In this document: in pieces, positions 1 to 64,000 of the stretch
How the letters are laid out: each line of letters starts with the position of its first letter
How positions within the stretch are numbered: the stretch's first letter is position 1
NCBI GenBank assembly: GCA_008632985.1
Contig: QPGO01000060.1
Location: 186,001 to 250,000, forward strand
Source of the DNA: Psammoneis japonica
Lineage: Eukaryota
Direction of reading: 5' to 3'
DNA length: 64,000 nt
Notes under the pieces: model-generated
Told to the model about the DNA's origin: nothing
The model's database searches: none
What the model saw: the letters and a program-made list of their open reading frames with translations, nothing else
Made by a program: the position numbers and the translations under genes

Positions 1-98
1 GTTTTGCCAAAGTGCAGCAATGTGATGAGCGCCAACAACGAGCAGTCAAACGAGTCAGTCATTTTTTGTTTGATCTGTCACGCGGAATTTCGAAAACG

Positions 99-684
99 CA
101 GATTCTTAAAAATCCTCATTCCCCAAAACGGTCATTTTTAAGGATGGATCGTCGAGATGAGGTCTCTTTACGCGCGAGCTCGCATTTTTTGGAAAAAACC
201 CGGATTTCTCGTGCTGGATGCGCGCGCTCGCCAACAAAATATTTTCAGCGATAGGTCGAACTTTGTCCCTTCGAAAGACATCATAGAATGTGTTGGCGAT
301 GGTTGTGACCATGCGCGATCTTTAGCTTGACGACTGTAGATGTGTCCACAGCCAGTCAAACGCCAATTGTCAGCTTTTCCTGGAAAGTTGTGGCTTGTCT
401 CCCACAAGCAGTGCGATTTTGGCCAAAAACAGCGGTTCATCGCATGTGACAACTGCACCGAATCCGACAATTGGCGTTTGAAGGTTGAAATGTGTAGTTC
501 ACATACAGATCTAACAGCCCTGATGGGGGCTGGACACAGTCACATGTGTTTGGGGGTGCTCAGAGGCATCGCAAAATGACGCGGGCGAAGTGCGGGGAAA
601 TTGCAAAACCACGAGCTAATTGAAAAAACACCTCATCTAGACGATCCATCCTTAAAAATGATGCCGTTAATTTTTGAGAATCTG
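99..684. repeat. Long-range inverted repeat, probably the subterminal structure of a large DNA transposon
   Basis: 132-163 TCATTTTTAAGGATGGATCGTCGAGATGAGGT is the reverse complement of 630-661 (1 mismatch). Outer arms 99-113 and 670-684 also pair. Confidence 0.75.
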
Positions 685-1194
685 TGGTCGTGCCAATTGT
701 CAAAGGTCATTTTGGCACGTTGGCACAAATTTAACGGTCATTTTGGGCACACCACGCAAACACCAGCTCATCACATCAAACACAAAAGAGACAGCAACAT
801 GCTCATTGCTGTTTTTCTCACTCCACCGTGAGCCTTTTTGTTGTTGCTTTCTGTCTGCACTGTCAGCACAAACCATTGTTGGTCCACCTGCCTTGTGCCA
901 TGTGTCTTACAAGAGGCAACAGTGGCGCTTCTCCTTGGTCAAGAGGTTGTGACCTCTCTCCTCCCTCCTCTCTCCGTCGCTCCACCAGACACTCAAGATG
1001 TCACAACCATGATGACCACCCTGTGCATTGCCCTCATTGTTCACCCCGTCGTGGACATGGTGGACCACCTCGTTGCCATGACAACCCTCCAGAACAGCCT
1101 CCCTGCCAATCACCATGTCACTCTGTTCAATCATCATGGCGTCACAGCCCGTCAGCAAGCAATGAGTTTCCATCAAGAATGTCACCCAATTCAT

Positions 1195-1700
1195 CTCCGA
1201 CTGTGTCGTTGCAGCCTGCCACTCTGTCTCCATCATTGCAGCAATGCTGTCAAGCTCCAACTGTGTTGTTGCAGCCTCCTGCTCCATTGCCATCATTGCA
1301 GCAATGCTGTCCAGCTCCGACCGCGTCGTTGCAGCCTCTCGCTCCGTTGCTGTCATTGCAGCAATGCCATCAAGCTCTGACCACATTGTTGCAGCCTGCC
1401 GCTCTGTTTTGCCATTGTCGCAGCAACACCACTGCGCTCCAACCGTGTCGTTGCAGCCCACCGCTCCGTCACCATCATTGCAGCAATGCTGTCATGCTCT
1501 GACCACGTCATTGCAGCCCACCGCTCCACCTCCATTGTTGCAGCAATGCCGTCATGCTCCCACCACTTTGTTGCAACCTGCCGCTCCGTTGCTGTCTTTG
1601 CAGCAATGCCATCACATTCCCACAGCCTTGTTGCAGCCAACCACTCCGTTGCCCTCATTGCAGCCACATTGTCATGCTCTTGCTGTGCCGTTGCAGCCTG
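1195..1700. repeat. Degenerate tandem array of about 8 x 60-bp units
   Basis: Successive 60-nt lines 1201-1680 align (..TCGTTGCAGCC..CGCTCCGTTGCCATCATTGCAGCAATGC..). The array is TpA-free. Confidence 0.85.
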
Positions 1701-1838
1701 TGGCTCCAGTTCATTGGGCACCAATGCATGCCCCCTTGACTGCATTGACTGCAAAAAAGATGCAAACTCGTGGTTCTGGGGGAAAGGGCCGTCCCTTGAA
1801 GACATCCTCTTCCAGGCAACCCCCATCCTCTCCCACTG

Positions 1839-4800
1839 TTGGTGTTCATGACAGTGGTGTTGTTCATGGTGGCACTCGCAGTCGCTCTCATTTTTCTGCT
1901 CATTGCTCCTCCCACTCCCACTCCAGCTCTAAGTCAAGGTCCACATCAAGGTCTCCCTGTTCACATCAATTGCGGTCATGTTGCTCCCGGTCAATTTCCT
2001 TTGTCTCGGTCTTGGTCCCAGTCCAGGTCCAGGGGCAGGTCTCACTCTCCACACTGCCACTGCTCTCTTTGTTGGACTGCCAGCAGGCATCAGTCTGGGT
2101 GTGGTCATGTGTCTGTCTCCTCCAGTTGGTCAGCTGCCGGGAGTTGTTCTGGTGGACACTCACACTCCCAATGTTGCCGTGTCTCTGTTGGCAGCACCAG
2201 GTCCCAGCCAGAGCCCTTTTTTGTGTCCCTGTCTCCTCGTGGACGTCATTGCTCAAGGAATTCCCGCCAATGCACCAAACACAGAAAGTTTTGCAGCAGG
2301 AGTTGCAGGAGTTGCAGTCCTGTTTCTCACCGCACCAGGTGTTCCTTGTCAAGGTCTTGCAGTGTTGACTCCACCTGTTCCAATGTCTTGGAAGCTCCTG
2401 TTTCCCATTGCACCAGGCCACACAAGTCCCGGTCCACCATGTCTTTGTTCCCAGCTTTGAATTGGATTCTTCAGACACCTCAGAACCTCCTGTGTCTCAC
2501 CGCACAAGGTCTTCCCTGGTCCGGTCTCCCAGTCTTGACTCCACCTCTTTGGTCACATCCAAACCTTCTCTTCAGCTTCAAGTGTCGTCTTCATCATCTG
2601 TCGGTGCACTGGCTAAAATGCCCAAGAGGAAAACTTTCACCTGTTCTGTCAAGACTTGCAAGGAGAAAGTTTTGCTGTCCAAGGCCTTGTTGAGGGAAAA
2701 GGCATTTAAGGAGGAGAGCATGTTCAACATTGTTTTTATTTTCAAAGAGGTCCACCCTGAGCACTTTGACGACAACTTTTCCAAGGACAAGCCAATCGAC
2801 AACCTTGGCCGGCTGTCTCTGAAGTGCCAAGAAAAATGTGTTCTTTGGTGTCATGTCACATTTCAGGCACCATTGCAGGTGTCTTCGCCTTGCAGAGCCA
2901 ACATTCCCCACCACCAAGACAATGCTGTGAACCTTGCTTTGGAACTTGGATCTGATGACACGTCTGCTGCGTGGTCATTCTATGACATTGACAGAGACCA
3001 TTCAAATGACTTCCTTGTGGTTGTCAATTCCTTCTGCCAACAACACCCAACACATCGGATTGACTGGAATCATTTGTGGGAACTCATCAAGAAACACCAT
3101 GCTAAACCAAAGGATGGAGAGTCTCAATGTTTGGAAACAGGGAAGACAGGAACACACCATCAGCCATGCAATCACTTTGCAGATTTTGGTTTGTGCACCA
3201 ACACAAGCACTGCGAGGAAGGGACACGCCAATGGTGTTGCATGGCCATGCAAACAGAAGGGCACAAAGGAAGCCATGCTGCTTTTTTTGATCATCTCTCA
3301 AATCGTGGACACTCTCCAACCCGAGTTCACTTCTAATCCTTGGGTTGATCCGGAACTTCCCAACCGTGCAGAGGATTTTGTTTGCCTTTTGCTGGGTGCA
3401 ACGCAAGAGATTAAGACCAAAGCCCTGTGCTGCCTCATCAACAGATTTGGTTGCTTCTCTGACTGCCACTCTGACCACCACAACAGCAACAAGGAACCCA
3501 TGGCACCCGTGCTGTCAGTCTCTGTGACAACTGATTTGGGAAATGACACAGAAAATGAGAGAAACGCCATTGCAAGACATTCCAGGTCATTGGTGGATGA
3601 CACTGCACGGCAGATCAAAATGACTTTGCCATTGACAACACTTGCCATTCAAACATGCCAGGACCTGCTGGATCATCTTAAGTGCGTCAATCCCAGTCTT
3701 CTTTTTGCCAACTTGGAAAAATTCAAGGGATGCACTGGGATTGATGCGCACCGAGTCGTGCGCAACATGGAGTTGACAGGCTGTCACCAGGTTTTCCTCC
3801 ACTTTGTCATTGCGCTCATTGACAAGTGTTCACTTGCACTGCCTCAAATTGTGTCTGTGCAAACATGCTTTGAGTTGCATCCGCACAAGTCCTGCTTTTT
3901 TGGGGCAGCTGCGCAATGGTCATGCTGTCTGTGTCTTGGTTCAAGCCACCCACCGATGCTTTTGGATTTGGGCATGCCATGCATGAAGCAATGGTTGACA
4001 TCAAGAATGGAAACCCAACAGGCATCCCATCGTTCGGCCAGGCCGGGGTTGCCCACAAGAGAGGAGTGGAATGAACGCAACTGCAAGAAACTTGGTGTGG
4101 TGATGGAAGTGTGGATGGACAACCCAAAGAAGCCACAAAACAAAGACATTGTCAGGGTTTACAAGAAAATTCTGAACAAGTTTTCTGCCTTTTTGCCACA
4201 ATGTGGTGATTTGTTTTTGAGTCATTCAATGGGCATTCAAGTGGAGGTCAGGATTTTGCCCTCATGGATCATTGATTGCTGCCACTGCAAAAAAGACAGT
4301 CTTCCTGACCGCGCCATGTTTGAGCAGCACCAACTCGGGCCACCCAGCGATGCAGAAATGTTTCGTTTGGCACAAACGCTCAAGGAAGTGTTTTCTGCAC
4401 AGTTCAACAATGGCCCATCTGCCACCGACACACACTTCACTCATTGGATTTGTCGAGAACCCACTTTGCAAGTTGTTTTTTGAATGTGGCTTGGCAGAAG
4501 GAAAGGGTCCCATTGTGATGTTTGCTTTGCTGGCATGACCCTGTCTCCATTTCGGGAAAAGGCCACCTTTGTGCATCATTTTGATGGATCTCCCATTACA
4601 AAACCACCTTCTGGGCAGCTTGATTGCATCTTTTCATTTCAAGAAAAAGGCACTGTCTATGAAACAAATTGTCAAAAGAGCCAAAGGAACTGGCGCCTCG
4701 TTTTGGAACAAGCACCACGGTCCTGTTGTCATCCCTTTCCCATTTCATTGCATGGAGGTTCTTTCAGATGCACCTGCTTGTCTCCCAGAGACTTTGAAGT

Positions 4801-6150
4801 GACACAATCCTCAAGATGAATCAATTTTGATTCACATGGACACAGACGCCAAGGTGGAACTGCAGTGTGTAAAAAAGCAATGCATGGATGCCCTCAGGGA
4901 TGCAACCAGACCTCGTTGCTTGAGGATGCGCAAGTAAAAATCTCATCTCATCCCATTACACCAACAGCTTGTGCACTTCCACAATGCACTGCAACCCAGC
5001 TCTCACAATTCTGTGGCAGCTGCCCACCAAGAAACCCTGTGTGTGTTTCTATGTGCGCTCTCGCACTGATGTCACCCTTCTCAGATGGCATTTTGCTGGG
5101 TCTCCCATGACCATGCTGGTCCTTTCCATCAATGATGTGCCTTTGTTTCAGCATGTTGAGCAATGTTGCTAAGTGGAGAACGATTGGCGTTGACTCCTTG
5201 TGGGTCATGTGCACATTGACTCTTTTTGTCATTTTCTGCAGATCCAAGAAATTTTCTAAATGGATTTCAGTGCAAATTCTGCGCACTTCAGCAAACCCCA
5301 ATGATGAATGTTTTGTCAGGTCTCCAAGCTTCTCACACCCACACACCCTTCCGTTTCCAATGACTCTCTTTGTTCCCATTGGCCAATCAAGTCCTTTGCT
5401 GCTTGTGGTGAAAGTGCTGCTTCTGTTGTGATCCTGACGAGTGTGAGTGTGAGCCTCCCTTTGGCAACAAGTGACTGCCATCCATTTGCTGCGCGCATCG
5501 GCATTTCTGCGCAAGACCCAGTGTGGTTTCCACATGTGAAAAATGTCTTTCCTGATGACTGAGAATCATCAAGCACTCCCATTTCTTGTCTCCCAGTCTT
5601 GGACAAACCCTCCCTCACTCACTGGCAAACCAAGCTCTCTGTTGCATGCAGCGATCTTTCTGTTGTTGAGCAACTGCCATCCATCAGCTGTGCATGTTGT
5701 TGAACAATCAAGTGCTCCTGTTTCTCATCTCCCAGTCCTGGACAAACTCTCTTTCACTTGCTGGCAAATCAAGCTCTCTGTTGCATGCAGCGATCTTTCC
5801 ATTGTTTCATTTCTTTGAGGTTTGAATGAGGTTTCCCACTTGATGAGCAACAGCCAGTGGTTTGGCTCTCTTCCTTTGACTTTCTTTGTGGCTCTCATGC
5901 AAATTTTTCCCAAATGCAACTGTCCTCTGTGGTGGTGGTGCAACCAACGTGTGTGTCACCAGCAATGCCGCAGCAAACTCCAAGTGTTGTTGTGCTCTCC
6001 TCACCAGCTGTTTCTGTCGAGCATCTCCTCAGGGAGATGCCGATTCAGGCTGGTCGCATGTGCTTCTGCTGCATCTCCAAGCAGGGTGCACTGGAAGTGT
6101 GGGTTGACCGGCACCGGTGTTGCTGGGCAAAGGTGCAACAGCACTTAAAA
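1839..6150 (+). pseudogene. Degraded long ORF of unknown function (RS-rich N-terminal part, 691-aa core at 2408-4483), probably TE-borne
   Basis: Consecutive + strand ORF fragments with protein-like composition but almost no Tyr and excess Cys/His. No motif recognised. Converges on the Ginger-like ORF. Confidence 0.4.
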
Positions 6151-6236
6151 TTGAGTTTGGTTTTTTTTGCAACCCAGCTCTCACAGGGTTGCCACAACCT
6201 GAGAAAAGTCCCTCAAGATTGCTCAAGGTGTGTGCT

Positions 6237-6332
6237 GTCACACATCACATTGCATCACATGACATGGCATTGCATCACATCGCATGACATGACATGATGC
6301 ATCACACGACATTGCATCATGTGACATGATGC
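6237..6332. repeat. Degenerate pentamer microsatellite (ATCAC/ATTGC/ATGAC/ATCGC)
   Basis: 5-bp periodicity visible directly; lies between the 3' ends of two convergent degraded ORFs. Confidence 0.75.
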
Positions 6333-9300
6333 CTGTTTCTCTCTTGTCCTGGTTTTGGGCTTTTGTCCACTCACAAAATCCGGAACAAGAACAAGCAGAA
6401 ACACATCCGGCCCTGCCGCTCTTGCGACAGCCACACTGTCTTGTGCATGCCCCATTTTTACAACTGCATCTCTGTCTGCCATGATTGGTTGTGTTGCCAG
6501 TCATTTGCATGTGATGTTGAACAGGAACAAGCTTTGCAACTCTTGATGGTTCAAACATGTTGTCAAGAATCCCCTGTCAACACTCAAGCGGCCTTTGATT
6601 CAGGGCTGTGTTTCTGCTGCGCACAGCAAATGAGTTGGCTGGTGTCCACTTGACTGACTTCTCCATGCCTTGAGCTGTGATCCTGTGCTCTGCAACAACT
6701 TGCACTGAAAACGAAGGGTGCTTCCTGCACTTAAATGCCATGCCAAGCAAACTGAGTGGATTTGCATGTGATCTCTCTCCAATGTCCATTCTAACTGATG
6801 CAAGGTTGCTGACCTTTGCTTGCACACTCCCCCATTGTGCATCTTGCACATTTTCCGTCCTTGTTGCTCCTGCAACGCCTTCCTTTTCTTTTCCATCACC
6901 TGGCATTGTTGTTGATGCTGCAAATGGACAGATTCTGCCAAGGAAATGGAACGGGCAGATGAATTGCCAAATGGAGATTCTCAGCCAAACCATCGTCAGC
7001 ATCGGCCAGTGATGCAGCACCACATGCCAAACCAAGCCCCCCTCTGTCATTGTCTGGACCAACAGCCAACTGTGAAAATGATGCCTCCTCTGTGTCTTTT
7101 TCTTTGCTTGTCTCATGAAGATGAGCTGCGGGTGACTCATGAATTGTGGCCAATGGTGGTTGAGCCAAGGCTGTCTTGTCGATTCCTGGCAATGATGTTT
7201 GAGCTGCAGCTGTGTGTTCTTCTTCTTGTTCCACACCACGTGTGGCTGCAGCTGGATTGGGGTCATCCTCCTCCTCCTGGTTGTCCTCTTCCAATGAGGA
7301 GGACGAGGAGGACGATGACTTGAGGAGTTGCCGCAAGCCTTCTTTGCTCATCCTGCTTCTGCAGATCAAAGCAGTCAGTTCCCTGTCCATGTTCTCCAAG
7401 GATGAAAAGGAGCCAGACCATTCCTGCTGACACATGGTCCAACTCCTGCGCACTGAGGTGGAAAGCATGCATCCATCACCAAAAATGTGTGGCAGCACAT
7501 CCTCCCAGCACATTGGGCATGTGCTCCCCATCTTGCTGGTTTTGTGCCAGTTGAGAAGACAATGCAGATGAATGACATGTTGGCAATCCAGAAGATTTTG
7601 TTCCATGGGGAATGTGTCACCGCAGCAAACACAACACAAGGCATCTGTTGCATTTGCCTCCTTTTTGCTTTTTATCATCGTCCGCATGTGCCACTGTTTG
7701 TGGCTGATCAGACAAAGAAGGGGACATTTCGTCCTCATCAGAGCCATCCAACATTAAAGTGAACACATCTTCACAAGTTTTCACGGTCAAAACATCAGCT
7801 GAGGCATGTTTTGTTGTCAACAACTGGCATTTGCGAACAAAAACACCATGGATTTGTGTGCAGGCAACATCTGACAGGTTGAAGGATCGATCGCAGCCCA
7901 AATGTGTCCAGCCGCAATCGGCCCACATTGGTGTCCATCCGATTGTTCCACTGAACTCTCCCCAAGCATCATCACCCATCCTTTGTGGTGATGTTGCTTC
8001 CTCCAATCCGTGCTGTTCAGTGTCTTGCACAACACAATTTTGAGACGACCACGACTTTCCAGTGGAACCAATCCACACCTGCACAACACGTTTGTAGCGT
8101 GAGACATCCAAGTGCTTGGATTGCAGTTCAGTCCTTTGCACACCGTCACAAGTTCATTTCAGACGTCAAAGAAAAGGGTGGCAAAATGATGACCAGTGTG
8201 AGCCACCGCAATCAAGGTGTCAACGCTGGGATCAAGAGCAATCAACTGATCTTCGTCTGTGACCTTGTTGGGACAGTTGCAACGAACGACCCTTGTGTTG
8301 GAGGGATGGATGTCATGAGCCAACAAAACGGCAAAGCTGGAAATGAAGTTGTGCTCCCACCAACAATTTGTGTTGACATTGAGACGGCAATGATCGTTGT
8401 CAAACGCACCGACAATTGCATTTCCCTTGGGACAGCAACTGCAGTGCAAGGTGGGACACAGACACCAAACCATCTGTTTGTCCAGCAGCTCATGTTGTTG
8501 AACCAAAACGGCCTGAGACAAAGCCTCCGAAAGTGTCATCTGATGCAGGCATTGTTCAAGCTTCATGTCCTTGATGGCCATGAACTTCCTTTGCTTGCGT
8601 TTGGCTTGGTTCAACACCTGCAGACAAGTGAGGCTGTTCAATTTTCTTTCTGCCTGCACCAATTGGAATGGTGATGCATCTGCAGCAGTCTTGGTGAGCA
8701 AACCCAAATCTGCTGCCGACCTTTGTGGGTCTTCCTCCTCCAACATGGACAAGAAATGCTGTCCAGGAACAGATTTGCTGGGGTCAGCCGATGGTTTTGA
8801 TTTGTCCTCACAAGGGTTTGGAAGTGCCGCTGGCTTCTTGTCATCATCAAAGTGATGGGGAACATTTCCCGCTGTCCATTCTCCACCAACAGACATTGGA
8901 ACAGCTGCTGGCTTCCTGTCATCCTCAAGGGGTTGCAAAACATGATTCCATTCTTCCCCGTCAGACACTGGAAGAGCTGCAGGCTCCTTGTCTTCCTCAA
9001 AGGGTTACAAAAGAGCCAATGGTTTCATTTTGTCATCAACTTTGTTGAGGAGTTGGCCTGACAATCCCGGCAATTTGTCAGGAGGGGTGGCTGGTTTGGG
9101 ACAACAAGCATCTCATGCGCCAATTTGGTTGGGGGACAATGCATTGTCAGCGTTGGCATCTGGTCCGCACTCTTGCATCATGGTCATTTTTTCTTTGCAC
9201 TGTTCACCAAGCACATTGACCATGTCTTTGACTGTGCTGCACTTGGACATCACCTTGTTGGTGGCCGTGATCATGGGTTCCATGTGCTCCATTCCAAACA

Positions 9301-11047
9301 CCAGCAAATGGGGTGATTGCTCATTGCGGCCTGTGCTTTTTGTCATGTTTGTGGCAGCCATTGCATCGGGATGACATGTCACCCAACTGGCAGTGGGGTC
9401 GCCGTCATCATGCCTCTCCTTGACAAGAGTGGCAATTGACTCTTTCAAGGAACCATTTGTCCTTTCCACAGAACCTTGATCCTGTGGAGTTCTTGCACGA
9501 CCGTGGACAGTTTGGATGGAAGGTTGAGTTTCCTTGAGTTTGTCAATGACTTCCTTGCCATGAACTTCTCCGCCATGATCAGATTGACACATGAGTGGAG
9601 GGGCCAAACACGCCGAAATGACAATGAAGCAAGGTGGCCATGTGCTTGGACTCTTTGCTTGGCGTGGGATGCGTCCATGACAACCTGGTAAAATGATCCT
9701 TCACAACAAGGAGCCACTTGTGCACAATCCCAAAAACATTGGTTTGGGGATCCTCCATGCAGTTGACATAATCTGCTTGCACCCTGTCACAAAAATGATG
9801 GGGCACTGTTGGACGAACGGCACCTTTGTGCTTTGGAACATGTGGCTGCTTCAAAGAACATTGCAGGCAAGTGTCAATGAAAGCCTTCACAATGCTTTGG
9901 GCAACATTAAAGTGCTTGTCCTTTGCAACAGCATGAGTGGATGCCACCTTCTTGTGACCGAACAATGAGTGGATTTGTTTGAGCATGTTGAAGCACATCA
10001 TCTGGCAAACAACTTGTTTGGGCATTTCCTCTTCTTTACGAAACAGCAATGAAGGACCCTCTTTGAGGATGTTCCGTGCAGCACTTGTCGTTCATGCAGT
10101 GCCACTTGGGACATTTGCGGTGCCACTGCTTTGCGTCAAGGCCTTTCTCAACGTCTCCCTTGTCCCACGTGATTGAGCAAGTGGAGGATGTGACCGTGCT
10201 CCTTTTCCGTCAAAACCTTGGATGTCTTGGCAGTGGAAGGACTGCCAACCTCATCCATGCCAAAAGCCTCCGCTGGAAAATGGCATTCATGATGATTCTC
10301 TTCTGTCATGGCTGAAAGTTTGTTGGGAGACAACAAAGCATTTTGCTCTCCGACGGATCGTTGTGACACCATTGACAAACAACCCGTTTTGCCAGACAGC
10401 CAAGTGGGGGTTGCACAGAAACAAACCATGGTTGTCAACAACAAAACAACACAAAGCGGTGGTGGTGGTGATGCCAATGAGAGGGGGTTCCATGAAAAGA
10501 GTGCACAAATTGAGATCATCGTGGGAGTCGTCGGATGAGTCAGAAGCGGGAATCTTCAATGTGGCAAAAACAAAAAGAGTGTTGCAAACTGCCCCCTGCA
10601 GAGAATTGCAGTTCTCCCCCCCGTCTTTGACAATGGATGCAAACTTTTTTCCTTGGACTTCAGATGAATGCAATGAGGACAATGATTGCAAAATGCACGA
10701 ACTGTGTTTGCAGCCATGTTGCCGCAATCATCGGACAAATGGCCGAATGTTGCTTTGATGGAACGGCAATGGCCTTCTGTCTCGTGAGCTTGCAGTGCAA
10801 TGTCAAAGCACATGAGTTCATGAATGACAAGTTTGTCCTTCGGAGGTTGGGCCTTTGTGTCTTTGCGACACATCAGCCCATTGCGGACAAAATGTTTCTT
10901 TGACATCTGGCTCCATTCAGGGTGCTTGCATCTCCATTGCTTGACGTCTTGGTGTGGTTCGGGCGAGCTTCCCCCCCCCACTTTCGTGACAGAATGCATC
11001 GTGTTCGAACAATGCACGATGTGATTGAGCAGACGATGCATCGTCAT
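6238..11047 (-). mobile_element. Degraded Ginger-like (retroviral-type integrase) DNA transposon with Ulp1-like protease, RING finger and Cys-cluster domains
   Basis: Two HHCC fingers (AHETEGH..CNHCPHC at 10556-11047; IHSLFGH..DTCLQC at 9579-10049). Integrase core (RVQAD, VVKDHFTR, QSDHGGE, GRARTPQDQGSVERTN). Ulp1-like motifs (GHHFA..FD, QSDGHQCGP, 7817-8968). RING CVCC..C.H..H..C...W..CPMC (6896-7747). Terminal CSC..C..CGC.K..C..C cluster (6238-6558). No RT and no LTR seen. Confidence 0.7.
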
Positions 11048-11377
11048 GTGTTTTCCAAACAGTGTGTGTGGACTGCATCACTCGGGAGAGCAAGCGCGGT
11101 TTTCGAAAATGAAAGGCAAGCATTTTTGAAAATGAGTGGGGGGGACTCTCAAGAATGGGCGTTTCCGAAAATCCATGAGTGCAAGTCACGTGCATTTTTA
11201 AGAATCGAATTTTAACAAGATTTTCCTGGAATCGAATTTTTGAGGGTGGGAAATCCCTTGTTTTCGGGGGAATTTTGGAAATTTCGTTGGAAAAACGGGT
11301 GAAATGAAACAGCATTTTTTGCGAATGCATGTGATTTGTGGGAAAATGCTCAAACGGCTTGAGCGCGAATTCTGAGA

Positions 11378-11569
11378 TCACCGTGCAAACAACACGACAA
11401 TGGCTGAAATGCCGTTCGTTGAACGCAATGGAGATGGGGAGGCCTCCAACTTTCTTCACAAGTTTGTTGCCCACATCAAACACACCCTGAAAAAAGTTGG
11501 AGGCTGCCCCACTAAGCTTTCGAGAACGAACGGCATTTCGGCCATTGTCGTGTTGTTTGCGCACGGTGA
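11378..11569. repeat. Nested inverted repeat (hairpin) upstream of the Ginger-like ORF
   Basis: 11378-11420 pairs with 11525-11569 (about 43 bp, near perfect). Inner arms GCCTCCAACTTT (11442-11453) and AAAGTTGGAGGC (11493-11504). Confidence 0.85.
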
Positions 11570-12176
11570 GCGGTGAGCGCCGAATGCGCTCGGATGTTTT
11601 TTCCACAGTTGCGCCACAAATGATTAAAAGATTGGTTGTTTTTGATGCTTTTTACAAATGTATGTCGAAAACACAAGGGGGTTCCCAGCCTTAAGAATTT
11701 TCGATTTTTAAAAATGCTGTGCACAGTGGCGCAAGGCCAACCCCAACCGAGTGAAAAAAGAAAATGAAAAAGATGAAATGGCTCGAAAAGCTCGAACTTA
11801 CCCAGATTTTCACCCTTGACTCTTTTTCAACTCGGCCGAAACGAAAAAAAAGAGTCCGACTCTTTTTTCACAAACCCGGAAGCGTGAAAAAAGAGAAAAG
11901 AGTGATGTGGGCCGCATGCTGTCATGCATTTTGTACATGCGTCTTGGTTTGCGTAGGACACCAGTGAAGCAATCCAAAGTTCGCCTCACGCACCGCATCA
12001 TCAAGTCGCCATGGCGGTCTGTGATTGTTTTTGATGACTTCTTTCAATGTCATGACTGCAGAAGCAACACCAATTGACAATTTGAAGTAGACATGACATG
12101 TCTCTTGAAGGAATTGGTGAACTGTGCAGCACTTCTTCCACAACAGACCTTTTGTCTTCAAAAGATGTTGCCGGTC

Positions 12177-12370
12177 TGACAGAATGCCGAAGGTCGACAG
12201 TGACAAAGGCATGAAAGACTCCCTAAAGTGCCAGGACTGTGACAACACGAGTGCTGGCAGATGAGAAAGTGAGAAGCAGATCTCAGAGAGATCTGCTCGT
12301 CTGTCTAAATGGTCTAGCCATCATCCGCATCCAGTCTGTCCATCATGCGACAGGCACAGATGGGCTGACA
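12177..12370 (-). repeat. 3' LTR of the Copia (heavily TpA-mutated copy)
   Basis: Aligns without gaps to 19188-19381 with 17 substitutions. Polypurine tract AGGGGAGGG on the minus strand immediately adjacent (12371-12379). Confidence 0.97.
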
Positions 12371-15300
12371 CCCTCCCCTGATCTGTGGTGTCTCAACACA
12401 GAGAACAGTGCAGATCAAACCAAAGAATGGGGGTGATGTGAGGAAAAAATAGAGAGACTGGACACAGGACACGACAAGTGTCCATGCCCAATGCGCCAAC
12501 AAACAAGAGGGCAATGCGCAGCAGGGAGGCCACCGCGGAAAAAAATGTCAACAGCAGTGTCCCATCATGCGTCGAGCGTGGCGAGCGTGCAGCACCCAGC
12601 CAAGGGCCTTGGCAAGGTCATCGCTGGGGTTGACAATGCCAGGAACATGTCTCGTGACAATCTTGCCCGCTTCCTTCCATTCTTGGATCACAAAAAACTG
12701 AGTCTCAATGTGACGGGATCGCTCAGTTGGGATCAAGTGATTGATCATCTTGATTGCCGATTCGTTGTCAATGTGCAACGGGGTTGGCTCCATCTGAGGG
12801 AAGCCCAGGTCTTGTAGAACGTGACGAAGGTGCAGGACATGCTTGGCAGCAGTTCCAGCAGCACAAAATTCAGCTTCCACAGAGCTTGCAGCGGTCACCG
12901 ATTGGGTCTTGCACCGAAAAGATGTGGCAGCACCAGCTAACATGCAAGCACAGCCAGTCGTAGAATGACGGTTGCGGAGGTCATTGCCATGAGCAGCATC
13001 CAAGAAAGCAACGAGTTGATGATCACATGCAGGATGAGGGAATGATGGCAAGGTCGGGTCTGGAGTGAGACGTTCGAAGGGACAGGCAGGTGGTTTGGAG
13101 TCTCGGGCAGGCTTCCTGCAGTTCAATTCCCAATGTTCAGTGCGTCAAAGGCACTTGCATGTTCCTTTGAGCGCGTCACAGTGAACCACAGCAGGACAGG
13201 TCGAGAGCTTGGAGAGAGCAGTGATGGCACACCCAACATCCAGTCGACAGACAACGTGCACATGCAACAATTCGCCAAGAAGAGTTCGGTGGCCGAAACC
13301 AGCAGCTTGTTGCAGTTCCGCACACTCCGGGGTTCCTTCAGCTGGGCCAAAAGTGTTGTGCAGTTCGCGAACAGAGTCAACAGGCAGTGGTGCAGCCTTG
13401 CAGTCGTCGTCAAGTTCCTCGTCCGTCGGTGTCGACCAACCATGCGAGGCACAAACCCGATCCACACAGCTGTGAACAGCAATGCCAATGGAATCATCGC
13501 ATTGATGAACATCCACACCATTGAATTCGTCAATCATGCCAAGATGCTTGAACGGCGGAGAGGTTTCCGATTCCAATTGGAGAGCTTTGCCAATCTTGTC
13601 ATAGATCTTGATCGCAATAGACTCTTCAGGACAAGCGAGAGAGAAATCATCAACCTGACGGAGGAGCAAGATCTTGTGTCCTTCAAAAGCAGCAGAGTGG
13701 ACACATTTGTCATGAGCAGTGTTGCGAAAAAGCAGGTTCACATCAGATGAAATGCCGTTGATGTGCGTCTCCCAGAGCACGCCGGCTTCTGGGTGTCCTT
13801 GAAGTGCATGTTGCATCGGGAGTGCCACGCTCCTGTCCAAGTCAATGCCAAACCGAGCCTTGCACCAGGTTGCGCATGCCTCGTCTGTGGCAACATGTGG
13901 GGTGTGACGGTTGTGGAGAGTGTGCGTGGGCATCACGAGCATCCCCACCAAAGACAGGATAGCTCATGGTCGCAGCAAGGGCAAAAAACATGCGTTGGAT
14001 AGGCTGCTCAACACAGGACGAGTACGTCGAGTAGAGTCGATGTAGTGTCGACGCAGCACGGGGAGATCCATCACAGCACTGTCGAGAGCGCCGTGCACCA
14101 TCATGCTTGAGGTCATGTTGCCAATGTGGACGAAGTACGATGGCATCCTTGGGTTGTTTAATCGGTGCACCAAACATCCCCAACTCATGGAACTGGCCAA
14201 GTTGTTTGAATTCACCTGCACGCCATTCAGGCCACGTGTCCAACTTCTTGAGGCGATGGCGGGTGAAAGCACTCTAGGCTTGTTCCTCTGGAGCAATGGC
14301 GTGAGATGAGATGGCACAGATGTTGACTGCACCATTGTCACAATCAACAAAGAACGGCGGAGGGACATCGTCATCGTCCGTTTCGGAGAAATCAATGTCG
14401 GGGTGGCGGATGGCAGCAACAGCACGTATGTCGGCGTTGGTGATTTCCGGAACATGCTCATCATCAGGATCAGGACTCGGTGCATGTGTGTTGTGTTCCA
14501 TCAGAGCACGTTGTAGGGCTTGAGAGTCCAGGCGACGTTCCGGCACGAATTCAATTTCAAAATGAGTCTTGCCAGAATCACAGACTTGCTGAAAACGTTT
14601 GACAGCCTCCTCTGCCGTGAACACAGGATGATCATCGATCGACACGACACATGCACCCTTGATCTTGTTGCGGGCAGCCTTCAAAGAAGAGAAAAGACGT
14701 GCAGCAGGAGAACCACGCTTGATGTCAGAGACAAATGCTCGCCGATGGAGATCGTCCGTAGCCAAGGAAAGTCCAAACGTGGGATCAGCAAATGGTCCCT
14801 TCATGGTACGCTCAATGATCTTGGCAAAAGGATTCCCATGAAAGTGGAACTCATCCATCGTGGTTTCTTCAGTCTCGGCAGGTAAAGCCTTGCCATCTTG
14901 AGCACGTTCCAAGTGAACCACATTCGGCAGAAGAGAGTCGTGGGGAAGATCATTCATGCCCTCATCGTAGCGAATGTGCTTGGCAAGCTTGACACGCGAT
15001 GTCTCAGTGTCACACCAAAGAATGTTCTTGGCAGTGTCCGGAAGACAGCCCAAGAATGTTCCCTTGCGAGAGACAGACCAAAATTTCGCTGGGCGGTGAT
15101 TCGACGCACGCACCCACACTCGACAACCAAACGTACGAAAGTTCTTGAAATCATCCTTCTGACCAGTGGCGAGAGCAATCGGAGCAGCAGGTTGTCCGTG
15201 GGATGGCACAGTGTTGTTGACTCGAATGAAATGATGAAAAGCATGGGGCCAGAATTTGATGGGCAAATCAGCACCGATTGGCATCGCCCGGATGGCATCA

Positions 15301-18300
15301 GCAACAGACAAATGACTGCGTTCCACTGGGCCACTCTGATTTGAAGCATCTTTTCCTGCAGGACGAATTGCACAATGAAAGTCATCCTCGAAGAGTCACC
15401 AAACTTCTGGGTTCTGATGCAACTCACCTCCTTGATCCACAAACACATTTGTCTGGACATTTTGGCGAGTGCTCTTCCAGAAAGTGGCGAATCCAATTCA
15501 AAGGGGTTGCCTTGGAGACACGAGTCGCACCATGGAGACGCTTCGTTTTATGATCACAAACGGCAATCCAACAAGTCTCGCCATTCAATCCAACACAGTC
15601 CTTGGTGCCTCCGAGTTCTTGGAGCGCAGGCCAGAGAAGGAAAAATCAATCGTAAGGCCTTGGCATGGTTGGGCAGCAGTAAGAGCAGTGTTCGGACCGG
15701 CAGGTTCCTTCGTCTGCTTGGCTCGGCATGCAGGGACAAGTGTCGAGAGGAGAAGTTCCGTGGGCAAACTTGGGGACGCCATCAACATGTTCATGGGCAT
15801 GACAAAGGCAGTGATCACTCGGATGACCAAGTCGCTGATGCCATAAAAGACGTTCCGTGTCGGCCTTGAGAGACTGGACAGGAATGTTCTTCTCAGCATG
15901 CTTCTCGAAAGGAACATCTTGACAGACACAGGGGATCAACTTGCGTTCATCACGAAGAGCTTCATGTTGGTGGGTGCGACAAGTCTCAATCACACACGCA
16001 GAGACCGCTTCACACTCATCGGCAAAAGAAGGATCAGCAGTCTTGAGGCGCTCGACAGATGCATCCAGTTCGTCGTTAGATTCCGGGAGAATGAGAGGGT
16101 GAGTAAAACATTTTCCATTGATCAATTTTCCATGAATGACAACATCCTGACTCTTGCGCAATCGGTGTCGTGCAACAAACTTGCAGGTGCCGAGATCATG
16201 GAACTTGAGAGTGCAATCGACATTGCAATCTGCGCGACGAGAACCATTTTGACGAAGGAGGAGTCGCTCATCGACCAACGTAGATTGGATCTGTGGGTGG
16301 CAGCATGCACGGACCTCAACACAGCCATCAGAGTTCTCTGCAGGGATGCGAAGATAGCCGAATCCAACTGGGACAGCTTGGTGGCCAAGGGCCGGGTTGA
16401 CGGCAAGGGGACAGGGATGGGATGGGGTGAAGTCTTGGCAGCGATGGAGGAGGTCACGGTCGCCTGCACACGCAACATCGGCACCAGTGTCCAACTGAGC
16501 ACAACGTTCATTCGGAGCAAAGTTTACCCCATTGACAGAACAAGTGGATCGCAGCAGTTCCGGCTCAGGTGAGTGATTCGCCTGGTGTGGATCGATCGGA
16601 GTGACACGAACAGAATTGACGGCAGCAAAACCGTCTTCAACAGCCATGTCATCATGGGTGAGATCAATGTGTTCCTCAAAAACTGGTGTTTCTGGGTCTT
16701 CCCTCCCCTGTTCCAAAGGATCCGGAACATGAGCAGCATCGACGGAGGCTTCTTGAGGAGCAGGGTCATCATCGGGCCAACGTGTTGGCATCAAATGACA
16801 TCTTCGTGGAGGTGGAAGGGGTGGCATCCATGTCAATCTGTGAGGAAAGAGGTGTTGCAGCGGCAGATGACGAGACGGTCAGCCCCTCTTTCAAGGTCAT
16901 CCCGCTGACATTGGTCTTGTCTCAGTGAGGAGATGACGGGCAGCGTCGGAGATCCGAAACTAGCTGCGACGGCCCGATTGAAAATCCGAGGGCTGAGTGC
17001 TAGACGGAGGCGGATTTTCAGGATTGTCATGATGAGGTGGGAGCAAACCTTGGGGTCCTTGGAACTCAGAAGCACGCATGGCTGCTTCCTGTTTTAAGAA
17101 TTGACAAAAACGGATGTGGAATCCCTTGGTGCACGGGTTGTTCTTCAGGACTGGACAGTCATCAAACAAATGCTCTCCGGAGCAGACAAGACATGGTTTC
17201 TTGGAGGCTTCATGTGGAGCAACTTTCAGTTTATAGACTGAAGCTGAGCACACATGGTGAGGGATTCGATCTTCATCCGCAGATGGGATCTCGAGTTCGT
17301 GCAATTCGTTGCAAAGAGTGTCAAAGGCATCCGGAGGTGGAGATTCTGCACCAGGATCTTCAGTGGTAGAGTCATCAACTGGTTCATGGAGGGGTGTCTC
17401 AGGGATCTGGAGAGAGTTGACATTGGCAGGTGTGCGTCGCGTAGAAGCATCTGCTTGATTCCATGTACGGCATGGGTTGGATTGCGTCGTACGAGTGGGA
17501 AGGGATGGGCCACCCGGTTGGCGGAGGAAATCAGAGAGAGTCTCGACAATCTGTGCATCCGTGTGCTTCTTCTGCACAGCTGGAGACTTCCGTTCATCTC
17601 TGGTGGCACGTGACAAGAACTTGGAGTGCTTGGTGTTCTTGACAAAGATCGTCATCTCCCGTGGATCGTTCAACGTAGAGTCCGCATCAAAAATGCAGGC
17701 ACGCAGCTGTGGGAAATCATTGAAGATCATGTGGCAGTCCGTTGATGATCCATTGCCTTGGACAGGACAGGAATCAACAAGTCCAGCAGCATCATGATCA
17801 AAGGCAGGGTGATTCTCGCAGACAATCTGCTTTAGAGCCTTGCATCCGTTGCCGCAGCACGATGCAACAATCCGATGACACTTGCCATTCTTGGGGAACA
17901 TGTCCGACTTGGAGAGGATTTTGTGGAGAGAACTCTGAGCTTCCTTGCAGTGGACGTACATGCGTTGAGGCAAGTCATCATCCTTGCCGTTGCCGATCTC
18001 AAAACCCTTCTCACCACCGTGATCCTCAGCAAAACACCACAGGGGATGTGCAGCAACCTGAATCAAAGGCATGACGTTGGAGATTTTGGCACCATGCTCG
18101 CATCCCAGGGGGAGAGTCGTCATGACATGCAGGAGGTTCTCTGAACAGCATTTTCTGATCAGGAGTCGAGCTCATGATGAAAAGGGTGCCATCGTCAAGG
18201 ATGATGCGATCGGATGCATCAACACAGTGACGGAATCCATGGTCGCAAGGGACGAGAGAGCTCTGAAGAGCAACTTTTCCGTCTTCTTTGCGGTCGTAGC

Positions 18301-19171
18301 ATGCACGAACGTCTGCAGGAAGTGTGTTCGGATTGAAGAGGCATTTCGATGTTGCGGAAGATGCAGCACTTCCAGATGTCTTGGCAGAAGCTGTAGAAGG
18401 CGGAGCATGGCTCGACGCGCATGTGTTGAGTGCAGTCACCAAGTCAGTCACAGTCAATGTAGCAGGTCCTGCAGGTTTCTGAGAAGAAGACGGAGGCTGC
18501 TGTTTCTTCTGGTGGGGCGCAAGAGAGAACTCGTTCCAATTGCGATAGTTCCGTGTCATGTCCGGATCAACACGCACATGTTGGGTAGATGTGACAATGA
18601 ACAGAGATTGTCCACCGTTCTGAAGATTCGTCTTGATCATCTTTGACAAGATCGGAGTCATCAGGCAGACTGGACGAGGCCTTTGAGGGTCAAGAAGTCT
18701 GAACGGGGCTTGATCCACAATTGTCTTGATTGACTCTACATCCGTGGGATCAGCTGTGTAAGGTGGAAACGCTTCATGGATGAAATGATCGCGAAGCATG
18801 TCCGCAAAATCGTTCTTGGGTTGTGCGTGCTCTGGATCGTCAAAAAATCGATCGAGATCAGTTGTGGAGTCTGCATGAACCGTTTTCAGGCACTGATGTA
18901 GATGTGGTGTCGTTGCATGTGCCTCAAATTCGCAGTGGATCTCTGCAATTGACGCAGGAACGGCTTTTGTGAGGTCGGGAGACGCCATGGTTTTAGTGGG
19001 TGGAGCCATTTTTGGTCATGCACGCGTAGAAATCTGGCATGTTTCTACGGTCGTGAAAAATGCCGGGAAAGCGAGACAAAAAGTTGTTGGAGCAGACGAT
19101 GAGGCTCGCTCGATCGGCTCACAAAACAAACGAGTCGAGACAGAAAGCTTGGCGCAGAGGTCTGTGGCACA

Positions 19172-19187
19172 GCGCATGGCCATAACC
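19172..19187 (-). promoter_or_regulatory. Primer-binding site, GGTTATGG type (internal initiator-tRNA-Met priming as in Copia/Ty5)
   Basis: GGTTATGGCCATGCGC directly follows the 5' LTR on the minus strand. Confidence 0.65.
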
Positions 19188-19381
19188 TGACAGAATACCG
19201 AAGGTCGATAGTGATAGAGGTGTGAAAGACTCCCTAAAGTACCAGGACTGTGATAACACGAGTGCTAGTAGATGAGAAAGTGAGAAGCAGATCTCAGAGA
19301 GATCTGCTCGTCTATCTAAATGGTCTAGCCATCATCCGTATCCAGTCTGTCCATCATACGATAGGTATAGATAGGCTGACA
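19188..19381 (-). repeat. 5' LTR of the Copia (largely unmutated copy)
   Basis: Pairs with 12177-12370 and retains 17 TpA. Confidence 0.97.
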
Positions 19382-19972
19382 CGGTCTTGATGTGCATCAT
19401 AGAAAGTCGACACATAAGGTCCGTAAAGTAGATCTGTATGACACAGAAATAACCGTACTGACTAATTTAGATACGAATTATTCAATGGTGCTATTCTTAT
19501 GTTGTTTGATTTTAGATTAGGGGCTCGAAATGGCCCGAGAAGTGCACAAAAACTTTCCACTTGACAACCACTTAAGTCACCCCATAAGCCTGTTGTATTT
19601 GCACTGAACAAAAAAAGAAATAGCACCCACAGACTAAGAAAAAATGGAGGTTTTAATGGTGTTATTCTTATTGTCATAAGGTAGAACTTCGATGCCGTTA
19701 TGGGCCGTCATCTTCATTGTCGTGTGAGGCCTCTCGCTTTGCTTATCATCAGCATGCCCAAGACACCCGGATATTTAGCTTTTTAATTTTCACGCCGGTT
19801 AGGTCACCAAAACGACAAAACGAAAAAAGATCCATTTTACTGTATTATCTTGTACATTGAACAAGATTGATCCTCGCCGTGTTGGCATTGTTCTCCAAAG
19901 TGGAAGATAGAGATTACAATATATTATATTCCTTTTTAGTTTGATTGCAATAAAGGAGTAGAGAGTACAAAC

Positions 19973-20575
19973 ATGTCTGCTGCAGCAAGCAAACCAACAG
20001 AGCTGCACTGCGTCCGTTGCCACGACACCTTTAATCCTGACGATCCGAACAATAATTCCTGCATCATTGAACATGACTATGAATCCTTCGACGGTTGTCG
20101 GAACGGAACCCAATGGTACACAGGAACACTACAATGCTGCGGCGCCGATTACAAATTCCATCGCTTTTGCAGTGACGACCAGGCCACTCCCAAGAATTGT
20201 TTCGAGGGGAAGCATACAACGAATGTGACGCAAGTGAACTATACCAAATCAACGATTGACATCTGCAACGAGAAGGAATGCGGTAAAGAATTGCATGTCG
20301 CCTCTAAAAAGGCACGCGAGGAGCAAATTGAGAGCAAGAAGCGTATGGAAGAAGCTGCAAAGGCGGAACGCAAGGAGAAAAAGTCAACCCAGCGGGCTCG
20401 TATGGTGGAGCTCCAGTCGAAGGGCAATAGTCGCGAGGCGAGGAGACTACGAGCGGAATCGCTGGGGATGGATATGGATAGTGATGAGCTGAATTCCGAT
20501 GTTGATCCCGAGGGTTGTGAGGAGTTTGATTATGCCAGCGATTCCAGTCTCGTTCCGCCGTGGGAGGATTATTGA
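19973..20575 (+). CDS. Hypothetical protein, Cys/His-motif N-terminus and charged coiled-coil/acidic C-terminus
   Basis: 200-aa ATG-started ORF with normal Tyr and TpA content, flanked by AT-rich DNA. Confidence 0.7.
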   Translation: MSAAASKPTELHCVRCHDTFNPDDPNNNSCIIEHDYESFDGCRNGTQWYTGTLQCCGADYKFHRFCSDDQATPKNCFEGKHTTNVTQVNYTKSTIDICNEKECGKELHVASKKAREEQIESKKRMEEAAKAERKEKKSTQRARMVELQSKGNSREARRLRAESLGMDMDSDELNSDVDPEGCEEFDYASDSSLVPPWEDY

Positions 20576-20889
20576 AAGAAGGTAGAAAGTGCACGTTAAT
20601 AAGTTTCAAAGTAGGAATTCTCAAAGTAGCATTGACATTTAATATTAAAGAAACGATGAGGTGTCAATGAACATAGGATGGATTGGTAGACGCATCATTC
20701 CGAACATTGTGTTTTATTCTACTTATCTGCATCACAAAGTTCAGTTTCAGTGGAAAAACTGACACCCCGTCCACGGCAAGCATGACAACGATTTCATGTA
20801 GCACATCCAATCGAATCTAATTTCTACACAGTAACATTACTTTTACTAAAATGGCTAACGTTTCTCTACTGTGGTGCCTTTCGCTCTTT

Positions 20890-21484
20890 CTAAAATGCCA
20901 GAGGTGAGGTTGCACTCTCACCGCGCAATAAGCGTTCTGTAGCTTCAATGCATTTGTGTTTGGCTTGGTTCACCTCGTAATCATCATAGGGCTTGCAAAG
21001 ATGGTAGAGACCACCCGTCAAGATGCCTATAAGGACACCGGCGAAAACACACCCAACCGAGATTCCAACCTTGTGCGATGGTTGCCACCAAAAGACGCGC
21101 GTCCTCTTGCCATTGCCCTCCGCCATCAGCTCGAAAACATGTTTGGGTCGACCTTCAGCAATATCAGAACTCTCCTCAATGACAATTTTATTGGGCTCCA
21201 GCTCGACAACCATAGTACAGGTTGGTAATTCTGCCGAATTTGAGGTCGCGCAAGACGCAAGCATATTGGGCACCGACCGTTCCGTTTCTACCATAATTGC
21301 AACTCCAAGAGGTCTCGAAGTTTTTGGGCCGGTATTTGAGAATGTCCATGGATGTCCGTACAAATACGTGCGTGTCGTGCATCGCAAACGAGACTTGATT
21401 CAAGGGACGATTTACCACAAACTCGTGATAGAGTTCTAGTCCCGACAGTGGCGGTTTGCGTTCTGACAAAGAAGAGGACGACAT
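20890..21484 (-). CDS. Hypothetical protein with C-terminal transmembrane segment, split over two frames (intron or frameshift); weak SRPBCC-like resemblance
   Basis: Overlapping ORFs 21188-21586 and 20890-21387 both look protein-like. Hydrophobic VGISVGCVFAGVLIGILTGGLY. Structure unresolved. Confidence 0.4.
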
Positions 21485-21651
21485 GTCGCTTTTAGAAATG
21501 TTATGGCTCAAAGGACGTTGTGGAGTATGCAACTTCCCGAAAAGAATGAGCCTGCTCGGCACGAACGAAATTGTGACCGTTTGCATGCCGAATCAATGAA
21601 GACCACGACTGGGGCTCTCAGTCACGCGTGATGTAAATGGCGTAGAAGTTC

Positions 21652-24600
21652 GAGGGGCATTAGACAAAATGCCAATTTCTGTTGCCACTGCAGGACTCAG
21701 CATGCGCGTTTTGTTGTTGCTTGCTCTGCCAGTCATCTCCTTTCATGACTGCTTCTCTTGCGTGCCACCCAATGTTGTGGAGAGAAAACACACCATGCAC
21801 AGAGAAATGCAAAAGGACATGGCAAAAAAGGCACCCATTTTTAAATCAAAGTCTCATGTGGGGTGAAATGTTGCAGTGTTGTCAGAGCAGCAGCTGGCTG
21901 TGCAGCAAAAAAAAGCTGAGATGGCCCACTCTAAGAGACCAAGAAGTCAACTGCCAATTGCAGAAACAATGTGCACCATTTTCTCACTTTTTTGTTCATG
22001 CAAAGTGCCCAGCTCACATGATTGCAAGTGTTTCCACACACACGCCAACGGGGCTGTTGCACCACAAGCTGGTCAAAATGGTTTCTGAACCTTTTGTTGT
22101 CCTTGCTGCTGCTGGCTCCTGCAGTGAGGAGTTGAGAGAGGCCAAGAAACTGTGCTGTTGCTCTGTGTGCACACTGGAGAGCCAAAAATTGCAGGCCATG
22201 GTTGACAGCATGCTGGGGTTCCATCTGATCAACAGTGCACAACAACCAAGCCATCTCATCCCCCGTTCCTTCATGTCTCACTGGAAAGCCCTCTGCTCCA
22301 ATCACATTGAAGCTGTCAGCACTGCAATGTTGAATGGGGTGGAGCATTCTGCCAATGACATTGAAGAAGATCTCCACTGGTGCCAAAGAGAGAGAGAGAC
22401 TCAGAAATGAGCTGAGGCGTGCAAAAAGAAAAGATTCCTTGTCCTGTGCCTGCCCAGGCTTTGATTTTGTATCTTCTTGGCTTGTGCCCATCTTGGTTTC
22501 ATGCCGATTTGAGTGAGATCATTTGTGGAGAGGCGAACGCCAAGAAACTCAAATGGCATCAGAAGAACTTTCCTTCTGGCACCACGTCATTTGCCTTGCC
22601 GCGGGATGATGCATCCTCAGCTCCTGATGATCTGCATGTCAAGATTGAGGGACTGACCATTCACATCCTCTGATGGGAATTGATCAGGCTTGGCATCTGC
22701 TTGCCATGCATTGACGGGTGTGCAGATGGAGAGATGATCCATCAACAGCTCAACATCAAAAGGGAGTGTTTGCCAACTCTAATCTTTGATGCAAGTGGCG
22801 CCACTGATTGGGGGATGTCCGTGCACTGCAAATGCATTAAATGTGGTTGTAAGTGCAGAGGCAATGATGCCAAGCTGCTTGAAAAGCTTCCAAGTCATCT
22901 CCAACTTTGTCACCCTGTGGATCTCTGCTGTGCCAACGCCAACCCATCTTTTCATTTGACATTGCCAACGACCCGATGTGTTGACCACTCCGTGCAGAAG
23001 TGCAGCAACAGTGATGACACAGCTGCCTTCTTACATCAACAATGAGGATGCAATTTTCTTGACAGAGAAGAGCGGCATTTTTTGCAGTCAACCAATGTGG
23101 GCAGCAATTCAACAACTCCGCTGTCAGCATGTGAGGACTGGATGGGTCAACACAGACCAACAGGACAAAAAACAAAAGGGACATGCACGATGCTGCACGT
23201 GAGTCAGATCTTGCCAAGACTGGTGTCAGTGTCAACATGCAGCACACCAGAGAAATCCAGTCAGTTGCTTGTCATGCAAGTGTCGCATCAGACCACACTT
23301 TTGATCAACTGAAAAATTGCAGAAACATGGATGGCAAGGGACTGTTCACCATGGCAAGTGAGACAGGGGAGATTGGAGTGGCAGCAGTTGTGCCAATGCT
23401 TGAAACAAAAGACTGTGCCCATGCCATGGAGCAATTTGCTGGATGTCCAAACATGAAACCTCGTGTTCACCACTTGGACACCTGGCCAAACAAAGAAGAA
23501 TTTTGGAAACAAATTTTTGGTCATGATGTTGCATGTCGGCTTGGCCTTTGGCACTGGACCAACAAAATTGTTCATGCTCTGCGGGCTGCTCATGTTGATT
23601 GTCATGCAGCTCCCCATGATTTGAAGGACTGTGTGCAATGCAATGACAAATCTGATGAGTTGTGTGCAGTTGATGCACTTGTCTTTGGGAGACTCAGGGG
23701 GAAGAAGAACACAAGGGAAGAAAATGAAGATGTCAAGAACAGCAAGAAATGGAAGAACTGCAACAAGTGCATTTGAAAGTGGGCTTGCCCTCCAGAAACT
23801 CAAAACAAAAATCTTGAGGCGTGGTTCAATTGCTGCAAGTGCACGTTGTCTCCTGGAGCAGCTGAAGCCGGTGGATGAGACATGACCCTGATTCTGGCAA
23901 GCTGCTTTTCACCAAAAACACCAAGTCGGCAGCAGAAAATGCAACAGCATTGGCTCATGGACTTGACAAGCCACTTGCACATCAAGAATTGCACCACATT
24001 GAGCACCCTTCAAAATGGTCAAAGTGCAAGCTAGACATGCACGTCACCACCACAGGCACCGAGTTAAAGCTGGAAAAATGCCATCACATCGTCGAGCATT
24101 TTGGGACACCGGTTCCAGAAGCACCCACATTGATGCTCTCTGTGTCTTGCTGGAACATGCAAATGTGACATGGAAATGAGAGAGCATCTCTGAGTGGATA
24201 ACATGATGGCTGACGAGCGTGCCAAGATTCTGTGTGCCTTTCGAGGCATCCCCATCTTTCTGGATCACAGCCTCCTTGACTGCAATGACAAGCTGGCCCA
24301 AAAAGCTGGAACTCAACATCCCCTGTCCATGAGAACATTGGAGAGCTGGTGCAGGACAATGGTGAGCAACAGTTTTTGGCTCACCCAAAGCAACTTGAAC
24401 ATTTGAGAGAGAGGAACTCAAGTCGAGGAAGGCACCCCCCCCCCCACTGGCACGACAGCAGCATCCTCCAAAAAAGATTCCGACAGATGCACGCGCAACA
24501 AGTGTGACACAAAAAATCCACATTCGACTCATTCCAACCCAGTGCCAATCATGGAGAACCCATGCAGAAGAAAATCCAAGTCACTGCAGCTGCCGTCTGA

Positions 24601-25219
24601 GGAGCCATGTGCCAAAAAAATGAAACCTTCCAAATTGCAAGAGGAGGTGGTCTTGCCATGAAAGCCACCACTGCCAGTGACGATTGCACCATGTCCCCTT
24701 CCACATTGCACACCAATTCCCACCAATCCTCTTTAGACTGGCTTGCCAACATTTTTGCCACCATTGTAGATGCCGCCAAATCTGCAGTCGGGTCTGACTC
24801 AAAAATTCTGTTGTTTCCGAGCACGAGATTTTCGCCTTTCAAAAACAAACTTGTTGGGCTGTTGGGGGTGGCTGCTCAAGAGGAAGAGCCCCACATGATG
24901 AACATTGCTCATCAAAGTAGCCTGCAAATGTGGATGCATTGTTGTGATTGTTGAGATTCTGTCCCATGTTGCGTCTCGAACTGGTGAGGACGAGATGGAA
25001 GATGGGAAACAGGGGGGGCCATGCCGCCCAAATGAAATCAACCTTCGCATCTTTTCATGCACGATGGGCTGATGTCCTCTGTCTTCAACACCATGAAAAC
25101 GCAACCACGTCTCGCATCTTGCACTCACTTCCGCCATTGCTGCGTTCTTCTCCTCTCCTCTCTTCCTTCCTTCTCGTTGTTTACAGCAGCAACGGGGTCC
25201 GTCGGTACAGTACCCCCTC
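21652..25219 (+). mobile_element. Degraded DNA transposon with DDE-like transposase (Mutator-like/DUF6729-type, family uncertain)
   Basis: Fragments SVASDHTF..GLFTMASETGEI..LDTWP..RLGLWHW..GTE.KLEKCHH. Short inverted ends GAGGGG / CCCCTC. TpA- and CpG-poor block with sharp edges. Confidence 0.55.
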
Positions 25220-25742
25220 ATTTTCTTAGTACAATACTGTAGTAGGCTCAACATGGGCAGTAGATAATTTTATATACTAGTGTCCTGCATAATTGAAAAT
25301 TATCAAGGTGGTACGTACGTAGAGCTTAGTATATTTTTTTTTTCGCCAAAGTCAGCTCGCCAACTTCAACTCTCTCGGGACGATGGAAACCTGGGCAATT
25401 CACATAACAAAGTACCCGCAATGCTCATTATGTAATAGCCCTACAAAAAAACTATGTATCAAAATACATGAAAACGGAATTATTAATTGTTTTTCCTTCG
25501 TGTGCGGACAAAAAAGATAATTTTTGTGCCTGCAGCCTGCAGTCGCGACAGAACCGCATCATGCATGTACAGTAGACCTACGCATCACGATTGATTCTCA
25601 TGCTTGTTGTACCGGTCATGGCAGAAGATGTAACCAGACGGAACACATTCTCAACCACCACAAGGGTTTGGGCAAGATATTCTGCCTTGAAATGCACTTC
25701 TTAGTAACCTATTTTCTTTGTTACCGGAAGCAATAATAGTTA

Positions 25743-27563
25743 ATGCAGCTCGCAAAACGACAGGACGCAAGCAACATGGAATCGATTACTTCCGTTGAGT
25801 TCACTCGAAGGACCAGCTGTGTTCTGGGAACATTTCTCGGTCGATACTGCAATGAAGACCTCACTCGGAGCGAGCTGAACAAGTTTATTCTTGACACAGT
25901 TGGTTTCCACGTGAGTGACGCTGTAATGTCAAACATCTTTCGTAAGTGTGATGCAAACGACGGTGGCACCGTTTCTGTCAAGAATCTCGCATCATTCATC
26001 AAGGCAGCGAAAGAGAGCAACAAGATGGACAGATTCTTATATGCTTTCAAACATGTAATGTTTTCTGTCGAGTGGTGGGCATTCATCTTCTTCTTGACGG
26101 CCCTACTGGTTGCTATTTCTCTCAACATTTGTACCCGATTAGAAGTTCAGCCGGGAAACTACAATTACTATGGAATGAATGCCCTTCTTTACGTCTTCGG
26201 TTGCTATGCATATGTCGCAAAGATTCATGAGAGCATCATCAAAGATCTCAAACTCATTGAACTTGTTAACACGAAGATTGTGTTGTGGGCTGAGTCAATA
26301 ACCGAAGAAAGTGGAGTAGCTTCCCATGAAGACATGACACCCCATGAATTCTTCTCCCTCCTAGAACAACAAGGACTATACCTTCCATACCGAACGTTCA
26401 AACAAGTTATGGACCGGATTGATCATGATCAAAGTGGAACGATAACCATGGATAAGATCAAGAAGTATTCTAATGCAGAAGCGAGGCGAAAGAGTATTTC
26501 CAACACGCAGTTCCATTTCCGAGCCCTCCGCAAATGCTTCTTGTCACCCGACTACTGGTTAAACTGGGGTTGGGTAGTTGGATCTGTGTTCTTTGCTATT
26601 GCTGCATTTGGAAACTCATTGTCCGACGTTGCGGCTCTCCACATCAATGGGGTTGGATGCATCTTGTATCTGTCTTGTGCCTTGTTCCAACATGTTTTGC
26701 ATTACAACAGAACCGCATTCTTCCTGGAACGAGCAGAAGAGCTAAACACAGTCTTTGTTGCTATGGTCAAAGAGGAATCTGTCCGATTGGTTTCAGCATT
26801 GAGGATGAGCTTGGTTCGCTCTAAAAGTTTACTTAGCCCTTCGGCTGATTCTGAAGAGATACGTCAAGAAGTCGCTGAGCATGATTCAAGCGTACTCAGG
26901 GCATGCGACAAAGTTTTTCATAATTTCGCCGTTCGTGAACGAGGCAACGACAGTGATTGCAGTCTCAACTTTGTTGAAATCTACGACGCATTAACACAGT
27001 TTGGTTTCGTGATCGAGCTGGATGTACTTCGTTTCATATTCCAACGGGCGGATGTCAACGGGAAGGGCACGCTGCAACCCGAAGACTTTGTGGCTTACAT
27101 TTTCTATATCAGAAGGCCTAGAACACCACTGGAGCGAAAACGAGTCATTTTCAAGGCAATGATAAAAGCAACCAGCTTCTGGCTGGCTTGGATTCAGGTA
27201 TTTGGCGGTTTTATCCTTGTATTTGTGAATTACGCGGATTTGCCTCTCAAAGCCAGACTAAACTGGAGCTTGGCGGGAAATTGCTGCTGGTTGGTTCCCA
27301 CTGTCCATTACTTGTATACTATTTTCAGTGGACATGTGAGTTACTATGAAGCAATGACACACAGTAAGATTATATTGAAGGAAGCCTTTTCACGCGTCCA
27401 GAGTTCACAAACGGCGGATTCATGCGATGATGCTCGTGCGGTAGTTAAAGCAGATCCTGCCGGCGAGAGCTCCAATGATTTGACAGCCCAATCGTCGTCA
27501 TTTGCTTCCGATGAAGAGGCTCAAGAAAGGCAAAGAAAAGAAAAGACGAACAGTGACTCTTGA
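25743..27563 (+). CDS. Membrane protein with three repeated EF-hand plus two-TM modules
   Basis: 606-aa ORF. EF-hand loops DANDGGTVSVKNL, DHDQSGTITMDKI and DVNGKGTLQPEDF, each followed by a pair of hydrophobic helices. Confidence 0.85.
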   Translation: MQLAKRQDASNMESITSVEFTRRTSCVLGTFLGRYCNEDLTRSELNKFILDTVGFHVSDAVMSNIFRKCDANDGGTVSVKNLASFIKAAKESNKMDRFLYAFKHVMFSVEWWAFIFFLTALLVAISLNICTRLEVQPGNYNYYGMNALLYVFGCYAYVAKIHESIIKDLKLIELVNTKIVLWAESITEESGVASHEDMTPHEFFSLLEQQGLYLPYRTFKQVMDRIDHDQSGTITMDKIKKYSNAEARRKSISNTQFHFRALRKCFLSPDYWLNWGWVVGSVFFAIAAFGNSLSDVAALHINGVGCILYLSCALFQHVLHYNRTAFFLERAEELNTVFVAMVKEESVRLVSALRMSLVRSKSLLSPSADSEEIRQEVAEHDSSVLRACDKVFHNFAVRERGNDSDCSLNFVEIYDALTQFGFVIELDVLRFIFQRADVNGKGTLQPEDFVAYIFYIRRPRTPLERKRVIFKAMIKATSFWLAWIQVFGGFILVFVNYADLPLKARLNWSLAGNCCWLVPTVHYLYTIFSGHVSYYEAMTHSKIILKEAFSRVQSSQTADSCDDARAVVKADPAGESSNDLTAQSSSFASDEEAQERQRKEKTNSDS

Positions 27564-28156
27564 GTGACACGTGCGTATTTTCTGGGAATTGCGCATGGGT
27601 TTGCATTAGATACACATACTCATTTCCAGAAGCGCTTACTTGTGTTGGTGTGGATCGATAGATGTGCCTTCTCTATGTTCCAAACTTTAGGTGCACATGA
27701 AACATCGCTGTTTGCTTCAATTAGAGCTCTGTACACTATCTAGACAGATCGGTACCGGTAGTTACAGTCGGTACGTACAGTAGTTTGAACTTGGTTTGAA
27801 GGCACTATCGCTAGCTACTAGAGAGTCGAGCTAAGTACCTGTTGTAGCTTCTATCTACTCTAGAGAGGGAGCCAGCTACAAGTCTACCGGTACGGTACCA
27901 CGCCCTGCAGCTACTCAAAATTATTTGCCAACGTGCGTGTGCCTCCCGAGGGAACGCATGGGATTTCAAACACTCTATTGAGCGACGTTGCAGTTGCACT
28001 GAAGACAACAAGGAGAACGGCTACTAGGGCGTCTACCAGCACCAAGAAATGACAAAGTCTGCTGTTATCATTTCAACACGTGCACGGGAAAGCAACGCTA
28101 TAGAATAACCGAATAAGCCTACGCGACAATCGTTTACTATTCTTATGATAATAGTC

Positions 28157-28756
28157 TTATGGCTGGGGAAGGCCAATGTCGTTGAGGTTACCCATGAGCT
28201 CGTGAACGACAATGCCCATAATGCCCATCTGCGCTGCTCGACCATTGTTGAGTTCAATGGCACGCTTCCTCTCCTTCCACTGATCAGACTGCTTGTCCCA
28301 TCCAAAGTCAATTCCGTTCCTGTAGTCTCCGAGGAACTCACTATCACCGGTAATATCCTGCATGGCAATGGTCAACATGATCACAGTGAGCCAAGTTTGG
28401 GTGGCAAGGTTTGTTCCCTGGCCAAGGGCGGCAATGTCGTCAAAGGCCTTCAATCCAAAGCCAACATCCTCCAATCCTGGGAATCGTACGCCAGCGGCCG
28501 TGGTAAGCCACCCCACGACAGCAAGCATGGCAACACGTCCGTGCCTGATCTCATACTCTCGAAGCTTGTTGAAATTCTCCTTGTCTCCGTCGATACAGAA
28601 TCCCATTGGATCCCAGAAGCCGAGCGGTGCCTGAGAACCGATCTCATCGGAGAGAGCGTTCTTCACGGCAACGGTGGTGGCCCGGCTGTGTTGCGCAGCT
28701 GGAGCAAAAGCCGAGACACCGGCGACAAGGAGCGAAAGCGCAGCAACAGTCTTCAT
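28157..28756 (-). CDS. Fucoxanthin-chlorophyll a/c binding light-harvesting protein (Lhcf/FCP family)
   Basis: VSAFAP bipartite plastid presequence, APLGFWDPMG, EIRHGRVAMLA, ELNNGRAAQMGI motifs. Confidence 0.96.
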   Translation of the reverse strand: MKTVAALSLLVAGVSAFAPAAQHSRATTVAVKNALSDEIGSQAPLGFWDPMGFCIDGDKENFNKLREYEIRHGRVAMLAVVGWLTTAAGVRFPGLEDVGFGLKAFDDIAALGQGTNLATQTWLTVIMLTIAMQDITGDSEFLGDYRNGIDFGWDKQSDQWKERKRAIELNNGRAAQMGIMGIVVHELMGNLNDIGLPQP

Positions 28757-29346
28757 GGTGGAACCTCTTGTTGTGTTGTGAACAAGCATTTTTGCCCGTC
28801 AGTCATGTCAGACGACCGCGGCGGCGGCGATCTTTGCTTCAACTTCTGCGAACCTCCGGGTTTGGAACAGTCTGATTTCGCCGATTAGATGTCTTGGTCG
28901 CGAAACACGAACAAGCATTTAGTGCTGACTCGTGATTCGGACATTACCTTGCTGCGACGTGGCGGCAACTCAACCTCGAAAGTGCCACCAAACGCAACAA
29001 GCACAGATACACTGTATGGTAGATCAACTCCAGTCTTTTTTTCTTAGCTAGTAGGTATGAGCGAGCAAGGCAAGATAAGAAGCTGAAAACACAGAACCCA
29101 TTTTCCCGTGACAATTCAAATCAGCAGGTTTTCAAAATGTGGCCCAAACGATTGATCGCTGATCGCTGGTGATTATGTGAACGACCGAACAAATTTGTTT
29201 CAATCACGAGTCGTCAGAGCATCTGAGTTTGAGTTTAGAACCCGGAGATTGAAAGATCCAAGCTGAAGATTGTAGGTTCCTACCGGAACCGGATACCACA
29301 CCGGGCAGGAGAAGGAAAAACAGAAGTGAACCTGAAAAGAACAACC

Positions 29347-30708
29347 ATGGCAGAAAAGAAAGCACAACGCATCGCCATTATCGGCGCCGGTCCGTCTGGT
29401 ACGGCTGCCCTTCGAGCCTTTCAATCGGCAATTTCCGAGAATTGTGAGGAGGAGATTCCCGAAATAGTCTGTTTTGAAAAGCAAGACGATTGGGGCGGTC
29501 TATGGAATTACACCAATCAGACGGGAGTCGACGAATACGGCGAGCCGGTCCACAGTAGCATGTATCGCTTTTTGTGGAGCAATGGACCCAAGGAATGCTT
29601 GGAGTTTGCTGATTATTCTTTTAAAGAACACTTTGGAAAGCCCATTGCATCCTATCCACCCCGTCCCGTCCTGGCCGACTACATCAAGGGACGAATGGAA
29701 AAAGCGGCTGTCGTACGTGATTGGTGTCGCTTTCGTGCTGTGGTCCGTATGGTGTCGTTTAGTGATGAAACACAAAAGTTTACAGTTATGGTTCATGATT
29801 TAGTACAGGATCATGTGTATACGGAAGATTTTGATTATGTTGTTGTGGCGACGGGACACTTTTCCACTCCCAATCTCCCTCATTTTGATGGCATTGAAAG
29901 TTTTCCTGGACGTGTCCTTCATGCACACGACTTTCGCAATGCATTGGAATTCCAAAACCAGAACGTCATGGTGGTGGGAAGTTCCTACTCGGCAGAAGAT
30001 ATTGGATCTCAGTGTTGGAAGTACGGTGCCAAATCCATCACCGTCAGTTACCGTTCCAATCCTATTGGATTCAAGTGGCCCGACAATTGGGAAGAACGAC
30101 CAATGGTAGTCCGCGTGGAAGGAAAAAACGTTCATTTCGTGGACGGTACTTGCAAGGAAGTGGATTCTATTATACTTTGTACCGGATACAAACACCATTT
30201 TCCCTTCTTGCAAGACGAATTGCGTCTCAAGACGGAGAATAGACTCTGGCCGCTTGGCTTGTACAAGGGCGTTGTCTGGGAGAAGAATCCCAAACTCTTT
30301 TATCTGGGCATGCAAGATCAGTTCTATACCTTCAACATGTTTGATGCGCAAGCCTGGTTTGCACGAGATGTCATTCTCGGCCGCATTGAACTCCCAAACC
30401 AAGACGAGATGCACGCGGACTCTCTGGCCTGGCGGGAGCGTGAAGAAACGTTGCAGACCGATCACGATCAAATCTGGTTTCAAGGGGACTATGTCAAGGA
30501 GTTGCTGCGCTGGACGGAATACCCCGACTTTGATGTCGATGGTGTGAATCGCACCTTTGAGGAATGGGAGCATCACAAGTCGGAAGATATCATGGGCTAT
30601 CGCGATCGCCCGTACCGTTCACTCATGACTGGTGACATGGCTCCGGTCCATCACACACCTTGGGTCGAGGCCATGGACGATTCTATGGAATCATACCTTC
30701 GTGAATGA
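29347..30708 (+). CDS. Flavin-containing monooxygenase, bacterial trimethylamine monooxygenase-like
   Basis: GAGPSG FAD motif, [46 protein letters not shown] fingerprint, [19 protein letters not shown] tail. Intronless. Confidence 0.93.
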
Positions 30709-31203
30709 ATAGTAGAGTCATCATGTATAGTACTGTGCTTCGTTTGGGATTGAATCAAGTTATATGGGAGCAACTTTTTCTTGAGGATAACCCGAGAAAC
30801 GTGGACACCTCCTCTCGGTTCGAACTGTTACATGCAATGGAAGCATCATGCACAGTCGGTGACTTTTGGGATTTTGAAAGCAATGAAAACCCCTTTGGAC
30901 TGGAACAGCACACATGGACCGTTTTCGTCTGTCTGCTGATGAAAGGTGTGGATGTTCTCGAGAGATGCGTGAACGATAATTTTGAGTCACCTAAAAGGCT
31001 TTGTGTGCAGACGATGGAAGACGATTTCAACGTTACCCCACAGAGCTACTCGTAGTAGAGGCTGTTAGTCTTATGATAACTCCTTCCTACTTTACTAGCG
31101 CTCTAGCTAGAGCTAGCGTAACTGGCTTCAAAAAAAGAAAGGTCTTATCATATCATCGGCAAATCCAATGTCATCCGGTACGGTATGTACCATACGGTAA
31201 GTG

Positions 31204-31281
31204 TGGTCTTGCATTCGTCAGCCAAAGATTCCCAATATGAACTGCGGTCTTGCATTCGTCCGCCAAAGATTCAATTTGAAC
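31204..31281. repeat. Short tandem duplication (about 41 bp) upstream of the cyclophilin
   Basis: GGTCTTGCATTCGTC.GCCAAAGATTC..AT.TGAACTG occurs twice. Confidence 0.7.
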
Positions 31282-31351
31282 TGAAACGGAGAAAAGATGA
31301 CCGTTGATGCATGATGGTTGTCATTGCTTGTTGACTGTTGATTGATTGACG

Positions 31352-32297
31352 ATGATGCGCCTCTTCACCATGACGACGACAGCGTCTCGCACGCGGGCGT
31401 TTCTTTTTCTCGTTCTCTTATTTTCATTCCTATGCTCAGTTGTCGCTCAAGAAGAAGTAGAAGCAGAAGATGATAAGGGCAGCAGCCGGTGGAGTCGCAT
31501 TTGGAACGGCCTTTCGGATAGGGAGCGTATGTTTTTCAAGGCCATCGGAGGCTCCATGCTCTTTCTCTTGTTGAGTGGAATCTTGGGTCTCGACGGAGGT
31601 AAACCACCTACACTAGAAGTCATTCCGCTCGATGAAGCTTCGTCTCCTTCCAATCCCCGGGTCTTTTTCGATATTACAATCGGAAACAAAAAGGCCGGAC
31701 GGATCACGATGGAGCTGTTTGCTACGAAAACACCAAAGTCCGCAGAGAACTTTCGGGCTCTGTGTACCGGAGAAAAAGGCGAACCGCTCCATTATAAGGG
31801 ATGTCCGTTTCATCGGGTCATTCCAGGCTTCATGTGTCAGGTACGAGGTAGTATTTGTATTCTCATAATTCTGTTCTTTAGTTCGTTGGATTTCTAATGG
31901 GTGCGTTTCTCTGGCTAACTTTCGCTTATTTTTATTGTACTTGACTCATGTGTTACTACTTTAGGGCGGCGACATCACACAAGGCAATGGTACGGGCGGA
32001 ATGTCCATTTACGGCTCCACATTTGACGATGAGTGGGACAATGGATTCATTTCTCACGATGTGCCCGGTCTCCTTTCCTGTGCCAACCGCGGACGCAACA
32101 CGAATGGCTCGCAATTCTTTCTCACCACGGCTGCCACCAAATGGTTGAATTGCAAGCATGTTGTCTTTGGCCGTGTCGAAAATGGGATGCAGGTTGTCAA
32201 GAAAATCGAAGCCGTGGGCAGTTCCAGTGGCAAAACGCTACAACCCGTTGTTATTGCGGATTGTGGAGAAGTCACGGGCAAGAAAAAGACTAACTAA
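31352..32297 (+). CDS. Cyclophilin-type peptidyl-prolyl isomerase with signal peptide and TM segment; exons 31352-31840 and 31965-32297
   Basis: [34 protein letters not shown] across a GT-AG intron, [16 protein letters not shown]. Confidence 0.95.
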
Positions 32298-32986
32298 GGA
32301 GAAGACGATACCATATAATGCTATAGTGTTTTGGAAGGAGGAGACATCGTAATGTGTACGGTAGTCCCGTGTATTCTCGACATTCTAGAGTCCTCTACGT
32401 GCTACGTTTAATCTTCTCCTCATAGTCGTTGACAACGGTAGCGTGCAGATGTCAGAAAAGACAAACAAAAACACACAAGATGTTGATGCGAAAACAGGCG
32501 TTGACCAGCCAAGGTACATATGGTAAATCGTTGTGCAGCAACCCTTCATAAATTATTGAACCCGACATTGGCTGCGCCCAGAGTTGCTGCATGCACCATC
32601 TTGGGAGTTTTGGGACACATCTTGTGTGTGCTGATCGCAAGGGAAAGGGCCGCATCAAACGGAGTTGGCAACATTCAAAAACACACTTTCTGGATCTCCA
32701 CATGAGTGGCTGGAAAGTTCCTGGAATTAAAAGTGCTTGTCAGGCCAGGAAAAGCAAAGACTGATCAATTTGGGTAAGATGGTGGTGCAGACAATGTTGT
32801 AAAAGTGGTGAGTCCAGCATTTTTGACAGCCACCAAACAGCCACAAAATGAGAAGAGGCAACAACAAGAACCATCATTGTGGCAGGTGCAGAAGATGGTG
32901 GGGGAAGCACATGGATGAGGGTTCAGCAACTGCAGTCCAGAGTCAAATGTGGCAGTTGCATCAGGGGGCATTTTTTGGCACTCTTT

Positions 32987-33023
<37 letters not shown>

Positions 33024-35250
33024 TTTAGACCAACAATTGGCACCATTCCACAGTCCCTGGCAGGACATCTCTCTCCTGATGCCCAGCGGTGTGCCGCCTC
33101 TCAGTTGGGAGCATTCTTTGCAACTCTGCAAAGTTTTGCACCACCCTCCACACTGTCAGATTGCAGCATGTGTTGTTTGCAATTGCTGTCTGAAACAATT
33201 GAGCAGTTGCAAAAATGTGCAGTGTGTTTGCTCTGCCAGAGAAAAGCCTGTGTGGGCTGGTGCTGGAAAGCCAGAGAAATTGTTTTTGTGCCAAGTTGCA
33301 TTTTTTGCATGCAACATTTCACAATTTTTGTCTTGTTGAGGTGCGTGCAGTGGAGTTGCTTGCTGCTGACTGCCAGATTCACATGGAGGGGCTGCTGCAA
33401 GTTGTTTCTCATTGTAAATTGGCACTCTCACAGCCGCCGATCCCTGCGCATGCCATTGTTTGTGAGTGGCCTCATGGGAGCTCTCATGGTGCACAACCAT
33501 CTCTTGGAGCACACCAGCACACCCAGTGTGCCAACAGGAGTGTCATGAGCCTGTGATGATGGCATGCTGACTCCATTGCAAACTCATGGCTCATGTGTTT
33601 TCTCACCACGGGCAGAACACAGTGAGAAATGTTCAGTCTGAAGAAATTGTCATGCAAATCACGACGCAATGACAAAATGGTTGAATTGCAAGCATGTTGT
33701 CTTTGGCCGTGTCGAACATGGAATGCAGGTTGTCAAGAAAATTGAAGCCATGGGCAGTTCCAGCGGTAAAACGGCACAACCCGCGGTGATTGCGGATTGT
33801 GGAGAAATCATCACGGGCAAGAAAAAGACCAATTGAGAAGAAGACAACACCATAAAATGCTGCAGTGTTTTGGAAGGAGGAGACATCGTAATGTGTGTGG
33901 CAGTCCCGTGCATTCTCGTCATTCTAGAGTCCTCTGCGTGCTGCGTTTGATCTTCTCCTCACAGTCGTTGACAACGGTGGCGTGCAGATGTCAGAAAAGA
34001 CAAACAAAAACACACAAGATGTTGATGCGAAAACAGGCATTGACCAGCCAAGGTACATGTGGTTAATCGTTGTGCAGCAACCCTTCATAAATTGTTGAAC
34101 CCGACATTGGCTGCGCCCAGAGTTGCTGCATGCACCATCTTGGGAGTTTTGGGACACATCTTGTGTGCTGATCACAAGGGAAAGGGCCACATCAAATGGA
34201 GTTGGCAACATTCAAAAACACACTCTCTGGACTTGCACATGAGTGGCTGGAAAGTTCCTGGAACCAAAAGTGCTTGTCAGGCAGGGCAAAGCACAAACCA
34301 ATCAGTTTGGAGGGAAAGATGATGCAGACAACATGGTGCAAAAGCAGAGAGTCCATTTTAGACAGCCACCAGACAGCCACAAAATGAAAAGAGGCAACAA
34401 CAACCACCACCATTGCAGCAAGTGCTGTGGAAGGTGGTGGGAAGCATGCAAATGAGGGTTCAGCAACAACAACAGCCCAGAGACAAATGGCGGTTGCGCA
34501 TCAGGGGAGATTTTTTGGCACTCTTTGCAGCAGCAGTGGCATTTTAGATTTTAGACCAACAATTGGAGTGCTGAAGCAACCAGAGCCAGTGCAGAGAAAT
34601 CATCATGCACCACTCCACAGTCCCCAGCAGGACGTCTCTCTCCTGAAGCCCCAGCATGGTTCACCATTTCTCAGTGGGGAGCATTCTTTTTTGCAGCTGC
34701 AAAGTTTCGCCCTCCACACTGTGTCAGGTTGCAGCATGTGTTGTTTGCAATTGCTGCCTGAAACAATTGCAAAAATGTGCAGCATGTTTGCTCCACTGGA
34801 GAAAAACTTGCGCTGCTGGGGGGCTGGGTGGAAAAGAGGAGAGATTGTTCTTTTTGTGCTGAGGAGCCGCAACTTTTGTGTGTTCGACATTTCGCCACAA
34901 CTCCTCTTTTCTTGTTGGTGTGTGCTGCAGTGGAGTTGCTTGCTGCTGACTGCTGAGTTCATGTGGAGGGGCTGCTGCAGCAAGTTGTTCCTCATTGTGC
35001 ATTGGCATGGTCTTTACAGCCACGAATCTCTGTGCCTCGTTCTCTTGGGTGGCCACGCAGGATGACGAGGAGCTCTTGTGCACAATCATCTCTTGGAGAG
35101 CACACACCCAGTGTGCCAACAGGAGTGTTGTGATCCTGTGATGATGACTGGCATGCTGACTCCATTGCAAACTCATGGCTCGTGTGTTTTCTCACCACGG
35201 GCAGAGCACAGTGAGACATGTTCGCATCACATTGCAAATTTCACGACGAC
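32139..35250. repeat. Tandem duplication of about 1.54 kb: copy 1 about 32139-33675, copy 2 about 33675-35250, including a pseudogenic copy of the cyclophilin 3' end
   Basis: AAATGGTTGAATTGCAAGCATGTTGTCTTTGGCCGTGTCGAA at 32139 and 33675. Colinear to CTCACCACGGGCAGA.CACAGTGAGA at about 33602 and 35191. Confidence 0.93.
32988..33020. repeat. (CAG)11 microsatellite
   Basis: Direct reading; only (CAG)3 at the matching position of copy 2 (about 34528). Confidence 0.95.
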
Positions 35251-35531
35251 GAGGCGTGAGGCAACAAAAAAACAGCCGCGCCAGCTGCTGACTGACAGAC
35301 TGACAGAAGGATTTACCTGCGTGGCTGGCTGGCTCGCTTCCTGGCATCGCGTCATGATGACTTTTTGATTTATATATATTTATGCTTGAATATATTCTGT
35401 ATTCTCGTGCGTTGGGCAAGCACGAACAACGCTTTTCATTGGCGAAAATCCTGGTACACATCACCCGTTGATTTGTACGTCGTAGACACTGGTGACGTTT
35501 CGAAAAATGCCGCACAACATCACATCGCACC

Positions 35532-38500
35532 ATGGCGGCGGCCACAAGCAGCATGACTACCACACTGATACGTACCGAACCACATCGTCGTTTAGTGCCA
35601 CATCATCATCATCATGCGTATTCACTAGATGGTGATGATGATTGCAGCACTGATGATTATGAGGAAGAAGAGGAAGAACAGCTCTTACCTCCTCCTCAAT
35701 CGTGGTTTGCAGAAGAATCGGATTCGGTTGATGAGTTGTTTGACGACAACAATCAAGAGGATTCTTCTTTTCCACCAACAAACAATGTGGTGTATTATGA
35801 ATCCAAACATGACGATGAAACAAATAATTTGAGTGCCGTCGTGGGTGCACCGGCTCGGGCACCGTCTTGGAAAGAATTGAGTTTGCAGGTCCTTCCGGCT
35901 GCCGCACGCGAACTCTTGTCAAATTCCATGAGACGTGCCTATCATTATTCACTCGTTTCGTATTCCAAGGGACGATGGACACGTCGGTATTCGGAACTTA
36001 CCAACAATACCGGTGGGTATTTTCGGAATAATAGTTTTTCCATGGGACAAGAAAACAACAACAACAACATTCCTCTGCCACCCTTTTCGAGTTTGCCGTG
36101 GGTCGATCGACAGTTGGTTGCGGAATGGCGAACGTGTGATTTGACCTTTGATTCTATCAAACAAGAACAACAAGAGGACGAGGATGATGACGAGGATGAT
36201 TTTGATCGTGCCCGAACGCTCGTACCGAAACCCATTGCCAAACCGACGTGGGCCAAAAAGGAAGTTTGTTTTGAATGCCACAAACCCTTTGGTCCAACGT
36301 TGTTACGACATCACTGTCGTTTGTGTGGTAAATCGTATTGTCAATCCCACTCGTCTCAATCACATCGTTTGCCCCATTTGGGGTATGACGCACACGTACC
36401 GGAACGCGTCTGTGATGTGTGCAAGAGCTTGTTGTTGGAACAGAATTTAGCCGAACGCGTTGCGTGGCGACTCGCGCGGTGTCGGGATTATCTCGACAAT
36501 CATGACGAGTTGACACCCTACTTTGAAACGGGCGTCGACACAATGGAACAAGTGGCGGCCCGCGTCACACGTGCCGCCATTTCCATGGCACGGTCCATTC
36601 CGTTGGGTGCACAAGCGCATGTGGCAGTCGAAACGGTCGATGTGTTGCGCAAACACGGACTCAAGGGTATATATGGATTGATATTGAGAAAGGAATTTTT
36701 GGCAGCGGCCGATTTGTTGTGTCGGGCCCTAGGCATCAACAAGACGGCGTGGCCCCTGTCGGTACACGAACTGAGTGCCGCCATTTTTTATGCTTTGGCA
36801 CAACACCGTGCCATGCGGGGGATGAGTCCCGAACGGGAATACTTGATTCATGCGTATAAAAGCAAGCAAGATGATGTGACGGAAAAGGACGAGAGCAACG
36901 AAGAAGAGTGGGGTCCGTTTGTTTCGGCTTGGACTGGTAGTTCCCATAAGGATGGAGTCAATGGTGATCAAAATCAGGACGATAATGTTGTTGACCCAAA
37001 CAACACAACCTTGGTGGATGAAACCGACACGTACGATCCTCTGGCAGAAAGCATTGTGGATTTGATCGCCATGGCGGACAATGCCATTCAGTCACACAAC
37101 AATAGCAATCACGAAAGCAACAAGGAGCAATCCTCGGATTCAGCGACACCTCCCGACTTGCCCTTTACTCCCGTCTGTGAATTTGTCCCGGACCCCGTCA
37201 TGTCGTCACTTATTTTCTACGCTCCCATTGCTCTCAACTTTGTCTATGCGCTCCGTGAGGTGGATATGCAGCTCTTGGCGGCACAACAGGGTTGGAGACT
37301 CTTGTACGCGCACTTGGAACAAGACACGCTGGACCGGCCCGCGTCGGCCCTCTTTGTGCATTCCCGACAAAAAATCGCGTGCTTTGCCGTTCGTGGTACC
37401 GCCACCATTAACGATGTTGTAACGGACATTCGTCAAATGCCCATTTCCTTTCCAGAAAATAACATCCAAGACAATCATGAAGCAGCAGCAGAAGTTGATG
37501 ATTGGACACCGGTGTTTCGAGGACAGGGTCTTGCCGTTTGTGGAATGGCAAGAGCGGCTGTTAATTTGTATCGAGAACATATTGATGCCTTGGTGACGTT
37601 GGTGGAACGTGGATACCGGATAAGAATTACTGGCCATTCACTTGGTGGTGGTGTAGCGACTCTTTTGGGTGCGTTGGTTTTACGGCATATTGAAAGCGCA
37701 GCCAATCTTGGTGATACACTGGGACACGCGGCGGCTATAGATTCTCATGCACCCTCCAACAGTGTCATTGTACAGCGCAATGATCTTTTGCGTGTGTATG
37801 GCTACGGAACTCCGTCTTGTGTGGATGCCAAGCTGTCAGAGTATTTCAAGACATTTGTCACAACGGTCGTCTTGCACGATGATGTGGTGCCTCGATTGAC
37901 GCCGACGAGTATCAGGGGACTGCTCAAGCATCTCTTGCACATTCGCGAAACGTGGGTCAAGGCTCACTTGCAGAACGATTTAATGGCAATCACGGAACGG
38001 GCTCGAACCGTGTGGGCCCCCAAGTGGAGAGGCAGTTTTACCATTTCCAAGTCGTCCTCGAAAAAGTTTAAACGGTACTGTCGGAAACAAATGCAAATTG
38101 GCAAACGCAAGCTTTTGACGGTAAAAGGTCAGCTTGTGAAAAGTATAACGGAAGATGGTAGGAGTAGTGATGACAGTGATGGCAAGCCAGAAGAGGACAA
38201 TGCGAAATCGGAGAACGGTGCTACTGCTAGTTATCCGAGTGCGACGACGACGTTCTCTCCCACAGAGTCGGACGAGTCTGATGGAGTATCCGATGGCTCT
38301 ATTGACAAATGCGACCCTCAAGTTGAGGCGAAAATGCAGGACCTTTCGTTTGAGTCTGACCCGGAAAGCCGAATGGATTCTCCTCCTGCGGCTCATCTCA
38401 TGGTGGATTACATGGGTGGAATCGATTATCGTACAGAAGGCGTCGTGATTGACGGTGACGAATTCTTTGATGCCGATGAATCGTTGGTAGAAAAAGACGA

Positions 38501-39768
38501 AGACGTTCAGTTACCAATGTCGGAGGATAAAAGGGAGGATGCAGATGATCCTTTATTTCCGCCTGAGGCGTTTCCAGAGCCAATGACGCAAGAAGATCCA
38601 GATACTCCGACCGAGGGAAGTGACGATAAAGATATACCAATTGCCCCAATGTCTACTTCTTTCAATACGGAAGACGGGAGTTGGGCTCGTTTTGATACAT
38701 CCTCAGATGCAGATACCGCTAACGCAGAAAGTGGTGCCAAATCAACTAAGACAGAAGCCGAGGCATTCGGTATGGAATCTGAGGGCTTGGAGGAAAGTGA
38801 CGAGAATGTGGGTGTCATGCTTGAGGAAACGCCACTTCCACGCATGTTTTTACCAGGAAAGATTGTGCACCTTTATACCCATCGTGGAGGTTACAAAGCT
38901 GCATATGTGCCTCGCGCGTTTCGAGAGCTTCGCCGCATTAGCTTGGCCGGAAATATGCTCTCGGATCACACGTCCAAGGCATACTATGAAGCTTTACTCG
39001 AGGTGCAATCGGTGAGGAGGGCGGAAGAAGGTCTCCCCAGGTGGACCGCTTTTGACGAGGACGACACATGGTGAGTACATTGCGGAGTCTTTGTGTTTTA
39101 CTGCTTCGCACTGTGATAGTCTCAACAGCTTTTGCTCGTCAACCCAATTGTAGCTCCTGTTGTGCAAGCAGATTCACTTGGGCTAGTACCTCGGACAGTG
39201 AAGCCCAAGAAGCTCGTGACAAGCACAAGTAAGTACAGCCGCTGCCAGGAATGAAGATATTCTGGAATAATCTAATCTCATTGCTCATCCTTTTTCTCTC
39301 CCGTGCCTCAGTTGTCGCTCATGTGGTACTTTGGTACGTGTGTCTTGTTTGAAATCTTCGATGCTGCGTCTTTGTAACGGTATGTTACTCATTGCCGGCC
39401 ATTGATTTTCTCTCTGCCAGGTGTGCAATCCTTGCGCGTCGAATCGGATTCCGTTGCCTTCGGTTGGAATAAACGTCCCCGTCCGTGTATGTGACAGGTG
39501 TTACAATGACATTGGGGGAGTTTTGACTGGTCCTTATGCTCTGACCAGTAGCTTTATGGAGTCTGGTGAAGCTAGTCATAAAACACCTGAGCAAGACAAG
39601 AACTGTCAAGCGAAACTTTCTGTTGATCTGGAGAGCACACCACCACATTTCGTTTCTGTTGACAAGAGGAATGAAAACCAGCAACCCGAAAGAAAACGAG
39701 AAAGACGCAGCCAGGTTGTGGATGAGCTGGCATCGCGTATCAACTCGCTGAATTCTACTATGTCGTGA
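35532..39768 (+). CDS. FYVE domain / class-3 lipase / FYVE domain protein; exons 35532-39070, 39154-39228, 39312-39333, 39421-39768
   Basis: FYVE (CFEC..F..RHHCRLCG..C..RVCDVC), lipase (AVRGT, ITGHSLGGG, DVVPRL). A second FYVE is assembled in frame across three GT-AG introns (CSCC..KHNCRSCGTLVC..RVCDRC). Confidence 0.92.
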
Positions 39769-40306
39769 CGCAACATAAAGGATGCCTCATTCGAAGAAAA
39801 AAAATTGTTTTATACATGAGCTTCTGCATGTCCAACTTATCGCTAGAGAGACGTCAATTAGAATGTTACCACGCATATCTCCATTTTCAAAACCCTCTCT
39901 GCATACCCCAATAGAAACTAAAACCTCTGAGAATGCTGTTTCTGTTCTGACTTTCATTCGGCATCACTCCTGGGGACTTATGGCATGATAAGACCACAGG
40001 CAGTAATAACCCGCGAGGAGCACAGTAGAGACGGCTACTTTAGGGCCCCAGAGCAAACCAACACATATCTCTCTTAGTTGATTTGCGTTTCTATTTGTTG
40101 TACCAATTCTATAGGTTCATAAAACACCTCGCTCATTCAGTAGTAGTAGCAGCAGCAGCAGTAGAGCTAGCGCAGTAGTAATGGCGTGAAATGCATTAGC
40201 TACTCGTTGAGTTAGCTGGGATCACCTTAACTCGTGATCTCTTCCTAAATAATATGAAGATGAGCAACAGCGACAGATTACATTCTGCCCTCAGCCTTTA
40301 CCCTTG

Positions 40307-40488
40307 TGTAAGATACGAAACAAATACCTAAAGGAGTGCCACAGTCAATCGTAGCCACTCCAGACCAACAACACGGCAGCGACCGTGAGAGCCATCTTTA
40401 TGCAAGACATGAAACAAATGCCTAAAGGAGTGCCAGTCAATCGCAGGCACTCCAGACCACCAACACGGCAGAGACCATGAGAGCCATC
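40307..40488. repeat. About 90-bp tandem duplication of the C-terminus and 3' flank of the Cys-repeat gene
   Basis: 40307-40396 aligns with 40401-40488. Confidence 0.9.
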
Positions 40489-41899
40489 ACCATGTGGACG
40501 GTAAGGAACCATCTGCCGGCAGCACCCGAACCACCACCACCACCTCCTCCGCCACAATTGAAGTCCTCGCACAAGTCTCCCGTCACACAGTCCAGCATGG
40601 CAGAGAGCTGGGCTCCACACTGAGGACAGCACTCGCTGGCAATGGTGGTACACATTTGCTGGACATCACCACATGTGTCACTGTCCAGGGCACTTCCCGT
40701 GCAGTCTTCGTCAGCGTTGGGACACTCGCGAATGACACATTCCGTGTACAAGCGAACGCTCTCGGACATGCAGTCCAAGGGAAGTAGGAAGCGAGGGACG
40801 TCGTTGAGTGCCGGTTCTTCTTCCAAGAGACGGCGGGTGACATTGTCGCCGCTGCAATCAAACGGAGGACAAGCATCTCCGAGAGCACAACCCATGAGCC
40901 ACGCCAGGTCGCATGAGCAGTCGGGGCAGCATTCTGCCGAGATGGTGGTGCAAATGCCCTCCACGTCGGCGCACGTGTCTCCATCAGGGGAGCCGCCCGT
41001 ACAAACGGCATCGGCGTCGGGGCAGTCATGGAGGAGACACTTGGAGTGGCTCCACACGGATTCTGACACACACCTCAGTCCGTCCGAAGGCTTTTCCGGA
41101 CAGGTGGAGTCAGGTGCGGGAGCGGGCGTGGATGGAGACGGAGGGGGGGTCGTTGCATTTGTTGCATTGCCACCGCACACAAAGCCCCTGCAGGCGTCTC
41201 CAGTGGCACAGTCGAGCACAACAGATGGCTCCGTTCCACACGAGGGGCAACATTCGCTGGTCATCTTGTTGCACATGAGCTGGACGTCATCGCATGTGTC
41301 TCCGTCCGGGGCGTCTCCGGTGCACATTTGATCAGCGGCAGGGCACTCTCGAATGACGCATTCTGTGAAGGCCCGAAGGCCCTCGGAGAGACAATCCAAA
41401 TCTCCAAGGGCTTGGAGGAAACGAGGCACTTTGTCGTCGACGGCGGGCGTCATCATGTCGCCAGAATGATCCTTCTCAGGCAAGAGATTGCGTGTGGACG
41501 TCTGGTTGCCGCTGCAATCAAACGGCTCGCAAATGTCTCCGAGAGCGCAATCCATGAGCCTGTTCAGTGCAAACAATGAGTGAGGCGGTGCTTGTTCACG
41601 ACTGCGACAATCGATTTGTTTGCGTGCCATGCCAAGTCACACTTGCAGTCGTTGCAGCATTCACGAGCAATGGTGCCGCAAATGTCTTCAGCATTGCTGC
41701 AGTCGTCCCCATCCGGGGAACCGCCGGTACAAACGGCATCGGCTTCGGGACAATCGTTGATGAGGCACTTGGCACAGTTCCAGACGGACTCGGAAATGCA
41801 CCTCAATCCACTCACGTCACGATCCGGACACTGTTGGGACACCACTGGCGAGGGCAAAGATACAAGCCCCACCACGAGAGCGGTGGTTTTGATAATCAT
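40437..41899 (-). CDS. Secreted, probably GPI/membrane-anchored protein with four Cys-rich repeats; exons 41899-41628 and 41559-40437; possibly pseudogenising
   Basis: Signal peptide MIIKTTALVVGLVSL. Repeats C.SE.V....C.I..CP.AD..CTG..PDGDTC.DV...C..I.SECCP.C. Gly linker plus hydrophobic tail. A 68-nt GC-AG intron restores CDLAW|LMDCALGD, matching repeat 3. Confidence 0.75.
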
Positions 41900-42031
41900 C
41901 TTTTCTTGATTGGTTCCTGATGGAAAAAGAGACTTATTTTTGTGACAGCATCGCTTGACAGGTTGGTGTCAAAGAGCAAAGATCTTTTCGATTCGATTAG
42001 AACCCCTTTTGTACAAAATGGATGGTTCCTG

Positions 42032-45000
42032 ATGGCTGGGTGAATCTTGACACTGAATTAAGTAGGATTCTACGTGAGCCGGTATTAAACAAAATAGCTC
42101 TATTTTTTCAATAATAAAAATTATTTAGCTTTGGCATCCGTTGTGGTACAAATTCTACGACGGCTGCACACTTTCGAAAATTCACTCGTCCGCAGTTGCA
42201 ACGCATCGAACGAACTTGTTTTCGAAGTCCAACGCACAACGATGGGTCTTGAACATCTTGATGAGGTTGTCGAGTGCCACCGGCCCAAACTCTTGCACCT
42301 GCTGTTGCTCCTCAACCAATTCCCCGCTATCAATTGCATGGTAAGCCTGAATGTACTGTCGTGCTCGTTTTGCAAACTTGCGAATGCGTTCAACAGACAA
42401 AACTTCTTCCGACAGGCACAGATCAACACTGTTCTCAAAGTTTTCCTTTCCTCTTTTCTGCGACAGGTTAATGTTTCTGTACTTACCCTTGGAGTATGCC
42501 CAGGCATACTCAATCCCTTCCCCGGCAAGCTCTGCATGGCACTTTGGAGTCAACACGACCGTCACGCCCATTCGACTCGCATGGTACTCGAGCATTGATT
42601 TTTCGTTTGCGAAATCAGTACAAGCGGCAAGGATTTCGGCGGGCTCGGTGTTTTCGACAAAATTTCCATACTGATCCTTTATTCCTCCTTTCAAGTATTT
42701 CTTTGTTGGATCAATGAGGCCACGTTCAATTAGAACTTGCAGCAAGCCTTTCGGCTTGCCGCACCAACCCGGCTTCACCACCTGAATTTCCTTCGTAATC
42801 GGAATTCCGGCGACACGACAATCATCCTGTAAGTCCTTCTTGGTCGTGCCTTTCCGGATGACAAAGTTGGGATTGTTTGCCTGCAAGTCTTGCACTAACT
42901 CATCCCTCAGTTTGTCGACTTTTTTCTTTTCATTCGTCACGATATCATACTTGCTCCGTTGCAGCTCAGCCGGATCCATAAGGTAAGGGCCTGCGTCGTC
43001 GTCAACAAATTTCATATCCTGCTTCTCACCAATTTGTTTTCTCTGCTCATTCTCAAGCTCACCAACACAGCCTTCTGTCAGCTCAGTTACTCTCATTTTG
43101 TACTTTCCACCCCAACCTAGATTCATCTTTTGAACCGACAATCCATCTTCTCGCTGCTTCGCATGGCCCGACGAGTGGTCAAAATAAAAGACATGTTCAA
43201 ACTCGGGGCATACATGGTTGAGGACATCAACACAGTCTTCCAACTGTGTCACCATGTGGTTGTATGTCCAGTAACCCTCGAAATTCTGGCCGTACTCAAA
43301 CTTGACAATGAATGGGCTCTTTTTCAGATCCTGCTTCACGGCTGTTCCCTTGTGAATCTCCTTTGCGGCCTCGGCATCACTGTATAAGGTACCACGCCTA
43401 GCATTGTTGACAATATCCAGAACAGCTTGGTCAATGTCCCGGAGGAGTCCGAATTCGCGAGAGATGAAAAGCGAAATCATGACGCCGAACCCTTCATCTT
43501 TCGGCACCAGCGGTATTTCTCCTCGTGGCCCAACCCATGCCTTCCTTGTCAATAGAAACTGCTTAAATATAGCTTCATCTTGCCCCCACATTATTACTGG
43601 CTTTTGTCCTGTAGGGAAACGATAGCTCAAGTGTCCTCCATAGCGCTTTGCGTCGTCGTCGGTTGATTGCGCAATTCTCTCCCGAAACCCACTCCAGTCG
43701 TCGACGTGATACTCGACAAAAGCCATTCCGTTCCTCTCAAACATAGCTTCTTCGCCACGATTGGGAACTAAGCCCCTCTGTTGCAATTCCAGTGCCTCCT
43801 GTAATGGAATCTGTATCCATCGGTAGCATCGCTTTTCCAGCTCAAGGTATTTCTTTGTGAACACTTTTCGGTACCGCTTTGTAGCGGGTTTCTCATGCCC
43901 GTCAACGTAGAAACCCTTCAGCCGATTCGTGTACTTGAAACCAAGTAATTTCATCCAGCGAGCAACAGTGGAAGTTGATAGAGATTTAAGCTTATACTGT
44001 TTTAAGAATAAACTCTTAGCATCCTCCTCCTCTTCAGTTAGCTCCTGAGATTCATCCACGCGAGAGATCGCTTCTTCAAATTCGTCGTCACCGAGAACGA
44101 CGACATCATTGGCAGCATTCGCGAGGAGGGCCGGGATAATTTTTTGATGCAAGTGCTCATGCATCATTTCAATTGACAATTCCTTGAGATTCTTGATTGC
44201 ATATCGGGTGAAGGCAACTTGTACTTCAGGATTGTCAACAAAGAAGGACGGGAGCGCCTTATCTGCCTTCCGCCGCCTCGCCGGAAAAAAGTCTCCCGCC
44301 AGAGCGAATCGCCGATGCCACCGTTGAACTGTTGTTGGGTTGCTGTAATACTCGATTCCACTTTCTTTCAATCTCTGCACAGCATGCTCACAGCATTGTG
44401 ACCAACTCATGTTGTTCTCAAGTTCCTTTCCTTCCCCTTTGAGATTCTCAAGGGCGGCACTCAAGGCAACCATGATGTAGAGCGAACGAGTCCGAATCTC
44501 AAACTTTTCAAACTCGGCAGCCAGTCCATTGTCGTCTTGGTCTGGCAATACAGAGCAATATCCTTGAGGATTGTTGACAACAGATGAGAGACGGTCAATA
44601 CGGTCTCTCACAACCATCCTCACGTCAACGTCGTCGGGGTACACGGAAGTCGGAGCGAAAATGTTTCGAGCACGAGTCGAGTCCCAACAATCAAATCGCG
44701 GTGCCGGGGGGGCTCTAGAATCTTCTTCAATAGCTGCATCCTCTGACTCAACGCGTTGCTTCTTCTTTAGACGGCGAGCTGCTTGTGAATTTGCTATGTC
44801 AGGGTTCGTCAACGAGAACTCTGGCAAGACACCCGCGGGCCTCACCCTTGTCTTTCCCGAAATGTTTAATCTCACCGCCCCACTCTGCAGCCAAGCATCA
44901 ACACTGTTATTCCCAGCACTCGGAGGACGGAGAAAACTTTTATTTGAGGGTGTCACTTTTGAGACAAGAAAGAAGATATGCTTTGCTTTCTTGCCATTGA

Positions 45001-45508
45001 TATCGCACGAGCACTCCGTCTTGAACAGGCTGACGCCCTCACAAACAAGGTTGTTGGCGGCGGTGATGTTGGCGACACCCGGAAGCTCTCCAAATTGCTT
45101 CTTGACTTCTCTGCCGAGTGTCTTGACACCATCATCATCAAACCTGAACTTGGTGTTGCAGTGCTCTGCCCACAAGTCGGTTGTCATCCAATGCCCGTGG
45201 AGGCCGCTGTCTGCAAAGAGCACCATCATGTGTTTTTTCACGAACGATTTTCTCACGTCCCCCATCATGCACTTTTAATTTTCGACTGACAGCAAGCTTC
45301 ACTGGTGTGTGTAGAAGGTTGGTTCACGGCAAAACACAAAAAAACATGGAGTTTCAAAGAGCCGTCACCGTCATCGTCAAGTGAACGATTGCGTGTCATT
45401 TCTCGCACTTTGAAAACTGCTGCCAACAGAATCAAGTTCAACTTGATGACGTTTTATACCAGTTACGTAGAAATCTACTTAAAATTTCTGAGACGTTCAC
45501 CCAGCCAT
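42032..45508 (-). mobile_element. IS630/Tc1-mariner-like DNA transposon with imperfect terminal inverted repeats
   Basis: Left ATGGCTGGGTGAA..TTAAGTAGGATTCTACGTGAGCCGGTATTAAAC (42032-42090) versus right GTTTTATACCAGTTACGTAGAAATCTACTTAA..TTCACCCAGCCAT (45451-45508). Confidence 0.75.
42182..45268 (-). CDS. Large DDE transposase (IS630/Tc1-like, possibly Sagan-type)
   Basis: 1028-aa open ORF with YVDGHE, GQDEAIF, GYW, FDHSSGH and TPKCHAELAGEGIEYAW motifs. Confidence 0.85.
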   Translation of the reverse strand: MMGDVRKSFVKKHMMVLFADSGLHGHWMTTDLWAEHCNTKFRFDDDGVKTLGREVKKQFGELPGVANITAANNLVCEGVSLFKTECSCDINGKKAKHIFFLVSKVTPSNKSFLRPPSAGNNSVDAWLQSGAVRLNISGKTRVRPAGVLPEFSLTNPDIANSQAARRLKKKQRVESEDAAIEEDSRAPPAPRFDCWDSTRARNIFAPTSVYPDDVDVRMVVRDRIDRLSSVVNNPQGYCSVLPDQDDNGLAAEFEKFEIRTRSLYIMVALSAALENLKGEGKELENNMSWSQCCEHAVQRLKESGIEYYSNPTTVQRWHRRFALAGDFFPARRRKADKALPSFFVDNPEVQVAFTRYAIKNLKELSIEMMHEHLHQKIIPALLANAANDVVVLGDDEFEEAISRVDESQELTEEEEDAKSLFLKQYKLKSLSTSTVARWMKLLGFKYTNRLKGFYVDGHEKPATKRYRKVFTKKYLELEKRCYRWIQIPLQEALELQQRGLVPNRGEEAMFERNGMAFVEYHVDDWSGFRERIAQSTDDDAKRYGGHLSYRFPTGQKPVIMWGQDEAIFKQFLLTRKAWVGPRGEIPLVPKDEGFGVMISLFISREFGLLRDIDQAVLDIVNNARRGTLYSDAEAAKEIHKGTAVKQDLKKSPFIVKFEYGQNFEGYWTYNHMVTQLEDCVDVLNHVCPEFEHVFYFDHSSGHAKQREDGLSVQKMNLGWGGKYKMRVTELTEGCVGELENEQRKQIGEKQDMKFVDDDAGPYLMDPAELQRSKYDIVTNEKKKVDKLRDELVQDLQANNPNFVIRKGTTKKDLQDDCRVAGIPITKEIQVVKPGWCGKPKGLLQVLIERGLIDPTKKYLKGGIKDQYGNFVENTEPAEILAACTDFANEKSMLEYHASRMGVTVVLTPKCHAELAGEGIEYAWAYSKGKYRNINLSQKRGKENFENSVDLCLSEEVLSVERIRKFAKRARQYIQAYHAIDSGELVEEQQQVQEFGPVALDNLIKMFKTHRCALDFENKFVRCVATADE

Positions 45509-46529
45509 GAGAGGGGCCGCTTGATGGATTGGGTCTGGGTGTCAAAAAACAAAGATGCGATGCGAACCCCCTCTTTTGTAAAATGTCATGAACACTGACA
45601 AAAACCAAAATGTCGTCGTTTTTCCGTTGTACTGTATCTAACTGTCGCGAACTCATGAGATCAGCCCACTGTTGTGGAGGAAGTCCACACTCATCATAGC
45701 GATGTGATTGGCCACTGCCACTCAGCAAAATTCCCTTAATCTCTGCTTAGAATTTCCTTTCCAAGCCGCTGAGATTGCCAGAAGTGACAATTGTTGCACC
45801 CTTTCAATGCCCAACCCATGACCCATCCTGTTGTGCAGTGTGCAGCCAAGCCGCAAGCAAGCTCTGTGTGTCATGTGTCCAGCAACAAGCTCACTCCTGC
45901 AAAAATTGGTGATGCACCATTGGGTCACATCTTGGGAACATGCAAGGGGCATGGGAATGTCAAGGCAGGCAAAGCTCCTCAACTGCACAGGTCAAACAAT
46001 CTCTCCCTGCACTGTGCAGCTCCTTGCATGTGCAGCATCCAATGCCAGCACCCGACAACCTCCCATGCAGCGGTCTTGACGAACCACTCAGGCAACTGAA
46101 CATTGCCACAAATGTGTCCCTGAACAACTTGTTCTCTTCCTTGGAAGTTTCTGCTCAAGTTGCAGCTCTGGTGTTGCCGTTTGCACTCCTTTCCTGTTGC
46201 TTTTGCCTCTGCCGAGTCGGCTCTCCTGTGCAAGGGCTCCGTCTGACAACACATGTTTGAGTTGTGGTGGAATGGCAATGCAATGATTCTTGCATTTTTG
46301 TCAATGCAAGAAGGAGCCTCTACATCAGAAGTTGATGACTGCTGTGAGTTCATGAAAAAGGTGGGGTTTAACCCACGAAAAAGGTGGGGTTTCTTCAACC
46401 CACGAGTGCAGAGGAAGACCACACACACAGTGCAGCAAGTCCTTTCCAAGCCACTGCAATCACTGGTCATGCTGGTCATTGCAGCCTTTCAATCTCCAAC
46501 TGTCCAACCCACCTGTCCTTCATTCCAGC

Positions 46530-49500
46530 CAAGGGCAGTTTAGATGCATGCAAGCTGACCCTTGTCAAACTGAGCAAGCTCTGTGTGCACACAACGAGTG
46601 AGGCACTCCCTGCAAAAAATTGGCAATGCACCATCATTGGGGGTCACATCTTGGGAATTGTGCGCAGGAGCAGGCATTGTGGGGTGGTGGACGGAGATGG
46701 AGGAGGGGTCATCACATTCCCACCCACCACACATGAAGTCCCCGCAGGCGTCTCCAGTTTGACGTCTGCGGTCTTGACCTCCAAGCTGTGCAGAGCTGCT
46801 GGAGTGAATGCAATCCTGACAATCTTGTGGGACATGACACTGGCATGTGTCAGTGTTGCCAGGGTGTCTGTCATGCCAGCATGCCCACTGGCTGTGTGGC
46901 ATGCCTTGTGCCTGAAGTCTTGAAGTTTTACATCAAACACCAGATGGCATCTGACATGCTGACATCCTGTCAGCTCCTCCTCATCTGTCAATGACTTGGA
47001 ACGCTTTCCAAATGACTCCTGTTTCCTTGTCAATGGTGAATTGCCACTGCTGGTCACCATTGGACTCATCAATCTTGACTGCCTCATTGCACATCTTGGG
47101 GGTGCACATGCTGCACTCATGCGCGCACTTGCAATGTCACTTGTTCACTGCAGGAATGATTCGCCTCCTCTTTCTGAGGGCAAAAGGGACCCACTGTTCT
47201 CCGCAGATTGAGACATGGCACACTCAGCCAGTTCAACAGGGTTGGACTCTTTGAGGTCTGCCAGATGTTGCCATGAAGTTGTGCCATCCTTCCAACACAC
47301 ACAAAGGTGCCATCCTTTGGTCATCTTGCAGATGGGCTGTCATCCTCTGCTGTCCTGAGTAAAGTCATCCTCCTTTCTGACTGTCACACTGGGCAAACAT
47401 GTCTTCAGCTGTGACATCAGCTGCAAATTCCACCTCCTGACTGTCAGGAAATTCTGTTTTGTGCACACGAGTGTCAAGGATGGGGTTGGGGGGTTTGCTC
47501 TGCCAACTGGTGTTCCATCTGGGTTGAGCTCACATCTCATCACTGTGCCTGTCTGCTGTTTGTCCCCATGAGGTGGCAGCACCTCAGCATTGTTACAGGC
47601 ATTGAATGCTTGATCCAGGACATTGTTTGCATCTGGTGCACACTTGCCAGAACATCCTGCTCCTCCTTGTCTTTGCATGGATTGAAGGCAGGGACAATTA
47701 CACTGGGATCATTGATGTCCCTGATTGTCATGCCAGGTCCTAATTTGGTCTCTGTCAATCCATTGAACTTTTCATGCAATGCCAAATGTGTCTGGTGGTG
47801 CAGTTCCTCAGGAGTCAGAGATCAATGGGAGGAGCAGTGGACTGCTTGTCCATTGGTCCTTCAACATCTCAGCCATCATGGCTGGACCTGCATCCCGGCT
47901 TGGACCCAGGTGTCACCCTGGGACTTCTTTGTCTTCAGGGAATGGGACTGTGGTGTCCCCAAACATGACCCAGTTGCACCAGGCAAGCTCACAAACATGC
48001 GAGATGTCTGCCATCTGTCTGGACACAATTGTTTCCAGGACTTCACCATCAAGTTTGAACATGTCATGAACAGCGTTGGATTGGACAAGAGCTTCAAGCT
48101 CAAGGCAGTTGTCCCAAAGACATTTGGGGGCTTGTGTCTTTGCTGTTTTGCATCCATGCCATGCTTGAGTTTACAAACAGTGCCCTCTGTGGCATTCAAC
48201 CATGGAGCACATGGTTCAGTTTGTCCAATGTGGCAATCTGACTCCCTGGCTTTGGCATTGAACTGCCCCAATGTCTCCTCTTTAGCTCTGTCCATGATCA
48301 TTGTGTGCTTGTGTGCAAGATGTTTGCTCTTCAAGGGACAAGCACATGCCCATCTGTTGGACATGCCAAAAACCTGGACACATGTGTTCCCTGTCTGGAC
48401 TTGACCAAGGAGAATGTGGTGTTGGAGTGCACATCCTTCGAATTGTGCCTGCATCATAGTTGATGATCATTGGTCCTAAACCAATGCAACAAGGTTGGGT
48501 GGAGCACTGTCCAAATGCCACATTGAGCAGTGACCTTGACAGCATTCTTGGCACACTTCAAACTGACAGACCAGTTCCTGGCCAGCTGTTCAGCATCCAC
48601 TTGCTGTCCCCTTTTCGTCATCTTGAGCAAAAAGAGGCCAATGGAAGCAAGCAGCATGTGGTCATTACAAGCATTCAAAATGCCATGCAGCATCTGGTTT
48701 TCCAGACAGTCTGAGGCTTCTTGTGCCACCGTGCACAAGAGCTTTGTGCTCATGATTTAAATCTGAGGACCCGCATTATCCCTGGTCTCATGGATGTGGC
48801 CAAGTAGATCTGTCATGGCGTCCTCCCTGGCTTGACAGTCTTTTGCCTGTGAGTCTCATTCTGGGGACTTACAAGTTGGTTCATGAACTGTGCCATCCTG
48901 CACAGCTGCCTCACATTCAGAAGTGGTGGGTTTGGTCACAGGGAAACAGCTGGTGACTCAATGAAGTTCCAATGGAATGGTCAGTGTGTCCCTGTCCACA
49001 GAGTCTGGACTGCTGCTGCATGTGACTCATCATCGGGCTTTGTTGTCAGCAGGAATTCAGGTTGCAGTTTGACTCCCACATGATTCAGCCACAATTGCAT
49101 TGGGTGCAGAAGGTTGTGCTCTGGGTGTGGCATGTGCACAGCCTGGTGGATGACCAGGACATGTTGGTGGCCCGTGCTGGGGTCTGTGTGCATTGCAGCC
49201 CAACTGATGGCACACAAGCTCTTGCTCGTACCCTGCATTGGGTCACACCCTGCAACATCTGCTGGACAATCATGGTCAAGCAGTGTTAAAGCCAAGCATG
49301 TTTTCCCAATGCGCTCACATCTGCATGACCATCTAATTCAGTCCATGCTTCTGTGCACACATGTCCCAACATTGCTGTCTGAGTCATGTGCAGGGTCTGC
49401 AATGGACTGAGGTAGAGGACTTTTGGGGGAAAGAGATCATTCAGATCCCTTTGTCTTGGCCTTCTTCTTTGCTTTCTCCTCCATGCTCTTCTTGAGCTCA

Positions 49501-51050
49501 GCCCTCTTGTCCTTTGAGTGCTGGAAGTTGGAATGGCAGCCAATGCGATGCTTGACAGTGGGTGGACATTCCTCTGTCTTGCCAGCAGTGTTGTCCTGCT
49601 GGTCCTCAACATGAGTGACAACAGCTGCAACTGCACTCGTGAGGACCTTGATTTGTTTGGCAGTTTCAGCTGAACCATCTTTCCTTGGTCGCCATGTGCA
49701 TTGCAAAGGCTCCTGAGCATCTTGCGGGCTTTCAGAGACATTTTCTTGTGCTCCTTGGGAGGGTGGTGCTTGTCTTCAACATCCATGGCATGGACAACAT
49801 TGCACTTGCATCTTAGTTTTAAGAGCAAGCTGCAATGCAGAGCTTCCACAAGTTGCTGTTGGGCTTGAACTGTTTCAAAAAGTCCTTGAACAGGACTGTG
49901 CATCTCTCAAAGTCAATGTGGCAGTTGGCATTGGCCATGATCTGTGCCTTTTTGACCAAGTTAAGAGCAGGGTCCTTCATGCTCTCAAAAAGATGGCACA
50001 CCTTGGAGCACTTGTCAATTCCCACATGGTCACAATGCTCGAGTCCTTCAAGGACAGTGTGTTGCTCAACATGAACATGTGCGCACCACTCAAAATTCCA
50101 ATTGTGTCATTCTCCACTGTGGGAGAGTGAAGCCAAGCACTTCTTGGCCGCCATGGCCACATTGTCAACATTGTTGGGCCCAAGAAAGTGGTTGTGTACA
50201 AGTTCAGGCAGGCTGCCCTGCTGTTCTGATTGCATTGAGCCTTCTTTGCATGGGCCCAGGTTGAATGCTCCCATGCAACCAATGATGTGATGTCCCAGAC
50301 CTTGATGTTGTTGGTGGCAAAGGTCGTTGCAGGCTGAGGGTTGTCTCTGGTGGCAAAGTGTGGTGCTTGTGCAATCATTTTGGCACAGGCATTGGTGCAG
50401 CTGGTGTTGTCATTGTTGGCTTCTGGTGGCACCATCTGGTTCTCGTGGATGATGCACGCAAGCGGGACATCAGTTTTCCCATGGCACACCCACAGATGCT
50501 CCTTGATTGACTCCATTGTCTTGGGCCAGCCCTTGTCTGTGACAGTGGGTAGAGTTTCTGGGCTCTCACAGACAGTCTTGGCTGTCTGCAGGTGTTGCAG
50601 ACCTCTGACACAGTTCAGAGCAAAGTCTGTTGCATGCAACGTGCATGAGATTCACTCACAGTGATGAGTGGAGAAAGCTGCAAGCTTGAGGTTTGTCTCA
50701 GCTTGCAAGGATGCAGTTGTTCTGAAGAATGACTGAGGTGCACTTCAGAAGTCATCTTGGAGCAAGCTTGTTTCATTGCTTCCCAATGAAGTGTCTGCAG
50801 CAGCCAGCATTTGAGTCCAGGACCCATCAGAGGTGGTCCTGCAAGAACGTTTCTTCTTGTGCAACCCAAAATTCCTTCATTCATGTTGCAAGTGCATCAG
50901 ATGCAAAGCAGCCAGTGCCGGTCATTGCAACATGGGAGAACTTTCAGATGTTGAAGGTGGGCACTGCAACATCATCAACATTTGGTCATGAGGGCCACTT
51001 GTGCTCTCATGCAGAGAAAAGTGCCTTGGGTTGAGCTCTGCATTTTTCCA
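46530..51050 (-). mobile_element. Old degraded Copia (CoDi-like) retrotransposon, 3'-truncated
   Basis: gag (WPKTMESIKEHL..HGKTDVPLACII), protease (ELDGHAD), integrase (QTEPCAPWLNATEG), RT start (CHLVFDVKLQDFRHKA). Many stops and frameshifts. Confidence 0.85.
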
Positions 51051-51106
51051 TGAACTGAATTCATTTGTTTTGGACTGAACAAATGCCAACATGCTGTCAC
51101 AAACAC

Positions 51107-54100
51107 AGGCAGCCATTTGCTGTTGACCATTTGCCCACTGTCACTGAAACAGTGAACAACCCAGTGGCACACTGATGCACAATTCTGGAACCTGTCGATG
51201 CCACTCAACACTCAGTCTTGTCATTCACACCAATTCTCAGCTGTCAAAGCAGTGTTTGTTCACTTTGTCAGAGCTGCTGCACTGTGATGTTCATGCACCC
51301 AGCAATGGCATGATGAACACCATGACAGTGTTGTTGTGATCAATCCATTTTTGTGGCAAGCACCATGTTGGTCCTGTCATTGCTTGCACAATTGCTGAGT
51401 TTCACAAACATGAACCAAATGCTCTAATGGGGGCCAGAGCAGTGATCCATTAAACTCACTGTTGGAGTTCAATTTGTTTGATCACATGAGTGGAATGTGT
51501 TGTTTGATCACATGAGTGGAATGTGTTGGCCAAGACATGCAAACATTTGCAACATGATGTGTGCACAAATGTTGCAGAATGTCAAAGTTGTTGCATGAGG
51601 ACATGTGTCTGTCAGGGAATTGTCAGTTTTGCATTAAATGCTGCAAACAATGACGATGCAAACAGGTGACCTGACATGCCCGTGGGTTCACCAGTGGAGT
51701 TTGCTGCTGCAAGCTGAACACCACACAAATCTCCACTCACACAAGTGGGCGCTCATGCATTGAAATGGGAACAACACATGAGACACCATGGTGGCTGCTG
51801 CATCCTTTGCTGCCACTCTTTTGCATGTCACAGACATGACAGCCAGATGAGGCAGCTCATTGCCAACCATGGTTTTGCCAGTGTCAAGGACCTGGAACAG
51901 GTCCCTCTTGCAAAGATCAGCAAAATGCATGAGGGGATCATGAAGGCCTTGGATGTGGCTGCTGGCCCCCAAGTCCAATTTCTGCATCTTGCAAACCCAA
52001 AGTTCAAGGCTTTGTGCTTGTGGGCAGACCAAGGAGCCTGAGAAAAAGAGACAATGCCGGCCATTTTTGTGGGCCAAGTGGATGGTGTGATTGACTGAGT
52101 TAGAACAGCTTAAGTTGGCTGACTCTGATGACAACACAAAGAGTTTGTTGAGCTCAGGCACTCATGAAATTGGCCCACCTTTTAAGAGTTGTTAGAAACC
52201 AAGCTCTGTCATCACCACAGCTCAGTCATGAGCATTCCTCCAATCCACCTCATGAGGGAACACAATCAGGTCATGGCAGAGATGTTGGCTGCAGACTGCA
52301 ATGCAATTGACCTCAACTTGGTCACTGTCACATGGCTGGAGGGAGCACAGTGCATGCAGGATTGCAAGCATCTGCATGGCTTGTTAAAGAAACCAGTTGT
52401 CAAAGGGCCTGGACAAGCATTCATCAAGCCATTGATCCACACTTGTGATGCCACAGTGCATTCTTTGCCTTGAAGAGGCAGGTGGAAGAGTTGGCTGCTG
52501 CCAGCTTCAGCAACAAGAACATGTGCACACACAAATTGCCACTGCCAACCACACCAGATGGGGTTGATGCACCATTGACCAGTGAACTCAATGCCGCCAG
52601 AAGGCTCACAATGACCTGCTGGAGCCAGGTGAGCCAGTGGCTGAGACCAAGAAGGTCTCTGACTTTGTCAAAGGCATCCCTGACCCAAGGCCAGAGATGG
52701 GCAAGAGCACAGTCAAAATGAAGACAACTCAAAGCTTCAAGGCAGAGTTTGTAACATCATGCACACACCATGCAAACAGAAGGTTTGGGAGAAAGTCCCT
52801 TGGCTTAAGTTCCCTGCTGCCAAGGGATGACTCTGTTCTGACCAGATGTTTTCAAAGGTCAGATCAATGCATGGTGGGGCAGGAGGCAGCGACTTCACCA
52901 ACAGAAGAGGGCATGACAGGTTCCATCCTTGGAAAGGGAAGCAGGACCACCCAGATGCTGCCATCATGTTCTTTGTGCATGATGTCAGCATGCCACAAAC
53001 CCTTGTGTTGGATGGTGTGCCAGAGACAACCAAAGGCCAAACCAAAGGCATTTGCAAAGAGCACAGGACACACCAGGAGGTGATGGTGCCATGTGGCCTT
53101 TGACAGAACCCAGCCAAGGTGTCCATTCATGAGTTGAAGAAAAGAGTCCAAATGACTGTACACTGAACTGGCTCACCACAATGTTTGTGGTCCTGCTGTG
53201 CTCAATGGGCATTTGCTGTTCATTGTTTTGTGGCCTCAAACATGTCCAAGATGAGAGGATGGGCACCCGAGGAGGAGACCCTGGGTTCTGCACCTGACAT
53301 CTCACCTCTCTCCTCATTTGACTGGTGTCAACCTGTTTGCTGCTGCGTGCTTGTGGTGGAGTTTCCACATGAAAAGAAGTGCATTGGTCAATGGCTTGGA
53401 GTGGCCAAGAACTCATCATTTTGGAAGGATGTGTGGGCTGCACCAGGGGACAACCTGAAAACACTCCAGCTGTCCAAGTGGATCTTGCACCAGTCAATCA
53501 GGCCCTGATCAAGAGACCAGGCAACCCTGAAGGGGGGACACTGAGACTGAATTCCCCAAATCTCCAGATGATTTGATGGACAATGATTGGGATGACCCCT
53601 GTGGAGCCCATGGAGCTGGACTCAACTTGACAAGAGGCAGATGAGTGCACCACAGAGGGGCCAGACAAATGTCTCACTGCCCAAGTTGTGCCACCATGTG
53701 GTGGTGAATTGACTCATGCCAGGGTCATTGCCCTTAATCATGACAGTGACAGTGTCCCTGTGGGCATGAGAAATGATGACCCTGTCCAGGATGTGTGTTG
53801 CCAACACAATTGCAGAAAATCTGTTCTCTCAGATTGATTCTGAGGGCAATGTGCACCAGATCATGAAAGAGACAACCAATCACCAAGTGATGCTTGCACT
53901 GCAAAGGTTGACAATGGTTGCATTGCAACTGGGTCTGGTCAACAAATGCCTGAAATGATGACCACAGGCTGGGATCTGCAGGTCAAAAGGAAGGGCAGGA
54001 TGACACCCCAGGTTCTTCTCAAGGATTTGAGGGAATCTCAAACCCAGTTGAGGTGGCTGAATGTGCTGCAGGAAACAAAGCAGCCAGCAAACCAGCCTTC

Positions 54101-55453
54101 AACTGGTGGCTCCATGATGTCTTACATTGGAGGACCAGGAACTTGAAGAAAGTCAAGTTGTGTCACTGGAAATGCATGCACAAGCACAAGTTCAGAACTG
54201 AACTCCCAAAATCTGTTGAGGAAGCCCCAGATGTGGGCAACAGAATGGGGGCTGACTTTTGGTCCAAGGTCACAAACAAGAAAATGCAGAATGTTGTGCC
54301 CACACTTGAACTCCACATTGACAATGCTGTGCCAGTCAGGTGCAAGCATGTTGACTGTCATGTGGTCTTCAACATTGAGAGCAATCTCTGACACAAAGCA
54401 AGATTTGTGTCTGGAGGCCACCAGACTGATCCAACAAAGCAATTGACTTCTTTTGTGTGGTGTCACACAGCAGCATGAAGATGGCTTTTGCTGTTGCAGC
54501 TCTCAATGACCTGGAGGTCTTGAGCGCCAATGCACAGAATGTCTGTCTGAAGACATTCACCAAGGAAAAGTGTTGCACTGCTGCTGGACTGGAATTTGGC
54601 AAGCAGAACAAAGGAAGGCCAGTTGTCATTGTCCAAGTGTTACATTGACTCAAGTCATCAGGTGTGGTGACAACTTTGCATGATGCTTGAGTCATGCAAA
54701 GTGGATCCAGATGTCTGGATGAGGCCTGCTGTCAAGTTGGACAGCCTCAAGTGCTGGGAACATGCACTCATCCACATGGACAATTTACCATGCATCTCCC
54801 ATGAACCTCAAAAAGTTGTGGATCACATGAGCTCTGGGTGCACATTGGAGGACGGAAGTGTCTGCAAACTGGAGGAGTGCATGGGTGCACAGATCAAAAA
54901 GTGCCAGCTGTCTGTTGCAGATGGTGAAACACACTTGGCCATGTTCTCTGACTTGCATGTCAAAAGGGCATTGGCCAATGTTGAGCCAGAGCAGAAAACT
55001 GACAGGTGCCTTCCAACGAAAGTGTCAACACCCTTGAGCTTGGGACACAGGCCTGAACTGGACAGTTCACCACAGTTGAATGCCAAAATGGCCAACTGCT
55101 GTCAAGGCCTCTCATCAGAGTGCTCAGGTGGGTGGTGGAGCTTGGGCAGATTGATGTTTTTGTTGCCATCTTGCTCATGTGATCCCACCCTCACAGCACC
55201 ACATGTGGGGCATCTGGATGAGGTGCTCCACATCTTCCTCTGCTTGAAGGCCCACTCCAGGTCTGCACTGGCAATCAACAACGCTGAGCCAATCTTCTGC
55301 AGGCAGTCATTTGCTGTTGGCAATTTGCCCACCATTGCTGAAACAGTGAACCCAGCAGTGCACTGATGCACAATTCTAGAACCTGTTGATGCTGTTCAAC
55401 ACTCAGTCTTGTCATCCACACCAATTCTTAGCTGTCACAGCAGTGTTTGTTCA
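51107..55453 (+). mobile_element. Second old degraded Copia (CoDi-like) retrotransposon, internally deleted, bounded by about 155-bp direct repeats
   Basis: Direct repeats 51107-51262 and 55301-55453. RT motifs PAFNWW, ELPKSVEEA, CHVVFNI, VDPDVWMRP, HALIHMDN (decayed YVDD region), HRPELD. Confidence 0.8.
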
Positions 55454-56145
55454 AAGCAACATGGCACCCACCTGCAGTCCTGAGCAACATGCCCGGCACC
55501 TCCCTTGGTTGACCATGTCCCACAACTGTGTCCATTGTGATGGAAGTTTTGTTTGGGAATGGAGTGTCAGTGCTGCTGAGCATCACTGTGGTGCAATGGA
55601 CAATGCCCTTTTGCACTTCTCATTTGATGAGTGTGAAACTCCATTGCGGAGTTGTCAAACTTGTCTAAAAAAAAAGAGACTTGGACTTGGCGTTGGGGAT
55701 TCTGAAGAGGATGGAGTAGACCGGGAAAGCAGTGCACGACATGTGAAATGGCGCACACTGGTGTTGAAAGAGACATTGCAATGCAACGGCAATGATCTGG
55801 AGGGCACTGATGCCAGAGAAGAATGCCCCACACTCAGCTGCTTGGAAGCAGTCTCTGCTGGTGTGGATGGTGATGAAGGAAAGACTGCAGTGACCCTGCC
55901 ACGGTTCTTTCGAGCTAGAAGCAGCTTTGCAGAGACACATTTGCGACATCCGAAGTTGGTTTCAGGGACAGAGACCTGGACAATCAGGTTTAAATCTGAA
56001 ACGCATCACTGGCCCTGGTTGTGAATTTGTCAACTGGACTGGGTTGTTGAACCAACGAAAGTGCAAAACAATGGCAAGTTAACTCCCCAAATGGTCTCGC
56101 AGCTTCCATCGGTTGGCAGACTGCTCGATTTTCATCAACGACCAG

Positions 56146-56870
56146 TCACTTTTGGCGAATGCTGGCCCCCAGGTTCACAGCAGAGATTCCCAACCTGAAA
56201 TCAGAATCAAATAAGAGCTCGCTTTTTCTCTTCCTTGGAAGTTCGTCTTCGAGTTGCGGTTCGCATTCCTGTTGTCGTTGCATGTGAAGGCGGTTCCCGC
56301 GAGGATCGCCGCAAAAATGTTGGACTGTCATCAAGCAATGTGTCCTTTTCGCTACCCAAGCTTTTTAGAAAGGGACTCTATGGCATTTGTTGCCCAGTCC
56401 TCATCTTCTTCCTTTCCATTTACTGGCGCTGCTCTTTGCATGTCAAACACAACAGCTTTTACTTCGCCATTTTCCTCGTAGATGCCCACATTCCGCCAAG
56501 CTGTGTCATCATGGCGCAAACCCTTATTTTTGAAATCTTCTGTCAGCATCAACTTCACGGCAGCCACTTCTTGCTTGGTTCGTTCCGGACATTGAAAACA
56601 AGGCATCAACAACACCATTGCCCCCACAACTGTCACAATTCGAAGACTGGAAACCGGTGCAAGATGCGAGCATGCCCTTTTCCACATTCGCTCTTCGTGT
56701 AACGCCTTACGATCAGCATCCTTGTGGAAAAACTTCAAAACGCCCACACCTCCCTTTGTACCACCAGAAACAAGGAACGCCCTGCCATCAGCGCCAGTTC
56801 CAAAATCGTGGTGTTTGAAGCATCAAAAAATGATGTGCAGCTCCTCCTGCAGCAGTCTAACAGCCTGGAT
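56146..56870 (-). pseudogene. Protein-kinase-like remnant
   Basis: GLRHDDTAWRNVG..KAVVFD resembles a catalytic loop plus DFG region. Fragmentary and TpA-poor. Confidence 0.5.
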
Positions 56871-57329
56871 GAAGTGGGAAACATGAGCCATTTCAAAAAT
56901 TTCAAATGTGAGACCTCAGCTGGAGTGGTCTAACAGCCTGGATGATGAAGTGTGGGAAACACGAGCTGGAAGATCCATCCTTGCAGGTCATCCATGATTT
57001 GACTCACTCATGAACCAATCTTCAAATCACCAATCCATCCAACCGCCAACTCTTAGACTTGCTGTTGCTTGTTGCACTCTTCTCTCTTCTCTGCATCTGA
57101 CTGAGCCTGTGTGCAATTTATCACAAGAACAGATCATCATGGAGTCACCTGTCTCTGAAAGCACTCCCCTCATCAGTGCCAACAACGGCACTGCAACAGG
57201 AGTCAAAGTCCCAGTTGCTTCTTGGGAACATTTGATTCCCTGTTGTCACTGTCTAAATCATCTGCCACATCTGCCCCACCACCGGCATTTGCTCAGCAGC
57301 CAACGATTCTTTCTGAATTGCCACGAGCA

Positions 57330-58330
57330 TTCTCAATGCAATGGACGACGACAAGCTCTGCAAGGCTGTCATGGCCCACAACGTGTTTGCTCATGCTTCC
57401 CCTCAAAACAAGATTTGTGTTGTGAAGGCCCTCCAAGCCAAAGGACAGGTTGCCAGCATGACTGGAGATGGAGTCAACAACGTGTGAGTGCTTTGACTTC
57501 TTTTTTTTTTCTCTTGTGTCCTTTTCTCTTGGGCTGCACTTTCTCACACTCTGTTCCATTGTTTCGCACTCGACTTTCAGTCCTGCTCTCAAGGCCGCCA
57601 ACATGGGTGTTGCCATGGGCAAAAAGGGAACCAATGCAGCTTGTGAAGCTTCCGAGATGATTCTTGCCAACGACAACTTTGCCACTGTCATCACCGCCAT
57701 TTGTGAGGGCCGCACTGTGTGGGACAACCTCTGCAAGGTGTTGTTGGTGAACACTCCCATCAACAAGTCTCAGGGTCTCTCCATTCTGTTTGGTTTTGCT
57801 TTCAGCCTTGAAGATGCCCCATTGATGGCCATTCATGTGTTGGGCTCCAACTTGATCTGTGCCATGACTCTTGGATTGTGTGCCCCGTTGAGCCTGCAGA
57901 AGATGGTGTCATGAACATCCCTCCTCACCGTGTTGGAAAACACCTCATTGGATGCTGCCTCTTCCTCCGTGTTGCTCTTGGAACCATTGCGTTGTCTGCT
58001 GCAGTTGTTGGATTGTCCTTTTGGGCTCACTCTCTTGACTGCACTCTTGAGGAACAGTGTGCCCAGGCCTTCAACACCTTGGACTTCGGCGCCATTGCCA
58101 TCACTGCAAGTGCTTGTTTCACTTGCAACAGTTCCATCCACCCCCACATTTTCAAGGGCAACATGTCTCTGTGGCATTCCGCCATTGTTGTCATTGTGCT
58201 CCAGCTCTTCACAACCTGCACCCCCAGTTTGAGACACCATCTTTGGCATGTCCGGCATGGATGGAACCCAGTGGGGCGTTGCCATTTTGATGATGGTTTC
58301 CGTCTTTTTTTGATCACATTGCACATGCCA
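57330..58330 (+). pseudogene. Degraded fragment of a P-type cation-transporting ATPase gene (intron retained at about 57484-57580)
   Basis: [29 protein letters not shown] | [42 protein letters not shown]. Frameshifts; N-terminal domains absent. Confidence 0.88.
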
Positions 58331-58388
58331 GGGAGAGCCTTGTGGTCGGCCCAGAGAACAAGTGGGCAGGAACAGAAAGGTGCAGTGA

Positions 58389-58736
58389 TTAGAAGGGTTT
58401 GAATTGAGTCACACTGATGTTTCCATTGCAGAGCTGTCCCACTTTCCACTCACCACAAAAGCCGAGTTGAGATCGAGCAATCCTCGCTCCCATTGCCTGC
58501 TGACCAGCAACAACCTCGCAATTGTCAGCAAAATTGCAATCACTTCCAATTCCTGCCTGAGTCCTGGTTGGCTCATGAGCCACAGCAGGAGCAGCCACAA
58601 GTGCAGCAGCCAGACCTGAGGCAATCGCTTCTCAGCGAGACGCCATGTCCAGTTTCACCGAGGTGCGTGCAGCATGCTTGGCAGGTGCAAAAGCCACAGC
58701 AAGCAGCACCATCACAGCAAAGAAAAGAAACTTCAT
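58389..58736 (-). pseudogene. Pseudogene of a plastid/thylakoid-lumen-targeted protein
   Basis: MKFLFF..VAFAP presequence, then SR*EAIASGLAAALVAAPAVA. The TGA is plausibly a CGA, which would give a twin-arginine signal. Confidence 0.55.
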
Positions 58737-59531
58737 GACAAAGAACACTGGGGGTTTGATGACAATCAGTTCAACAAATTGTGGAAGTGGGTTTTGGAGG
58801 TGGTGCAGATTGTGAGAACTCTGCCAAAGGTGCTCTGATGCGACATCTGTCAAAGGCCTGAACATGCGAACCCCTCTCGGAGAATCTTTTGTGCTCTTCT
58901 TGGTGTTGATTGCTGGGTCTCATCACACAAAACGACTTCAAAGTTGATGTGCGGCTTCGCATGCTGTAGATCCGTTGTCAGCCATAGAATGCTGCGGGAG
59001 AAACACACTGTGGTCTGTGGGATTGACGGATGAAAGCAAGACTCAGAAGATCCGGGTCTTTCAATTGTACCATGAAACGTAGAATTGTACATACATTGTC
59101 TGTGTTAGACCGACTCAGAGGGACAGTACACCCAATTCCTGAGGGACACGACACGCATACAAGTGCCATACACAGACACATAATCAATCGCACACAACAC
59201 GCACAATTTCCAAGGGACACGAAACCCTCACAAAATTTCACCAAGTCAATTTGCACGCAGCAAACTGCAGCAGCACGATGATGCGAGCCGCCGGTGTCCC
59301 ACTTTACGGCGTGATATCTCAATGATACTTTCACCGATTTTCCCGTTGCTTGTTTCATTCTTAACATAAATTGTATAATTCATCCAATGAGCTTGATTCC
59401 ATTGTGTGTCATTGTGAATTATGGATTTCTGTTTTGTTTGAAACCATGCAGCAATTTCAAATTTGGAGAAGCGCGCACTAAGGAAAGCGTGTACGAAGGA
59501 TCCAGGTTGTGCAGTATTTCGATTCCCAATT

Positions 59532-59769
59532 GTCGATCCGAAACTATTGACAGTGTCACACCAACGTATGTCATGTGACATGTGATAGAGCATATGATGT
59601 AGTATTTAAAATTAAGACTCCTACAAGGAATGCCAGTGCAAACAGTAAGCTAATCTGCCGTCGATCCGAAACTACCAGTGGTGTCGCATGATAGAGCACA
59701 TTAGGTTGTTAAAATTAAGACTCTTACAATAAACACTAGAGATACAAATAGCATGCTAATCTGCTGTCA
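59532..59769. repeat. Imperfect tandem duplication (about 110-130 bp) just downstream of the tyrosine recombinase ORF
   Basis: GTCGATCCGAAACTA..TGATAGAGCA..TTAAAATTAAGACTC.TACAA..GCTAATCTGC.GTC occurs twice. Confidence 0.8.
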
Positions 59770-59784
59770 ATGTGACTGGAGTTT

Positions 59785-62268
59785 TTAAGCCGCCGCCCTC
59801 TTGCCCTCTTTCTCAATCTTGTTCATCATCGTTTGCAGTTTTTCCAACACGGAAACAACAGCTCCCACTTTGTTTTCCAATTTGGATTTTCCATCAATAA
59901 CCTTCCTCTCCTCACTTGTGCCAGCTTTGAAGCTGCGGGTTGATGCTGCCTTCTTTTCATCAACCAGCTTGTTGTACAAGGGCACGGCTTTGTTGTGCTG
60001 CTCAACCAAATTAAAAACGTACTTGAGAGACACGGATTTCAATGTCTTGCAAGCCCTGTCCCACCAAGCCGTGTAGTTGTCATCATCCTTTGCATGAGGA
60101 CGATTGCTGCCATTGAGATACTCCTTCTCCTCACTTGTAAACAGCGCATTCAAGTTCCTCGGGTGGTGCATGTCGTTGAGGATTTTGAGCACTTTCGCCT
60201 TGAGCTTGCGATCAATCTTAGCACCAAAAGGATTTTGAGCACTCCTCCAATTGATCCTATATTCAATGAGCTTCTTGAGAAGTCCGTGAAGCGATGAATC
60301 TCGAAGTTCCTTTTCATCAGCGTAAGCATTGAATTGTGGCTGCGTGTTCTGTGCATGCATCAAGACAGCCATCGCGTCGTGCCCCGCTGCAGCAGTCTCC
60401 GTCCTATCCGCATCCTCCGACATTTCAGGTGGTGACAGTTTCTTCCTCTTCAATGGGGAAGACTGGGGCGAACCAGACATAAGGTCCACAATGAGGTCCA
60501 ACTTATTGTCGATGTTCTTGTTCATGCTGTGCAGTTCCTCATGCATCGACTTTTGCTTGGCTTCCATGCTTGCGACTCGCTTCATCAGAGCGTCGATCTG
60601 GATTTGTTGCTTCTCTTCGGTCGACGTATAGCCACTCTTGTGAAAGTTGCCCGCGTTACTTGCAATGAATTCTTCTTTAATTGCCGTGCCCCACTCCAAG
60701 AGTTGATTGCTCGGTATGCCAACAACTCGGGCCGAGTCGATTAGTCGCCTCACTAATTTGTCGCTGTATCCGTATCGGTCAATAACTTCCTGGTGGTGCA
60801 TGAGCAAGGTGGCCAGCATTACAGGACGAAAGTTTTTCAAATGGCCGTCAGCAGCAAGCGCCTTTATTCCATTGGTAGAGAACAAGCTGTGAATCCACGA
60901 ATTCAACACCGGCCCGTTTTCAGCGGTGAGAATGCAGTCCAAACTGGGGGCTGAAACGTGTTGCTTCGGATCAGCCCACCGGCACAGATTCTTTCCTGCC
61001 ATGGCCACAAAAAGTTTCATAGTCCAATATCCAAATGCTGCAGAATCACCCTTGAAATCCCAATTGCCGCGAGCAATGGAAGCAACAATATTGAAGCAAC
61101 GATGGAACACCATGTCATCCGCAGAGCCGACACGGAAGCTGTGGCTCGTGTGATCCTTTGTCAAGTTGTCAATTTCATCTACCAAGTTCTTTAGAATTTG
61201 AGACACCTTTGCAGCTGCGCCACCGCTGGCCAGATCTTTCAGCTCTGGAAACACAAATTCCACTGAATCGTCATCTGCAGTTTCAAGCCTGCCCGTGGTG
61301 GTGACAATGTTTGCGGCCATAGAGTGATATTTGTCACACAAGAATCCATCAGCATCCTTGTGCCATGTCATGAAACCATTCTTTGCGGTTTTTGTCTCCC
61401 TCCAGTCGCTCTCAAGTTGCTGCTTGCTACTGTTCCAAACGGTTATGTCCCACACCCATGCACCTGCCTCAGCCGTCCGCCCAACAGCATGGTACAATGT
61501 GTTGGTGATATCTCTTTCATAATAGCATCCTTTCTTGAGAAGAGCATCATTCACCTCTTCCAGAAGCTCCCTGTGAAGGCCCACCGTCGAATCCTCCGGC
61601 GACTCTCCACGCTTGATAGCCGCAACACGGGCCCTCACTTTTAGGGCTTTGTTGAGTTCGTCATGCTCGGATTTTTTGTAAAGTGCCCTATGCCCCAACT
61701 TATTCTTGAGCACCATGTACACACCAGAATGATATTGTGCCTGCGACTTAGGCTTCCAATGAGTCCCCTTGCGAGCACCTTCGCGTTCAATCTTGTACTC
61801 CATTAAGAAAGTGCAGAATTGCCTCATCAATTTACTGCAGTTCGGCACGGTGAGAGTCTCTCCACGTAGATGCTTTCGTTCCAACTGATGGACTGGTGGA
61901 TATCCTGTTTTTTTGGCAAAAATATTAAATGCTGCTACCGCCGTCTTGTAGCCATCTTCGGTTCGGTCTGCTTTGTCTTGCATTTCTGCGTATGCTTGGA
62001 GCATGATGGATTCGTCTTCGCGCTCTTCTGCCTCATCCTCGTTTGAATCTTCCAAAAAGGAGGCCTCAAGCTCAGTGGCAAGTCGATTGATGTGGTCCAC
62101 CTCACTCGCTTTTGCCTCGTCGCTCGGCTCGTCGCTGGACTTGTCCTTCTTGTATGGATTGTTATGATGCGAGTAGAAGATGGTGCCTGCTGCAGTGGTT
62201 GCTGGTGGTTCCAACCCGTCCTGGGCCTGTGCAGTTGGAGCATCTTTTTCATTGATGAGAGATGGCAT
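59785..62268 (-). CDS. Tyrosine recombinase, Crypton-like element protein (about 827 aa from MPSLINE)
   Basis: Catalytic-type motifs in the expected order: AVGRTAE (R), TSHSFRVG (HxxR), ARGNW (H/W), FGYW (Y). Intact and intronless; no RT nearby. Confidence 0.8.
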   Translation of the reverse strand: MPSLINEKDAPTAQAQDGLEPPATTAAGTIFYSHHNNPYKKDKSSDEPSDEAKASEVDHINRLATELEASFLEDSNEDEAEEREDESIMLQAYAEMQDKADRTEDGYKTAVAAFNIFAKKTGYPPVHQLERKHLRGETLTVPNCSKLMRQFCTFLMEYKIEREGARKGTHWKPKSQAQYHSGVYMVLKNKLGHRALYKKSEHDELNKALKVRARVAAIKRGESPEDSTVGLHRELLEEVNDALLKKGCYYERDITNTLYHAVGRTAEAGAWVWDITVWNSSKQQLESDWRETKTAKNGFMTWHKDADGFLCDKYHSMAANIVTTTGRLETADDDSVEFVFPELKDLASGGAAAKVSQILKNLVDEIDNLTKDHTSHSFRVGSADDMVFHRCFNIVASIARGNWDFKGDSAAFGYWTMKLFVAMAGKNLCRWADPKQHVSAPSLDCILTAENGPVLNSWIHSLFSTNGIKALAADGHLKNFRPVMLATLLMHHQEVIDRYGYSDKLVRRLIDSARVVGIPSNQLLEWGTAIKEEFIASNAGNFHKSGYTSTEEKQQIQIDALMKRVASMEAKQKSMHEELHSMNKNIDNKLDLIVDLMSGSPQSSPLKRKKLSPPEMSEDADRTETAAAGHDAMAVLMHAQNTQPQFNAYADEKELRDSSLHGLLKKLIEYRINWRSAQNPFGAKIDRKLKAKVLKILNDMHHPRNLNALFTSEEKEYLNGSNRPHAKDDDNYTAWWDRACKTLKSVSLKYVFNLVEQHNKAVPLYNKLVDEKKAASTRSFKAGTSEERKVIDGKSKLENKVGAVVSVLEKLQTMMNKIEKEGKRAAA

Positions 62269-62479
62269 TATGGACAAATGATGCCGACAGCGTATGCCAT
62301 ACAAGTCCAATCGCAACGAATCGCAACAATGGCAATGAAAACGGTAGACTAGGCCCTGCTGCTGGTGCAACAGCAGCAACGAGCGAGCGGCGGTAGTGCG
62401 GTGGTCGGACCGTCTGTCGTCCGTCGTAGGGTGACCGGTCTGGTCGCCGGCTCCACCCGTCGATTTCCGGCCGATTTGC

Positions 62480-62578
62480 GAGGGACCCGAGGGACACCCT
62501 GTCCCTCGGGGGCGCGCTTCGCGCGTCCCTCCCGCTCCGCGGGACAAATGTCCCTCCAGGGACGCTCCGCGTCCCTCC
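62480..62578. repeat. GC-rich cluster of GGGAC/GTCCC hairpins upstream of the recombinase
   Basis: CCCGAGGGACA-ccc-TGTCCCTCGGG (62486-62510), GGGACA-aa-TGTCCC (62541-62554), GGGACGC-tcc-GCGTCCC (62559-62575). Confidence 0.85.
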
Positions 62579-63899
62579 AAAAAAAATTTTCTGTCAGTAG
62601 ATGTCTACGTAGATTGCTCAGAATTTTGGCGCGCGCCCCTCACAAAAACAACACGACGGCCAAGGATTTATAAGTCTGTCAGGATGTACAAGCTGCGTAG
62701 AACGCGTGTTGCCATGCGTGGTCAACAGCCTCTAAGTAATCTTGACGGTGCGAACTCCGCCGTTAAAGTATATTAATTTATGTATATTTTGTATATCCTC
62801 ATTTTTTCAAGGGATCGCGCATCATTCATCAAAGCACCACACACCATGATAATCGGAGCGTCGCTTATTAGACTATTGACGATCCTTTCAACAGTACCAA
62901 CGCTATCTACTAGTCTTTACCTCCATATAGAAACAGCTTATGTTGCTTTTTCGAAGGTAAGCGGCCAATTGTAAGGTGAAAAAAGGATTTTGTATTGACA
63001 CCACGGTTCGAGACTCATTGTCGCTCTCTGTTTCGGCATCTCACTCATTTTCTTTGACATGTTCGTCTTTATAACTCATATAGAGAAGCTGTTGAGCAAC
63101 GTATCACCCCTACGGACGAACAATATCTCATAGTTTCGTGTCGGTGTCGACACCATTTCTTTTCAACTCATGTTCTTCCTTGCATCGGAACGGGGCTGTG
63201 GTGTGTCCTACGCTCTCTTTTGGACTGAACCAAGCAAGCTACAGTTGATACTTTCACGAATAATGACAATTATAATGTGCAATGGGTTGGATATTGACGT
63301 CCATGACCTTGCCGAGTGCCGGTTAGTAGTGCTCCCTCGTTCGGGGACCGAAAACTGGGGTAAATCTTGGTGGCGTGGAGACTCTGCGATTGGAATGCGA
63401 GTGAGCGGGCTGGAATCTCGTGCAGTTTACTTCTGAAGGATCTGTACAATAAGGTATGTTTACATTTAAAGCAGTATTGATGCATCATGCATTTACAGTA
63501 CCGGCATGACAAACAAGCTAACAATGTCATTCTCCGTCTCTATCTTTCCCATCTAGGTGGTGTCTTATTTTTGATTCTTGGCCAGTGATGAGGGGCAATG
63601 CATAAAATTTTAGTGCTTCTCTCGGGCTTCAAGTAATGGACAATGCTTTGGACGAGACGCTTGCATCGTGTGTTTTGCGTCACGCGTATCCTTGCCAGCG
63701 GGCGACCCCAAAGTGGATCATCAGCGTGAATCAGCGCTTGTCGAAACACATGACAATTTGGCGAACTACAGCAGCATACATCATCACTCATCGTTACAAC
63801 AATCAATCAGTCATTGGGTTGATTGGCAATCGGCGGCAGATTTTAGAGCTACCATATTTGAAATTCCATTTCGTCTCTGTCTTCCACGTACGCCACCGC

Positions 63900-63983
63900 A
63901 CCATCACATTTCGTGCCGTCTGTTATCCCCCCTCCATCACGTTTCGTGTGCCGTCTGTTTTCTCCCCTCCATCACGTTTCGTC
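63900..63983. repeat. Short tandem repeat, about 2.5 x 32-35 bp (CCATCACGTTTCGTG..CCGTCTGTT)
   Basis: Direct reading. Confidence 0.75.
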
Positions 63984-64000
63984 TTCGAGGTATCTATGAT

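Follow-up and report, generated by a model that had tools for sequence, protein, structure and literature searches.

The two long terminal repeats (LTRs) of a Copia retrotransposon in a 64-kb window of the genome of the diatom Psammoneis japonica (the window being the whole stretch of DNA analysed here) differ mainly at TpA dinucleotides, and this locus raises the question of which process changed them, in which direction it acted and what it targets. An initial annotation, made from the same DNA, proposed a repeat-targeted genome-defence mutator that makes A to G changes on both strands, turning TpA into TpG or CpA, and stated that no described system has this signature. Here we examine the element, the DNA around it and two sequencing runs, and weigh the processes that could have left such a pattern.

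Results

A Copia element whose LTRs differ at TpA

The carrier has the features of Ty1/Copia elements, namely TG...CA ends, a 5-bp target-site duplication, a polypurine tract and the gene order gag-PR-INT-RT-RNaseH (Table 1). Its LTRs form a direct repeat of 194 nt each. Nineteen Copia polyproteins cover nucleotides 2830-6825 of the element in the order INT to RT (tblastn), and in the alignment to them the gag-PR-INT-RT-RNaseH part occupies three frames, with two frameshifts and a few stops; among Pfam profiles, SH3_retrovirus matched above its cut-off, and gag_pre-integrs and RVT_2 matched below theirs. Since gag lies towards the high-coordinate end, RT towards the low-coordinate end and the polypurine tract next to the low-coordinate LTR, the element is on the minus strand; therefore, the TpA-rich LTR at high coordinates is the 5' LTR, as had been assigned.

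Table 1. Positions of the Copia element, the TpA-depleted blocks and the tandem duplication in the window (TpA given as count, or as observed/expected).
Feature	Position	Strand	Basis
Target-site duplication CGGTC, left copy; flanks read ...GCCGGTC / TGACAG and CTGACA / CGGTCTTG	12172-12176		
3' LTR of Copia, hypermutated; TpA left 3, CpA 20, TpG 18	12177-12370	-	sequence comparison
Polypurine tract directly before the 3' LTR; sense strand ...CAGGGGAGGG	12371-12380	-	read from sequence
Copia internal region; TpA 0.13-0.18	12371-19187	-	polyprotein alignment
5' LTR of Copia, unmutated; TpA 17 vs 14.6 expected	19188-19381	-	LTR alignment
Target-site duplication CGGTC, right copy	19382-19386		flank reading
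Block 1, depleted; older degenerate repeats (CpG low too) and most of Copia; TpA 97/1147 = 0.08	671-18993		HMM
TpA-normal stretch (0.68); first 195 bp of Copia interior, 5' LTR, flank	18994-21661		HMM
Block 2, depleted; TpA 13/232 = 0.06; CpG 0.32; depth 132-380 vs ~59 unique	21670-25181		HMM, read depth
Block 3, depleted; TpA 17/180 = 0.09	32556-35370		HMM
Block 4, depleted; TpA 8/69 = 0.12; CpG normal	40512-41997		HMM
Block 5, short, depleted; TpA 2/29	45003-45454		HMM
Block 6, depleted; TpA 65/839 = 0.08; CpG 0.19; old degenerate DNA	45753-58965		HMM
Tandem duplication, copies 32136-33634 and 33672-35223, 81% identity	32136-35223	+	starts in 3' end of cyclophilin gene

The LTRs differ at 17 positions. 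The 17 TpA of the 5' LTR read CpA (8), TpG (6) or TpA (3) in the 3' LTR, and all three TpA of the 3' LTR are identical in the 5' LTR. One further site is TG in one copy and CA in the other and accounts for two differences, so that 16 of the 17 are transitions in TA-versus-TG/CA or TG-versus-CA sites; the single unrelated difference (A/G at 12206/19217) is also a transition, and there are no TA to CG double changes. The probability that at least 14 of 17 random differences would be TA to TG/CA changes at TpA is 3e-15. All six CpG are unchanged between the LTRs, and the LTR counts of the initial annotation proved correct to the base. In 14 pairs of metagenomic Copia elements used as a control, the TA-versus-TG/CA class made up 3-29% of the differences, which indicates that the LTR pattern is not one that relatives acquire through ordinary divergence.

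The two LTRs of a retrotransposon are identical at integration. Because they now differ and the target-site duplication is intact, the changes were made at the DNA level after insertion, in agreement with the original proposal. With none of the six LTR CpG changed against 14 of the 17 TpA, the TpA process is separate from, and much faster than, CpG decay; it also appears much faster than background substitution, at about 260 times background per A, a value calculated from a single background difference.

Direction of the change

Taken alone, the LTR differences are symmetric between both polarities, and ordinary fungal-type repeat-induced point mutation (RIP, CpA to TpA) confined to the 5' LTR and its flank, in an otherwise normal genome, would also produce them. 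The coding region argues against this. Across 265 columns conserved in 19 full-length Copia homologues, the element matches 217. At the ten conserved Tyr columns, Tyr is kept once and replaced by Cys (five), His (three) or Trp (one); in the same comparison, conserved His (14/14), Cys (6/6) and Trp (9/9) are all kept. Reverting TG/CA to TA explains 18 of the 48 mismatches, compared with 1-7 for five control reversions. Among 1385 aligned codons there are 8 for Tyr, 63 for Cys and 88 for His, and the Tyr content of the homologues is 2.5-5.2%. Furthermore, the TpA-bearing side of the element (0.68) falls within the values of genes and single-copy DNA (0.47-0.73) and does not exceed them, TpA is 0.5-0.8 in most of the 80 metagenomic Copia relatives that were retained, and the host is a diatom, not a fungus. 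Refuted by the loss of Tyr columns, the reversion test and the TpA levels of single-copy DNA, RIP restricted to one LTR and its flank is scarcely credible. As judged from these comparisons, the change ran from TA to TG or CA, the polarity that had been claimed.

Dinucleotide contents (observed/expected) show that both strands changed, which had also been proposed. The element has TpA 0.18, TG 1.60, CA 1.35 and CpG 0.75, whereas 26 cleaner Copia relatives have TpA 0.70, TG 1.33 and CA 1.13. Both TG and CA are thus raised on the sense strand relative to the relatives, so both outcomes were gained there, and both outcomes are present in the 3' LTR. The initial annotation had fixed polarity by five peptide motifs (TTGCA, EAEFCAA, VLHLRHVL, TPLHIDN, HRTLLGELLH) in which Tyr was said to have become Cys or His at six positions. 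All five motifs are present in the element's translation, and Tyr is the majority residue among homologues at four of the positions (15/18, 11 of about 18, 16/19 and 12/19); at TTGCA and EAEFCAA, in contrast, it is merely a minority residue (three and four homologues, respectively).

Aligned TG-versus-CA sites were also considered as a polarity test. The tandem duplication contains 21 of them, compared with 0-4 for other adjacent double transitions, but the test was rejected because ancestral CpG gives the same pattern; such sites, including the one in the LTRs, could stem from either CpG or TpA and leave polarity unfixed. An ATPase-like fragment, tried as a second polarity test, gave no matches in a search of PDB sequences. 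The best identity to a same-species Copia copy in the protein collection was 54%, so that no family consensus could be built from the same genome.

TpA-depleted blocks and spared DNA

A two-state hidden Markov model (HMM), which set the block edges, placed 39,801 of 63,970 nt (62%) of this one 64-kb window in blocks with a TpA observed/expected ratio of 0.06-0.12. Depleted and normal blocks differ in TA (0.08 versus 0.58) and in CA/TG (1.70 versus 1.21), and CG also differs; the remaining dinucleotides agree within 0.07. Within the window, the depletion is confined to particular regions: genes have 394 of 842 expected TpA (0.47) and single-copy non-ORF DNA has 478 of 651 (0.73).

The edges are sharp. 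Block 1 ends at about 18993, inside the Copia element and 195 bp from its 5' LTR. In the tandem duplication, copy 1 retains TpA up to 32555, and over this part copy 2 reads TG (9) or CA (7) at 16 of the 24 TpA of copy 1. The older blocks have CpG of 0.19-0.35, which indicates CpG decay as a second, separate process. The TpA that survive follow a clear four-base context rule; in a four-base flow analysis (-2 versus +1 context), gains and losses were unbalanced per class, because neighbouring sites change as well and the blocks differ in ancestry. An intact 399-codon ORF occupies the same place as block 4 and encodes a Cys-rich repeat protein that has a membrane anchor at its C terminus; since this gene looks intact, low TpA may sometimes have another cause. 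A few environmental contigs carry partial low-TpA blocks (0.18-0.31); these are suggestive only, because their CpG is low too.

Pfam searches of 113 ORFs, most of which came from the depleted blocks, gave within those blocks weak or fragmentary matches only (RING, Integrase_H2C2, DDE_3, DUF5898 and Cation_ATPase_C) and no classification of the old blocks; the DDE_3, DUF5898 and cation-ATPase C-terminal fragments lie in block 6. At E values up to 0.01, 8 of the 113 ORFs had matches, five of them in depleted blocks. The 64 kb contain 180 ORFs of at least 110 codons; depleted DNA loses TAA and TAG, and hence long false ORFs arise in all six frames. Depleted DNA also becomes invisible to profile searches, and TpA-corrected searches may be needed for the annotation of diatom repeats.

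The spared DNA consists of genes with 0.1-0.8 kb of flank, and the 260 bp of 3' UTR-like DNA after the cyclophilin stop codon keep 21 TpA (21.6 expected). Such a distribution would also be left by passive damage, that is, by a TpA-specific lesion or replication error that arises everywhere and is repaired solely in transcribed or open chromatin, so that silent DNA slowly loses TpA. We consider this quite improbable. The contrast between the blocks and their neighbouring non-coding DNA (0.08 against 0.73) is extreme, and transcription-coupled repair guards one strand, yet the spared DNA carries neither outcome. Moreover, the rate excess is estimated to be of the order of 100-1000 times here and is 1000 times in Bigelowiella natans, where mutation occurs in some lines only and the authors infer regulation (bioRxiv 10.64898/2026.01.13.699255).

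Two versions of the Copia flank

Two sets of contigs from one sample, possibly the assembly's own source and hence not independent support, were compared with the window. The contigs of a public DNA run (X2; about 59x, 657,387 records) align to the depleted blocks over 288-536 nt with 2-7 differences each (97.9-99.3% identity), and every depleted stretch between 10001 and 30000 has an X2 depth of 97-5416, compared with about 59 for unique DNA. For the flank at 20152-21662, 23 differences are listed; at 18 of them the window has TA where X2 has TG or CA, and none runs the other way. A contig of the other run (X1; 20859-21275) equals the window sequence; this run covers the gene-bearing parts only and, from this pattern, looks like a transcriptome. 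The process may therefore be ongoing or polymorphic in this flank, whose two versions may be alleles, subclones or paralogues, and part of the LTR asymmetry could come from the assembly changing haplotype near 19000.

One sample holding two flank versions also recalls an artefact, in which base modifications in repeats were miscalled as G or C or the consensus switched between haplotypes or repeat copies; the sequencing platform is without record, and the edge of the block falls within an element present in many copies, where an assembler may jump from one copy to another. Nevertheless, the X2 contigs reproduce the depleted blocks, and their flank carries more TG/CA than the assembly, not fewer. 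The absence of TA to CG double changes from the LTRs argues in the same direction, as do the indels, CpG decay and diverged duplicates of the old blocks, which fit a real evolutionary age. An assembly switch could shift an edge but cannot yield 40 kb without TpA, and we regard an artefact as very improbable.

Discussion

The results make it likely that silent, repeat-rich nuclear domains of this diatom undergo DNA-level TpA to TpG/CpA hypermutation that leaves genes and their single-copy surroundings untouched. The earlier description of the process as repeat-targeted is not supported in that wording. Repeats are enriched among the depleted blocks, as judged from read depth; however, repetition is insufficient because the 5' LTR, a repeated flank (19339-20005, with a depth of 732 where unique DNA has about 59) and the 420 bp of the duplication that overlap the gene keep their TpA. 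A silent-domain target fits better than repetition as such, and we infer that a chromatin domain is recognized, with heterochromatin able to spread or to stop inside a repeat.

Mechanistically, the A of 5'-TA-3' would be changed to G on either strand until TpA is nearly gone. The probable chemistry is that a deaminase with a preference for a 5' T converts adenine in DNA to hypoxanthine, which would be fixed as G:C at the next replication; the process would be of the same kind as that in B. natans. TA to TG/CA changes cannot make a stop codon. Elements would thus be disabled by missense changes (Tyr to Cys or His; Ile to Thr, Met or Val) and by the loss of TA-rich signals, and nonsense mutations would not be the route.

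TpA is palindromic and both strands changed about equally, and a symmetric epigenetic mark on TpA could account for this without a mutator enzyme: a modified thymine or adenine, maintained on both strands in silent chromatin, would give TG/CA by miscoding or decay, much as CpG is lost to TG/CA through 5-methylcytosine. The blocks resemble chromatin domains, with sharp edges and spared genes; CpG decay in the older blocks indicates that they are or were methylated silent DNA; and the four-base context of the surviving TpA is as expected from a site-specific modifying enzyme. On the other hand, the known eukaryotic N6-methyladenine (6mA) motif is ApT, not TpA, a full-text search of the literature found no TpA-directed DNA modification in diatoms, and sequence alone cannot reveal a modification. 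A decaying TpA mark is, in our view, an unlikely source of the blocks.

A wider proposal is that an active mutator operates in diatoms, targets silent chromatin and, at every TpA and on both strands, replaces the A by G through a mechanism shared with Bigelowiella; this is possible, and we put it forward tentatively. If true, mobile DNA in the SAR supergroup, or in a wider group, is erased by an ancient genome-defence system that never creates a stop codon. The system would be acting now in this strain, in which one version of the Copia flank is being eaten and the other, apparently expressed, is intact. TpA would also stand beside CpG as a second decaying palindrome, possibly one that reports an as yet unknown symmetric mark. 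This diatom offers a natural system in which a DNA adenine deaminase, or a mark directed at TpA, could be sought, a prospect relevant to the enzymology of base editing.

Comparison with known systems

To our knowledge, the DNA-level genome-defence mutators known until 2026 all change C to T (fungal RIP and APOBEC). RIP, in Neurospora and other fungi, is likewise a DNA-level dinucleotide transition mutator that ruins repeats and leaves a blockwise skew. Its direction is opposite, however: CpA to TpA changes produce TpA and stop codons, whereas the diatom process destroys TpA and makes no stops, and the affected DNA has TpA of 0.08 rather than the excess that marks RIP. RIP also mutates every copy of any duplication that exceeds a threshold length, whereas here the 5' LTR, the flank of high depth and the initial 420 bp of copy 1 of the duplication were spared. 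RIP requires a homologue of the RID-type cytosine methyltransferase and acts before meiosis. The diatom methyltransferase DNMT4 is described as related to RID (PMC9998398) and is at most a lead. Unlike the diatom process, a cytosine enzyme such as the RID type would not turn A to G. Decay of 5-methylcytosine likewise converts a palindromic dinucleotide in silent DNA to TpG/CpA but concerns another dinucleotide and base, and the intact LTR CpG and the CpG content of the element speak against it for Copia. The initial annotation was therefore right that neither RIP nor CpG decay explains the LTRs.

ADARs are, as far as we know, regarded as animal proteins. ADAR hyper-editing of repeat double-stranded RNA (or of DNA:RNA hybrids) shares with the diatom signature A to G changes, a bias for U/T immediately before the edited base and a direction towards repeats (bioRxiv 10.64898/2026.01.13.699255). 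The TpA specificity of the diatom process is nevertheless near absolute, unlike that of ADAR. In addition, RNA editing before reverse transcription would mark one strand and leave both LTRs alike, unlike the two-strand changes and unequal LTRs of this element.

The closest system is that of B. natans, and with it the statement that no described system has this signature must be withdrawn. Mettrop et al. (bioRxiv 10.64898/2026.01.13.699255) describe A to G and T to C changes, almost exclusively and at TpA only, in integrated viral DNA of B. natans; they caught the process in mutation-accumulation lines at about 1000 times background and propose an ADAT2-like adenine deaminase. Its modest long-term footprint there is low TpA with high CpA and TpG, clustered in 1-kb windows rich in reverse-transcriptase and DDE domains. 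A full-text search of the literature outside the subscription journals found the signature only for B. natans and none for diatoms. A near-saturated case of TpA hypermutation in a second lineage is therefore new. It points to a process that is common across SAR lineages and that, in one diatom at least, has shaped a substantial part of the genome.

The B. natans process agrees with that of the diatom in being nearly exclusively A to G and T to C at TpA, with TpG or CpA as the outcome according to strand; the rate excess estimated for the diatom may be of a similar order. The B. natans process was seen happening, whereas the diatom process is known from its sequence footprint. The hosts are a chlorarachniophyte (rhizarian) in one case and a diatom (stramenopile) in the other, and the targets are giant-virus and virophage inserts in B. 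natans but an LTR retrotransposon, a tandem duplicate and old repeats in the diatom. TpA is reduced to 0.45 in the B. natans NCLDV region, compared with 0.06-0.12 over 62% of our window. The diatom thus displays the B. natans signature at near saturation and on ordinary retrotransposons; in addition, its block edges can be placed to the base, one LTR is spared, CpG decay occurs alongside, and the surviving TpA follow a rule of four-base context.

Results

A direct-repeat search with pairwise alignment returned a single direct repeat (12176-12371 versus 19187-19382), which script trimming reduced to the two LTRs of the Copia retrotransposon; the element is bordered on either side by the 5-bp target-site duplication CGGTC. 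Among its minus-strand ORFs, SH3_retrovirus passed its Pfam cut-off, gag_pre-integrs and RVT_2 fell short of theirs, the domain order being that expected of Copia, and a polypurine tract adjoins the low-coordinate LTR. The element therefore lies on the minus strand and, as the initial annotation had it, the TpA-rich LTR is the 5' LTR. The 19 full-length Copia polyproteins retrieved with the RT ORF aligned by tblastn over element positions of about 2830-6825; the alignment runs through three frames and contains two frameshifts. The Copia is a structurally whole, fairly young insertion, and its CpG (observed/expected 0.75) has not been lost.

Seventeen positions distinguish the two LTRs. The 5' LTR carries 17 TpA (14.6 expected), of which eight are CpA, six TpG and three still TpA in the 3' LTR, where no other TpA occurs; one site is TG in one LTR and CA in the other, and one further difference (12206/19217) is unrelated to the pattern. 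All six CpG are unchanged. These counts agree with the initial annotation, and the chance that at least 14 of 17 random differences would be this TpA>TpG/CpA change is 3e-15. Estimated from the LTRs, each A of a TpA faces a hazard ~260 times the per-site background, a background of one difference only. Because TG and CA outcomes are interleaved along the LTR, they represent independent hits and not a single strand-coordinated burst. CpG decay does not account for LTR differences that leave CpG untouched, and RIP runs in the opposite direction and would give a TpA excess, whereas the TpA-bearing LTR and its flank merely have the TpA level found in genes and in single-copy DNA; the initial dismissal of both was sound. 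Editing at the RNA level, made permanent through reverse transcription, would be expected on one strand only and alike in both LTRs, and GC-biased conversion would not be confined to TpA.

Three further comparisons bear on the direction of change. At 265 conserved columns (at least 70% agreement among at least 10 of the 19 homologues) the element agrees with its homologues at 217, retaining all conserved His (14), Cys (6), Trp (9) and Gln (8) but only one Tyr of ten, the others being replaced by Cys (5), His (3) and Trp (1). Reversion of TG/CA to TA, in or across codons, accounts for 18 of the 48 mismatches, compared with 1-7 for five control reversions. Under a looser rule (Tyr commonest, at least 40%; 31 columns) the element has His at 9, Cys at 11 and Tyr at 2, and its 1385 aligned codons include 8 Tyr, 63 Cys and 88 His, with Tyr at 2.5-5.2% in the homologues. 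Of six Cys/His positions cited initially as former Tyr, four have a Tyr majority in the homologues and two do not. A tandem duplication is a second case with the same direction: over 420 nt in which copy 1 is TpA-normal, copy 2 has TG at 9 and CA at 7 of the 24 TpA of copy 1 (16 in all), and a single TA-to-CA difference goes the other way. Finally, 26 metagenome relatives with normal TpA and CpG average 0.70, 1.33 and 1.13 for sense-strand TA, TG and CA, versus 0.18, 1.60 and 1.35 in the element. Together, these results indicate that TA is ancestral and that both TG and CA were gained on one strand, upholding the polarity first proposed.

Positions of features (window coordinates, except for environmental contigs)
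Feature	Position	Remark
Copia 3' LTR	12177-12370	194 nt, ends TG...CA
Copia 5' LTR	19188-19381	194 nt, ends TG...CA
Depleted block	671-18993	HMM
Depleted block	21670-25181	HMM
Depleted block	32556-35370	HMM
Depleted block	40512-41997	HMM
Depleted block	45003-45454	HMM
Depleted block	45753-58965	HMM
Tandem duplication	32136-33634 and 33672-35223	starts in cyclophilin gene 3' end
60-bp tandem array	1195-1664	7.8 copies, 74% matches
Cation_ATPase_C fragment	57812-58399 (+)	E 1e-10
DUF5898 fragment	56355-56822 (-)	E 1e-11
Cys-rich ORF	40440-41636 (-)	399 codons, intact
Tmm-like ORF	29239-30708 (+)	intron-free
Low-TpA environmental contig L065	2001-5400
Low-TpA environmental contig L060	3501-5500
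Low-TpA environmental contig L063
Low-TpA environmental contig L051
Low-TpA environmental contig L073	4501-7391

TpA observed/expected is bimodal across the window (1-kb and 250-bp windows), and a two-state HMM placed 39,801 of 63,970 nt in six depleted blocks with values of 0.06-0.12; the non-depleted stretches reach 0.48-0.68, except for 667 nt at one end, where the value is 0.30. According to dinucleotide tables symmetrised for strand, the depleted and normal classes differ in TA (0.08 versus 0.58), CA/TG (1.70 versus 1.21) and CG (0.42 versus 0.97), and lie within 0.07 of each other for all other dinucleotides. CpG is also lowered in the older depleted blocks (0.19-0.35) but kept in the Copia, indicating two processes, of which that acting on TpA is faster. 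Single-copy neutral DNA shows no equal loss of TpA, the outcome that would have told against the initial reading: TpA number 478 against an expectation of 651 (0.73) in ten non-ORF stretches beside genes, and 394 against 842 (0.47) in six long ORFs.

Surviving TpA obey a four-base context rule, with depleted/normal counts of 70/90 for TTAA, 37/88 for TTAG, 42/110 for TTAC, 16/66 for CTAG, 34/178 for GTAC, 15/158 for ATAA, 4/143 for ATAC and 0/138 for ATAT; an additive half-site hazard model, fitted by hand, reproduces these ratios, the effects of the -2 and +1 bases being inseparable within it. Under the genetic code, TA>TG/CA can never make a stop from a sense codon and removes TAA and TAG. 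This accounts for the low return of Pfam matches and for the 180 ORFs of at least 110 codons in 64 kb, depleted DNA having long open stretches in each of its six frames. Gene predictions in genomes with such DNA would be inflated accordingly.

Several features accompany the depleted DNA. The 60-bp array, within the oldest block, has copies that differ mostly at CG-versus-TG/CA sites. Two host-gene-like fragments (Cation_ATPase_C and DUF5898) sit within a depleted block or at its margin, which suggests pseudogenised duplicates or captured pieces mutated together with repeats. The Cys-rich ORF, a three-repeat protein with a Gly run, a C-terminal membrane anchor, a single Tyr and no Pfam family, lies in CpG-normal DNA with TpA of 0.12, and may be a naturally low-TpA gene or a repeat-bearing gene hit by the mutator.

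The genes of the window are long and nearly intron-free. For a FYVE-lipase protein, 216 relatives were recovered with E no higher than 1e-30 (best identity 58%), and all organism names among the 120 listed are diatoms, mostly pennates (genera include Nitzschia, Seminavis, Fistulifera, Mayamaea, Pseudo-nitzschia, Epithemia, Cylindrotheca and Amphora), a placement that the Atlas supports; the protein collections searched held nothing near-identical to the window's proteins. The Tmm-like ORF encodes an FMO-like trimethylamine monooxygenase with 70-74% identity to alphaproteobacterial Tmm. Its top listed matches with organism names are all bacterial and it is flanked by ordinary diatom genes in TpA-normal DNA, making it a candidate bacterial gene transfer into a diatom.

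We compared 10001-30000 with contigs (Logan) of two public sequencing runs of one sample, X1 and X2, the latter DNA with a word depth of about 59-fold on genes. X2 contigs nearly match the depleted blocks (2-7 differences per 288-536 nt), so the depleted sequence is carried by a second data set. Every depleted stretch here exceeds unique depth (97-380 outside the Copia), stretches at unique depth lack depletion, and the summed depth of 1800-5400 over the Copia shows that this is a family of many copies. Between X2 and the window there are 365 differences, 309 of them transitions; 40 of the 365 are listed, and 39 of these were classed. In the single-depth flank (20152-21662), 18 of the 23 listed differences have TA in the window where X2 has TG/CA, no site shows the opposite, and four are CpG-type; in the old block at 10454-10929, all six are CpG-type. 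An X1 contig at 20859-21275 is identical to the window, and the sample therefore holds two flank versions, which may be alleles, subclones or paralogues and diverge, by the TA>TG/CA signature, ~10 times more than the genes beside them (7 differences over 4666 nt). Contigs of both runs also join 12171 exactly to 19382, skipping 7210 nt and keeping one target-duplication copy. This empty site (depth 250, 3 mismatches in 101 nt; flanks 732-1170) most probably represents a further copy of the older repeat into which the Copia inserted, although it may be an allele without the insertion.

Discussion

Our results make it very probable, within one 64-kb window and the contigs of one sample, that a real, DNA-level, domain-confined TA>TG/CA process operates in P. 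japonica. The initial description as repeat-targeted holds in that repetition is enriched in depleted DNA, but repetition is not sufficient: the block edge at about 18993 falls 195 bp within the element, and neither the 5' LTR nor the flank at 19339-20005, itself repeated, has lost its TpA. In the tandem duplication, the live-gene part and ~260 nt past its stop are spared (21 TpA versus 21.6 expected) and the remainder of both copies is depleted; gaps of 0.1-0.8 kb separate depleted blocks from long ORFs. From the sequence pattern, the target appears to behave as a silent chromatin domain able to spread or halt within a repeat, and the more mutated second flank version would fit variable spreading.

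Mechanistically, the likeliest candidate would be the recruitment to silent chromatin of an adenine deaminase that prefers a 5' T, or of some other activity directed at TpA. Adenine on either strand would become hypoxanthine and be fixed as G:C at replication, so that TpA would be almost wholly removed over time, ruining coding capacity through missense and destroying TA-rich signals. Deaminase chemistry itself is a tentative proposal, somewhat short of an even chance; the rival explanations are a symmetric TpA mark that miscodes, TpA damage left unrepaired in silent DNA, and an artefact.

Hoguin et al. (PMC9998398) describe diatom DNMT4 as a relative of RID, the enzyme of RIP, and as having no known function; it is only a lead, because a cytosine enzyme would not turn A into G. 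Environmental contigs with related Copia, two of them named as microbial-mat metagenome, carry partial low-TpA blocks (0.18-0.31; CA/TG 1.4-1.8) adjoining TpA-normal sequence, which hints at the same process in other diatoms. The initial statement that no such system had been described has been overtaken: full-text literature searches found the signature in Mettrop et al. (bioRxiv 10.64898/2026.01.13.699255) only, and none for diatoms. According to that preprint, 231 of 302 nuclear mutations in Bigelowiella natans mutation-accumulation lines fell within two integrated viral regions, where nearly all were A>G/T>C, those all at TpA, at ~1000 times background and in some lines only; the genome holds 124 clusters of TpA-poor, CpA+TpG-rich windows, its TpA-poor genes are enriched for RT and DDE domains, and the authors suggest an ADAT2-like DNA adenine deaminase. 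The P. japonica phenomenon is thus a striking further case of a kind described once, and not a categorically new system.

Follow-up and report, generated by a model that had tools for sequence, protein, structure and literature searches.

Within the 64-kb stretch of DNA analysed here (the window), two copies of a 194-bp sequence lie some 7 kb apart and differ mainly at the dinucleotide TpA, which is nearly absent from one copy and retained in the other. What removed TpA from one copy and left its partner untouched, and how far through the window did the process reach? The reading that we favour, with a probability of about 0.7, is that the DNA concerned would have undergone domain-wide hypermutation specific to TpA after the insertion of a retrotransposon, through an enzyme directed to silenced chromatin, the likeliest chemistry being deamination of adenine by a deaminase of the ADAT/TadA type. 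The coordinates of the features involved are collected in Table 1.

Table 1. Features of the window discussed in the text, with positions counted from its first nucleotide
Feature	Position	Strand	Remarks
Target-site duplication CGGTC, left copy	12172-12176		Same 5-mer abuts outer ends of both LTRs
3' LTR of copia element, TpA-erased copy	12177-12370	-	TG...CA termini, 3 TA left
Internal region, degenerate Ty1/copia (gag, integrase, RT), frameshifted	12371-19187	-	Pfam and tblastn, 19 homologous polyproteins
Reverse-transcriptase segment	13148-13963	-	RVT_2 E=7e-5, under Pfam cut-off; 33-53% identity to homologues
Integrase C-terminal segment, search query	14277-15395	-	SH3_retrovirus E=1.9e-9
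5' LTR, unerased copy, 17 TA	19188-19381	-	Pairs with 12177-12370
Target-site duplication CGGTC, right copy	19382-19386		5-mer identical to left copy
TpA-erased domain	1001-19050		0-9 TA per 500 bp
TpA-erased, CpG-poor domain	21501-25000
TpA-erased domain with tandem duplication (32136-33634 / 33672-35223)	32501-35000
TpA-erased stretch	40501-42000		0-9 TA per 500 bp
Oldest-looking erased domain	45501-59000		TA 0-8 per 500 bp
TA-rich stretch, 18 TA>CA/TG changes in run X1	20152-21838

The copia element and its two LTRs

The sequence at 12176-12371 was found to pair with a single partner in the window, at 19187-19382, with 91.3% identity over 196 bp. Both copies start with TG and end with CA, and a perfect 5-bp duplication flanks the whole unit; they are therefore the two LTRs of one minus-strand insertion, a degenerate Ty1/copia element. 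As LTRs of a single insertion, the two copies were identical when the element inserted, hence every difference between them arose later and in place. The internal region of the element yielded Pfam matches to RVT_2, SH3_retrovirus and gag_pre-integrs, all on the minus strand, and could be aligned by tblastn to public Ty1/copia polyproteins over most of its length. TpA is nearly gone from this region up to about position 19050, and its frame 0 contains 0.5% Tyr, 4.5% His and 5% Cys.

Alignment of the two LTRs over 194 positions revealed 17 differences, all of which were transitions. At 14 of these the 5' LTR reads TA against CA (8 sites) or TG (6 sites) in the 3' LTR, the TA state being found in the same (5') copy in all 14 cases. 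Two further differences form a single dinucleotide, at 12210-12211, that reads CA in one LTR and TG in the other, whilst position 12206 is the lone A/G difference outside TA. The tally of TpA transitions is 14 of 17, or 15-16 if the CA/TG dinucleotide is included, and the chance of at least 14 of 17 transitions falling on the 34 TA positions among the 194 is P = 1e-8. Re-alignment reproduced exactly the counts that the first-pass annotation had reported for this pair: a purine precedes all 8 TA>CA sites and a pyrimidine follows 4 of the 6 TA>TG sites (the exceptions being CTAGT and ATAGG), so that the mutated strand had TAY at 12 of the 14 sites. The three TpA common to both LTRs are, as it had stated, CTAA, CTAA and CTAG, and the two motifs that it had described as kept in other duplicates of the window were located in both copies of each, CCTAAAG of the 40.4-kb duplicate at 40327 and 40421, and TCTAGA of the 33.9-kb duplicate at 32384 and 33923.

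One public run of the same organism (X1), taken as assembled contigs, was compared with positions 9000-28999 of the window; 40 of the 415 differences are listed. The copia family is multi-copy in this run, with a summed depth of approximately 2000-3600 against approximately 60 for single-copy DNA, and the depth on the flanks of the element was 645 (11001-11667) and 279 (19672-20338). An X1 contig with a depth of approximately 250 joins position 12171 straight to 19382, omitting the element together with one copy of the target duplication, and one contig from X2 also joins 12171 exactly to 19382. Since the flanks at 11.0-12.2 kb and 19.4-20.3 kb are multi-copy in depth, the target of the insertion was probably one copy of an older repeat, of which uninserted copies probably exist elsewhere.

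Direction and extent of the TpA loss

The differences between two copies are symmetric, in that TA>CA/TG and CA/TG>TA are indistinguishable, hence the direction of change was polarised independently. For this purpose the element was compared by tblastn with 19 of the 25 listed homologues of at least 900 residues, all normal in Tyr content (the other six were unused), and columns were regarded as conserved when covered by at least 6 homologues with at least 60% agreement, which gave 499 columns. At the 23 conserved Tyr columns the element reads Cys 10 times, His 8 times, Tyr and Trp twice each and Ser once, whilst conserved His was kept at 17 of 20 columns and conserved Cys at 8 of 11, with neither reading Tyr anywhere. 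All conserved residues other than Tyr were retained in 55-100% of their columns. Tyr had thus given way to Cys (TGY) or His (CAY), and His or Cys never to Tyr; the element has therefore lost TA.

At the level of sequence comparison, the direction is confirmed as TA>CA/TG, which amounts to A>G at TpA in one strand or the other. This direction, which the first-pass annotation had given, is borne out without recourse to the LTR pair by the replacement of Tyr, by the dinucleotide mass balance and by the one-way differences in X1 that are described below. The change is also symmetric between strands, with a TG:CA ratio of 6:8 between the LTRs and of 8:10 in X1; a transcription-strand bias was sought in the copia element and none was seen (Cys:His, 10:8). 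The opposite polarity, in which RIP-like C>T change at CpA would have struck the 19188 copy and its surroundings and the TA-rich state would be the mutated one, draws on the symmetry of two-copy differences, which give no direction by themselves, but deserves next to no credence, for it is conserved Tyr that has changed in the TA-poor element, and the TA-rich regions sit at the TA level of host genes (rho 0.5-0.7) against 0.04-0.15 in the TA-poor regions, where CA/TG stand at 1.7-2.1. The Tyr to Cys/His replacements at conserved columns refute this polarity, TpA having been removed and not made.

Across the whole window, the dinucleotide odds ratios were 0.28 for TA, 1.54 for CA, 1.49 for TG and 0.61 for CG. 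Counts of TA per 500 bp were bimodal at equal G+C, with 0-9 in the erased domains and mostly 10-35 elsewhere. In total, 218 TA were found in 39.0 kb of erased DNA versus 949 in 24.0 kb elsewhere, or 5.6 per kb in erased DNA against 39.5 per kb in neighbouring genes. Compared with normal DNA, erased DNA shows per kb a change of -34 in TA, -28 in CG and +61 in CA plus TG, hence the losses and the gain balance. Other duplicates, located inside erased domains, also contain dinucleotides at which one copy has CA and its partner TG: there are 16 between 32136-33634 and 33672-35223, five between 51106-51262 and 55300-55453, and five between 5568-5667 and 5707-5806, the pattern that independent hits on opposite strands of an ancestral TA or CG are expected to leave.

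The edges of the domains are sharper than 150 bp. That on the right of the first domain is placed at the inner end of the 5' LTR, between the TA at 19046 and the TA at 19183; the 5' LTR is itself wholly spared, whereas the 3' LTR, identical to it at insertion, is erased together with the DNA beyond. A boundary in this position suggests targeting in cis or by domain. Mobile-DNA content is clear in the case of the copia element; the other erased domains gave weak Pfam matches only (Integrase_H2C2, E=0.004; DDE_3, E=0.009), and their identity as transposons is drawn from these weak matches and from multi-copy depth in X1.

The TA-rich regions carry host genes, including those encoding a fucoxanthin chlorophyll a/c antenna protein, a cyclophilin, and FMO-like, EF-hand and lipase-FYVE proteins. 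The best matches of the antenna protein were diatom fucoxanthin chlorophyll a/c proteins (E=1.6e-51), names of green-lineage antenna proteins were absent from the 60 best matches shown, and the Atlas clusters nearest to it were commonest in Bacillariophyta. Several ORFs of 3 kb in the window are without introns. Judged mainly from this single antenna gene, the host seems to be an alga with chlorophyll a/c, probably a diatom, and is probably not the chlorarachniophyte Bigelowiella natans.

Some individual features of the erased DNA were also recorded. A host-like ORF of 399 residues on the minus strand (40440-41636) encodes a repeat protein that is rich in Cys and hydrophobic at its C-terminus, in a region with 0-5 TA per 500 bp and normal CG; it represents either a host gene that is naturally TA-poor or one that happened to fall within an erased patch. 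Inside the oldest-looking domain, a TA-poor Cation_ATPase_C fragment (57812-58399, plus strand, E=1e-10) and a match to DUF5898 (56355-56822, minus strand, E=1e-11) may be host-gene fragments or pseudogenes that were swept into it. The left end of the first domain is occupied by a tandem array (1191-1727) with a unit of roughly 120-180 bp and 71-77% identity. A frame on the plus strand at 2369-4480 is stop-free for 704 codons and has no Pfam match, and long overlapping open frames are present on both strands of the erased domains. Such frames are likely to be spurious ORFs, because TAA and TAG have been erased; gene prediction and transposon annotation can be misled by domains that have lost these stops along with Tyr codons.

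Recent change and the influence of neighbouring bases

The region 20152-22369 is represented in X1 by three contigs at single-copy depth, for which 24 of 25 differences are listed. The window is TA-rich here up to approximately 21.5 kb, and 18 of the 44 TA sites read CA or TG in X1, along with 3 of the 81 CG sites that read TG or CA. Three other differences are listed within 20152-21838, namely a transversion, a TG that reads CG in X1 and a T>C at TT; reverse changes (CA/TG>TA) were absent from the differences listed for 20152-22369. In the adjacent genic X1 contig (25343-28999), 5 of 3657 positions differ, and arithmetic from these figures (18/44 and 5/3657) puts the per-site divergence at TA sites at approximately 300 times that of the neighbouring genes. 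Given these 18 extra TA>CA/TG changes in X1 just outside an erased domain, the TpA process looks recent or ongoing, and another lineage of this organism appears to be losing the TpA of the stretch 20152-21838. The erased domains themselves are matched by independent X1 contigs at 98-99% identity, hence the TA-free state is no artefact of one assembly.

The influence of adjacent bases was assessed in several ways. In the LTR pair, mutation had struck 1 of 4 YTAR sites but all 13 of the TA sites in other contexts (Fisher p=0.006), and in X1 the mutated fractions were 5/9 for RTAY, 11/25 for sites that are TAY on one strand and 2/10 for YTAR. When TA sites of known ancestry from the LTRs and X1 were taken together, 3 of 14 YTAR sites had changed versus 29 of 47 others (stratified p=0.012), whilst X1 alone gave 11/43 TAY strand-sites against 7/45 TAR (p=0.30). 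Seven further YTAR events were found in the in-window duplicates. The choice of strand at one-strand TAY sites, expressed as TAY:TAR and tallied by hand from the LTR pair, the duplicates, the Tyr codons and X1, was 7:1 in the LTRs, 12:3 in the other in-window duplicates, 4:3 in Tyr codons following a pyrimidine (as Cys:His) and 7:5 in X1, giving 30:12 when pooled (p=0.008) and 23:11 without the LTRs (p=0.058).

The TpA that survive in erased DNA were also examined, with host genic DNA, not unmutated elements, as the baseline. Measured in this way, RTAY survivors in erased DNA stood at 0.054 of their density in normal DNA, one-strand sites at 0.13 and YTAR sites at 0.33 (odds ratio 3.2, p=7e-12), and the values for individual 4-mers ranged from 0.009 (ATAT) to 0.50 (TTAA). 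The predicted products RCAR plus YTGY were in excess by 20.1 per kb, versus 10.6 per kb for RTGR plus YCAY. The base 3' of the A was T in 8% of survivors in old domains and 11% in young ones, as opposed to 28% in normal DNA; in the old domains it was A in 48%, with C and G intermediate. A at +2 was enriched, at 49% and 41% of survivors versus 28% in normal DNA.

The neighbour effect is a moderate rate bias of roughly 2-3-fold, in which sites with a 3' T change fastest, those with C or G at an intermediate rate and those with a 3' A slowest; A at +2 is also protective. Neither of two simpler rules describes it. A strict TAY motif was rejected, since YTAR sites do mutate and two-thirds of YTAR are gone from erased DNA, as was a plain split between pyrimidine and purine at +1, since survivors are ordered T << C and G < A with the additional effect at +2. 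The first-pass annotation had named TAY as the target motif and regarded YTAR sites as surviving; the sign of that bias holds and persists in the larger samples of ancestral sites and survivors, but at a strength below that of a motif and without significance in X1 alone.

Mechanism, rival explanations and known systems

In the scheme that we propose, a Ty1/copia element inserted with two identical LTRs, after which nearly every TpA in the element body, in the 3' LTR and in the DNA to the left was turned into CpA or TpG. Both strands underwent this A:T>G:C transition at TpA equally often, and neither the 5' LTR nor the DNA on its right was affected. The agent would be an enzyme recruited to a silenced chromatin domain and not to sequence homology; targeting by position is preferred because once-identical LTRs 7 kb apart met opposite fates and because single-copy flanking DNA was affected. 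The two halves of the older repeat around the element also differ in fate. Homology-triggered RIP was rejected, given a spared 5' LTR, an erased 3' LTR and changes in DNA that is at single-copy depth in X1. The likeliest chemistry would be conversion of adenine to hypoxanthine in DNA, for which an ADAT/TadA-type deaminase is the candidate. The deaminases of tRNA A34 work next to U33, a setting that would agree with the need for a 5' T seen here; this need is absolute, whilst the 3' bias is real but modest.

An adenine and a thymine target would have the same outcome in the sequence, as A>G on one strand equals T>C on the other. A thymine at TpA, modified to 5hmU or 5fU or the like by an enzyme of TET/JBP type, could mispair with G and so yield T>C, and the strand-symmetric data, in which each A>G may be read as T>C and the neighbour bias equally as RTA>RCA, accommodate such a route. 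Nothing in the sequence prefers it to deamination of adenine, however, and we regard it as unlikely.

A route through methylation, in which N6-methyl A at TpA would be deaminated as 5mC is at CpG, both under a single system of silencing marks, appears to us less likely still. TA and CG, both palindromic YpR steps, do vanish in the same domains and both yield CA/TG. Only 0-7 CG remain per 500 bp between 47.5 and 55.5 kb, compared with about 25-35 in genes, and CpG loss is also evident at 2001-10000 and 22001-24000, inside TpA-erased domains; moreover, an old domain shows 7 CG-type differences from X1, in both directions, at about 30 CG sites (9931-10929), versus the 3 of 81 noted above for the newly affected stretch. 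Nonetheless, CG is normal in the copia body (12.4-19 kb), at 22-31 per 500 bp, although most of the TA there is gone, so that the losses of TA and of CG differ at least in their kinetics. CpG>TpG/CpA decay in the erased domains is hence slower than the loss of TA, or starts later.

Error-prone repair synthesis in methylated chromatin, of the kind carried out by polymerase eta (A>G at WA), would be compatible with A>G transitions that are limited to a chromatin domain. It also predicts AA>AG, however, and is very improbable, given that the LTR pair has one AA/AG difference against 14 at TA, and that, of the differences listed for 20152-21838, 18 lie at TA and a single T>C at TT, whilst AA shows no A>G. 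The first-pass annotation had put forward AA>AG as frequent as TA>TG as a sign of polymerase eta over a deaminase; AA>AG proved rare, at 1 of 17 differences in the LTR pair and none at AA among the 24 listed from X1.

We see scarcely any likelihood in ADAR-like editing of the transcript before reverse transcription, or in artefacts of assembly or base calling where bases are modified. A>G change with a preference for a 5' U is a trait of ADAR-like and ADAT-like enzymes, as also appears in the available part of a recent preprint (bioRxiv 10.64898/2026.01.13.699255), but changes made before integration would mark both LTRs alike and on one strand, whereas the LTRs observed here differ, and both strands as well as the flanks are affected; for the LTR differences, the anatomy of the element refutes editing before integration. 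Against an artefact stands the agreement of X1 contigs with the erased domains, in a run that itself differs from the assembly.

We know of no enzyme, identified in any eukaryote, that acts on the TpA of chromosomal DNA to turn A:T into G:C. Should the process prove to be enzyme-driven, it would be a natural conversion of this kind, proceeding within defined domains at several hundred times the background. As a second case, in a lineage that is probably diatom-like and often amenable to transformation, it would make the search for the enzyme testable, with LTR pairs as built-in clocks and 20152-21838 as a stretch caught mid-erasure.

Relatives of the element were sought with its integrase segment, which retrieved 2452 homologues at E<=1e-3. 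Among the best 150, 11 were without Tyr and 21 had under 1% Tyr, often with raised His plus Cys; the Tyr-poor group includes P0014, P0056, P0073, P0027, P0061 and P0035. Ten integrase homologues were looked up, nine of them Tyr-poor, and all originated from metagenome assemblies. When metagenomes were scanned with the integrase of the window, no relative turned up, and a scan with the Tyr-poor homologue P0027 returned a single locus of 2125 bp (L001) with an ordinary TA level (rho 0.46). TpA-erased relatives of the copia element may be common in environmental data.

Several known systems resemble the process in part. TadA and ADAT2-ADAT3 also convert A to I, which is read as G, beside a 5' U or T, and the substrate of TadA is UAC; unlike the present case, the normal substrate of these enzymes is RNA, and the 3' order found here (T, C and G, A) differs from the tRNA pattern. 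APOBEC3 and ADAR in animals likewise restrain retroelements by hypermutation of deaminase type, but they mark one strand of cDNA or RNA prior to integration, whereas integrated double-stranded DNA is altered here, on both strands and over time. Fungal RIP is similar in that a dinucleotide-specific transition hypermutation ruins transposons and leaves sharply bounded domains of odd composition. It differs in turning CpA into TpA, where TpA is removed here, and in its dependence on homology, where here once-identical LTRs diverge in fate and single-copy flanks are affected.

In the literature searched, a TpA-erasing signature was reported only for Bigelowiella natans (Mettrop et al., bioRxiv 10.64898/2026.01.13.699255). 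No report of a comparable signature in diatoms was found in that literature, and the available part of a mutation-accumulation paper on P. tricornutum (PMC6604790) contains none. According to the available part of the preprint, mutation-accumulation lines of B. natans acquired A>G/T>C changes almost exclusively, and only at TpA, at a rate approximately 1000-fold above background and in discrete regions, with a giant-virus insert and a virophage insert among them; TpA-depleted windows were clustered, and an ADAT2-like deaminase was proposed as the candidate. The words trinucleotide, context and flanking are absent from its main text, as available.

The window has in common with B. natans the A:T>G:C change at TpA that yields TpG or CpA (18 of the 24 X1 differences listed in 20152-21838) and the confinement of TA loss to discrete regions, with the densities given above. 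The two cases differ in that B. natans is a chlorarachniophyte, whereas the window contains a fucoxanthin chlorophyll a/c antenna gene with diatom best matches, and in that viral inserts were the measured targets there, whereas an LTR retrotransposon and its neighbourhood are affected here, with the LTR pair as an internal clock. Judged against the available part of the preprint, erasure is deeper here (rho 0.04-0.15 versus 0.45) and is accompanied by CpG decay in the same domains and by a flanking-base bias; the changes in B. natans arose de novo in cultured lines, whereas the recent changes described here come from a comparison between samples, one of them a run taken as contigs. The locus is a new, deeper and anatomically cleaner case of a phenomenon that has been described once, in another eukaryotic supergroup. 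We suggest, tentatively, that a stramenopile alga and a rhizarian may share a defence in which DNA bases are edited within targeted chromatin domains, a "reverse RIP" that would remove TpA and, at a slower pace, CpG. If so, it would be an old and widespread eukaryotic genome defence, its enzyme would edit adenine (or thymine) in double-stranded chromosomal DNA, and its action would spread in cis from silenced elements into adjacent DNA and halt at defined boundaries, of which the inner end of a 5' LTR would be one.

Follow-up and report, generated by a model that had tools for sequence, protein, structure and literature searches.

In this study, we ask why, in a tandem duplication in the diatom Psammoneis japonica, one copy of a gene tail has lost most of its TpA dinucleotides and the other has kept them. 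An initial annotation of this locus had proposed that duplicated sequence is recognized as such by RIP-like homology sensing, whether or not it derives from a transposon. The analysis covers one 64-kb window, that is, the whole stretch of DNA considered here, from contig QPGO01000060.1, and draws on two natural experiments within it, the duplication and the LTR pair of a Copia element. The features of the duplicated locus are the following.

31352..32297, plus strand: cyclophilin gene (Pfam PF00160), two exons, TAA stop
about 31352-31838, plus strand: cyclophilin exon 1 (PF00160 positions 2-52, E 1.4e-14)
31839-31962, plus strand: cyclophilin intron, with GT..AG ends
31963-32297, plus strand: cyclophilin exon 2 (PF00160 positions 53-158, E 9.7e-24)
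32136..33671, no strand: copy 1 of the tandem duplication, 1536 bp (repeat search, local alignment, blastn)
32298..32570, plus strand: 3′ flank in copy 1, of normal composition, with 20 TpA (o/e 0.91) and 14 CpG (o/e 1.12)
32571..33671, no strand: X1, a TpA/CpG-poor block with 5 TpA, 13 CpG and 264 TG+CA, and a (CAG)n run at about 32980-33020
33672..35250, no strand: copy 2 of the tandem duplication, about 1579 bp (same basis; homology of the last 30 bp or so judged by eye)
33672..33836, plus strand: cyclophilin coding tail fragment in copy 2, 54 codons
33837..34109, plus strand: 3′ flank in copy 2, hypermutated (TpA o/e 0.31), with 13 of 20 TpA and 3 of 14 CpG changed to TG/CA
34110..35250, no strand: X2, the second copy of block X, with 4 TpA, 18 CpG and 260 TG+CA
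35251..35365, no strand: TpA-poor stretch following the duplication, with 1 TpA in its 115 bp

The duplicated unit of 1.54 kb consists of the last 162 bp of the cyclophilin gene, 273 bp of 3′ flank and the 1.1-kb block X, and its two copies lie simply head to tail, in continuity with the gene. Both copies are linked by a single local alignment (blastn identity 80.7% over 1587 columns), and the 11 families of direct repeats shared by 32136-33634 and 33672-35223 are all spaced at 1536-1589 bp; no further copy of the unit was found in the window by blastn. Identity along the unit is uneven, 91%-97% in 32136-32732 and in the last 89 columns and 66%-82%, with many gaps and transversions, in the centre, so that part of the unit may have been reset by gene conversion. 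The coding tail of copy 2, whose stop has changed from TAA to TGA, matches positions 115-158 of Pro_isomerase only, which bears out the view of the initial annotation that the mutated DNA is host derived; its statement that this DNA is not retro-derived also holds, copy 2 being a genomic tandem copy. A genomic tandem copy of host sequence implies that the change from TpA to TG/CA acted on DNA in place and was not bound to transposon sequence. As to the gene itself, positions 31838 and 31963 are joined in one contig of a sequencing run, also named X2; this run is of unrecorded kind, and its spliced contig is therefore not taken as proof of cyclophilin expression. An FMO gene is a neighbour.

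Between 32321-32560 and its counterpart at 33860-34099, 12 of 17 TpA had been counted as changed to TG or CA, against about four other substitutions, and these figures were reproduced to the base. The 240 aligned bases carry 16 substitutions, namely 12 from TpA to TG/CA (8 TG, 4 CA), two from CpG to TG/CA and two transversions, and TpA falls from 17 in copy 1 to five in copy 2 (binomial P 2e-11 for 12 or more of the 16 substitutions falling in the TpA class). Over the whole 3′ flank (32298-32570 against copy 2), 13 of the 20 substitutions are TA to TG/CA and three are CpG to TG/CA (P 8e-11), TpA drops from 20 to six, and changes in the reverse sense, with TG/CA in copy 1 and TA in copy 2, number zero. 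The signal is weaker in the 162-bp coding part, where three of 16 substitutions are TA to TG/CA, one is the reverse and eight are unrelated. Taking the 435 bp of tail and flank together, copy 1 has undergone no conversion and copy 2 has undergone 16, out of 24 TpA. No gradient of conversion of the kind that simple spreading predicts is present along the copy-2 tail, where five surviving TpA are scattered. Judging by these substitution counts, the conversion rate would be roughly 25-50 times background per base. A comparison of the window with the read set at 32 variant places gave no signal of ongoing conversion (window TA to read TG/CA at two, the opposite at two).

The rest of the unit had been described as nearly TpA-free in both copies, in agreement with the five and four TpA that we count in X1 and X2, of about 1.1 kb each (TpA o/e 0.07 and 0.06; CpG o/e 0.19 and 0.25). 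The left edge of X is sharp, at about 32555-32570, and was present already when the duplication happened. To the right of X2, a single TpA at 35314 is followed by dense TpA from 35371, which places the return to normal content at about 35365, as had been reported. Conversion after the duplication would be expected to leave about 40 sites where TG in one copy of X faces CA in the other, and 16 were seen among 45 double differences (P 3e-8), which indicates that X was a target already when single-copy; about 60% of its conversion would be older than the duplication, a share calculated on the assumption that X was originally of normal composition. The same discordant sites indicate that X1 and X2 continued to convert independently afterwards.

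The second natural experiment is provided by a retrotransposon in the same window.

12177..19381, minus strand: complete Copia-type LTR retrotransposon (Pfam RVT_2, gag_pre-integrs, SH3_retrovirus; diatom Copia relatives)
12177..12370, minus strand: 3′ LTR, converted, with TG/CA at 14 sites where the other LTR has TA
19188..19381, minus strand: 5′ LTR, spared, with 17 TpA in 194 bp; the TpA-poor domain ends at its inner edge (19187)

The element is flanked by a 5-bp target-site duplication, CGGTC, at 12172-12176 and 19382-19386, and its body is without TpA or nearly so (TpA o/e 0-0.26; CpG o/e 0.7-0.9). Both LTRs of such an element are identical at insertion and are regenerated with each retrotransposition. 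Here the two LTRs, 7 kb apart, differ by TA versus TG/CA at 14 of 21 substitutions, all in one direction (0 versus 14), and so one-sided a difference between LTRs flanked by CGGTC means that conversion took place on DNA after integration.

The direction of change, from TpA to TG/CA, is confirmed by an outgroup comparison of protein sequences. Tyr is the residue of 60% or more of 35 diatom Copia polyproteins at 23 alignment columns; in these columns the window element has Cys 11 times, His nine times, Tyr twice and Phe once (20 of 23 Cys or His), and in the same comparison conserved Trp (7/7), His (21/25) and Cys (8/10) are retained. Moreover, Tyr makes up 0.5% of the residues encoded by the Copia ORFs, against 2.9%-4.3% in normal genes. 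None of 76 database Copia relatives is depleted in Tyr (all 1.9%-4.5%), which says little, as degraded copies are seldom called as proteins; when metagenomes were scanned for sequences related to the Copia integrase ORF, none of 106 pattern matches was confirmed.

TpA depletion extends well beyond these two loci. A TpA o/e below 0.15 is found in 62 of the 128 bins of 500 bp (48% of the window), and the profile is bimodal, with 58 bins below 0.15 and 38 at 0.4 or above outside 32001-35500. Mass balance is preserved, the sum of TA, CG, TG and CA per 500 bp amounting to 122.2 in normal and 121.3 in depleted bins. The depleted domains have sharp edges, at about 32555, 19187 and about 35365, many depleted blocks have a CpG o/e of 0.03-0.4, and the conserved intact genes of the window stand at the normal TpA level. 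Partly converted sequence lies at 33672-34109, 11000-12176 and 18300-19180. For most of the other TpA-poor blocks of the window, no Pfam origin was identifiable. The hypermutation also has a sequence preference. Of 30 polarized events, all of which lie at TpA by way of counting, the duplication contributes 16 and the LTR pair 14. The fraction converted depends on the 3′ neighbour (TAC 11/19, TAT 12/22, TAA 2/10, TAG 5/25), and in 15 of the 19 sites that are informative it is the TAY strand that was converted (P 0.019). The TpA that remain in depleted bins are YTAR in 45% of cases, against 16% in normal bins, and RTAY in 6%, against 30% (chi-square 66, P 4e-15). Both lines of evidence indicate that 5′-T-A-Y-3′ is preferred.

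Building on the signature, its polarity, its action on DNA after integration and after duplication, its sharp boundaries and its asymmetry, all directly observed in this window, we favour, on balance, the reading that the process targets silent domains and spares active gene sequence. Psammoneis japonica would possess a region-targeted, TpA-specific A:T to G:C hypermutation of DNA that turns TpA into TpG or CpA on either strand, with 5′-T-A-Y-3′ preferred, inside blocks that behave as silenced transposon or foreign DNA, and CpG decay would be a separate, slower companion process. Block X, 3′ of the cyclophilin gene, would have been targeted already before the duplication; the 1.54-kb duplication would then have set a promoterless gene tail with its flank between two copies of X, within the targeted domain, and roughly two thirds of the TpA in this tail would have disappeared there. 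The original tail, which continues the intact gene, would have stayed untouched despite always abutting X. This sparing beside X suggests that the determinant is position or chromatin-transcription state and not transposon identity or repetition itself. Composition and CpG loss are what points to silent chromatin as the nature of these domains. The agent would be a putative DNA adenine deaminase, for which an ADAT2-type enzyme is a candidate, as proposed for Bigelowiella natans (bioRxiv 10.64898/2026.01.13.699255).

The proposal that repetition is sensed, with RIP-like homology recognition mutating TpA in duplicates and selection purging mutated tails of the functional gene, is in our view unlikely. 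It would account for the conversion of a new copy of host sequence and for the independent conversion of X1 and X2 after the duplication, and among the nine repeat pairs of 150 bp or more found in the window there is none in which both copies are unaffected, one or both being TpA-poor in every pair. However, a homology sensor would see both copies, and the 435-bp tail of copy 1 was spared (0 versus 16) even though 20 TpA stand intact in its non-coding flank. Likewise, one LTR of a pair only 7 kb apart was fully spared (0 versus 14), most of the conversion of X is older than the duplication, no second X at 80% identity or more exists in the read set, and the corresponding target in B. natans is single-copy. 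The overall interpretation given in the initial annotation is thus supported as far as the process works directly on DNA and reaches sequence of host origin, and is not supported as regards RIP-like homology sensing. It should be added that copy 2 is a duplicate which also lies within a domain, so that the two causes are confounded at the cyclophilin locus; the case against repeat sensing rests on the sparing of copy 1 and of one LTR, and this sparing might in principle be due to selection acting on the 3′ UTR or to the LTR serving as a promoter. A variant that we consider improbable to the same degree is a homology-aware, RIP-like defence of diatoms by adenine deamination, in which duplication marks DNA for conversion of T-A-Y to T-G-Y and active transcription units such as the copy-1 tail and the 5′ LTR are shielded. 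If it were true, the duplication would be the reason why copy 2 was attacked and why both copies of X kept converting.

It is also conceivable, but with still lower probability, that transposon or foreign DNA is the specific target, X being an old, unrecognizable mobile or foreign element that acquired the gene tail or was rearranged with it, and copy 2 being mutated as part of it. X is as poor in TpA and CpG as the transposon blocks are, its sharp left edge predates the duplication, and both X copies contain, close to their end, a 13-base word that also stands in cyclophilin exon 2 (32119-32131). On the other hand, the layout is plainly head to tail and contiguous with the gene, and X resembles no other block of the window; its best matches there (tblastx E 0.002 over 20-23 residues; blastn E 0.019 over 24 bases) were treated as chance. 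Nor is the unit recognizable as a multicopy element: X stands at single-copy depth in the read set, only two of 25 contigs aligned at a threshold of 80% are less than 95% alike, and the search for terminal repeats found none, with 0 inverted repeat pairs in 28000-40000. As a coding transposon X was rejected, none of its four ORFs having a Pfam family even at E ≤1, and phmmer against 1.84 billion representatives gave one marginal hit (E 3e-4) and none at 1e-10. The ORFs of both X copies are rich in Cys, Trp and Gln and appear to be by-products of missing TAA and TAG.

Some long-read base callers miscall modified sites, and the depleted blocks probably carry modified bases, so that a systematic base-calling or assembly error in methylated repeats might be suspected. 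This is very improbable, as contigs from an independent read set match both copies: 19 of the 25 aligned are at least 99% alike, those listed across X1, X2 and the copy-2 flank differ from the window at 0-1 positions, and k-mer depth is about 50-80 throughout. Besides, the change of Tyr to Cys or His and the sharp LTR edge are biological in form. Slightly harder still to uphold is ADAR-like A-to-I editing of double-stranded RNA fixed by reverse transcription. ADAR favours a 3′ G, and the neighbour preferred here is a pyrimidine; retrotransposition should have left the LTRs alike, yet only one of them is converted, which already contradicts this explanation, and copy 2, in which the non-genic X is included, arose by tandem duplication in the genome. 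In its favour, many targets are retroelements and the 5′ U preference of ADAR, as given in the Discussion of the preprint, fits TpA (bioRxiv 10.64898/2026.01.13.699255). Reverse polarity, in which copy 2 would be ancestral and copy 1 and the normal DNA would have gained TpA by RIP-type change of CpA to TpA, is scarcely credible: a two-sequence alignment alone gives no direction, but the Cys or His codons at 20 of 23 conserved Tyr positions of the depleted Copia element already contradict it, as do the 0.5% Tyr of its ORFs and the normal TpA content of conserved intact genes.

With regard to significance, TpA-specific A:T to G:C hypermutation appears to have been described so far once, in a 2026 chlorarachniophyte preprint and in integrated viral DNA only, and our literature search found no report of it in diatoms; here it is seen in a diatom and is much deeper. 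The natural experiments of this window add action after integration and after duplication, independence from transposon sequence, boundaries that are sharp against an intact gene and a 5′ LTR, and a T-A-Y preference. This points to a DNA adenine-editing system of broader distribution, perhaps across SAR, that serves genome defence or is linked to heterochromatin, and the boundaries at 32555-32570, 19187 and 35365 offer places for work on chromatin and deaminases. For annotation, the loss of Tyr codons and of TAA and TAG stops in depleted blocks means that long ORFs arise spuriously and that transposons escape homology searches.

Fungal RIP changes C to T at CpA and thereby creates TpA; it needs repetition, mutates both duplicates and leaves single-copy DNA exempt. 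The process described here resembles ascomycete RIP in that irreversible, dinucleotide-specific transitions ruin transposons and may extend into neighbouring or host DNA, but its direction is opposite, A to G destroying TpA, it is one-sided (0 versus 16 in the tail, 0 versus 14 in the LTRs), and X was converted while single-copy. With the decay of CpG through 5-methylcytosine it shares the TG/CA products and the same blocks, the copy-2 flank having lost 3 of 14 CpG; however, removal of TpA is beyond the reach of CpG decay, and the two are uncoupled both in that flank, where 13 of 20 TpA are gone, and in the Copia body, where CpG is largely kept (o/e 0.7-0.9) at a TpA o/e of 0-0.26. Like APOBEC on cDNA and ADAR on double-stranded RNA in animals, it makes context-specific transitions that disable mobile elements, but these act before or during reverse transcription, and the change here came after integration and also affected DNA that is not retro-derived.

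The closest parallel is found in B. natans, a chlorarachniophyte and rhizarian. According to the main text of the preprint, 230 of 231 mutations in two silent/viral regions of mutation-accumulation lines were A to G or T to C, the GC-biased mutations were all on TpA, the larger region is single-copy, the viral region has a Rho of 0.45, and DDE transposase and reverse transcriptase are among the enriched domains (Mettrop et al., bioRxiv 10.64898/2026.01.13.699255). As far as this main text goes, both systems show almost exclusively A to G or T to C changes at TpA on either strand, in discrete blocks that contrast sharply with the remaining genome, both leave a footprint of TpA depletion with CpA+TpG enrichment, and neither needs repetition; trinucleotides and diatoms are not mentioned in it. 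Purity is lower here than 230 of 231 (13 of 20 at TpA plus three CpG transitions in the flank, 14 of 21 in the LTR pair), as the old differences in this window include background changes. Unlike B. natans, the host in this study is a diatom, a stramenopile and thus of another supergroup lineage, the footprint is far deeper than a Rho of 0.45 (48% of the window has a TpA o/e of about 0.05), the targets are a Copia element and host-gene-derived DNA, CpG is lost alongside, T-A-Y is preferred, and the tail of an active gene and one 5′ LTR have visibly been spared.

The end of the cyclophilin gene and the sequence that follows it are present twice, head to tail, as copy 1 (32136-33671) and copy 2 (33672-35250), each consisting of gene tail, a 273-bp 3' flank and X, a 1.1-kb block poor in TpA and CpG (X1, 32571-33671; X2, 34110-35250). 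A repeat search of this region returned 11 direct-repeat families, with a spacing of 1536-1589 bp throughout, linking 32136-33634 to 33672-35223, and 0 inverted repeats. One local alignment spans both copies (80.7% identity, 1587 columns, blastn), and no third copy of the unit was found by blastn within the window. Copy 1 starts within exon 2 of the gene:

Cyclophilin gene, Pfam match to PF00160: positions 2-52 in exon 1, positions 53-158 in exon 2

Copy 2 holds PF00160 positions 115-158 only, in a coding tail whose 54-codon frame remains open and whose stop is now TGA instead of TAA. A 13-base word in exon 2, immediately before the duplication begins (32119-32131), is found again close to the end of X1 (33601-33613) and of X2 (35196-35208); it could recur by chance (roughly a few percent) or be the trace of an older rearrangement.

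The initial annotation had compared 32321-32560 with 33860-34099 and reported that 12 of 17 TpA became TG or CA against about 4 other substitutions; a recount gave the same numbers. The 240 aligned bases carry 16 substitutions (12 TpA>TG/CA, 2 CpG>TG/CA and 2 transversions), and TpA falls from 17 in copy 1 to 5 in copy 2. In the 273-bp flank as a whole, TA>TG/CA accounts for 13 of 20 substitutions and CpG>TG/CA for 3, with 0 in the reverse direction (binomial P 8e-11). The coding part is noisier, with TA>TG/CA in 3 of 16 substitutions, 1 reverse change and 8 unrelated ones. TpA is dense again from 35371. The copy-2 flank has lost 13 of 20 TpA and 3 of 14 CpG, with 4 unrelated changes in 273 bp; by our estimate, TpA conversion there outpaced CpG decay about 4-5 fold and background change per base roughly 25-50 fold. 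Support for the sequence comes from a public read set whose contigs cover both copies (19 of 25 placed contigs at least 99% alike, depth about 50-80 all along), so that an assembly or base-calling artefact is unlikely. In the copy-1 coding tail, a read-set contig differs from the window at 32186, 32249 and 32252, and has the copy-2 base at two of these (32186 G>A and 32249 T>G); allelic variation, divergence between strains or sequence exchange from one copy to the other could each account for this.

It had been proposed from these changes that duplications are subject to RIP-like homology sensing or silencing (repeat sensing). Because copy 2 is a duplicate and also lies within a TpA-poor domain, the two causes are not separable from this locus alone. 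In copy 1, the 435-bp tail that was duplicated shows no conversion; it has 24 TpA, and TpA o/e in its flank is 0.91. In copy 2 the same 24 sites comprise 16 converted, 3 lost through transversion and 5 kept. Selection on copy 1 could rescue repeat sensing here. The history of X also stands against it. If X (32571-33671) had been of normal composition at duplication and both copies had been converted afterwards, with half of the doubly converted sites reading TG in one and CA in the other, about 40 TG<>CA discordant sites would be expected; 16 were observed (16 of 45 double differences; P 3e-8). Thus, about 60% of the conversion in X is shared and older than the duplication, the rest having occurred independently in both copies, and X was in all probability already a conversion target before being duplicated. 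By a moment estimate from CpG, X held about 36 CpG when it was duplicated, and each copy has since lost about 75%. X is not a recognisable repeat: no other copies were found in the window (blastn with word size 7, tblastx), only 2 of 25 read-set contigs placed at an 80% threshold were less than 95% alike, no Pfam family was found in it, and a search of 1.84 billion protein representatives gave 1 match (E 3e-4).

Divergence is uneven along the unit. Identity between the copies is 91-97% over columns 32136-32732 and the final 89 columns, and 66-82% in the centre, which holds 118 of 127 gap columns and most transversions. This may mean that gene conversion renewed the gene-proximal part, which then rapidly lost its TpA, or that decay of every kind runs faster in the core of X. 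Indels are frequent in the centre of X. A (CAG)n run is about 14 units long in X1 (32980-33020) and reduced to about 3 in X2 (34530-34545).

A second natural comparison is provided by a retrotransposon:

12177-19381, minus strand: complete Copia element (RVT_2, gag-pre-integrase and SH3_retrovirus matches; TG..CA termini)
12172-12176 and 19382-19386: target-site duplication CGGTC, 5 bp, flanking the element
12177-12370, minus strand: 3' LTR
19188-19381, minus strand: 5' LTR

Its body and 3' LTR are TpA-free, while the 5' LTR retains 17 TpA; the TpA-poor domain ends at the inner edge of that LTR, with TpA at 18994, 19027, 19046 and 19183 and then about every 10 bp. The Copia ORFs contain 0.5% Tyr, 4.8% Cys and 6.0% His, against 2.9-4.3%, 1.4-1.9% and 2.2-3.7%, respectively, in three normal genes. 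Because direction is undecidable from a two-sequence alignment, 35 full-length diatom Copia polyproteins (at least 1250 residues) out of 76 relatives found served as outgroup. At 23 columns with Tyr in at least 60% of the outgroup, the element has Cys at 11, His at 9, Tyr at 2 and Phe at 1, and other conserved residues are retained (Trp 7/7, His 21/25, Cys 8/10). TAY therefore became TGY or CAY, and TpA was lost, not gained. LTRs of one element are identical at insertion. Over 208 aligned bases, 14 sites are TA in the 5' LTR and TG/CA in the 3' LTR, with 0 opposite cases, beside 4 other transitions and 3 transversions. This one-sided difference indicates that conversion comes after integration and acts on DNA, and excludes RNA editing before reverse transcription; host-derived copy 2 gives independent support for action on DNA. 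The one-sidedness, 0 versus 14, argues against repeat sensing in the same way as the gene tail does, although repeat sensing could be saved if the 5' LTR is used as a promoter.

The signature extends well beyond the duplication: in 500-bp bins across the window, TpA o/e falls below 0.15 in 62 of 128, and TG+CA o/e there is 1.6-2.1. Normal bins average 21.8 TA, 26.5 CG and 73.9 TG+CA (sum 122.2) and depleted bins 1.8, 11.1 and 108.4 (sum 121.3), near-equal sums as expected if transitions turn TA and CG into TG/CA. CpG loss is uncoupled from TpA loss: the 12.5-19 kb block has TpA o/e 0-0.26 yet CpG o/e 0.7-0.9, and both are lost at 45.5-55.5 kb. The stretch 11000-12176, which has an older TpA/CpG-poor block (about 500-11000) on one side and the Copia insertion on the other, is half TpA-depleted (12 TpA in about 1 kb) with normal CpG (o/e 1.06-1.18) and an imperfect palindrome at 11378-11569; in this it is similar to the copy-2 flank, and it may likewise have been sandwiched. 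The GC-rich (59%) stretch 40500-41500 has 0-4 TpA per 500 bp, near-normal CpG (o/e 0.8-0.9) and a minus-strand open frame of 399 aa without Pfam match; an internal repeat links 40898-41081 to 41626-41809 (74% identity). TpA-free blocks also contain a tandem array at 1191-1727 (period apparently about 60 bp; self-matches overlap at offsets of 120-300 bp with 71-77% identity) and a minus-strand open frame at 6896-7753 whose similarity to a RING finger is weak (zf-RING_2 at E 4e-4, short of the Pfam cut-off); this frame may be the degraded form of a host gene or of one carried by a transposon. The 64-kb window has 83 open frames of 150 aa or more, and TpA-free blocks give many long overlapping ones on both strands because they lack TAA/TAG stops and almost all Tyr codons; gene callers could take such spurious frames for genes.

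The converted A preferentially precedes a pyrimidine (T-A-Y), a new detail. Among 30 polarised events, converted over available sites were 11/19 for TAC, 12/22 for TAT, 2/10 for TAA and 5/25 for TAG (Fisher P 0.002), and at sites with TAY on one strand and TAR on the other, the TAY strand was converted in 15 of 19 (P 0.019). Window-wide, YTAR makes up 45% of TpA surviving in depleted bins versus 16% in normal bins, and RTAY 6% versus 30% (chi-square 66, P 4e-15).

A DNA hypermutation bounded by position or chromatin probably converts TpA inside silent-looking blocks. On this reading, the duplication set a second, promoterless gene tail between both copies of a targeted block, where it was presumably converted; the original tail, abutting X all along, would have been shielded as part of an intact gene. 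A silent-chromatin state, with an adenine deaminase as the agent, is what we infer. Of the earlier interpretation, the action on a host-derived DNA copy holds; repeat sensing we consider improbable, given the one-sided tail and LTRs, the conversion of X before duplication and the single-copy target in Bigelowiella natans.

A full-text literature search for the TpA-conversion signature found only a preprint on B. natans and no diatom report; the diatom affinity of the present DNA is seen in a neighbouring FYVE-lipase protein, whose best relatives (at most 58% identity) carry the source names Nitzschia, Seminavis, Fistulifera, Cylindrotheca and others. According to the preprint, 231 of 302 new mutations in B. 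natans lines fell in two integrated viral regions, 230 of these 231 being A>G or T>C, and the GC-biased ones are stated to be all on TpA; the larger region is single-copy and transcriptionally silent (Mettrop et al., bioRxiv 10.64898/2026.01.13.699255). This signature has been described in no other system, and the one in B. natans works without repeats. For neighbour context two terms were checked, 'trinucleotide' and 'downstream', and both are absent from its main text. As far as that account goes, the hypermutation is of the same kind and the diatom version deeper, and the tandem duplication and LTR pair are informative natural experiments on a kind of hypermutation described only very recently.

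Follow-up and report, generated by a model that had tools for sequence, protein, structure and literature searches.

What process has emptied positions 45720–58960 of a 64,000-nt window on Psammoneis japonica contig QPGO01000060.1 of both TpA and CpG, and in what order were they lost? Over this erased block, symmetrised dinucleotide observed/expected ratios (o/e; obtained for window tracts and host ORFs) are 0.080 for TpA (67 sites), 0.191 for CpG (155 sites) and 1.82 for TG/CA. Five long host ORFs give 0.40–0.51, 0.83–1.10 and 1.15–1.30, respectively, at GC contents of 0.45–0.50, and the unhit control ORF with FYVE and lipase domains (35496–39071, + strand) gives TpA 0.50 and CpG 1.10. Despite the loss of both dinucleotides, GC content across 45.7–59.0 kb stays gene-like (49.5%), as expected from the compensation proposed in the initial annotation. 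That annotation had also listed three blocks (0.8–10.9, 21.7–25.1 and 45.7–58.9 kb) as poor in both dinucleotides and rich in TG/CA, and the o/e values agree: the block at 800–10900, which holds a 60-nt tandem array and a RING-finger relic and whose repeats recur elsewhere in the genome, has TpA 0.048, CpG 0.358 and TG/CA 1.74, and that at 21700–25100 has 0.057, 0.297 and 1.75. The third block is poor overall but not uniform in CpG, with 0.105 at 45720–55460, 0.55 at 55460–57000 and 0.37 at 57300–58960. Two further TpA-poor blocks lie beyond these three: an erased tandem duplication with a unit of ~1.5 kb (32136–35223; TpA 0.19 and CpG 0.42 over 32.1–35.3 kb) and an early-stage patch with CpG intact (40400–41800, within 40.4–41.8 kb; TpA 0.11, CpG 0.85). 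The suggestion that such tracts escape RIP-index scans holds only under one-sided thresholds: TpA/ApT (0.09) and (CpA+TpG)/(ApC+GpT) (1.90) deviate extremely, in the sense opposite to RIP.

The block at 45720–58960 is made up of nested retrotransposon relics and gene-copy relics. Its oldest layer is a deeply decayed Copia pol-like relic (46758–47636, − strand, outer limits not fixed; tblastn 31–35% to the ORFs of copies L036 and L037) with CpG o/e of 0.07–0.24; no close DNA relative of it was found in the genome, and 45.7–50.7 kb gave short DNA matches only. An internally deleted Copia relic follows (51106–55453, + strand), whose LTRs (51106–51262 and 55300–55453) share 86% identity and differ by 2 transversions over 154 nt. 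Its RT side has TpA 0.04 and CpG 0.04; its relatives L035–L040, at ~70% identity and ~6% transversions, have TpA 0.09–0.21 and CpG 0.54–0.78. Next comes a P-type cation ATPase gene-fragment relic with an intron-like stretch (57336–58316, + strand; PF00689, E 9.7e-11), and at the block edge a relic (58304–59101) of a sequence like L057, the sole homologue found, which has normal TpA and CpG. Elsewhere in the window lies a young, full-length but broken Copia of family 1 (12176–19382, − strand; PF07727, PF13976, PF25597). It is TpA-poor and CpG-rich as initially described (0.176 and 0.745), but the further claim that it had lost TpA only did not stand, with 343 of 429 CG-type sites (80%) kept and about one-fifth gone. 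Its 3′ LTR (12176–12371) retains 3 TA and its 5′ LTR (19187–19382) 17; the two differ by 14 TA/CA or TA/TG pairs, one CA/TG, one other transition and no transversion. Tyrosine occupies 6 of its 1186 codons, compared with 2.7–4.3% in four host ORFs.

The direction of change is clearest in the ATPase relic, for which three paralogs, their TpA and CpG levels resembling those of genes, serve as references that polarise both mutation types. No TA is kept (0/22; 11 became CA, 9 TG, 1 CG and 1 GG) and 16 of 46 CG are kept, with no change of CA to TA (0/59) and no T>C at TpT (0/110) or TpC (0/112). In the block-edge relic, 23 of 34 TA and 25 of 45 CG of L057 read TG/CA, again with no CA>TA. Copies L161 and L162 differ by 128 TA>CA, 127 TA>TG and a single reverse change, and 23 LTR pairs (4243 nt) carry 229 YpR changes, 30 other transitions and 13 transversions. 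At 188 sites, eight sister copies are divided between CA and TG. In a separate pairwise tally, 2118 of 5533 copy pairs show opposite outcomes. A:T>G:C transitions are thus nearly confined to TpA, on both strands; local domains are hit and genes are spared, the ATPase control paralogs being unchanged. LTR pairs and intact paralogs place both TA>TG/CA and CG>TG/CA at the DNA level, after insertion. Each TA site undergoes one event, becoming TG or CA, and is then spent; TA>CG double changes number 5 of 1125. A raw excess of TG over CA, which had suggested a sense-strand bias, vanished at palindromic contexts (183:167; 144:150 in the 11 young copies described below), and no strand-coordinated runs or clusters were found (same-direction share 0.539, against 0.528 permuted). 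This combination is unlike a processive single-strand deaminase.

Editing of RNA or cDNA in the retrotransposon cycle by an ADAR-like enzyme would account for retroelements being the main targets and, according to the discussion excerpted from a preprint, for a preferred U before the edited A; a base-calling artefact would be another source. Both are scarcely credible. The marks of ADAR/APOBEC activity (one-strand bias, pre-integration change, restriction to retroelements) are absent here: strands are equal, the LTRs of one element differ, TA>CG doubles are rare, and the targets include a copy of a host gene that contains an intron-like stretch. Against an artefact of base calling or assembly, contigs from a public run (X1) covering 45579–47328, 47301–49278 and 49251–51195 carry the same depleted sequence with 7, 10 and 8 differing letters; X1 may be the source sample, so the agreement verifies the base calls but does not amount to independent biological replication. 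Fungal RIP likewise ruins repeats and duplicated genes by dinucleotide-specific transitions after insertion, with a like outcome. In ascomycetes, RIP proceeds by C>T, mainly CpA>TpA, in strand-coordinated runs within a duplicate. It therefore makes TpA from CpA, whereas the diatom process destroys TpA, raises GC instead of lowering it and leaves no such runs; the RIP direction was rejected on the absent CA>TA changes and on non-CpG C>T, which is not raised. As to a RIP-type trigger (near-identical duplication, sexual cycle), copies of 98–99% identity include unhit ones, and copy number is much the same for the 5′ half as for the 3′ half.

Across 32 family 1 copies (L012, L017 and L024, short or near-duplicate, were left out of 35 rows), CpG declines as transversion age rises (rho −0.68), TpA having already bottomed out. 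The same relation appears in 789 kilobase tiles drawn from the window and from loci picked by TE or gene searches, a TE-biased sample: 481 carry the TpA signature, none of 91 CpG-poor tiles retains TpA, and CpG loss never occurs without TpA loss. These data support a sequence of states from intact to TpA-less to TpA- and CpG-less. The initial annotation had held that both dinucleotides converge on TG/CA, TpA being converted faster, and had named the lack of any ordering with element age as its refutation; per-copy TpA and CpG set against transversion age gave the ordering, with TpA going first and much faster and CpG loss scaling with transversion age. C>T is limited to CpG, occurs on both strands and increases with age, a pattern that would fit decay of 5-methylcytosine. 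Diatom TEs are CG-methylated by DNMT5a (PMC9998398), and CpG decay by 5-methylcytosine deamination in such TEs has the same features: CG>TG/CA on both strands, slow, age-dependent, TE-concentrated and with no rise in non-CpG C>T. Here, by contrast, CpG decay is spatially tied to TpA tracts, and methylation is presumed. PF00145, the C5-methyltransferase family, has 27 matches in the genome; eight of eight rescanned ORFs were confirmed, several of them long.

A second, young Copia family separates TpA loss from age. From 16 young copies, L150, L153, L154 and L155 (no matching TSDs) and L165 (one LTR) were excluded from the regional loss table and from the hit/cold-bin and context tests, leaving 11 TSD-matched copies with 1–7 transversions and TA losses of 9–73%. 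Among copies of the same age, loss ranges from 0/204 (L165) to 190/261 (L178), and in the 11 copies it is unrelated to transversion count (rho −0.25, p 0.45), so TpA loss is not a clock and the initial image of two clocks fails on this point. Taken literally, two independent, uniform clocks starting at insertion would explain why both losses follow transversions over all ages (rho 0.63 and 0.74, n=24), but with same-age copies so disparate, loss patchy inside copies and CpG loss following the patches, we hold this model to be highly doubtful.

The patches have a polarity. Pooled TA loss along the copies runs 43% (5′ LTR), 68%, 58%, 32%, 20% and 15% (3′ LTR), and nine of 11 copies show a negative position trend, with the gag side hit most and loss fading 3′; L172 and L178 show no such trend. 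Flanks fail to explain the loss: the 5′ flanks of L167, L168, L169 and L171 are normal in TpA, and L151 has escaped although it adjoins an erased 3′ flank. Extra homologous copies of the 5′ part were rejected as a trigger, because a 5′ query recovers about the same close copies as a 3′ query, which also argues against ascertainment of 3′-intact copies. The putative nucleation zone has no internal hairpin or long repeat beyond short low-complexity repeats. L150, L153, L154 and L170 are mosaic, and internal conversion may persist to some extent within the 11 retained copies. L170 and L173 had seemed to be one insertion at two stages, since the flanking DNA on each side matches and every early change (76/76) recurs, but the unhit part of L170 lacks the transversions of L173; L170 thus looks converted or chimeric, and the pair was set aside as evidence. 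In family 1, the 5′ LTR of the window Copia is its least-hit part, so nucleation may differ between families.

Within the same 11 copies, CpG loss is ~3-fold higher inside TpA tracts (105/2075, 5.1%, in hit bins; 21/1306, 1.6%, in cold bins; p 7e-8), and the two losses are correlated across copies (rho 0.86). Hit bins have lost 78% of TA at 0.07% transversions per site, and TpA events outnumber CpG events there about 10:1. T>C outside TpA is also raised (88/13900 against 19/10445, p 4e-8), with non-CpG C>T and transversions unchanged. Such coupling could mean that TpA is lost as a side effect of CpG decay, through error-prone gap filling (polymerase eta-like, WA motif) at T:G repair of methylated CpG, and off-target A>G at AA would fit. 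We consider this quite improbable: per strand, TA is hit ~40-fold over AA (39% vs 1.0%), the ratio of TpA to CpG events is too lopsided, excess transversions and strand runs are lacking, and distance to the nearest CpG has no effect on TA loss, a result on which nearness to CpG was rejected as a driver. Alternatively, one machine might strip both self-complementary YpR steps, CG less efficiently, with 5mC decay unneeded; the tight spatial coupling and the tiles, none with CpG loss lacking TpA loss, would follow. That reading seems very improbable, given that the two changes run in opposite chemical directions (A>G and C>T), that CpG continues to fall with age once TpA is spent, that CpG decays by 1.6% even in unhit bins, and that 22 of 80 metagenome loci with Copia relatives in other organisms are CpG-poor with TpA intact.

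Sequence context bears on the chemistry. The target is 5′-TAY, with 84% of RTAY and 40% of YTAR lost. Off target, AAC, AAT, CAC and CAT change at 1.3–2.4% and AAA, AAG, CAA and CAG at 0–0.2%, so that around the adenine the series is T >> A, C > G on the 5′ side and C, T >> A, G on the 3′ side. TACG appeared to be the best motif from direction tallies (72:2 and 21/26 sites) but was not upheld after local-intensity correction (obs/exp: TACG 1.39, TACC 1.37, TACT 1.54). With the same targeting, the lesion might instead lie on thymine, a modified or alkylated T in 5′-RTA (the complement of TAY) that pairs with G and yields T>C. Mispairing of modified or alkylated T with G is known chemistry, and the source could be oxidised T (a TET/JBP-type enzyme) or a methyltransferase by-product. 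A symmetric, unclustered spectrum suits a deposited mark that miscodes at replication, and the long C5-methyltransferase ORFs could supply it. We nevertheless regard a thymine lesion as unlikely, as hit bins have no raised transversions and the graded off-target series resembles deaminase neighbour preferences. Such preferences are known from base editors; the portions of base-editor reviews available contain no passage on a YAC preference. TadA/ADAT adenosine deaminases (TACG motif: PMC12255301) likewise prefer an adenine preceded by T and followed by C (or T). Natural TadA acts on RNA stem-loops and requires TACG; in the diatom, by contrast, chromosomal DNA is the substrate, TAT serves nearly as well as TAC, and G at +2 brings no gain. 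The nine genome matches to the deaminase family PF00383, a search that divergent deaminases would escape, read by sequence as an ordinary set (dCMP deaminase, organellar TadA-like, ADAT2-like, RibD-like and guanine-deaminase-like), housekeeping-type in look, with no dedicated DNA-acting deaminase evident among them.

We propose, with a probability of roughly 0.6, that a chromatin-guided TpA mutator (A:T>G:C) and slow 5mC decay act in the same silenced domains. The mutator would convert A:T to G:C in chromosomal DNA after insertion or gene duplication, reading 5′-TAY on either strand in single events. It would be off at a fresh insertion, start on the gag side inside the element and spread 3′, so that the gradient may represent a moving front, and would saturate TpA loss before ~0.1–0.2% transversions. 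The likeliest chemistry would be deamination of adenine, yielding hypoxanthine, by a zinc deaminase that heterochromatin recruits, possibly in genome defence. C>T at CpG is ~30× slower in TpA tracts and continues far longer, consistent with spontaneous 5-methylcytosine deamination.

So far, a TA-specific process has been reported in one unrelated alga, Bigelowiella natans, in which integrated NCLDV and virophage DNA undergoes TpA hypermutation at a ~1000-fold raised de novo rate per generation (Mettrop et al., bioRxiv 10.64898/2026.01.13.699255). In the preprint text available, A>G/T>C changes are likewise all but confined to TpA, which becomes TpG/CpA on either strand; TpA-poor, TG/CA-rich clusters are likewise enriched for TE domains; the process is likewise limited to silent foreign DNA (here to local domains, presumably silent); and an adenine deaminase is a proposal there too. 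The same text describes as targets two viral inserts, one single-copy, whereas the diatom process hits retrotransposons present in many copies as well as copies of host genes; activity switches between lines there and between copies here (no loss to 73%); and TpA is only partly depleted there (rho 0.45), in a process measured in mutation-accumulation lines, but near zero here. The flanking preference, element gradients and CpG-decay coupling are diatom features with no report in that text, in which the words "diatom", "CpG" and "context" do not occur, and a literature search found no report of TpA hypermutation in diatoms. More tentatively, and with the odds against it, diatoms and chlorarachniophytes may have in common a chromatin-guided adenine deaminase, in effect a natural adenine base editor, that defends the genome by acting on double-stranded chromosomal DNA and that here loads inside the 5′ part of retrotransposons and travels with the spreading silent domain; TpA tracts would then be a lasting trace in the DNA of where heterochromatin nucleated and spread, and it would be silencing, not insertion, that the CpG:TpA ratio dates. 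None of the 80 metagenome Copia relatives has TpA below 0.36; with tyrosine present in four of the six search patterns, and with repeats liable to collapse in assemblies, this negative argues only weakly for a lineage limit. Viral contigs gave four pattern matches and no relative.

These results extend to a stramenopile a process known once, from a rhizarian alga, and invisible to GC scans. Stripping of tyrosine codons plausibly disables TEs, and removal of TAG/TAA stops creates spurious long ORFs. LTR-based ages are inflated, the window Copia having LTRs 8% different without a transversion. The family series predicts the sites of the next mutations, methylated tracts and the enzyme motif; a natural enzyme making A>G at TAY in chromosomal DNA would, if real, be of interest to the genome-defence and base-editing fields. 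Separately, the genome's content of PF03842, the silicon-transporter family, marks the host as a diatom: there are 24 matches, five of them near full length.

Recomputed symmetrised observed/expected (o/e) dinucleotide ratios upheld the composition described in the initial annotation. The span 45720–58960 has o/e values of 0.08 for TpA, 0.19 for CpG and 1.82 for TG/CA at 49.5% GC, and the blocks at 0.8–10.9 kb and 21.7–25.1 kb have TpA of 0.05–0.06 and CpG of 0.30–0.36; the Copia at 12176–19382 (−) retains CpG of 0.75 with TpA of 0.18. The five long host ORFs used as comparison have CpG of 0.83–1.10 and TpA of 0.40–0.51. Contigs from the public sequencing run X1, possibly the source sample, match the window over 45.6–51.2 kb with 7–10 differing letters per 1.75–2 kb, which rules out a base-calling artefact as the source of the depletion. 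The annotation also held that the process could be hidden from composition scans. This stood for GC content, which is gene-like; the RIP indices are far from neutral (TpA/ApT 0.09 versus 0.47 in a host gene; (CpA+TpG)/(ApC+GpT) 1.90 versus 1.18), so that only one-sided scans would miss it.

The span itself consists of nested relics: a heavily eroded Copia pol fragment (46758–47636, −; 31–35% protein identity), a Copia with an internal deletion (LTRs 51106–51262 and 55300–55453) whose nearest relatives lie about 6% transversions away, a P-type ATPase gene fragment (57336–58316) and an additional duplicated stretch (58304–59101). The Copia relic (51106–55453) has a CpG o/e of 0.04, against 0.54–0.78 in its nearest relatives. 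Elsewhere in the window, a 60-nt unit is repeated in tandem about eight times at 1135–1710, with mostly transitions between units, and a RING-finger relic lies within an erased block at 6899–7753 (−). Two open frames, 400 and 704 codons long (1166–2368 and 2369–4483, +), lack Pfam matches and also lie in an erased block; long frames such as these can arise as TAG and TAA stops vanish with TA loss.

The direction of change was read from the ATPase relic, polarised against three paralogs of gene-like composition. None of 22 TA sites was kept (CA 11, TG 9, CG 1, GG 1), and CG was kept at 16 of 46; CA>TA was seen at 0/59 sites, and T>C at 0/110 TpT and 0/112 TpC. Such changes were almost absent from control ATPase paralogs. 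Comparison of a hit Copia with an unhit relative gave 128 TA>CA and 127 TA>TG changes, one in the opposite direction, and CG retained at 244/309. The 23 LTR pairs of family 1, the family of the window's full-length Copia, differ over 4243 nt by 229 TA/CG/TG/CA changes, 30 other transitions and 13 transversions; in the window copy one LTR has 17 TA and the other 3, and the two differ by no transversions. At 188 sites, some of the eight youngest family 1 sisters, which differ by about 0.3% transversions, have CA where others have TG. These LTR-pair, sister-copy and paralog differences therefore show that the changes arose after insertion and independently of one another, in chromosomal DNA and with both strands affected. 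The outcome resembles that of RIP, but the direction that defines RIP fails in Psammoneis japonica.

TpA had been proposed to disappear before CpG as elements age. A lack of ordering was looked for, and both family 1 and the genomic tiles gave the proposed order. In family 1 (32 of 35 rows; three left out as short or near-duplicate), age was measured by terminal transversions, the transversion distance to sisters being an upper bound of insertion age. As transversions mounted, CpG o/e fell (rho −0.68, p 1.6e-5), and so did the share of CG sites kept (rho −0.82), which was 0.79–0.88 in the six youngest rows and 0.21 in the oldest; TpA o/e was flat at 0.04–0.22 (rho 0.00), being already spent. 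The youngest copies retain at most 11–25% of TA-type sites (six copies) and 74–80% of CG-type sites. In a TE-biased sample of 789 1-kb tiles, drawn from the window and the retrieved loci and cleared of duplicates, TpA was at least 0.35 in 0/91 tiles with CpG below 0.4, and CpG of at least 0.65 was retained in 225/481 tiles with TpA below 0.2. Loss of TpA first is thus supported.

A Pfam reverse transcriptase search recovered a very young Copia family, some copies of which have TpA of 0.72–0.75. Losses were scored at 263 TA and 364 CG sites common to three unhit copies. Over 24 copies compared with these references, both losses climb with transversions (rho 0.63 and 0.74). Sixteen copies with 0–7 transversions range in TA loss from 0/204 to 190/261; five were left out because target-site duplications were unmatched or one LTR was missing. 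In the 11 kept, TA loss spans 9–73%; it shows no relation to transversion count (rho −0.25, p 0.45) but rises together with CG loss (rho 0.86). Pooled TA loss falls along the element from 43% in the 5′ LTR through 68, 58, 32 and 20% to 15% in the 3′ LTR, and the positional trend is negative in 9/11 copies (exceptions L172 and L178); 5′ and 3′ queries recover essentially the same copies. Flanks 5′ of L167, L168, L169 and L171 are TpA-normal, L169 keeps its own 3′ end intact next to an erased 3′ flank, and an erased block adjoins the unhit L151; polarity therefore follows element orientation, not flanks. TpA loss is thus a switch with a gradient, not a clock, and from the nested series of copies we infer a moving front. 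The two mutational clocks of the initial annotation accordingly give way to one spreading, switch-like TpA mutator and one slow CpG clock acting in common domains. The least-hit part of the window's family 1 copy is its 5′ LTR, so the nucleation point may differ between families. In L036, L037 and L039, family 2 relatives of the 51106–55453 relic, the body is erased but TpA of 0.49–0.81 is retained in the 5′ LTR region, whereas in the young family the loss peaks on the gag side. Several young copies share flanks and look mosaic (one or both flanks in L146/L153/L154, L154/L178, L150/L166 and L170/L173); ectopic recombination, alleles and chimeric assembly are alternative explanations.

Within the 11 copies, hit bins (at least half of TA lost) had lost 1125/1442 TA and 105/2075 CG, and cold bins 34/1037 and 21/1306. 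T>C outside TpA was 3.5-fold higher in hit bins, with no change in C>T outside CpG or in transversions. By hand from these counts, and conditional on the choice of bins, TpA loss in a tract runs about 30 times faster than CpG loss; the family 1 ratio of 5–9 is a saturated lower bound. As CpG loss is concentrated in active tracts, CpG decay seems to start in earnest on tract activation, which fits one silencing state for both.

With the adenine as reference point, the target reads 5′-TAY. Intensity-corrected observed/expected values are 1.1–1.5 for TAC, 1.29 for TAT, 0.64 for TAG and 0.47 for TAA, with 84% of RTAY and 40% of YTAR sites lost. The 3′ preference also holds for off-target A>G (AAC/AAT/CAC/CAT 1.3–2.4%; AAA/AAG/CAA/CAG 0–0.2%), and double changes at TA are rare (5/1125). 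TACG, top in direction tallies, lost its rank after intensity correction. Neither strand bias nor run structure of TpA changes was found in the young family, nor any effect of distance to CpG on TA loss. Among 40 of the 202 window–X1 differences, the purine strand shows A>G 25 times and G>A 8 times; ten touch TA, seven of them among the 49 TA left in 45579–55400. Should X1 represent a different strain or haplotype, these differences would be consistent with the old block having been active recently. The listed differences in that interval include 11 AA>AG or GA>GG with no reverse, and seven CA>CG; old blocks may regain CpG through off-target A>G.

We propose that a putative chromatin-guided adenine deaminase would mutate TpA in a switch-like, spreading manner, and that CpG decay would reflect slow spontaneous 5mC deamination tied to the same domains; we give this model as a whole a probability of about 0.6. 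Its main rival is a thymine-side lesion at RTA, since sequence alone cannot tell attack on the adenine from attack on the thymine. Diatom TEs are CG-methylated islands, dependent on DNMT5a in Phaeodactylum (PMC9998398). The 91-Mb host assembly holds 27 C5-methyltransferase family matches and nine zinc-deaminase matches, the latter in our reading housekeeping types. In one open frame (L140:313–1785, −), a zinc deaminase domain is fused with a 2OG-Fe(II) dioxygenase (DIOX_N and 2OG-FeII_Oxy). Duplicated C5-methyltransferase copies, some in tandem, are TpA-erased (core TpA 0.00–0.14) at L091–L093, L097 and L103 (contigs C297, C301) and at L100 and L104 (C28); L096, L102 and L105, broken relatives of the methyltransferase L087, have normal TpA. 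The silicon-transporter family has 24 matches, five near full length, which marks the host as a diatom; a single 1511-aa open frame at G000:C38:226311–230342 carries three silicon-transporter repeats.

The process resembles a TpA hypermutation reported recently. The closest case, described in a 2026 preprint (bioRxiv 10.64898/2026.01.13.699255), is Bigelowiella natans. Two viral inserts there mutate about 1000-fold above background, in some lines only, and 230/231 of the mutations are A>G or T>C, each of these falling on TpA. The sequence-level features seen there recur in Psammoneis japonica, a likeness of working, with or without a shared origin. A literature search, mostly outside subscription journals, found no report of a TpA process in diatoms. 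None of 80 environmental Copia relatives had TpA below 0.36, in a search biased against tyrosine-less copies. CpG below 0.4 with intact TpA occurred in 22/80; outside Psammoneis japonica, then, CpG commonly decays while TpA stays. Five environmental loci (L252, L256, L257, L261 and L262) combine CpG o/e of 0.04–0.19 with TpA of 0.59–0.76, a reverse pattern absent from the Psammoneis japonica tiles.
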